This document shows, one piece after another, positions 1 to 24,534 of a stretch of 24,534 nt of DNA. The stretch comes from a virus. Its lineage: Duplodnaviria > Caudoviricetes. The translations under genes and the position numbers were made by a program. A model generated the notes under the pieces. That model ran no database searches. It saw nothing but the letters and a program-made list of their open reading frames with translations, and was not told where the DNA came from. How positions within the stretch are numbered: the stretch's first letter is position 1; the number at the start of each line of letters is the position of its first letter. Where the stretch lies: positions 1 through 24,534 of IMG/VR virus record IMGVR_UViG_3300027819_000050, one strand, 5' to 3'.

Positions 1-1
1 A

Positions 2-265
2 GATTGTGGACACTACATCAATCGTAAGCACATGGCGACCCGTTACGATGAACAGAACAACAACGGGCAATGTCGAAGCTGCAATCGTTTTGATGAAGGG
101 AATATTCAAGGGTACCGGAAAGGATTGATCGAAAAAATCGGCATTGAGGCGGTTGAACGGCTTGAAATCAAAAAGTTTAACACCTGCAAAATGTCACAAT
201 TTGAGGTTAATTTGCTGACAAAACTATATAAGCAAAAGATTAAATCACTAACTTTGAATCAATGA
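2..265 (+). CDS. ninG: NinG/Rap-family recombination endonuclease (5' truncated by window edge)
   Basis: The frame is open from position 2: DCGHYINRKHMATRYDEQNNNGQCRSCNRFDEGNIQGYRKGLIEKIG matches the NinG pattern D-x-G-H...R-[FY]-D-E-x-N...Q-C-x-x-C-N. Confidence 0.85.
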   Translation, partial: DCGHYINRKHMATRYDEQNNNGQCRSCNRFDEGNIQGYRKGLIEKIGIEAVERLEIKKFNTCKMSQFEVNLLTKLYKQKIKSLTLNQ

Positions 266-438
266 AACATCCAGTAAAACTAATTCAATTTTCAACCGAC
301 AAACCAATTGAGGCCGGTAACATCTATCTCATCCAACAGGGCGATATTAAAAAAGTTGTCTCGAAAGGAAGTCTGGAAAAGATGAATTTGAGCGGTAAAT
401 GGGTAATAATTAAGGAATTTAAAGATCAAATACAATGA
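262..438 (+). CDS. Hypothetical 58-aa protein (not in ORF track)
   Basis: MKHPVKLIQFSTDKPIEAGNIYLIQQGDIKK...KDQIQ; ATGA overlaps at both ends and it fills the gap exactly. Confidence 0.65.
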   Translation: MKHPVKLIQFSTDKPIEAGNIYLIQQGDIKKVVSKGSLEKMNLSGKWVIIKEFKDQIQ

Positions 439-722
439 CACCGAAAGAGAAAGCACAAGAGTTGGTTAAAAATTATTGGGATGTTGTTTTTGATTTTGGC
501 CTTTTTGATTATGGTAAAAGTCGGACGGTTAAATGTGCAATTATCATGGTTAAAGAGATCCTTACTAATTTTGAAGGATTACACAAGCCGGAATACTGTG
601 CTTTTGATGCGATCGGAGATAGAAAATTTACTTTTGAAGGCGAATACGAAACACACATGACTGGTTATGACATGGTTGAATATTGGAACGAAGTTTTAAA
701 CGAACTAAACAAAATGCAATGA
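435..722 (+). CDS. Hypothetical phage protein (MTPKEKAQEL-type)
   Basis: The N-terminal MTPKEKAxEL and C-terminal YWxEVxxEL pattern is common in Bacteroidota phage small proteins; coupled start. Confidence 0.7.
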   Translation: MTPKEKAQELVKNYWDVVFDFGLFDYGKSRTVKCAIIMVKEILTNFEGLHKPEYCAFDAIGDRKFTFEGEYETHMTGYDMVEYWNEVLNELNKMQ

Positions 723-922
723 ATGAGCCAAAGAATATTTATTTGGATATAAGCAACATTGAAGAAGGGGACAATTATCAGGTTGACGCATATTTAACTC
801 CTGATTACGAAGAAGAATACCTTCGTAGATATCTTTCTATTAACCACTTAAAAAACTGGATAAAGAAAAACTATTCCAATGTCTATTTAGATGAACTTTT
901 AATTTTTATCGAGGAATTATGA
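719..922 (+). CDS. Hypothetical acidic protein
   Basis: ORF track 683..922; the likely start is the ATG at 719 (MNEPKN), overlapping the upstream stop as ATGA. Confidence 0.6.
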   Translation: MNEPKNIYLDISNIEEGDNYQVDAYLTPDYEEEYLRRYLSINHLKNWIKKNYSNVYLDELLIFIEEL

Positions 923-1116
923 TCGGCCATTACCGCAAAGCACTTGACAGCCGTATCGCAGCAGGTAAAGTCTATCTCAACAACAAGCAGACTTTAATAA
1001 CCGGCTATGACGAGAAAGAAGGGTGTGCGGTTGTGATTGTTGAGGGCAAAGAGATAATTTTAACAGAAAATGATAATTTATTGATAAATGGACACGAAAG
1101 CAAAAGACCTGATTAA
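919..1116 (+). CDS. Hypothetical protein
   Basis: 65-aa ORF with an ATGA-coupled start. Confidence 0.6.
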   Translation: MIGHYRKALDSRIAAGKVYLNNKQTLITGYDEKEGCAVVIVEGKEIILTENDNLLINGHESKRPD

Positions 1117-1360
1117 GCAGTATTTCGCCTGTACCTGTGATGAGATGTACAAGAGGCGAGAGTTAACCGATCCTACCTGCTTCATTTGTAATAATGAAGA
1201 GGCAATTGAGGACGTTATGACAATCTATGCCAATCAAAAGCTGGTTGAATTTATTAACTGGTACAATGACACTAACAATATCGGTCAGTATATTACAAAT
1301 AGCCGGATCGGACAATTTAATTTAATCCAAAATGAAACGGATACAGCGAAAGAGGACTAA
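1088..1360 (+). CDS. Hypothetical protein with possible Zn-binding motif
   Basis: CTC...DPTCFIC cysteine pattern. Confidence 0.6.
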   Translation: MDTKAKDLIKQYFACTCDEMYKRRELTDPTCFICNNEEAIEDVMTIYANQKLVEFINWYNDTNNIGQYITNSRIGQFNLIQNETDTAKED

Positions 1361-1700
1361 AGGCTTTAGGCTACCGGAAAATACAATTTGCGTTAATCGT
1401 CCGACCAAGTGGGGTAACCCATTGAGGTTAGACGGTGACATGATTATGATCCATGCCGGTTATCGCCGGGCAAATTTAGCTCCGTGGGTATTTTACACAT
1501 TAGGTGATATTGATGATGTATTACACCTTTACGATCTTATTTTGGACGGTATTCAGTTTGTGAATAAAGATCTTCAATATTGGTCGGATCAGTTCAAAAA
1601 GAATGACATCGAAGAGTTGAGAGGTAAGAACGTAGCTTGCTTTTGTAGGTTAGATCAAAAATGTCATGCAGATGTACTACTTAAAAAATTGAACCAATGA
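1332..1700 (+). CDS. DUF4326-family protein
   Basis: RIQRKRTKGFRLP...VNRPTKWGNP at the N-terminus and ELRGKNVACFCRLDQKCHADVL at the C-terminus are the DUF4326 signature motifs. Confidence 0.85.
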   Translation: MKRIQRKRTKGFRLPENTICVNRPTKWGNPLRLDGDMIMIHAGYRRANLAPWVFYTLGDIDDVLHLYDLILDGIQFVNKDLQYWSDQFKKNDIEELRGKNVACFCRLDQKCHADVLLKKLNQ

Positions 1701-1897
1701 GACCAAACAGAGTTGATTGCCAATACTGCAAAAACTTTAAACCGGTAGTTACTAAGGATGACAATCTGATCGGCAAGACACTTGAAAAAGCCAAATGCAA
1801 GCTCGGTAAACGAGTTATGTTCAGGATGCCAACAAGTGATTATCATTGGGATACCGGAGGATATTACAGATATTGCAACGAATATAAAAAACCATGA
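1697..1897 (+). CDS. Small Cys-rich protein
   Basis: CQYC...C...C pattern; ATGA overlap. Confidence 0.6.
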   Translation: MRPNRVDCQYCKNFKPVVTKDDNLIGKTLEKAKCKLGKRVMFRMPTSDYHWDTGGYYRYCNEYKKP

Positions 1898-2001
1898 AAA
1901 CTAAAATACAATACATTCTGTTTTTCACAACTTTATCCGGATTGGTCGGGCTGATCCTGTTTAATGTCTGGAAGTTTGTGAGTGAGATATACGGCCAGTG
2001 A
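1894..2001 (+). CDS. 35-aa single-pass membrane peptide (not in ORF track)
   Basis: MKTKIQYILFFTTLSGLVGLILFNVWKFVSEIYGQ; ATGA overlap with the upstream stop and a hydrophobic core. Confidence 0.5.
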   Translation: MKTKIQYILFFTTLSGLVGLILFNVWKFVSEIYGQ

Positions 2002-2134
2002 CTCCGGTTAATTGTCTACGTTCTTATTCATTAACAAAGCATTTTGCTGGTTGTTTCAAACGCTCCTAGCCCTATGCCGCACAGAAAGATTGACAACCGG
2101 AAAGACGGCGAAAGAGTGGAAGGCTTTTAAAATT

Positions 2135-2698
2135 ATGATACTGATTGAAAAGGGAACGAGATATAATTACCTGATTGACGAAACCGGAACTATTTACCGG
2201 CAATGCAAAAAAGGAATTAAGGAGGTCGAAAAACGCATCGGCCAGCGTGGTTATTGTGAGTTTAAGATGGGAAACAAAACGGTGCTTTATCATCAGATTG
2301 TCGCAAAATATCTGGTTCCAAATCCTAAAAACGGTAACATGGTATTTTTCAGGTCAAAGGATTATTTAGATATTCGACCTGAAAACCTTCGCTGGGTGTG
2401 GAGCAGACAAGGGCAAACATTAACACCTAATCAGGCTATTCAGCGATCAACAGACAGGGACTTAATCGCATATTATCGAACAGGAAACAAAGAGGTTTTA
2501 ACCAGTGTACTGCAAAGAGAAACGGCAAAGATCAACAAACAGTACGCCGGATCGGTTTATTTAATGGCTTACAATTATGCTGAACGTGGTTTACTATTTG
2601 ATATTCAAAAAGATGTAAGATATTTACTTTACGCCCAAATGAAGTATGTGAATAAAAAACGACTTCATACGGTGCAGATTAATGAACGATATTTGTGA
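2135..2698 (+). CDS. Degenerate HNH (NUMOD4/HNH_3-like) protein with a helical C-terminal domain
   Basis: Likely start ATG 2135 (MILIEKG). YLIDETG...GY...YHQIVAKYLVPNPKNGNMVFFRSKDYLDIRPENLRWV parallels the HRLVA..FIPNP....VNH.......NN...NLEW consensus but lacks the catalytic His and Asn. Confidence 0.65.
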   Translation: MILIEKGTRYNYLIDETGTIYRQCKKGIKEVEKRIGQRGYCEFKMGNKTVLYHQIVAKYLVPNPKNGNMVFFRSKDYLDIRPENLRWVWSRQGQTLTPNQAIQRSTDRDLIAYYRTGNKEVLTSVLQRETAKINKQYAGSVYLMAYNYAERGLLFDIQKDVRYLLYAQMKYVNKKRLHTVQINERYL

Positions 2699-2723
2699 GT
2701 GAAGTATTTTTTACATAGCTTTG
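2692..2723 (+). promoter_or_regulatory. Bacteroidota primary-sigma promoter (-33 TTTG / -7 TAGCTTTG)
   Basis: TTTG at 2692-2695, a 20-nt spacer, then TAGCTTTG at 2716-2723: an exact match to TTTG-N19-21-TAnnTTTG. Confidence 0.7.
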
Positions 2724-2729
2724 CGTATT

Positions 2730-3017
2730 ATGACAACCGATAAGATCAAACAGGGAATCTATTCGTACGGAGTTTATCCGGCGTTGATATTGTTGCGAGA
2801 ATTGCAAGATTTAGAAAAATATGAAGATTGTGCAATTTTAAAGAGTGCAATAGATGAGATTTTGCAGGGTAGAGAATATGGACTGACAACCAAAGTTGAT
2901 GATAAATCACTTAAATCGAACTATAAAAAAATTGTGAACTCAATGAATAATGTTTGGTTAATGAAGAATAACATGCCTTATTACATTGATGAATTTAAGA
3001 AGAAGGTTTTAATTTAA
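2730..3017 (+). CDS. Hypothetical protein with UVR-like motif
   Basis: Likely start ATG 2730 (MTTDKIK); EKYEDCAILKSAI resembles the E-x-Y-E-x-A-A-x-L UvrB/UvrC coiled-coil motif. Confidence 0.6.
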   Translation: MTTDKIKQGIYSYGVYPALILLRELQDLEKYEDCAILKSAIDEILQGREYGLTTKVDDKSLKSNYKKIVNSMNNVWLMKNNMPYYIDEFKKKVLI

Positions 3018-3051
3018 AAATCACATGTACGTACTATTTGGATTTATTAAG

Positions 3052-3059
3052 TAATTTTG
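3052..3059 (+). promoter_or_regulatory. Candidate -7 promoter box for terS/terL
   Basis: TAATTTTG in the intergenic AT-rich gap, 5 nt before ATG 3065; no correctly spaced -33 TTTG. Confidence 0.45.
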
Positions 3060-3064
3060 TAGTT

Positions 3065-3556
3065 ATGACAGTACCCAAGGACACAAGAGAAAAGCAATTT
3101 ACTGAGATCCTTTTTAATATTTCAGAGTTTGGTATGTCGTGGAAAAAAGCACTTAAAGGAACGATGTCTTCAAAGGATTTTAACGACATGATTGATTCAG
3201 ATGAAGAAAAACAAAAGCGTTACGTGCGCGCGTGCGAACAGAGAGCAGACTTTTTGGCTGAAGAGGCTATTGATATTTCCGATTGCATTGGAGACGACAC
3301 CATCACAACAGAGGACGGTCGGGTAGTTGAGAATCAAAGAGTAATCAACAGAGACCGGTTAAGAGTTGACACTCGCAAATGGCTGTTGGCAAAATTACAC
3401 CCTAAAAAATACGGCGAAAAAATCAGTCAGGAGTTAACCGGTAAAGACGGGACGGCACTGATACCCAAACAAGAAATAGATTTATCTAAACTTTCAAATG
3501 ATGACCTCAGAAAGCTTATTAAGCTGCAAACTAAAGCAGGAATTGGCACGCCGTAG
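3065..3556 (+). CDS. terS: Terminase small subunit (Sf6-like)
   Basis: RYVRACEQRADFLAEEAIDISD...RDRLRVDTRKWLLAKLHPKKYGEK is the Sf6-type TerS signature; lies directly upstream of terL. Start probably ATG 3065. Confidence 0.9.
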   Translation: MTVPKDTREKQFTEILFNISEFGMSWKKALKGTMSSKDFNDMIDSDEEKQKRYVRACEQRADFLAEEAIDISDCIGDDTITTEDGRVVENQRVINRDRLRVDTRKWLLAKLHPKKYGEKISQELTGKDGTALIPKQEIDLSKLSNDDLRKLIKLQTKAGIGTP

Positions 3557-5900
3557 CTTCTGGGACTTTTGCAATTATTTAGAGCCTGAATTTTACCGAC
3601 CAGAACGGGACCATCTTAAAATCCTTTGCGATACACTTGAAAAGTTCTACTACAATCAACTGTTAAAACCAGACGGGAGCCCGTTTCATAAAATAATGAT
3701 TCGGCTTCCTCCGCAGCACGGGAAACTTTTACCGGCAGATACGCCTATTTTAACGACAATAGGATGGAAAAGCCATGGAGATTTAAAAGTAGGTGATTAT
3801 GTATTTGGTCAGGATGGGAAACCGAAAGCTGTCTTGGGTAATTCTGGACTGTATTTATGGAATGTAGAAAAAATAACCTTCAATGATGGCATTTCTATTT
3901 TAGCATCAAAAGAGCATTTGTGGAATCTTGAAGTTGAATATGATGACCATAAAGGAAGGCGTACTATGATTATGGAAACTCGGGATATATTTAATAAGAG
4001 ACATAGGCGAAGTCCTTATATAACATGCTCTCCGGCCATTGAAACAGAAGAGATTAATCTTCCGATTGATCCCTATTTATTGGGTTGTTGGCTTGGTGAT
4101 GGTGATTCAAGAGATCCATATTTAACGTGTTCTATTAGTGATTCAGATCATTTTTCTTCAATCGGAGACGTGATGAACATAAATAAACGTCCAACAATAA
4201 AAAGAATAAGACTGAATGGTTTGCGGTCAACATTAAAGGAGAATCAGTTAATTAAAAATAAACACATTCCAATGTGCTATTTATTATCTTCAAAAGAGCA
4301 GCGGATGGAGCTATTAAGGGGCTTAATGGACACGGACGGTTGCTGTGACAACAGAGGAAATGCTGAGTTTTGTCAAATGAAAGGAAGATTAGCGGATGAT
4401 GTTTATACGCTACTAAGAACGCTTGGAATTAAAGCAAGAAAAAATGATTATGATGCAAAACTACATGGTAGGAAGGTTGGAATTAAAACAAGGATAACAT
4501 TTACTCCAAATAAATCAGACAGCATTTTTAAACTTCAACGAAAGCAGGAAAGAGTAAATAATAAAACGAATAACGATAGGAATGATAAATTTAAATATTT
4601 CATTAAAAATATTGAAAGTCACGGTTTAGTAATTGGTAATTGTATTGAGGTTGAGGATAGTATGTATTTAGCTGGAGTTGATTTGATTCCAACACACAAC
4701 AGTAGGTCACTGGTCAACTTCACTAAATGGGCACTCGGAAAGAATAACGAAGAGCGAATAATAACCGCTTCACACTCAGACGGGCAGGCTTCGGACTTTT
4801 CCAGATACACCAGGGACGGGATCAGCGAAGTTAAAAACATTGAATCACAGGTGGTTTATTCCGATGTATTCCCGGGAACAAAGATCAAACAGGGGAACGC
4901 TTCATTCCAGAAATGGGCACTGGAAGGCCAGCATTTTAACTATTTGGGTGTAGGCGTCGGCGGTGGGGTGACGGGTAAGGGCGCAACTATTCGCATAATG
5001 GATGACCTGATTAAAGATGCCGAAGTAGCTCTTTCAGATAATGCACTGTCAAAAATTTGGGTTTGGTTGTCCGGTACTTTCTCTTCACGTAACGCAGCCA
5101 TTGGAGGCGATGTAAAGGAGATATTTTGCGCTACTATCTGGGGAGAGCAGGATCCGCAAATGATCTTAGAGACCACTGAGCCTGGCGAATGGTATATCTT
5201 GGCTATGCCTATTTACAATGCTGATACAGATCAGATGCTTTGCCCTGACATGATGAGCAAGGAATCATATCTGAAGTTAAAGCACCGGATGGAAGTTGAC
5301 AGCCGAACAAAAATGATCTTTCAGGCTAATTATCATTGCATTGCTATATCGGATGATGAGACGAAAGTCTTTCCGGTGAGTAGTTTGAAGCGTTATAAGG
5401 ATTTTCCGGTTGATATGGAATACTTTACTATTGCCTTTGCCGACTGTGCTGATGAAGGGCAAGACAATTTCGCCATGCCTATTGCTCGGGTTTACGGTGA
5501 CCGGGTGTATGTTTTTGATGCAATATTTGATCAAAGCAACCTCACGATTCAGGAGGGGCAGGTAGTAAGTAAGGTTAAAGAATGCAACATCAATAATTTA
5601 GTGATCGAATCAAATAGCTTTGGAGCCTACTTTTCCCGGCGAATGCGTGAATTATTGCCTAATATTGAGATTTTTGCCCAGTTTGCCAAAACGAATAAGA
5701 TGGGTCGGATACTGGCAAACGCTGGATTGATTAAATTGTACTTCTATTTTCCTGAAAATCCCAATAGCACACTGCAAAGATTCATCCAACAGGTCACCCA
5801 ATTAATGAAAACCAGCACGAAAAACGATGACGCACCGGATTCTTTGACCGGTATGGTTCAGTACTTAGAGAAATTTAACGGGTTATTCAAGTCTGAATGA
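3498..5900 (+). CDS. terL: Terminase large subunit containing an intein (about 475 aa after splicing)
   Basis: Walker A RLPPQHGK/S is restored on removing the intein; GGGVTGKGA; Walker B IRIMDD; RNase H-like nuclease acidic motifs FADCADEG, IESN and NDDAPDSL. Confidence 0.95.
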   Translation: MMTSESLLSCKLKQELARRSFWDFCNYLEPEFYRPERDHLKILCDTLEKFYYNQLLKPDGSPFHKIMIRLPPQHGKLLPADTPILTTIGWKSHGDLKVGDYVFGQDGKPKAVLGNSGLYLWNVEKITFNDGISILASKEHLWNLEVEYDDHKGRRTMIMETRDIFNKRHRRSPYITCSPAIETEEINLPIDPYLLGCWLGDGDSRDPYLTCSISDSDHFSSIGDVMNINKRPTIKRIRLNGLRSTLKENQLIKNKHIPMCYLLSSKEQRMELLRGLMDTDGCCDNRGNAEFCQMKGRLADDVYTLLRTLGIKARKNDYDAKLHGRKVGIKTRITFTPNKSDSIFKLQRKQERVNNKTNNDRNDKFKYFIKNIESHGLVIGNCIEVEDSMYLAGVDLIPTHNSRSLVNFTKWALGKNNEERIITASHSDGQASDFSRYTRDGISEVKNIESQVVYSDVFPGTKIKQGNASFQKWALEGQHFNYLGVGVGGGVTGKGATIRIMDDLIKDAEVALSDNALSKIWVWLSGTFSSRNAAIGGDVKEIFCATIWGEQDPQMILETTEPGEWYILAMPIYNADTDQMLCPDMMSKESYLKLKHRMEVDSRTKMIFQANYHCIAISDDETKVFPVSSLKRYKDFPVDMEYFTIAFADCADEGQDNFAMPIARVYGDRVYVFDAIFDQSNLTIQEGQVVSKVKECNINNLVIESNSFGAYFSRRMRELLPNIEIFAQFAKTNKMGRILANAGLIKLYFYFPENPNSTLQRFIQQVTQLMKTSTKNDDAPDSLTGMVQYLEKFNGLFKSE
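3726..4700 (+). mobile_element. Class 3 intein (325 aa) with LAGLIDADG homing endonuclease, inserted in the TerL P-loop
   Basis: Begins LLPADTPILT after GK and ends IPTHN before Ser; block B SKEHLW, block F GNCIEV, block G THN (the W-C-T triad); LAGLIDADG motifs PYLLGCWLGDG and LLRGLMDTDG. Confidence 0.9.
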
Positions 5901-5952
5901 TTTATTTTTGAAAATAATCTAAATTAATAGCTACATATACGGATATTATATA

Positions 5953-5960
5953 TATATTTG
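5953..5960 (+). promoter_or_regulatory. Candidate -7 promoter box for the terL-portal insert
   Basis: TATATTTG in AT-rich intergenic DNA 27 nt before ATG 5988, overlapping a (TA)5 run. Confidence 0.45.
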
Positions 5961-5987
5961 TTGGATAAACCACTTAAAAGCGAAACA

Positions 5988-6203
5988 ATGGAAGTACATT
6001 TTATCAAAACATCTGCAAACGGTGATCCTGATGATTTTTTTCAAATAGTAGGAATGGACGTCATCCCGAGAATTGGCGAAACAATTACCTTTGTACCTCA
6101 AAAAAGCGACGAAAATAGCTATATGGTTGAAAGTGTTGATTATTCCATAAAGGATAAAGGGCAATATTGGATCAGGATTTGGATAAGACATATAGAGTCA
6201 TGA
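5988..6203 (+). CDS. Hypothetical protein
   Basis: Likely start ATG 5988 (MEVHFIK); IPRIGETI...YMVESVDY pattern of small beta-barrel phage proteins. Confidence 0.6.
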   Translation: MEVHFIKTSANGDPDDFFQIVGMDVIPRIGETITFVPQKSDENSYMVESVDYSIKDKGQYWIRIWIRHIES

Positions 6204-6517
6204 AACTTTCAAATATTAAAACCAAAACGGAATTTTTTGAGGTTGCTGATATCTGGTATCAACGAACGATTCGATTAATGGAAATCACCAACGATAGTAA
6301 TGAGACGTTGGTACGAAAATGCAAGGCAGCCTATTTGTGTATGATAATGTTTGCAAGAATGTCTAAAGTCTCTCAGATTGCTATTCAAATATCACAACCG
6401 AAACCACCGGATTATATTGCAAATGGTACGGCAATTTTTGGCGAAGGAATCGAAGAGGTAATCAAAGATCGAACGGGGAAAACGATTGCAACGGCAAAAT
6501 TAAACTTTAAGAAATGA
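6200..6517 (+). CDS. Hypothetical protein with a tape-measure-like C-terminal motif
   Basis: Likely start ATG 6200 (ATGA overlap); ISQPKPPDYIANGTAIFGEGIEEVI. Confidence 0.6.
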   Translation: MKLSNIKTKTEFFEVADIWYQRTIRLMEITNDSNETLVRKCKAAYLCMIMFARMSKVSQIAIQISQPKPPDYIANGTAIFGEGIEEVIKDRTGKTIATAKLNFKK

Positions 6518-6729
6518 AAATGATATTTTTAAAAGCAATGGATGACTTCAAGGAAGGAGACGAGCGCAAATTGACCGAGTTTAATTTGAAGTCTGGTCTT
6601 TTTGCTTCAATTACTAAAAACAGCGAAGGTTTCAAGATCAAAGAGAAACGGATATATGATTTAGAGAAACAAGGAATAATAAAATTAGTTGTGTTATTTG
6701 TGTTTTGTCAACCATTGTCGCACTTATAA
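6514..6729 (+). CDS. Hypothetical protein
   Basis: 71-aa ORF with an ATGA-coupled start. Confidence 0.55.
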   Translation: MKMIFLKAMDDFKEGDERKLTEFNLKSGLFASITKNSEGFKIKEKRIYDLEKQGIIKLVVLFVFCQPLSHL

Positions 6730-6739
6730 TCTATTGATT

Positions 6740-7003
6740 ATGAAATACCCAAACATTAAAGCCGCCCACCTCTCCCACACTCAAATTGCTAAAGCGCTTG
6801 GGTATGCGAATGTAAAATCATTTAGAACTTCATCGGCTCATCAAAGGCACATGAGAGGGGTTGAGACCGTTTTGGAACTGGGAATTACAAACCAAACTAT
6901 TCCAGGATTAATGAAAATCGCATTGTCTGGAGGTGGATTTAAACCAGACGGGAAGCCTTGCAAAGTTGACATGATTAAATTACAATTAAACCAAATTAAA
7001 TGA
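6740..7003 (+). CDS. Putative HTH DNA-binding protein
   Basis: Likely start ATG 6740 (MKYPNIK); LSHTQIAKALGYANVKSFR resembles a helix-turn-helix. Confidence 0.55.
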   Translation: MKYPNIKAAHLSHTQIAKALGYANVKSFRTSSAHQRHMRGVETVLELGITNQTIPGLMKIALSGGGFKPDGKPCKVDMIKLQLNQIK

Positions 7004-7209
7004 ACAAAACCAGACGCAAAGTAAAATTTTATGAAGGTGACGGCACTCCCTTTAGATCGGTTAAACCAGGCAGAAACGCTCCCTGTCAATGTGGAAGTGG
7101 AAAGAAACAGAAGTACTGCTGTGGGGCTGAGTCGAAATTATACCATTCAAAACCACCACCAAAAACAGATTTAGAGAAGATGATAGAAGAAAATCAGCCA
7201 GCCGAATAA
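7000..7209 (+). CDS. SEC-C motif (Zn-binding) protein
   Basis: KPGRNAPCQCGSGKKQKYCCG matches SEC-C (GRNxPCxCGSGKKxKxCC). Confidence 0.85.
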   Translation: MNKTRRKVKFYEGDGTPFRSVKPGRNAPCQCGSGKKQKYCCGAESKLYHSKPPPKTDLEKMIEENQPAE

Positions 7210-7221
7210 GCTGGTTTTTTT
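7196..7221 (+). terminator. Intrinsic terminator closing the terL-portal insert
   Basis: Hairpin AGCCAGC-CGAATAA-GCTGGTT running into a T7 tract. Confidence 0.7.
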
Positions 7222-7273
7222 ATGCCTGAAAATAAAAACATGTTAAAAAACATAATTGTAAAACATATTTTTA

Positions 7274-7281
7274 TATATTTG
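7274..7281 (+). promoter_or_regulatory. Candidate -7 box of the head/tail operon promoter
   Basis: TATATTTG(C) just after the terminator and 20 nt before the portal ATG; no canonical -33 element. Confidence 0.55.
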
Positions 7282-7301
7282 CCTAACTAATTCTTACTTG
7301 A

Positions 7302-8687
7302 ATGTCTGAATGGACTTTTCAAAAGCTAGGTGATATTTTCCGCAGACGTACGGATGTAGTCAGGAATCCAGTCAACTACTACAATTATCAATACTTAGTC
7401 GATAAACCTGCATGGCTATCTCTTCGCAGTGTTCATGAATATCGCAAGGCAGTTGCTGAAAATCCTGTATTGAATGGATGTATCTCAATTCTTGCAAGTG
7501 CGGCGGCAAACGGCAAAAAATACCTGGTTGACCTGAATGGCAAAGAAATTGAGTGGAGTTCACGCCGTACAGGAGTGCAAAATGCACGTAAACTATTTGT
7601 TGATAGGCCAAATCCTTTACAGTCGGTTAAGGAGTTCAACCTAGAGAGAATGTTCATGTTTTTTACTTATGGAAACAATTATGTCTATCTGAATAACCCG
7701 CTAGAATCATTTGATACGGATATTATGACCGTTCAGACAATGATTAATCTTCCATCTGAATGGGTAACAGTTCAACAGACAGGGAAAATTTACGATCAAA
7801 TTGACATTAAAGGCATTATTGAGAAATATTCTTTGATTAATTATGACCCTGTTCGGTATTTTCCACCGGATAAAATCATACATTTTAACGATATTAACCT
7901 ATCGGATGTAGGTAATTCTATTGTCGGTTCATCCCGCTTGGAGTCTCTTCGTTATCCAATTACCAATACTCAACTGGCATTTGAAGCCATGAATGTCATT
8001 TTGAAGAGCCGTGGGATGCAAGGGATTATCAAGGCAAACAACAAAGATGCAACCGGCACTCAAATACCCCTGAATGCAGTCGCAAAATCAGAGATTGATA
8101 AAACTTTTAAATCAGACTATGGACTTCGTGAAAACCAAAACCAATATCTGATCAGCTATTCAGATATTGACTATATCAAGACAATCATGAACAGCGAAGA
8201 GCTCGGAATTTATAAGGAGTTCAGTAATAACGCAATGATTATTTCCAATGGGTTCAATATCCCTACTGAACTTTATAAGACTTACACACAGGGCGCAACA
8301 TTTGAGAACCAAGTACAGGCAGTTCGCAGGCTCTATCAAGACACGATCATTCCGCTTGTTGAGAATGAAGACCTTTATTTTACAGAAAGACTTCAGATGA
8401 GAAAATACGGCTTTGAACTTAAAACTGACTTTTCTCATATCATCTCACTTCAGGAGGCCTTTAAGGAAAAGGCTGTTGCGCTGAGCATGAACGCACGTTC
8501 AGCAGAATTGGCATATAATAACAGCATGATTACATGGGATGAATACCGGATACTTTTGGAACTCCCGCCGGTCGGTGAATTATTAGGAGGTAATCTTTAT
8601 AAATACCAACGCCCTGAAACATTTGCAGCAGATGCAAAGGTATCATTAAGAGAAGTACAAACCACAGATCAAACAATAACGCCATGA
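7302..8687 (+). CDS. Portal protein (HK97-family-like)
   Basis: 461 aa; PNPLQS, YGNNY, IIHFND, GSSRLESL, FNIP and ATFENQ motifs; lies before the protease and capsid genes. Confidence 0.9.
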   Translation: MSEWTFQKLGDIFRRRTDVVRNPVNYYNYQYLVDKPAWLSLRSVHEYRKAVAENPVLNGCISILASAAANGKKYLVDLNGKEIEWSSRRTGVQNARKLFVDRPNPLQSVKEFNLERMFMFFTYGNNYVYLNNPLESFDTDIMTVQTMINLPSEWVTVQQTGKIYDQIDIKGIIEKYSLINYDPVRYFPPDKIIHFNDINLSDVGNSIVGSSRLESLRYPITNTQLAFEAMNVILKSRGMQGIIKANNKDATGTQIPLNAVAKSEIDKTFKSDYGLRENQNQYLISYSDIDYIKTIMNSEELGIYKEFSNNAMIISNGFNIPTELYKTYTQGATFENQVQAVRRLYQDTIIPLVENEDLYFTERLQMRKYGFELKTDFSHIISLQEAFKEKAVALSMNARSAELAYNNSMITWDEYRILLELPPVGELLGGNLYKYQRPETFAADAKVSLREVQTTDQTITP

Positions 8688-8767
8688 AAACAAAATTATC
8701 AAAAATAGAAATCGAAGCATTGAGATTAAAGAAACTGGAAAAGTCCAGTAAACTCGTTAAAAAATAA
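8684..8767 (+). CDS. 27-aa basic peptide (not in ORF track)
   Basis: MKTKLSKIEIEALRLKKLEKSSKLVKK; ATGA overlap with the portal stop, ending 4 nt before the protease ATG. Confidence 0.5.
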   Translation: MKTKLSKIEIEALRLKKLEKSSKLVKK

Positions 8768-8771
8768 GGCT

Positions 8772-9632
8772 ATGGAAAATCAATTTAACTATGGTGCTAA
8801 ACAGTTTGGAACTCAAAAAGAGCTGTTTGCTTTTCTGTTTAAGAACAAAAAACAGTTGATCGCACAAAAAAAGGCGGTTACAAAGTTTGCTGATTGCGTT
8901 ACCTGTGAGCCTGTGATTATGCACGATAAACCAACTAAAACAGAAAAGGCTGATCAGCCAATAGAGGGAGTATTACCCGACACGCTGAGAGTGGGCGTAA
9001 TCATCAACACTACCAATTTCATGGATTGTCACGACGATGTTCATATACCTGGTCTTTGGTCGAAATCTTTGGCAGAAAACAAAATGATGATGCACGTTCA
9101 GGAGCATGAAATGGAATTTGAAAAGATTATCTCAGACGGTAAGAATCTGAAAGCATATACCCGCAATTACACATGGGAGGAACTTGGCTATAAATATCCC
9201 GGAGTTACCGAGGGGCTCACGTTTGATTCGATCATCGAACGCAAACGAAATGAGTTCATGCTAAACCAGTACAAAAATGGTTGGGTAAGAAATCACTCGG
9301 TCGGGATGCGTTATGTGAAATTTGATTTGGCCATGAATGACGAAGATTGCCCGAATGAATTTGCAGCGTGGAATTTGTATTACCCACAGATAGCCAACAA
9401 AGAAAGAGCTGACGAAAAAGGTTATTTCTGGTATGTGATTGAGGCCAAATGTATCGAAGGGTCAGCCGTCCCGATGGGTAGTAACTCAGCCACTCCTACA
9501 ATGACCGTTGAAGAAATGCCAATTGAAGAAACTAAGAATGAGCCGCCAATTGAGGCACTCCCTATAGAGCCGGAGCAATCCACTCATAAAAGTATTGATT
9601 ACAATTATTTATTAACCCATTTAAAAAATTAA
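8772..9632 (+). CDS. Prohead (maturation) protease
   Basis: DCHDDVH, QEHEM, NHSVGMRY and EGSAVPMGSN motifs of HK97-type prohead serine proteases; between portal and capsid. Confidence 0.85.
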   Translation: MENQFNYGAKQFGTQKELFAFLFKNKKQLIAQKKAVTKFADCVTCEPVIMHDKPTKTEKADQPIEGVLPDTLRVGVIINTTNFMDCHDDVHIPGLWSKSLAENKMMMHVQEHEMEFEKIISDGKNLKAYTRNYTWEELGYKYPGVTEGLTFDSIIERKRNEFMLNQYKNGWVRNHSVGMRYVKFDLAMNDEDCPNEFAAWNLYYPQIANKERADEKGYFWYVIEAKCIEGSAVPMGSNSATPTMTVEEMPIEETKNEPPIEALPIEPEQSTHKSIDYNYLLTHLKN

Positions 9633-9636
9633 AAAG

Positions 9637-10956
9637 ATGGATGAGAAAGAATTATTGTTAAAAGAAATTCAGGGACTTATCGCTGATTCACAAAAAGAAA
9701 ATGTGACAGAGAAAGCACTGAATGACCGTATCGAAGCAATCAACAAGCAGATCGAAGCGAAATTGGACAACGCAGGAATGGCAGCACTAAAAGAAAGTGT
9801 TGACAAACTATTGCAAGCCACAGCAGAAAACGCAGCTGCAATTAAGGCCGTCAATGAGACCGCTAAGCCACAAGGCAAAAAAGGAACAGTAAAAACATTC
9901 CGTGAAGCTATCGAAGAAGCCCTGATGGAAAAATCCGAAGGGTTGCTGGTAGAGAAAAACGATGACAACGGAAAACGTCTTTCACTGAAAGATTATTTCA
10001 CCGAAAAAGGCAACAAAACCACTCCGGTTTTCACGTTGAAGGCTGTTGATATGCTCGAAAGCAATATCGTTCAGAGCAACGTTTCCACAGTTCGTTTGAC
10101 AGAACTTGACCCGAACAGGGTAAGTATCCCGTTGACCATTTACCCGCACGTAATGGAGTGGATGCCTTCAAAAGGTATCACCCGCCCGTACATGAGTGTG
10201 TTGGTGGTTTATTCCTATTCTGACGGAGCCGGGACAAAAACCGAAGGCAGCGCACCTGGTCAGTCCAGCTTCTTGCTGAAAACTATCGAGTTCAAAGCGT
10301 TCACAATTTCAACCTTTGGAACCTTGTCAGATGAAACATTGGACGACCTTCCAGAAGCAATGGATGAAATTGCCATGGTATTCCCTTCCAAAATCCTGGA
10401 CAACGTGGACAGTCAAATTTTGGGCGGTGCAGCTGGTGACGACGTTTCTACCCTGAAAGGTCTGGCAGCAGCCACAAAACACACTAATTGGAATGGAACA
10501 GCTTATGCCGTAACTATCCCTGGTGCAAATATGATCGACCTGATTGATCTATTGGCATTCCAAGTCAGGAATAACAAATATATTCCTGATGCAGTTATCA
10601 TGAATCCTGTTGAACGGATCAAATTAGGTCAATTGAAAGACTTGTTCAACAATTCAATCAGTGACCGACGGATCACCTTCGACACACTTGGCCGACCTGT
10701 TTTCGTTTCTGGTTTGAGAATTTTTGAATCTACCGGAATCACTGCCGACACGATGTTTGTTGTTGACAGCAAACAACTTCTGATTGGAAAGCGTAAAGAT
10801 ATGACACTTGAAATTGGTTACAATGGTACAGACCTTTCAGAAGGCCAAAAAACCGTCGTGGTTAAAGTTCGTGTAGCTTTTGCCGTACGTGATGCTAATG
10901 CTGTGGTTTATTCCGCCGCTGTTGCTGCTGATGCATCTGCACTTGTAAAAGTTTAA
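9637..10956 (+). CDS. Major capsid protein (HK97 fold with N-terminal delta domain)
   Basis: Coiled-coil N-terminal ~130 aa with possible K/A cleavage (TLK-AVDM); KTEGSA, LSDETLDD, DSQILGG and VIMNP motifs. Confidence 0.92.
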   Translation: MDEKELLLKEIQGLIADSQKENVTEKALNDRIEAINKQIEAKLDNAGMAALKESVDKLLQATAENAAAIKAVNETAKPQGKKGTVKTFREAIEEALMEKSEGLLVEKNDDNGKRLSLKDYFTEKGNKTTPVFTLKAVDMLESNIVQSNVSTVRLTELDPNRVSIPLTIYPHVMEWMPSKGITRPYMSVLVVYSYSDGAGTKTEGSAPGQSSFLLKTIEFKAFTISTFGTLSDETLDDLPEAMDEIAMVFPSKILDNVDSQILGGAAGDDVSTLKGLAAATKHTNWNGTAYAVTIPGANMIDLIDLLAFQVRNNKYIPDAVIMNPVERIKLGQLKDLFNNSISDRRITFDTLGRPVFVSGLRIFESTGITADTMFVVDSKQLLIGKRKDMTLEIGYNGTDLSEGQKTVVVKVRVAFAVRDANAVVYSAAVAADASALVKV

Positions 10957-10960
10957 TCCA

Positions 10961-12154
10961 ATGAAAAAGGGATTAATTTTTATTGTGCTGATTTTTGCAG
11001 CAATTATCAGTACAGCAGCAGATAGGAGCTTAACGATTGCACCGGGTTATACCATGCTGAATCGGTTTACCCTGAACGCCAGCGATACTATCACTACGAG
11101 CGCAACCGTAACATATTCGATCACGAACCTTCAGAAGTATATGCAACATCAGGTTTTTACCGTTGCATTAACGACTGTTTCAGGTTCACCTTCGGTAACA
11201 ATTACCGCACAAGGCAGGGTAACATCGACAAGCGCATGGGTAACAATTGGAACCCCTATAACTTGGACAACGACCGGCAATAATGGAAGTATGGCGAGCG
11301 TTGACCCTTATAATTACAACTATTTAAGGGTCACATTTGTAGCAAGTGGAGCAACTCAGTTAACCAAAATCACAGGGTTTGAGGTGAAGACCGCCAACGC
11401 TTATGACATCCCTGCTAATTCCGGCACGCTGACAATCAGTCGAGCGACAACCGGGGTAGTAACCGTAACTACAAAGGACGACGACGCAAACGCTGCCACT
11501 GTTTACCGTGCGGGTGGAACGGGGGCGCTAACTTTAGGCAGCGCAGCAGGGACAACTGCTATTACTTCAAGTGACTGGGCTATCTCAGCTACTGGCGATC
11601 AGACAGGCATGGGTGCAGCTACTTTTGATGGATTGGTAACAGCCACGGCAGGGCTTTCATTTGCAACAGGATCGACAGTGTTCTGGGCAAAGGGTGGAGT
11701 ACCAACAGCGGTAACAACGGGGACGGATGTTGCAGCTTCAGCAGGAGCAAGATGGTGGGTTGAGATAGAAATACCTCACAATGCAACAATAACCGGACTT
11801 TCTTACTTAGTTGGGTCTGTGGGTGGTACTGATTCTGTTATGGTTCATCTCTACAATTCAGCAGGTACGCAGGTAGCGACTTCAAAGAAAACAGGCGCAG
11901 CTCACGGTGACTTAGTTGGAACTGCAGCGCAACTTCAATCGGTAGCATTCACCGCACCTTATGCGGCTGTTGCAGGTAAATATTTTGCCGCCGTTCAGTT
12001 TAACGGTACTACCGCCAAATTTAGGGCTTATCTCATTCCTGGTAGTAAGTTTGTGGCCAATACAGCGGCAGGTACTTACGATACAGCAGTAGCGAGTATA
12101 ACGCCTGGAAGTACGTTTGTTGCAGACAAAGGGCCAGTAATATCGACATACTGA
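10961..12154 (+). CDS. Signal-peptide-bearing, Thr/Ala/Gly-rich beta protein in the head-decoration/head-fibre position
   Basis: MKKGLIFIVLIFAAIISTAA Sec-type leader; beta-rich mature part; starts 4 nt after the capsid stop. Confidence 0.7.
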   Translation: MKKGLIFIVLIFAAIISTAADRSLTIAPGYTMLNRFTLNASDTITTSATVTYSITNLQKYMQHQVFTVALTTVSGSPSVTITAQGRVTSTSAWVTIGTPITWTTTGNNGSMASVDPYNYNYLRVTFVASGATQLTKITGFEVKTANAYDIPANSGTLTISRATTGVVTVTTKDDDANAATVYRAGGTGALTLGSAAGTTAITSSDWAISATGDQTGMGAATFDGLVTATAGLSFATGSTVFWAKGGVPTAVTTGTDVAASAGARWWVEIEIPHNATITGLSYLVGSVGGTDSVMVHLYNSAGTQVATSKKTGAAHGDLVGTAAQLQSVAFTAPYAAVAGKYFAAVQFNGTTAKFRAYLIPGSKFVANTAAGTYDTAVASITPGSTFVADKGPVISTY

Positions 12155-12318
12155 TGGAAGCAATAGTTAGAAATGGTCAGAGAATCAGCGGAAAAGTTGC
12201 CGAAATACTCGTAAGGGTAGGTTTGGCAACTCCCGCCGAAGCCAGCGAGGTGGTCGTTAAAAAACCTATTCAGAAAACGCCAGTGAGTGGGTCGTTAAAA
12301 AAGAAAGTTAAAAAATAA
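12154..12318 (+). CDS. 54-aa protein with Lys-rich tail (not in ORF track)
   Basis: MEAIVRNGQRISGKVAEILVRVGLATPAEA...KKKVKK; TGATG overlap; resembles small post-capsid head accessory proteins. Confidence 0.65.
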   Translation: MEAIVRNGQRISGKVAEILVRVGLATPAEASEVVVKKPIQKTPVSGSLKKKVKK

Positions 12319-12321
12319 GTT

Positions 12322-12954
12322 ATGTCATTCATTGATAGCTCATATTTTGTAGGTGAAGCGTTTATACCGAATATTTCGGCGAACACGACAAACATTAACC
12401 AGGCAATTACTCAGTATGAAAAAGAAATACTGATTCACCTGCTTGGTTATAAGTTGTATTCGCGTTTGATCGCTGACCTCACGGGAGCGGGAGGCGTTCC
12501 GGTTACTCAAATTTACAAGGATCTGGTTAATGGTGCGGAGTTTACACACACCTTCAGGGGTCAATCATTCCTACTGAAATGGGAAGGCCTGCAAAATACT
12601 GCAAAACAATCATTGATAGCTTACTATGTTTACTATCAGTATGTCCAACGAGATGTTACACACTTGTCAGGGGTTGGAAATATCAAGACTCCCTCAGGAA
12701 CAGAACAACGGGCATCATCGGTAAACAAACTTTGCAACGCATGGGAGCGCATGAGGGAACTGTATGGAATTGTACCACCGGAATATAAAAGGTATTTCGG
12801 TGGTTATAAACAAATTCAGTCTTTATCGGCTGACCAACTTCCTTATACTTTCAATTGCGACCCATCTGCATATAACTTTCTTTTTGCCAACAAAGCAAAT
12901 TATCCGGATTGGCGGTTCACACCACAATGGAATATTAACGCATTTGGAATATGA
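12322..12954 (+). CDS. Putative head-tail adaptor/connector
   Basis: Position after the head genes; MSFIDSSYFVGE...YEKEILIHLLG...SLIAYYVYY pattern seen in Bacteroidota phage connectors. Confidence 0.6.
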   Translation: MSFIDSSYFVGEAFIPNISANTTNINQAITQYEKEILIHLLGYKLYSRLIADLTGAGGVPVTQIYKDLVNGAEFTHTFRGQSFLLKWEGLQNTAKQSLIAYYVYYQYVQRDVTHLSGVGNIKTPSGTEQRASSVNKLCNAWERMRELYGIVPPEYKRYFGGYKQIQSLSADQLPYTFNCDPSAYNFLFANKANYPDWRFTPQWNINAFGI

Positions 12955-13439
12955 ATTTCAAGGATCTATTTAAAACTGTTGTCGATAATGTCAGGTTGGA
13001 ATACGACCCGACAAACAATCTACGGCCTTACTTTCAGTTTGGTTTGTATGCTGACCTTATCGAAGCATTAAACATTAAGGATAACAACCAGATTGGAAAG
13101 TACCCTTTGATTTGGCTGGTTTGGGAAAAGTCCGACAATCAACAGCGATGGATCGACCCTTGTTTGTATTCTATTTCTGTTCGTGTTTTTATTTGCGATC
13201 TGGCAGTTCAGGATGACAACACCGATGAACGCTATACAAATGTCTATCCTGCACTTAACTCAATTTTTGACATGTTAAACAAGGAATTGAAATACAGTCC
13301 TCAGATGGGTTTTGAAAAGGATTACAGCTACACACTTAACGATCTCCCGGCCTGTCAATTGGATGGCTCTTCTGGTATTCCTGATTTTATTTCAGCTAAA
13401 GAAATCAATTTCAAAAATATTTACGTTTATAACACATAA
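12951..13439 (+). CDS. Putative tail terminator/completion protein
   Basis: 162 aa with KYPLIWL; immediately upstream of the putative major tail gene. Confidence 0.5.
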   Translation: MNFKDLFKTVVDNVRLEYDPTNNLRPYFQFGLYADLIEALNIKDNNQIGKYPLIWLVWEKSDNQQRWIDPCLYSISVRVFICDLAVQDDNTDERYTNVYPALNSIFDMLNKELKYSPQMGFEKDYSYTLNDLPACQLDGSSGIPDFISAKEINFKNIYVYNT

Positions 13440-13445
13440 AAAATT

Positions 13446-14342
13446 ATGGCAACATTCAAATACAGCGGTAACGGGGCAAGCAAGGCACTCCTTCAGGACG
13501 TGAAAGGCTTGATCATCCTTACTAAGAACACTACCTTATCGGTCGCCAATGCAAAAACACTGGTCGCTGGATGGGGCTCATTGATCAACCCATCGACTAC
13601 TGCAGCGATTGCGGCAACGTATATCGACATAGCCAGAGGGTTTGAATCAAAGACAAAGGCGGCTGAAATGGTCACCTCTAATACAGGATTTGAGGAAAAG
13701 GCGAAAGATTTTCCTCCTCAGTTCATCGCATACGGATATATTTCCTATGCTGATTATCAAACATGGTTTGCAGCGGATGGTCAGGAGTTCGATTTTATTC
13801 CTGTTTTGCAGGATGGTAAATTGATTTTTCCGTTAACTTCTGCTGGACTTATGATCGGATTCTGTGGTCGGTTGATCATTACTAATTTCGATCTTCCAAA
13901 AGCTGGCGGTGCAGAAAAAGCAAAGTATGCTGAATTTACCGTTTTGTTCGATGACGTGGATCAGATGAAGAACGCCCAGATTGTTACACCGGCATTTACC
14001 CGCAAAGAATTGAGCGCACTCGTTCCGGTTGGTTTGAATTTGGAAGTCATTACGGCTTACGAAAGCACTGGAGGTACAGTAGTAGTGAAAGCTACTAATA
14101 GAGCCACTGGTTTGCCGTATGTAGGACTTACAACAACAGCCGAATTTGAGATTGTTTCAGTTAGTGGTGACACTGGCGGGGCGGTTACGGTTGTTGGTGC
14201 AACATCTGCAAATCTGGGATTATACACCCTTACTGTCCTGAATGGTGCTGCGAAGATGACGAAGCCATTCGAGGTAAGAGGAGTGAAGATTACTGCTGGG
14301 GCTGTTGCTTATCTTACTAATGTGATTAATATACCTGTATAA
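13446..14342 (+). CDS. Putative major tail (tube) protein, probably with a C-terminal Ig-like domain
   Basis: 298 aa, MA start, structural composition, beta-rich C-terminus; no sheath gene visible. Confidence 0.65.
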   Translation: MATFKYSGNGASKALLQDVKGLIILTKNTTLSVANAKTLVAGWGSLINPSTTAAIAATYIDIARGFESKTKAAEMVTSNTGFEEKAKDFPPQFIAYGYISYADYQTWFAADGQEFDFIPVLQDGKLIFPLTSAGLMIGFCGRLIITNFDLPKAGGAEKAKYAEFTVLFDDVDQMKNAQIVTPAFTRKELSALVPVGLNLEVITAYESTGGTVVVKATNRATGLPYVGLTTTAEFEIVSVSGDTGGAVTVVGATSANLGLYTLTVLNGAAKMTKPFEVRGVKITAGAVAYLTNVINIPV

Positions 14343-14539
14343 TGGCACAGTTCGGCAAAGTAAGCGTAAAGGATGACAATCATTGGGATAAGTGGAGTTG
14401 GAAAGACTTTTCAGATTTCTACGACAACTCATTGAAAGGTCACTGCACGGAATCGCTCGAAGAGGTTGCTAAGGCTCTTGGGGTCGTTATTCCCGAAAAA
14501 GTCAAACCTGATAAGGTAAAACCAGCCGTTGAGGCTTAA
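14342..14539 (+). CDS. Hypothetical protein (possible tail assembly factor)
   Basis: 65 aa, TAATG-coupled to the tail tube gene. Confidence 0.55.
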   Translation: MAQFGKVSVKDDNHWDKWSWKDFSDFYDNSLKGHCTESLEEVAKALGVVIPEKVKPDKVKPAVEA

Positions 14540-14546
14540 ACAAAAT

Positions 14547-14578
14547 AGGTGTTACGAGAGATTGTGGCACCTTTTTTT
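14547..14578 (+). terminator. Intrinsic terminator after the capsid-to-tail-tube block
   Basis: AGGTGTTACGA-GAGA-TTGTGGCACCT hairpin (GNRA loop) running into a T7 tract. Confidence 0.8.
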
Positions 14579-14596
14579 ATTCAAATTAAAACTAAA

Positions 14597-15034
14597 ATGA
14601 GCAGAATTATCGACATACAGAAAAAGAGCAATCAGTACATGGCAGCATTCAAAGATAACGTGATCCGTGTGATTGAATCAAATGAGAAAATCATGCTGAA
14701 CATGAATAAGTCTCAGATGTTAGGCTCTTTTGATGCTATGGACAAGTCGCTGATTCACTCCCGGACTAAGTCGGAATATCTAAGCAAACCCTATGCACGG
14801 CGCAAAGGCAAAAGCAAACCCAATCTCTTTGACCGTGGAGATTTTCAGGGCGGTATGTTCATGACTATGCCAACGGAAAAAGATTACATCATAACGTCAG
14901 ACGATCCTAAAGTAAATTTTCTGATTGGCAACTACGGTTCTATTTTCGGGGTAAGTCCAAAGAACCAACCGAAAGCAAAAGAGGTGAATGATAAATCAAT
15001 TGTCGAAGATTATTTTAAAAACGTATTCCAATGA
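14597..15034 (+). CDS. Putative neck/tail-completion (virion morphogenesis) protein
   Basis: Start ATG 14597 (MSRIIDIQ); YARRKGK..PNLFDRGDF...YGSIFG resembles morphogenesis-family motifs. Confidence 0.55.
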   Translation: MSRIIDIQKKSNQYMAAFKDNVIRVIESNEKIMLNMNKSQMLGSFDAMDKSLIHSRTKSEYLSKPYARRKGKSKPNLFDRGDFQGGMFMTMPTEKDYIITSDDPKVNFLIGNYGSIFGVSPKNQPKAKEVNDKSIVEDYFKNVFQ

Positions 15035-15483
15035 GTTACGATTCAATAAATGACACAAAGCTGCATCAATGTAGGGTAGGAACCTTATTGTGTAATGCAG
15101 CAGATGAACTAATTAGAAGAAGCGAGATTCATGACGCTTCAAAAATCGAAAGTCCCGAAAAAGAACTATTCGATGAATACACCCCAAAATTGGCGGGGTG
15201 CACGTATGGCAGTGATGAATATAAGGAATTTTTAACAGGGTTAAAAGTCGCCTTAGATCATCATTATGCAAACAACTCACATCATCCAGAACACTACGAA
15301 AATGGAGTTGATGGGTTTGATTTATTCGATTTGATTGAAATGTTCTTCGATTGGAAGGCCGCAACAGAAAGACACAATGATGGAAATATTTACAAGTCAA
15401 TCGAAATAAATACTAAGCGATTTAACCTTTCGGATCAGGTCGCTCAGATTTTTAAAAATACTGCAATTAAACAAGGCTATTAA
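15031..15483 (+). CDS. DUF5662-like HD-type metal-binding protein
   Basis: IHDASK, LDHHYANNSHHPEHY and DLIEMFFDWKAA motifs. Confidence 0.75.
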   Translation: MSYDSINDTKLHQCRVGTLLCNAADELIRRSEIHDASKIESPEKELFDEYTPKLAGCTYGSDEYKEFLTGLKVALDHHYANNSHHPEHYENGVDGFDLFDLIEMFFDWKAATERHNDGNIYKSIEINTKRFNLSDQVAQIFKNTAIKQGY

Positions 15484-15484
15484 A

Positions 15485-16108
15485 ATGTTAAAACCGCTGC
15501 ACGAAATAACCCTAAAGGATGTCATTTTACTTGACGCCACAAAGTCTGCAACCGTATTAAAAAAATATTGGTTCATCCCGTTATTTTTATGCAGGAAGGA
15601 ACTTGAATCGTTGGCAAAACAAATATTTGAATCTATCGGAGGTAAAACTATTGATGATTTACAAGATCAATTTGACAGGCTTACAAGTTATCGGAGGCTG
15701 CTAATTTTAGAGGCTCTCTATAAGGCTGTGCAGATCGAATTTGAGTTAAAAGGCAGAGTTACGGCATGGAAGGTACTTTTAGGAAAAGACTTCAAGGAAT
15801 CCCCACAATTGGAGCAAGTCTTGGCAGAGGTTTTGAAGCATACAGGCATAACAATTGAGACACCTGAAAGCCTGAAAGATTTTGCCGACTACGTTCAGTT
15901 TAGAATAGATAAACATGCTGAAATGTTTCCTGAGATTGAAGAGGTAAAAGAAACAACTCCGCTGATTGATGTTTTTTATTCGGTGTTCAACTACATGAAT
16001 GAGCCGTTCAACGACAAGATGCTACTGATTGCCTTTATCGGAATGAAAAAAATGGCAGAAAGCAGGATTTTAAAACAATCAAATACAGACGAAAATGAGC
16101 TTCAGTAA
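15485..16108 (+). CDS. Hypothetical protein (possible tail assembly chaperone)
   Basis: 207-aa helical protein immediately before the tape measure gene. Confidence 0.5.
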   Translation: MLKPLHEITLKDVILLDATKSATVLKKYWFIPLFLCRKELESLAKQIFESIGGKTIDDLQDQFDRLTSYRRLLILEALYKAVQIEFELKGRVTAWKVLLGKDFKESPQLEQVLAEVLKHTGITIETPESLKDFADYVQFRIDKHAEMFPEIEEVKETTPLIDVFYSVFNYMNEPFNDKMLLIAFIGMKKMAESRILKQSNTDENELQ

Positions 16109-18587
16109 CGAAATTGCAGATGTTGAAGGACTAAAAAAAGCCTTTGACGGATTGGATGGATCTTTAAATAAGAATGCAACCGATCTTTTGAAACTCATTA
16201 AGGTTTACGAAGACTTGAATAAGGTTACCCAAAATACCGCTCAGACTGCTGAAAATTTAGGCAAAGCGCAAAAAGCAACAGCGGACGCAGCAAAACAGAA
16301 AGAGGCTATTGATAAAAATATCATTGCGACAACCGAAAAAGTAAATAAGGTTGAAAAGGATACTATTGAGGTAATGATAAAAAAGAGACTTACCACAGCA
16401 GAATCAACAAAAGAAATAACGCTTCAAACTAAGGCTGAATTAGCATCTATTGGAAGCAAGCAAAAACTGATTGCAGAAACAGCTATTTTAGAAAATCAAC
16501 TCAATAAAGTTAACCTAACCACAAAGGAGGGCGCAAAGGAGGCGGATAGATTAAGGGCACAAATTGACAAAAATAACGTAACGATCAAGGCAAGCTCATC
16601 CGCTTTAGGTGCGCAAAAAATCAATATTGGGAATTATGCCAGCGCACTTTCAGGGTTACCTGGTCCGATCGGAGAGGTAGCCGGTGGATTCGAGGGACTG
16701 TTGTCTAAAGTTAAAGCATTTGGTCCGTGGGGGGCACTTGTTGCAGGTGGATTACTTGCATTATCAGCTCCGCTTGTTGCATTTTTCACGAAAACAGAGG
16801 AGGGCATGGATTTGATGGAGCAAAAAGTGGCAGGGGCTAAAGCTGCTTTTGCTGTTCTTACCGGAGAATTAATAAAGGGCGGTAGGGCTATGGTGGAAAT
16901 GTTCGATGATCCTAAAGATAAAGTCAGTACATTTTACACAAAAATATTCACCTTTATTAATCCCGCACTGACTGCACTAGGTAAAAGAATGGATTCAGCA
17001 AGCACAACAGCCCAAAGTGTTGTAAAAGAGCAACAGAAGTTAGAGGACAAGGAAAATGCAATGATTGTCGTACGGGCGAAGGCAAGCGATCAGATTAAAC
17101 AAGCGAGGTTAATTTATGCACAGGCAAATTTACCCCTTAATGAAAGAATAACAGCCCTAGCAACAGCACTTGACCTTGAGGGAAAAACGGCAGATGCAGA
17201 AATAAAGCATCAGGACGAAGTGGTTGCCCAACTCCAAATAATTAAAGATGAAAAGTTAAAAGTTGGCCAATGGCTAAGAACGGATGAAACGAAGTTGCAA
17301 CAAGCAATAGCAAAGACAATCGAATTATCTACAGATAGCGCAGGCAGGCAAATAAGGGCAACCAATACCCTTAAAAAAGCAAAAAAAGAACTAATTGACG
17401 AAGGGGAGGCTTTAAATAAAGAGGAGGCTGATAATAGGTTGAAGGCTGTTGAGATAGCCAATCAAATCGAAAAGGGCAAAATCAATAAGAAACATATTGA
17501 CGGTATTTCAGATACTAAACAATATCAGGCAGAACTTATCGCACAAGAAGTAATATTCCTTAACGCAAAACAGGCACTCTACAAACCTGAATCCAAAGAA
17601 TATCAGGATATTGAATTACAGAAACAGGCCATAACGATTAAGTCACAGGATGATATTCTCAAAGCTATTCAAGATAGGTTCAAACAGCAAAAAGAAATTG
17701 AAGAGCAGGGGACTAAAGATCTTCGGGATTTACTTAAAGAGCAAACCACGGCTGAAGAAAAGGCGGCGGATGATGCAATTAAAATTGGCGAAGATTTGAT
17801 TAAACAAAAGGAGAAACTGGACGAAGACGCAGCAAAAAAAGAAATAGACAGGAAGAAAAAAATCAAAGAGGCCGCAATTGATTTAGCTTTTGCGACAATG
17901 AATGCAGTGTTCGATATTAACGCAAACAAATTAAGTGCCGAACTTTCCGACCTTGAAAAGAAAAAAGACAAAGAGTTATCGAATAAGAATTTAACCGAGG
18001 CGCAAAAAGCGGCAATCGAAGCCAGTTATCTGAAAAAAGAGAATGCGATTAAAACCAAACAGGCAGAAAACGACAAAAAACAGGCTCTATTTAACATTGC
18101 GATGAATACAGCGGTCGCAGCGGTGAAGGGTTTGTCTGAAGGTGGGCCACTTCTTATGGCTATTTACATTGCACTTGGATTAGTTCAGGCAGCTGTTGTA
18201 ATGTCTAAGCCACTCCCTAAATACGCTAAAGGAACCCAGTCAGCCGAAAGTGCAGGTATCTTTGGAGAGGCCGGAAGGGAGTTAATGTTCCCGGTCGGAG
18301 GTGGTGCAATTATGGCAGATAAAGCCACATATTTTGATGGTGATAAGTTCAAGGGAGCTAAGATTTACAGCAATCCGGAAACCGAACGAATGATGTCAAT
18401 GGTTTCAGATCGGAATATCATATCCAGACCGCAACATGATGATAGGCTATTGAACAAAATGGATGAACTAAAAAAGGCAATCATTCAGAAGCCTATTGCA
18501 ATCTATGACAAAGATCATCGAATGATAGGGCAAGGCAATAGCCAATATCAGGAAATTTATATGAACCGCTTAATTAACAGAAATTGA
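16095..18587 (+). CDS. Tail tape measure protein
   Basis: 830-aa Ala/Lys/Glu-rich coiled coil with NIGNY motif, hydrophobic segments, and C-terminal PLPKYAKG...FGEAGRE. Confidence 0.85.
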   Translation: MSFSNEIADVEGLKKAFDGLDGSLNKNATDLLKLIKVYEDLNKVTQNTAQTAENLGKAQKATADAAKQKEAIDKNIIATTEKVNKVEKDTIEVMIKKRLTTAESTKEITLQTKAELASIGSKQKLIAETAILENQLNKVNLTTKEGAKEADRLRAQIDKNNVTIKASSSALGAQKINIGNYASALSGLPGPIGEVAGGFEGLLSKVKAFGPWGALVAGGLLALSAPLVAFFTKTEEGMDLMEQKVAGAKAAFAVLTGELIKGGRAMVEMFDDPKDKVSTFYTKIFTFINPALTALGKRMDSASTTAQSVVKEQQKLEDKENAMIVVRAKASDQIKQARLIYAQANLPLNERITALATALDLEGKTADAEIKHQDEVVAQLQIIKDEKLKVGQWLRTDETKLQQAIAKTIELSTDSAGRQIRATNTLKKAKKELIDEGEALNKEEADNRLKAVEIANQIEKGKINKKHIDGISDTKQYQAELIAQEVIFLNAKQALYKPESKEYQDIELQKQAITIKSQDDILKAIQDRFKQQKEIEEQGTKDLRDLLKEQTTAEEKAADDAIKIGEDLIKQKEKLDEDAAKKEIDRKKKIKEAAIDLAFATMNAVFDINANKLSAELSDLEKKKDKELSNKNLTEAQKAAIEASYLKKENAIKTKQAENDKKQALFNIAMNTAVAAVKGLSEGGPLLMAIYIALGLVQAAVVMSKPLPKYAKGTQSAESAGIFGEAGRELMFPVGGGAIMADKATYFDGDKFKGAKIYSNPETERMMSMVSDRNIISRPQHDDRLLNKMDELKKAIIQKPIAIYDKDHRMIGQGNSQYQEIYMNRLINRN

Positions 18588-18588
18588 T

Positions 18589-20838
18589 ATGACATTTCCC
18601 GCTGAGATATTATCCCACACGCCTAAAAAGATTCAGTTCGAATTGATGTCAGACACCGATAGGATCATTTGCGACAGTGAGCCAATCAACTGGAAGTCTG
18701 GAACACTTGAATTAAAACGAGATTTGGAGGCAGGCGGGGTATTTGTCAACTATCAACAGGATTCTTTGACCTTCGTTGGCAATGGAGCCGTGTTTTTACG
18801 GAACCTTTATGATTCCTTCGAACTGACTTCCCGGGCAAAATGCACGTTGATAATTTCGTATTGGAAAGAATTCGATTTGACCACGCCGGCAAACAGTAGA
18901 CAATATGTTGAGTTCCCTTCACGGTTCGAGATAAATTTTGCCTTCTACGAAACTGTAAAGATAGGCCGTTTCTGGTTTGGGGTCAGGGTTAAGGCAGTAA
19001 ATAATTCAGTTCAAACCAAACTGGACAACCGGATAGATGTTGACGTAGATATTTCAAAAGTCATAGACGCTAAAATAACCACGATTGGCGGGATTAAGAT
19101 TGACAGTTACGGAAGTGATGATAATATGCTAAAGAAAGGAATAGACTTTGCAGCAACAAATATCATTTATTTCTCCGAATTGAATTGGTCGCAAATAGGC
19201 CACGGTGTTTTATTAGACAGAATCACAGGAACAGCTAGTTATACCGCTATGCCATTATCTAAGGTTGGATTGACAGGAGAATTTCCAGAGATTCAATCAG
19301 TAGGGTATCAAACTAGAATTGTAAATATTGCAAACATTACGCCTTTTTTCAAAAGTGCTAAATTTGATTATAACTCAATTGATATTTATTACCATTGGAA
19401 CACGATTGTAAATCAACGACATATTGGCGATTTTAATTGGAGAATACAAATTGTTGAAATTGATCCTGCTGGCACTATTTATGCAACTCATTACGAAAAG
19501 GGATTTGGAGGAATAAATCAATATTATAGCGATGAAGGTACAATTACAATTTCAATTAAAAAGGGAAATGATTTAAAATTCGTCTGTAAAAATCAGGGAT
19601 ATGACAATACCACGGCTTATACAGAAATACAGGATCTGAAGATCACCCAAACAGTTTCACAGTCGCCGGCAATTACGGGTGAAGGATTACCGATCTATGA
19701 AACAATAGAGCGGCTTTGTCAACATGATTTAGATGTTCGCTATCCTATTTATTCTGATTTTTTTGGCCGGCAGGATGTACAGTACAGACCAAATGTTTAT
19801 TATGCGACTGAAAGTGTTGACCGATTCGCTCACGTAATGGGTGGAATGAATCTCAGGGGTGCACTACTCAACAATCCAGATGCACCAATAGTATTGAATT
19901 TCAAAAATCTAATGAAATCAATTAAGGCACTTTGGAATGTAGGATATTCACTTGAAACAAACCTTTCGTTATTTGGAGACCCACTCCCCCGAATAAGAAT
20001 TGAGGAATATGCACACTTTTTCGAGAATGTTAAAATTGATTTTAATCCACCGCTTTCAAGTAGGATCAATAAATATGACATTCAGTCGCAGGTAATGCCG
20101 GAACTTGTGCCTGTTGACTTAAAGTCAGGTTTTGAATCATTTGAATATCTCACTGCTAACGGACGTGCAGAGCCGAACACAACAAGCCAGCGAACATCTG
20201 CAATGAACACGGCCACAAAATTTGAGGCCATATCATGGTTAAGAGGAGACACGAAAGGGATTTATGATAATATTTCAAATCCTATTGGTGTTAATGGAAG
20301 TACAGATACAAAAGGAGACGGTTCTGTATTTATCATCAAATCCCGCAAGCATCTAACGAGCACGGTAAAATGGATTCCAGAAACAGATCAGAGTATTACA
20401 GTTCGACATGAATCGAGCCTATTTAAAAATGCTCTTTTAAACCGATATTTCACACCGACACGAATATTGATTCGCCATATAAATAGGATTAAGGCCGGAA
20501 TGATGAAGTTAAATTCCGATTCAGTTCTCAAATTTCAGGCATCAGATAAATCTAATTCATTGGAAACCTCCACGGATGGTGGAGTAACTTCTCTATTTGA
20601 AAATCAGGATTTAATAATTTCGTCACTTGCAAACCCAATTTACAAAGCAATTAAGCACACTGCAATAATGATTTTCACCCGGGCTGACTTAGCCTTGGCG
20701 ATTGCTTATCCCTACAGATATTGGGATTTTGGAACTGATTTAAAAGGGAACAACGTATCAGGATTTTTATTAAATTTGAAACAACAAAATTTGAGCGACA
20801 AAGCGGAAATAACCATAATAGAAAGATTTGTACCATGA
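18589..20838 (+). CDS. Putative tail tip/baseplate hub protein
   Basis: 749 aa directly after the tape measure gene; called from synteny only. Confidence 0.5.
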   Translation: MTFPAEILSHTPKKIQFELMSDTDRIICDSEPINWKSGTLELKRDLEAGGVFVNYQQDSLTFVGNGAVFLRNLYDSFELTSRAKCTLIISYWKEFDLTTPANSRQYVEFPSRFEINFAFYETVKIGRFWFGVRVKAVNNSVQTKLDNRIDVDVDISKVIDAKITTIGGIKIDSYGSDDNMLKKGIDFAATNIIYFSELNWSQIGHGVLLDRITGTASYTAMPLSKVGLTGEFPEIQSVGYQTRIVNIANITPFFKSAKFDYNSIDIYYHWNTIVNQRHIGDFNWRIQIVEIDPAGTIYATHYEKGFGGINQYYSDEGTITISIKKGNDLKFVCKNQGYDNTTAYTEIQDLKITQTVSQSPAITGEGLPIYETIERLCQHDLDVRYPIYSDFFGRQDVQYRPNVYYATESVDRFAHVMGGMNLRGALLNNPDAPIVLNFKNLMKSIKALWNVGYSLETNLSLFGDPLPRIRIEEYAHFFENVKIDFNPPLSSRINKYDIQSQVMPELVPVDLKSGFESFEYLTANGRAEPNTTSQRTSAMNTATKFEAISWLRGDTKGIYDNISNPIGVNGSTDTKGDGSVFIIKSRKHLTSTVKWIPETDQSITVRHESSLFKNALLNRYFTPTRILIRHINRIKAGMMKLNSDSVLKFQASDKSNSLETSTDGGVTSLFENQDLIISSLANPIYKAIKHTAIMIFTRADLALAIAYPYRYWDFGTDLKGNNVSGFLLNLKQQNLSDKAEITIIERFVP

Positions 20839-22025
20839 TTTGGAGTTCAGTTTTAAACAGTATTACTTTTAAAAATGTTCCAACCACGAACACATACCCG
20901 ACCCGTTGGACAACTTTGCACGCTGATTTTAAGCAGGCAGGATCCTTAATTAAACCTTATAACCAAAAGTTTCAAAAAGATCATGTCGTTTATATCCAAT
21001 TTGAGAGCGATATAGCCGATTCGATAACTTTGAAGGCTTACAACTCCGTGACCCGTGCAGAGATTGGATCATTTACCGGTGCTTATGCCAAATCATACGG
21101 AGTAGTCCCAAATATTCGCTATTATACCAACTTCGTAATAACTTTAGGTTCAAGTTATTATGAAAAGCAGGTTTATTTTGTAGCGACACAGGGATCGAAT
21201 GTTTTGACCAGTGAACCAATATTCACGACCTACTTGACTTATCTGCTCCAAAGAGGTGTGATGAAATACATTAAAGTCACAAACCTCGACAGAATAGAAT
21301 CTGATTTAGATAACCGGTTTATTGACTGGTCGGCTTTGACTTCAACAGGTAACTATATTGATTGGTTCGTAGAGGCTTCGGAGATTGACCTGAACAATAA
21401 AGATGAGTCTGAAATTTTGGAAGGGTCGCAAAGCAAAACAATCCTTTCAGCCTCTAACTATCTTGGTGTCGTTTTGGGAGTTGGAAATGTACCTCACTAC
21501 ATGGTTGACCGGATGAGCAATGCCAGCAATTTGGATATTTTTATGGTCAATAATGTTCAGTATATTAAGGACGGCGGGGTCGATACTCCGAAATTTGGCG
21601 GATCAACTTCATTCCAAATGACTATGAAGCTAACTCAAAAATTAGCAATCGGTATCAATGTTGATAATATTGGTATCACAGAGGGATCGGTAACGCCTCC
21701 AATTTCAGGCACTCCGATGTATGTCGGTTCAGTTACTTCAGCCGCACCTAATGAGACAGAGGTTAAAACTATTTCGTCAGTAGCAGCCTCGAAAGTCAAT
21801 CAAACGAAAGTCTACACCATCACAGATGCAAGGTTCTGTTTTGCTTATCCTACCAGTTTCGGGGCGTTGAGTTCAATACTCGACAATGCCGGAGATGAGA
21901 TAATTTCAGGTTTCAATATCACTTATCTTAATTTCACAATCGGAGCGGCAACTATTAATTTCACTATTTGCACTTTGAAAAATTTAACCTCTGTAACGAG
22001 TTATTCGGTGCAGTACAAATGGTAA
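20835..22025 (+). CDS. Putative tail structural protein
   Basis: 396 aa, ATGA-coupled; C-terminal beta domain (FAYPTSFGALSSILD). Confidence 0.5.
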   Translation: MIWSSVLNSITFKNVPTTNTYPTRWTTLHADFKQAGSLIKPYNQKFQKDHVVYIQFESDIADSITLKAYNSVTRAEIGSFTGAYAKSYGVVPNIRYYTNFVITLGSSYYEKQVYFVATQGSNVLTSEPIFTTYLTYLLQRGVMKYIKVTNLDRIESDLDNRFIDWSALTSTGNYIDWFVEASEIDLNNKDESEILEGSQSKTILSASNYLGVVLGVGNVPHYMVDRMSNASNLDIFMVNNVQYIKDGGVDTPKFGGSTSFQMTMKLTQKLAIGINVDNIGITEGSVTPPISGTPMYVGSVTSAAPNETEVKTISSVAASKVNQTKVYTITDARFCFAYPTSFGALSSILDNAGDEIISGFNITYLNFTIGAATINFTICTLKNLTSVTSYSVQYKW

Positions 22026-22029
22026 CGAC

Positions 22030-22698
22030 ATGGCAACAGGCACAGTTAGGGTAATAGGTAACATAATGGCAACACAAAGGCCGTTAGATGAACATTATTT
22101 GAACGAAGGGGCTGCATGGGCAACCACAACAGCTGCATTAGCCGGTATTCCGCTAGGTTCACGCTCTCCAGGGAAGCAGGTCAATATTGCAGGGGTACTA
22201 TACTGGTTTGATGTTGGGCTAACTACCCTTTCAACTGTTTTCGCCGCCGCTCTTCCGATAGCATCTCAGGTAACTATTGTTGACGCAGCGGCAATTTATA
22301 CAGCCACACAGGTAGAGGCTGCGCTGGCCGAGGTTATGACCGCTCACAATGCTTTAGCTACAACCGTGGCAGGATTTGGCACAGGAACAAATCAAACTTC
22401 TTTTACTATTTTATTACCAGCATCATCGACTATTGCCGGAAGACTGGCAGGAGTTGTAACAAAACCAACTGGCTGGACATTGGCAGCAAGTTCAACCGTT
22501 AATCTTTTGGTTACACATACAGTAACCGGAAGGAAAGTATCGAGTATTAATGTTTGGGAAATTGACGGGACAAACGAACGCTTATTACAGCCGTTTTCGT
22601 CTGCTTATTCAGGCTGTTTGGTTAACGCATTAACCTGTTTGATCGAAGGGCTTGCACCGACTGCATTAGCGATAAGAATAGAAATAATCATTCCATGA
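22030..22698 (+). CDS. Putative tail fibre/adaptor protein
   Basis: PLDEHY...AALAGIP...R.PGKQV....YWF N-terminal motif seen in Bacteroidota phage fibre-associated proteins; Thr/Ala-rich. Confidence 0.5.
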   Translation: MATGTVRVIGNIMATQRPLDEHYLNEGAAWATTTAALAGIPLGSRSPGKQVNIAGVLYWFDVGLTTLSTVFAAALPIASQVTIVDAAAIYTATQVEAALAEVMTAHNALATTVAGFGTGTNQTSFTILLPASSTIAGRLAGVVTKPTGWTLAASSTVNLLVTHTVTGRKVSSINVWEIDGTNERLLQPFSSAYSGCLVNALTCLIEGLAPTALAIRIEIIIP

Positions 22699-23378
22699 GT
22701 GTAGCGACTAAATACAACCCTTCTGTAGCTTGGAGAACCCTTGCAAGTCAGGTATTCCAACTGATACGGGAAACGGTTAACGATCCCGCAACGTATCGAA
22801 TGACTGTAGCTGCTATTGACTCAAACAACCCGGGAGCCGGAACAAAAGCAATTGGCTATTACCTGGTTGATTTTTTGGGAGTGCCTTATTTGATTATCGG
22901 TACTACTTCCACAACGGTTGATGTTCAGGATGATTTTCGGGTCGGTCGATGTCCAACATCCGGCAAAATGGCAGTGATTTACAAAGCAGTTTACAATGGT
23001 AGGGCTTTGTATCTTGGACAAGTTGATTTTCAACATTTGCACCCGCTGGCTTTCAATAATTACCATCGCTTTGAAATTGCCCTAACTTGGGCAAACGATC
23101 CAAACGCTAAAAAAGTACCGTTCACGTCTCTTGATGTCCCGATCATTTCAAACTATCAAACAACGCAAACAGACCCCGAAGATGCAGCAAAAACGATAAA
23201 TTATGCAGAACTTTACAATGAAGACCCTTGTGTTCGGTGTATTATTGTCGTTGACGCAAATACAGAATACCAGCTTCAGCAAATGCCACAGTTTACAAAG
23301 GTCGCCGGATTGATAAATACAGTTTTTTTTACTCCAGGGTTTACATGTTCAGGCAGATTAATAATATCCAAAGGATGA
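22695..23378 (+). CDS. Hypothetical tail-region protein
   Basis: 227 aa, ATGA-coupled at both ends. Confidence 0.6.
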   Translation: MSVATKYNPSVAWRTLASQVFQLIRETVNDPATYRMTVAAIDSNNPGAGTKAIGYYLVDFLGVPYLIIGTTSTTVDVQDDFRVGRCPTSGKMAVIYKAVYNGRALYLGQVDFQHLHPLAFNNYHRFEIALTWANDPNAKKVPFTSLDVPIISNYQTTQTDPEDAAKTINYAELYNEDPCVRCIIVVDANTEYQLQQMPQFTKVAGLINTVFFTPGFTCSGRLIISKG

Positions 23379-23959
23379 AAAAGCTACTCATAATTTTGAT
23401 CACCTTCCTGATGTCAGGAATTTGTTTTGCTCAATTTACAAAACCGTCAGGGGTTACGCCGATTACTGGCTATACATTTTTTTACAACCCAGCCGATAGT
23501 ACAATGACCGTTTGCTGGGGCAACCCGCAAAAATGTAATACTTTCGTTCAGCATTTTGACACCACGAAATTAGCCGGATGGGTAAATAACAGGAAATTAC
23601 TGAGCTATAAGCAAATAAAAGATACTTTGTCTAAGTCTGGTTATGCAACTAATTACCGGCTATTGCACAAGATCGACAGCATAATGGGTTTGGTTAAATA
23701 TCGCAATGACAGCATTGCGAATTCGGGGTACTTCACAAATTATAAAGCATTAAGCAAGGAAGATAAGATCACGGCTTATGAGCAGACAATCACAAATGGT
23801 GTGGCCGTATACACGGTTCCTTTTATTCTGAAATCCACAGCAATGGTGATTTATAACTATCAAATATTGCGTAACACCCTTTGGACAGGGGTAGGTACAA
23901 ATACATTGACTCTATATATTGACCCTCGGACATACGATTATTTAAAAATTCAAAATTAA
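23375..23959 (+). CDS. Signal-peptide-bearing repeat protein in the fibre region
   Basis: Likely start ATG 23375 (ATGA overlap): MKKLLIILITFLMSGICFA-Q; three internal repeats. Confidence 0.75.
   Translation: MKKLLIILITFLMSGICFAQFTKPSGVTPITGYTFFYNPADSTMTVCWGNPQKCNTFVQHFDTTKLAGWVNNRKLLSYKQIKDTLSKSGYATNYRLLHKIDSIMGLVKYRNDSIANSGYFTNYKALSKEDKITAYEQTITNGVAVYTVPFILKSTAMVIYNYQILRNTLWTGVGTNTLTLYIDPRTYDYLKIQN
23558..23764 (+). repeat. Three degenerate protein-level repeats D[ST]xxx[AS]G[WY]x[NT]N[RY][KR]xL
   Basis: DTTKLAGWVNNRKLL / DTLSKSGYATNYRLL / DSIANSGYFTNYKAL. Confidence 0.7.
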
Positions 23960-23965
23960 AGTATC

Positions 23966-24534
23966 ATGAAAAAGATTTATTTATTGTTTTTTTTATTGGC
24001 AATTTTTGTCAACTCTTTCGGGCAGGCAACACCTACAACTAACATGAGGATTGCCACGGCTACAACGGCCTTCGGGGTTAATATTCCTGTGGGTTTTACT
24101 ATTTATGATGTTGGGGCTAACAAATACTATGTCTGTAAGGCCGCAACAATTTCAACGGGAACCCTAACTGCCAACGCTGCTAATTTTCAGGAAATATTAA
24201 CTACTGTTCTGGCAGACGGGAAAGTCATCATTGGTAATTCTTCCGGTGTTGCTGCTCCCGTTTCTGTTACAGGTGATATGACCATCACAAATGCAGGAGT
24301 AACTACCGTAGCGAATGCTGCTGGCAACATGCGAGTCAATGGGACGTTAAAAATTGTAGGTACAGCCGATGATGCCGCTCCTGATTCGATCCTTACAGTG
24401 GCTGCGGGTATCTTTAAACGGTCTGCTACTTCATTATTTCAGATGGCATCTGCGGTTAAGACGGCTATAGTTGAGGAAATGGAAGTAGCTAATGCCGATA
24501 GTGCATCCGTTGGTAGGTATTACTATACCCTAGC
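23966..24534 (+). CDS. Signal-peptide-bearing tail-fibre-like protein (3' truncated, not in ORF track)
   Basis: MKKIYLLFFLLAIFVNSFG-QATP; frame open to the window end; contains LADGKVIIGNSSGVAAPVSVTGDMTITNAGVTTV, a fibre-shaft-like motif. Confidence 0.8.
   Translation, partial: MKKIYLLFFLLAIFVNSFGQATPTTNMRIATATTAFGVNIPVGFTIYDVGANKYYVCKAATISTGTLTANAANFQEILTTVLADGKVIIGNSSGVAAPVSVTGDMTITNAGVTTVANAAGNMRVNGTLKIVGTADDAAPDSILTVAAGIFKRSATSLFQMASAVKTAIVEEMEVANADSASVGRYYYTL

Follow-up and report, generated by a model that had tools for sequence, protein, structure and literature searches.

Three genes in the late operon of a tailed phage, whose host is likely a Bacteroidota bacterium, probably encode accessory virion parts that are exported to the periplasm and docked onto particles at lysis. 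The three, ORF10961, ORF23375 and ORF23966, lie in the 24,534-nucleotide stretch of DNA analysed here (the window), and an initial annotation had proposed export and lysis-time addition for their products. This reading draws its support from the retention of the leaders, from a cement- or head-fibre-like fold and position, and from leader-bearing proteins annotated by MS/MS in the tail slot of cultured phages; the annotation's alternative, deposition in the host envelope, appears less likely. To our knowledge, assembly of tailed-phage virions is regarded as a wholly cytoplasmic process, from which a periplasmic route for virion parts would depart. A literature search of titles and abstract openings, with subscription journals and preprint supplements outside its coverage, returned no periplasm-routed virion parts of tailed phages.

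Table 1. Positions of the features discussed in the text.
Feature	Position	Strand	Basis
Candidate Bacteroidota -7 element	7274..7281	+	21 nt before portal gene; motif match only
HK97-type major capsid protein, no leader	9637..10956	+	PHROG 10 major head protein, E 4.5e-17
ORF10961: predicted Sec/SPase I leader, 19 aa, cleavage between A and A	10961..11017	+	sequence; homologues have S/G at -3, A at -1
ORF10961: N-terminal jelly-roll domain, cement-like	11018..11401	+	model pLDDT 89.5; jelly-roll matches Z 8-9.4 only
ORF10961: Gly/Thr/Ala-rich stalk, variable length	11402..11665	+	family members 315-910 aa
ORF10961: C-terminal carbohydrate-binding-module-like tip, exchangeable	11666..12154	+	fold match to cyanophage A4 gp25
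Leaderless neck and tail operon	12154..22698	+	adaptor 12322, tail tube candidate 13446, tape measure 16095, distal tail 18589, 20835, 22030
Last leaderless tail gene	22695..23378	+	ATGA-coupled to leader-bearing cassette; equal junction in L073-L075
ORF23375: leader and Gln(+1) protein, 194 aa; first tail-fibre cassette gene	23375..23959	+	5 O-glycosylation sequons on repeated stalk
ORF23966: leader and Gln(+1) protein, 238 aa when complete, truncated by window end; second cassette gene	23966..24534	+	equal slot in L073

Leaders and gene coupling

ORF10961 (10961-12154, 397 aa) starts 4 nt past the stop of the major capsid gene, ORF23375 (its length counted from the MKK start) shares an ATGA overlap with the stop of the last leaderless tail gene, and ORF23966 starts 6 nt past ORF23375, all three junctions being as tight as the initial annotation had described. 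The full length of ORF23966 was taken from a 100% identical protein (P0131), and the stretch 20000-24534 is matched without any difference by two assemblies, which are possibly the window's own source.

Each product begins with MKK followed by a hydrophobic core of 13-15 residues, has a small residue at -1 and is predicted to be cleaved after residue 19 (between A and ADR in ORF10961, A and QFT in ORF23375, and G and QAT in ORF23966), and as far as sequence can tell all three fit the Sec/SPase I pattern of a basic n-region, a hydrophobic h-region and small residues at -3 and -1. A home-made leader rule, written after homologue leaders had been seen, flags exactly these three among the 36 ORFs of the window, in agreement with the signal peptides first proposed for them. 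It also flags 36 of 40 distinct ORF10961 homologues from fetched loci compared to 1 of 232 homologues of 14 core head and tail proteins, and because of this difference the leader is not a chance feature of the family; loss of the leader among homologues, which the initial annotation had named as evidence against its reading, is not what was found. Across 79 full-length homologues the h-region has a mean hydropathy of 3.0 and is 29% identical to the query, against 48% for the mature domain, and the residues flanking the cleavage site are constrained as listed in Table 1. Gln at +1, which the Q-rule describes for SPase I substrates of Bacteroidota (PMC5837995), is invariant as Q20 in the alignments of ORF23375 (9/9) and ORF23966 (3/3), but ORF10961 has Ala at +1; among its 79 close homologues Ala occurs in 29, Gln in 16 and Thr in 14.

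None of the three has a lipobox with Cys at +1 of the Llp, Cor or Bor type, and Pfam and NCBIfam gave no match to a T9SS type A or B C-terminal domain. Pfam and PHROG returned nothing for the three, NCBIfam gave weak, unrelated matches, and PDB sequence searches gave nothing meaningful.

These results bear on a rather unlikely explanation in which the genes are envelope morons, exported but remaining in the periplasm or on the host surface for receptor masking, superinfection exclusion or adhesion and never reaching the virion. Exported phage proteins of such kind are known (T5 Llp, lambda Lom and Bor, Cor), bacterial surface proteins can likewise have CBM or jelly-roll folds, and related loci have other small leader-bearing ORFs outside the structural operon. 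Against this explanation, the proteins lack a lipobox or T9SS domain that would retain them or display them on the surface, and the genes have no apparent promoter of their own. The nearest plus-strand copies of TAnnTTTG, the Bacteroidota -7 promoter motif, precede the ORF10961, ORF23375 and ORF23966 starts by 2.4 kb, 2.3 kb and 0.57 kb, and the late transcript may begin at the candidate element in Table 1. Just upstream of 23375 there is a weak sigma70-like site (9/12), but such sites occur at chance level (40 vs 42.5). Motif scans, a weak method, agree with the original claim that the genes have no visible promoter of their own; a conserved slot likewise points away from sporadic moron insertion, yet the head gene is absent from Cellulophaga phage phi19:1. 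Q-rule proteins of Porphyromonas gingivalis prophages (Nixviridae) resemble those studied here in their SPase I leader and Gln at +1, and are, in PMC10367356, five genes read as outer-membrane modifiers and not virion parts, in favour of morons; the one such protein examined, of 144 aa, is of another kind.

A predicted head fibre behind the capsid gene

ORF10961 is predicted to be a head fibre in which the jelly-roll serves as capsid anchor and a Gly/Thr stalk carries a CBM-like tip, with the major capsid protein as the presumed docking surface. Fibre- or beta-rich mature regions were claimed at the outset for all three products, but ORF23375 itself is no classic fibre. Single-sequence folding of ORF10961 reached a pLDDT of 35. 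The jelly-roll has 228 relatives, and its fold matches are generic, to PirA, CBM and GOLD; leads to the Bbp16 cement family are weak (score 0.85; 1 of 43 jelly-roll members at E 0.0025), and modelling the jelly-roll in complex with two capsid cores gave a score of 0.00, which carries no weight for or against docking. Stalks in the family run from about 60 to >600 residues. The tip model matches chain 9jwb_Z, taken as A4 gp25 from chain length and the paper's description, with Z 15.5, rmsd 3.7, 156 aligned residues and 15% sequence identity, and the Bxb1 tail tip with Z 12.5; the same tip also caps leaderless phage proteins (L021, L023, L026, L027) and is missing from about half of ORF10961 homologues.

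Jelly-roll cements and head fibres of tailed phages include BPP-1 Bbp16, T4 Hoc/Soc and lambda gpD; of these, Hoc/Soc and gpD are known to join the head late, once it is mature. Like the ORF10961 model, such proteins (crAss001 gp21/gp29, Bbp16, Hoc/Soc, gpD) are accessory and docked on the finished capsid, with anchor, stalk and binding tip; unlike ORF10961, they are made in the cytoplasm. The crAss001 proteins gp21 and gp29 bind via residues 1-38 and 1-58, the word 'signal' being absent from the paper (PMC10172136), and crAss001 and HFTV1 were set aside as precedents because their main texts mention no signal peptide. Auxiliary cement gp25 of cyanopodophage A4 (PDB 9JWB), a solved capsid cement with a CBM, shares the fold of the ORF10961 tip and displays it on the capsid, but docks by an N-terminal arm, and the accessible text of its paper mentions no signal peptide (PMC12002296); in ORF10961, by contrast, the tip is preceded by a leader, a separate jelly-roll domain and a stalk.

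A survey of relatives for leader and position, as the initial annotation had suggested, bore it out on both counts, with the ORF10961-family gene directly after the capsid gene in 34 of the same 40 loci and, in most loci, between the capsid and head-tail adaptor genes. Stand-alone proteins consisting of a leader and a jelly-roll occupy this slot in siphophage-, podophage- and Mu-like genomes, behind PHROG-confirmed capsid genes in L079, L084, L087 and L088 (the last a Mu-like myophage prophage of a Bacteroidetes MAG) and behind a presumed capsid gene in podophage-like L085. A full leader is present in 120 of the 150 best jelly-roll relatives and a hydrophobic part alone in 16, and Gln stands at +1 in all 43 aligned stand-alone forms. 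A GTDB scan with the head-fibre alignment gave no match, and tblastn against cultured phages gave none for ORF10961, the 749-aa tail protein or the stand-alone jelly-roll.

A fixed slot behind unrelated capsid genes speaks against envelope morons. It is also very improbable that these are soluble lysis-time products like the exported two-jelly-roll XepA of PBSX, acting as decoys, receptor blockers or lysis helpers loosely associated with particles. XepA does turn up in the fold search (E 4e-4, although rmsd exceeds 20; Atlas lead 0.84) and the stand-alone gene of L088 lies two genes before an endolysin; in most loci, however, the gene is far from the lysis genes, and stalks of variable length with exchangeable tips are typical of virion fibres.

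A probable tail-fibre cassette with leaders

Beyond the leaderless tail operon, several genes of which are homologous to phi19:1, ORF23375 and ORF23966 are likely tail-fibre-module proteins. Residues 1-123 of ORF23375, covering leader and stalk, are 43% identical to a 1246-aa S74 tail fibre in L074. The cassette lies between the distal tail genes and the lysis module in L073-L075, with an endolysin downstream in L074, and the window ends before the lysis genes. In L074 and L075 all three genes of this interval bear leaders, the first being the tail fibre (PHROG 1980, Peptidase_S74), and the interval contains no fibre that lacks a leader; this arrangement, together with the fibre chaperone on the L074 homologue, again argues against morons. 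That homologue belongs with the trimeric tail fibres and spikes that carry a Peptidase_S74 chaperone but differs from known ones in its leader and 20 sequons, while ORF23375 differs from S74 fibres in being short and lacking S74. Neither ORF23375 nor ORF23966 contains a fibre domain with a Pfam, PHROG or PDB match; in a fibre test their Atlas neighbours were phage fibre proteins, with scores below 0.9. ORF23966 has an internal repeat that is duplicated in one homologue. A C-terminal module common to both proteins is a hint only (hhalign probability 9%), and its likening to the T7 gp17 N-terminal domain found no support in searches.

Leader-bearing structural proteins in cultured phages

In cultured Cellulophaga phages, leader-bearing genes are annotated in GenBank notes as structural by MS/MS: all four of gp101-104 in phi19:1 ('structural protein, experimental MS/MS'), four of five such genes in phi10:1 (gp091-094) and all three of gp085-087 in phi18:3. 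The window and phage phi19:1 have head-tail homologues and gene order in common, and phi19:1 likewise has its leader-bearing genes in the slot after the distal tail genes. The leaders, which go unmentioned in the GenBank notes, are of the same type as those here, mostly with Gln at +1, but the proteins have no sequence homology to the three ORFs and are sequon-poor, and phi19:1 and phi10:1 have no leader-bearing gene after the capsid gene. Since no homologue of ORF10961, ORF23375 or ORF23966 was found in a cultured phage, the MS/MS annotations support the virion reading through position and leader type only. They run counter to envelope morons, although co-purification of envelope proteins with virions may also account for them.

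O-glycosylation sequons

The mature proteins also contain sequons of the Bacteroidota O-glycosylation motif, a feature missed by the initial annotation. The motif is restricted to non-cytoplasmic proteins (PMC12871550) and was counted as D-S/T-[AILVMT], with expected numbers from shuffling; shuffle p-values overstate independence because homologues are related. ORF23375 has 5 sequons against 0.6 expected (p 0.0002) and its family 37 against 5.3, with D41-S42, D62 and D112 invariant in 9 of 9 sequences. Stand-alone jelly-rolls have 164 against 45, with E-S/T and D-S/T-polar controls depleted, and D42-T-I in the jelly-roll is kept in 61 of 79 homologues. The window's leaderless late proteins, in comparison, have 17 against 17.9 expected. 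Taken alone, ORF10961 (3 vs 2.05) and ORF23966 (2 vs 0.9) are not significant, and in head-fibre N-domains the sequon is raised (65 vs 28) along with the reversed motif (48 vs 28). D291-S-V was discarded as evidence of glycosylation; it persists in 3 of 4 full-length tip homologues that have no leader, so its conservation is structural. Nine leader-bearing virion proteins of cultured phages have fewer sequons than expected (10 vs 26), and glycosylation as a universal purpose of export was rejected on this ground. Overall, sequence patterns strongly suggest host O-glycosylation of ORF23375 and of the jelly-roll domain and weakly suggest it for ORF23966.

This enrichment also weighs on the idea that the proteins are virion parts assembled on the cytoplasmic side, with the leader holding them briefly at the inner membrane or serving as a chaperone, or with a fraction that escapes export (or uses an internal start) and is trimmed by the phage protease. 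We consider this idea unlikely. Tailed phage assembly is established as cytoplasmic, and some capsid proteins of related phages (L002, L039, L079) have hydrophobic N-terminal extensions. The P. gingivalis prophage study suggests that prohead protease cuts such leaders (PMC10367356). However, small residues at -3 and -1 with Gln at +1 fit SPase I and glutaminyl cyclase, both periplasm-side, and a sequon enrichment specific for Asp and for the +2 position makes sense only beyond the inner membrane.

A proposed periplasmic route

In the favoured reading, the genes would be expressed from within the late operon, and their conserved leaders would direct Sec export and SPase I cleavage, upon which the +1 Gln of the two tail proteins would cyclise to pyroglutamate. 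We infer that the proteins stay soluble in the periplasm because, besides lacking a lipobox and a T9SS C-terminal domain, they show no membrane anchor after the leader, and the host's general O-glycosylation system would modify their D-S/T-hydrophobic sequons. Opening of the inner membrane by holin and endolysin would then let the jelly-roll dock on finished capsids like a cement, so that the stalk of the head fibre would hold out its glycan-binding tip; the tail proteins would dock on the tail tip. Likely purposes would be access to periplasm-only chemistry (glycan, pyroglutamate, disulfides) and keeping parts that are sticky or bind glycans away from the site of particle assembly. Filamentous phage coat proteins pIII and pVIII are virion proteins routed through Sec and SPase I; unlike the parts proposed here, they are membrane-anchored and assembled during extrusion without lysis, in an unrelated virus class.

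A broader proposal, which we put forward tentatively, is that Bacteroidota phages of all three tail types possess a second, extracytoplasmic branch of virion assembly, in which Sec would secrete the capsid cement, the head fibres and the complete tail-fibre cassette. Maturation by the host's SPase I, glutaminyl cyclase and species-specific O-glycosylation, storage in the periplasm and attachment during lysis would follow, such that virions would wear the glycan of their last host. Such a branch would alter the all-cytoplasm rule of tailed-phage assembly, and lysis would become part of assembly, whose completion would have to await the opening of the inner membrane. Phage host factors and possible routes to resistance would then include the host's Sec, SPase I, glutaminyl cyclase and O-glycosylation, and virions could gain a host-derived glycan coat which, if true, could shape host range and shielding. 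For annotation, signal-peptide genes of Bacteroidota phages that are read as morons may instead encode receptor-binding proteins.

Leader-bearing genes in the late region

The window covers the late region of a long-tailed phage and encodes the small and large terminase subunits, portal, a protease homologous to gp087 of Cellulophaga phage phi19:1, an HK97-type capsid protein, neck and tail proteins and the tape measure; the 46-kb contig L004 is identical to it over the overlapping part. Based on the phi19:1 homology, a jelly-roll relative in a Bacteroidetes MAG prophage and leaders with Gln directly after the predicted cleavage site (Gln(+1)), we infer a Bacteroidota host.

Leaders, meaning predicted Sec/SPase I signal peptides, were called with a home-made n-h-c rule distinct from SignalP. 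In the window 3 of 36 ORFs were positive, only ORF10961, ORF23375 and ORF23966, whose coordinates and intergenic gaps in the initial annotation proved correct on re-check. The rule was also positive in 36 of 40 distinct ORF10961 homologues from the comparison loci and in one of the 232 core structural homologues. Of the four rule-negative ORF10961 homologues, visual inspection shows an evident leader in two, a third is truncated at a contig end and the fourth is frameshifted, its leader sitting in the preceding ORF. Across 79 full-length ORF10961 homologues the hydrophobic core has a mean hydropathy of 3.0 (minimum 2.3) and diverges faster than the mature domain (29% versus 48% identity), with Ala at position -1 in 58 of them and Gly in a further 8. 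Since hydrophobicity is kept despite faster divergence and a small residue precedes the cleavage site, the leaders behave at the sequence level as genuine signal peptides, export itself being predicted. That the leader is instead used on the cytoplasmic side we regard as quite unlikely.

Jelly-roll proteins encoded beside capsid genes

A model of the mature ORF10961 chain, built with a 104-sequence alignment (pLDDT 89.5), predicts a 128-residue jelly-roll with generic structural matches (Z 8-9.4), a Gly/Thr/Ala stalk and a tip whose best structural match is cyanophage A4 chain 9jwb_Z (Z 15.5), followed by a Bxb1 tail-tip protein (Z 12.5). The A4 cement is described as trimeric, situated on the capsid and equipped with a carbohydrate-binding module (PMC12002296). 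Family members range from 315 to 910 aa. By comparison of homologues the tip is exchangeable; many homologues carry other C-terminal domains in its place, and the ORF10961-type tip (about 55-60% identical) also caps leaderless proteins in other phages. Of the 40 distinct loci, 34 have the gene directly 3' of the capsid gene; three of the other six are contig ends, one is a frameshift, one has the gene two genes further on and one has it behind a divergent presumed capsid gene. The hydrophobic N-terminal extension on capsid proteins of related phages (Table) may reflect membrane-tethered prohead assembly, and the window capsid protein is without it; leader-like capsid-protein extensions are likewise remarked for P. 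gingivalis prophages (PMC10367356).

A profile search found 228 jelly-roll relatives. In the listed set of 150, a full leader is present in 120 and a hydrophobic stretch alone in 16. The remaining 14 show neither; most of them seem by eye truncated or mis-started, and P0200 may be a truly leaderless relative. About 60 relatives consist of a leader and a stand-alone jelly-roll of about 150 aa, with Gln(+1) in 43 of 43 aligned, and their genomic context was taken from five loci (Table). Because the jelly-roll gene tracks unrelated capsid genes, it would most simply encode a capsid cement, which in some members is extended into a fibre.

Features of the window and of comparison loci
Locus	Position	Feature
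L079		Stand-alone jelly-roll, siphophage-like; 3' of capsid gene, one small ORF intervening
L084, L087		Stand-alone jelly-roll, siphophage-like; 3' of capsid gene
L085		Stand-alone jelly-roll, podophage-like; 3' of presumed capsid gene (identity by position)
L088		Stand-alone jelly-roll, Mu-like contractile-tail prophage; 3' of capsid gene
Window	3498-5900	Intein-like insertion with LAGLIDADG endonuclease inside terminase large subunit (uninterrupted, 480-490 aa, in most relatives)
Window	7000-7209	69-aa ORF immediately upstream of portal gene; Cys-rich, SEC-C-like motif
Window	15031-15483	DUF5662 gene between tail genes; absent at equivalent position in L073 and L074
L002, L039, L079	7658-9097, 7310, 6348-7736	Capsid protein with hydrophobic membrane- or leader-like N-terminal extension
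L005	9868-11062	Head-fibre homologue as 71-aa leader-bearing ORF and separate 336-aa ORF; frameshift or assembly error
L054, L060, L065, L068	11462, 8263, 11216, 12136	Leader-bearing, coiled-coil-like small ORFs (85-120 aa) directly 3' of head-fibre gene
L035, L040	652-2700, 2410	Small leader-bearing, sequon-containing ORFs upstream of terminase, outside structural operon
L070	15394-18006	GH5 and CBM6 protein with leader and 13 sequons, on viral contig
L074	13738-14262	Leader-bearing 174-aa tail-cassette protein with 10 cysteines

The tail cassette and cultured relatives

Besides themselves, ORF23375 has eight homologues and ORF23966 one, and no family match was found for either. The junction upstream of ORF23375 recurs in three viral loci, followed there by three consecutive leader-bearing genes. 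The first cassette gene in L074 and L075 encodes a tail fibre of 1246 and 1236 aa, respectively; that of L074 has PHROG tail-fibre matches, an S74 chaperone at its C-terminus and 43% identity to ORF23375 over residues 1-123. With a leader-bearing fibre in the cassette, an endolysin gene next and no leaderless fibre gene in between, the cassette seems to serve these phages as their receptor-binding module. The cysteine content of one L074 cassette protein (Table) suggests that export also serves disulfide bonding in the periplasm.

The strongest evidence for leader-bearing proteins in tailed virions comes from MS/MS annotations of cultured Cellulophaga phages. Phage phi19:1 and the window have a common gene order and homologues (the proteases match pairwise at E 8e-27 and the adaptors at 2e-20, and profile comparison links portal, capsid and tape measure). 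Its gp101-104, 3' of the distal tail genes, have leaders in 4/4 and Gln(+1) in 3/4 and are all structural by MS/MS according to GenBank annotation, as are the likewise leader-bearing phi10:1 gp091-094 and phi18:3 gp085-087. None of them is homologous to any of the three window ORFs, and no leader-bearing gene was found 3' of the capsid gene in the siphophages phi19:1 and phi10:1. We consider it very unlikely that the leader-bearing proteins are free proteins of lysis time.

O-glycosylation sequons

O-glycosylation in Bacteroidota is described at D-S/T-hydrophobic motifs (sequons) and only in non-cytoplasmic proteins (PMC12871550). ORF23375 has 5 sequons versus 0.6 expected and seven members of its family together 37 versus 5.3, with control motifs flat; the 17 leaderless late window ORFs have 17 versus 17.9. 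Among 56 stand-alone jelly-rolls we counted 164 versus 45, with control motifs depleted (E-S/T-hydrophobic 5 versus 18, D-S/T-polar 11 versus 33). Taken singly, ORF10961 and ORF23966 show no enrichment, the D291-S-V sequon is retained in leaderless homologues, and the reversed motif is raised too in head-fibre N-domains. Pooling the leader-bearing ORFs across loci gives just a 1.33-fold enrichment, and in nine leader-bearing virion proteins of cultured phages sequons are rarer than expected (10 versus 26). Given these mixed counts, glycosylation is likely for part of the leader-bearing system but does not explain export universally. The sequon excess independently suggests that the leaders deliver to the periplasm.

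A proposed periplasmic route to the virion

The initial annotation had proposed periplasm-routed virion decoration by three Sec-exported proteins. The leaders, operon coupling, conserved gene slots and sequon excess, together with predicted folds, form its basis here. Leader-bearing proteins would be exported by Sec, cleaved by SPase I, retained in the periplasm, as they have no lipobox, anchor or T9SS domain, and modified there; lysis would then mix the compartments and allow docking onto heads and tails. We judge this mechanism as a whole to be fairly probable. The nearest text found concerns Q-rule genes in P. gingivalis prophages, interpreted there as membrane modifiers (PMC10367356). That the leader-bearing proteins are envelope morons seems unlikely to us; the L035 and L040 ORFs upstream of terminase (Table) may be true ones.

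Among the titles and abstract openings that literature searches listed we found no precedent for periplasm-routed virion parts of tailed phages. Cement, head fibre and tail fibre are known kinds of protein, and what is new is the proposed periplasmic route. The window's contribution is threefold: a single siphophage combines leader-bearing modules for head and tail, jelly-roll relatives accompany capsid genes in phages of three tail types, and phi19:1 is a syntenic relative in culture on which the proposed route can be tested.
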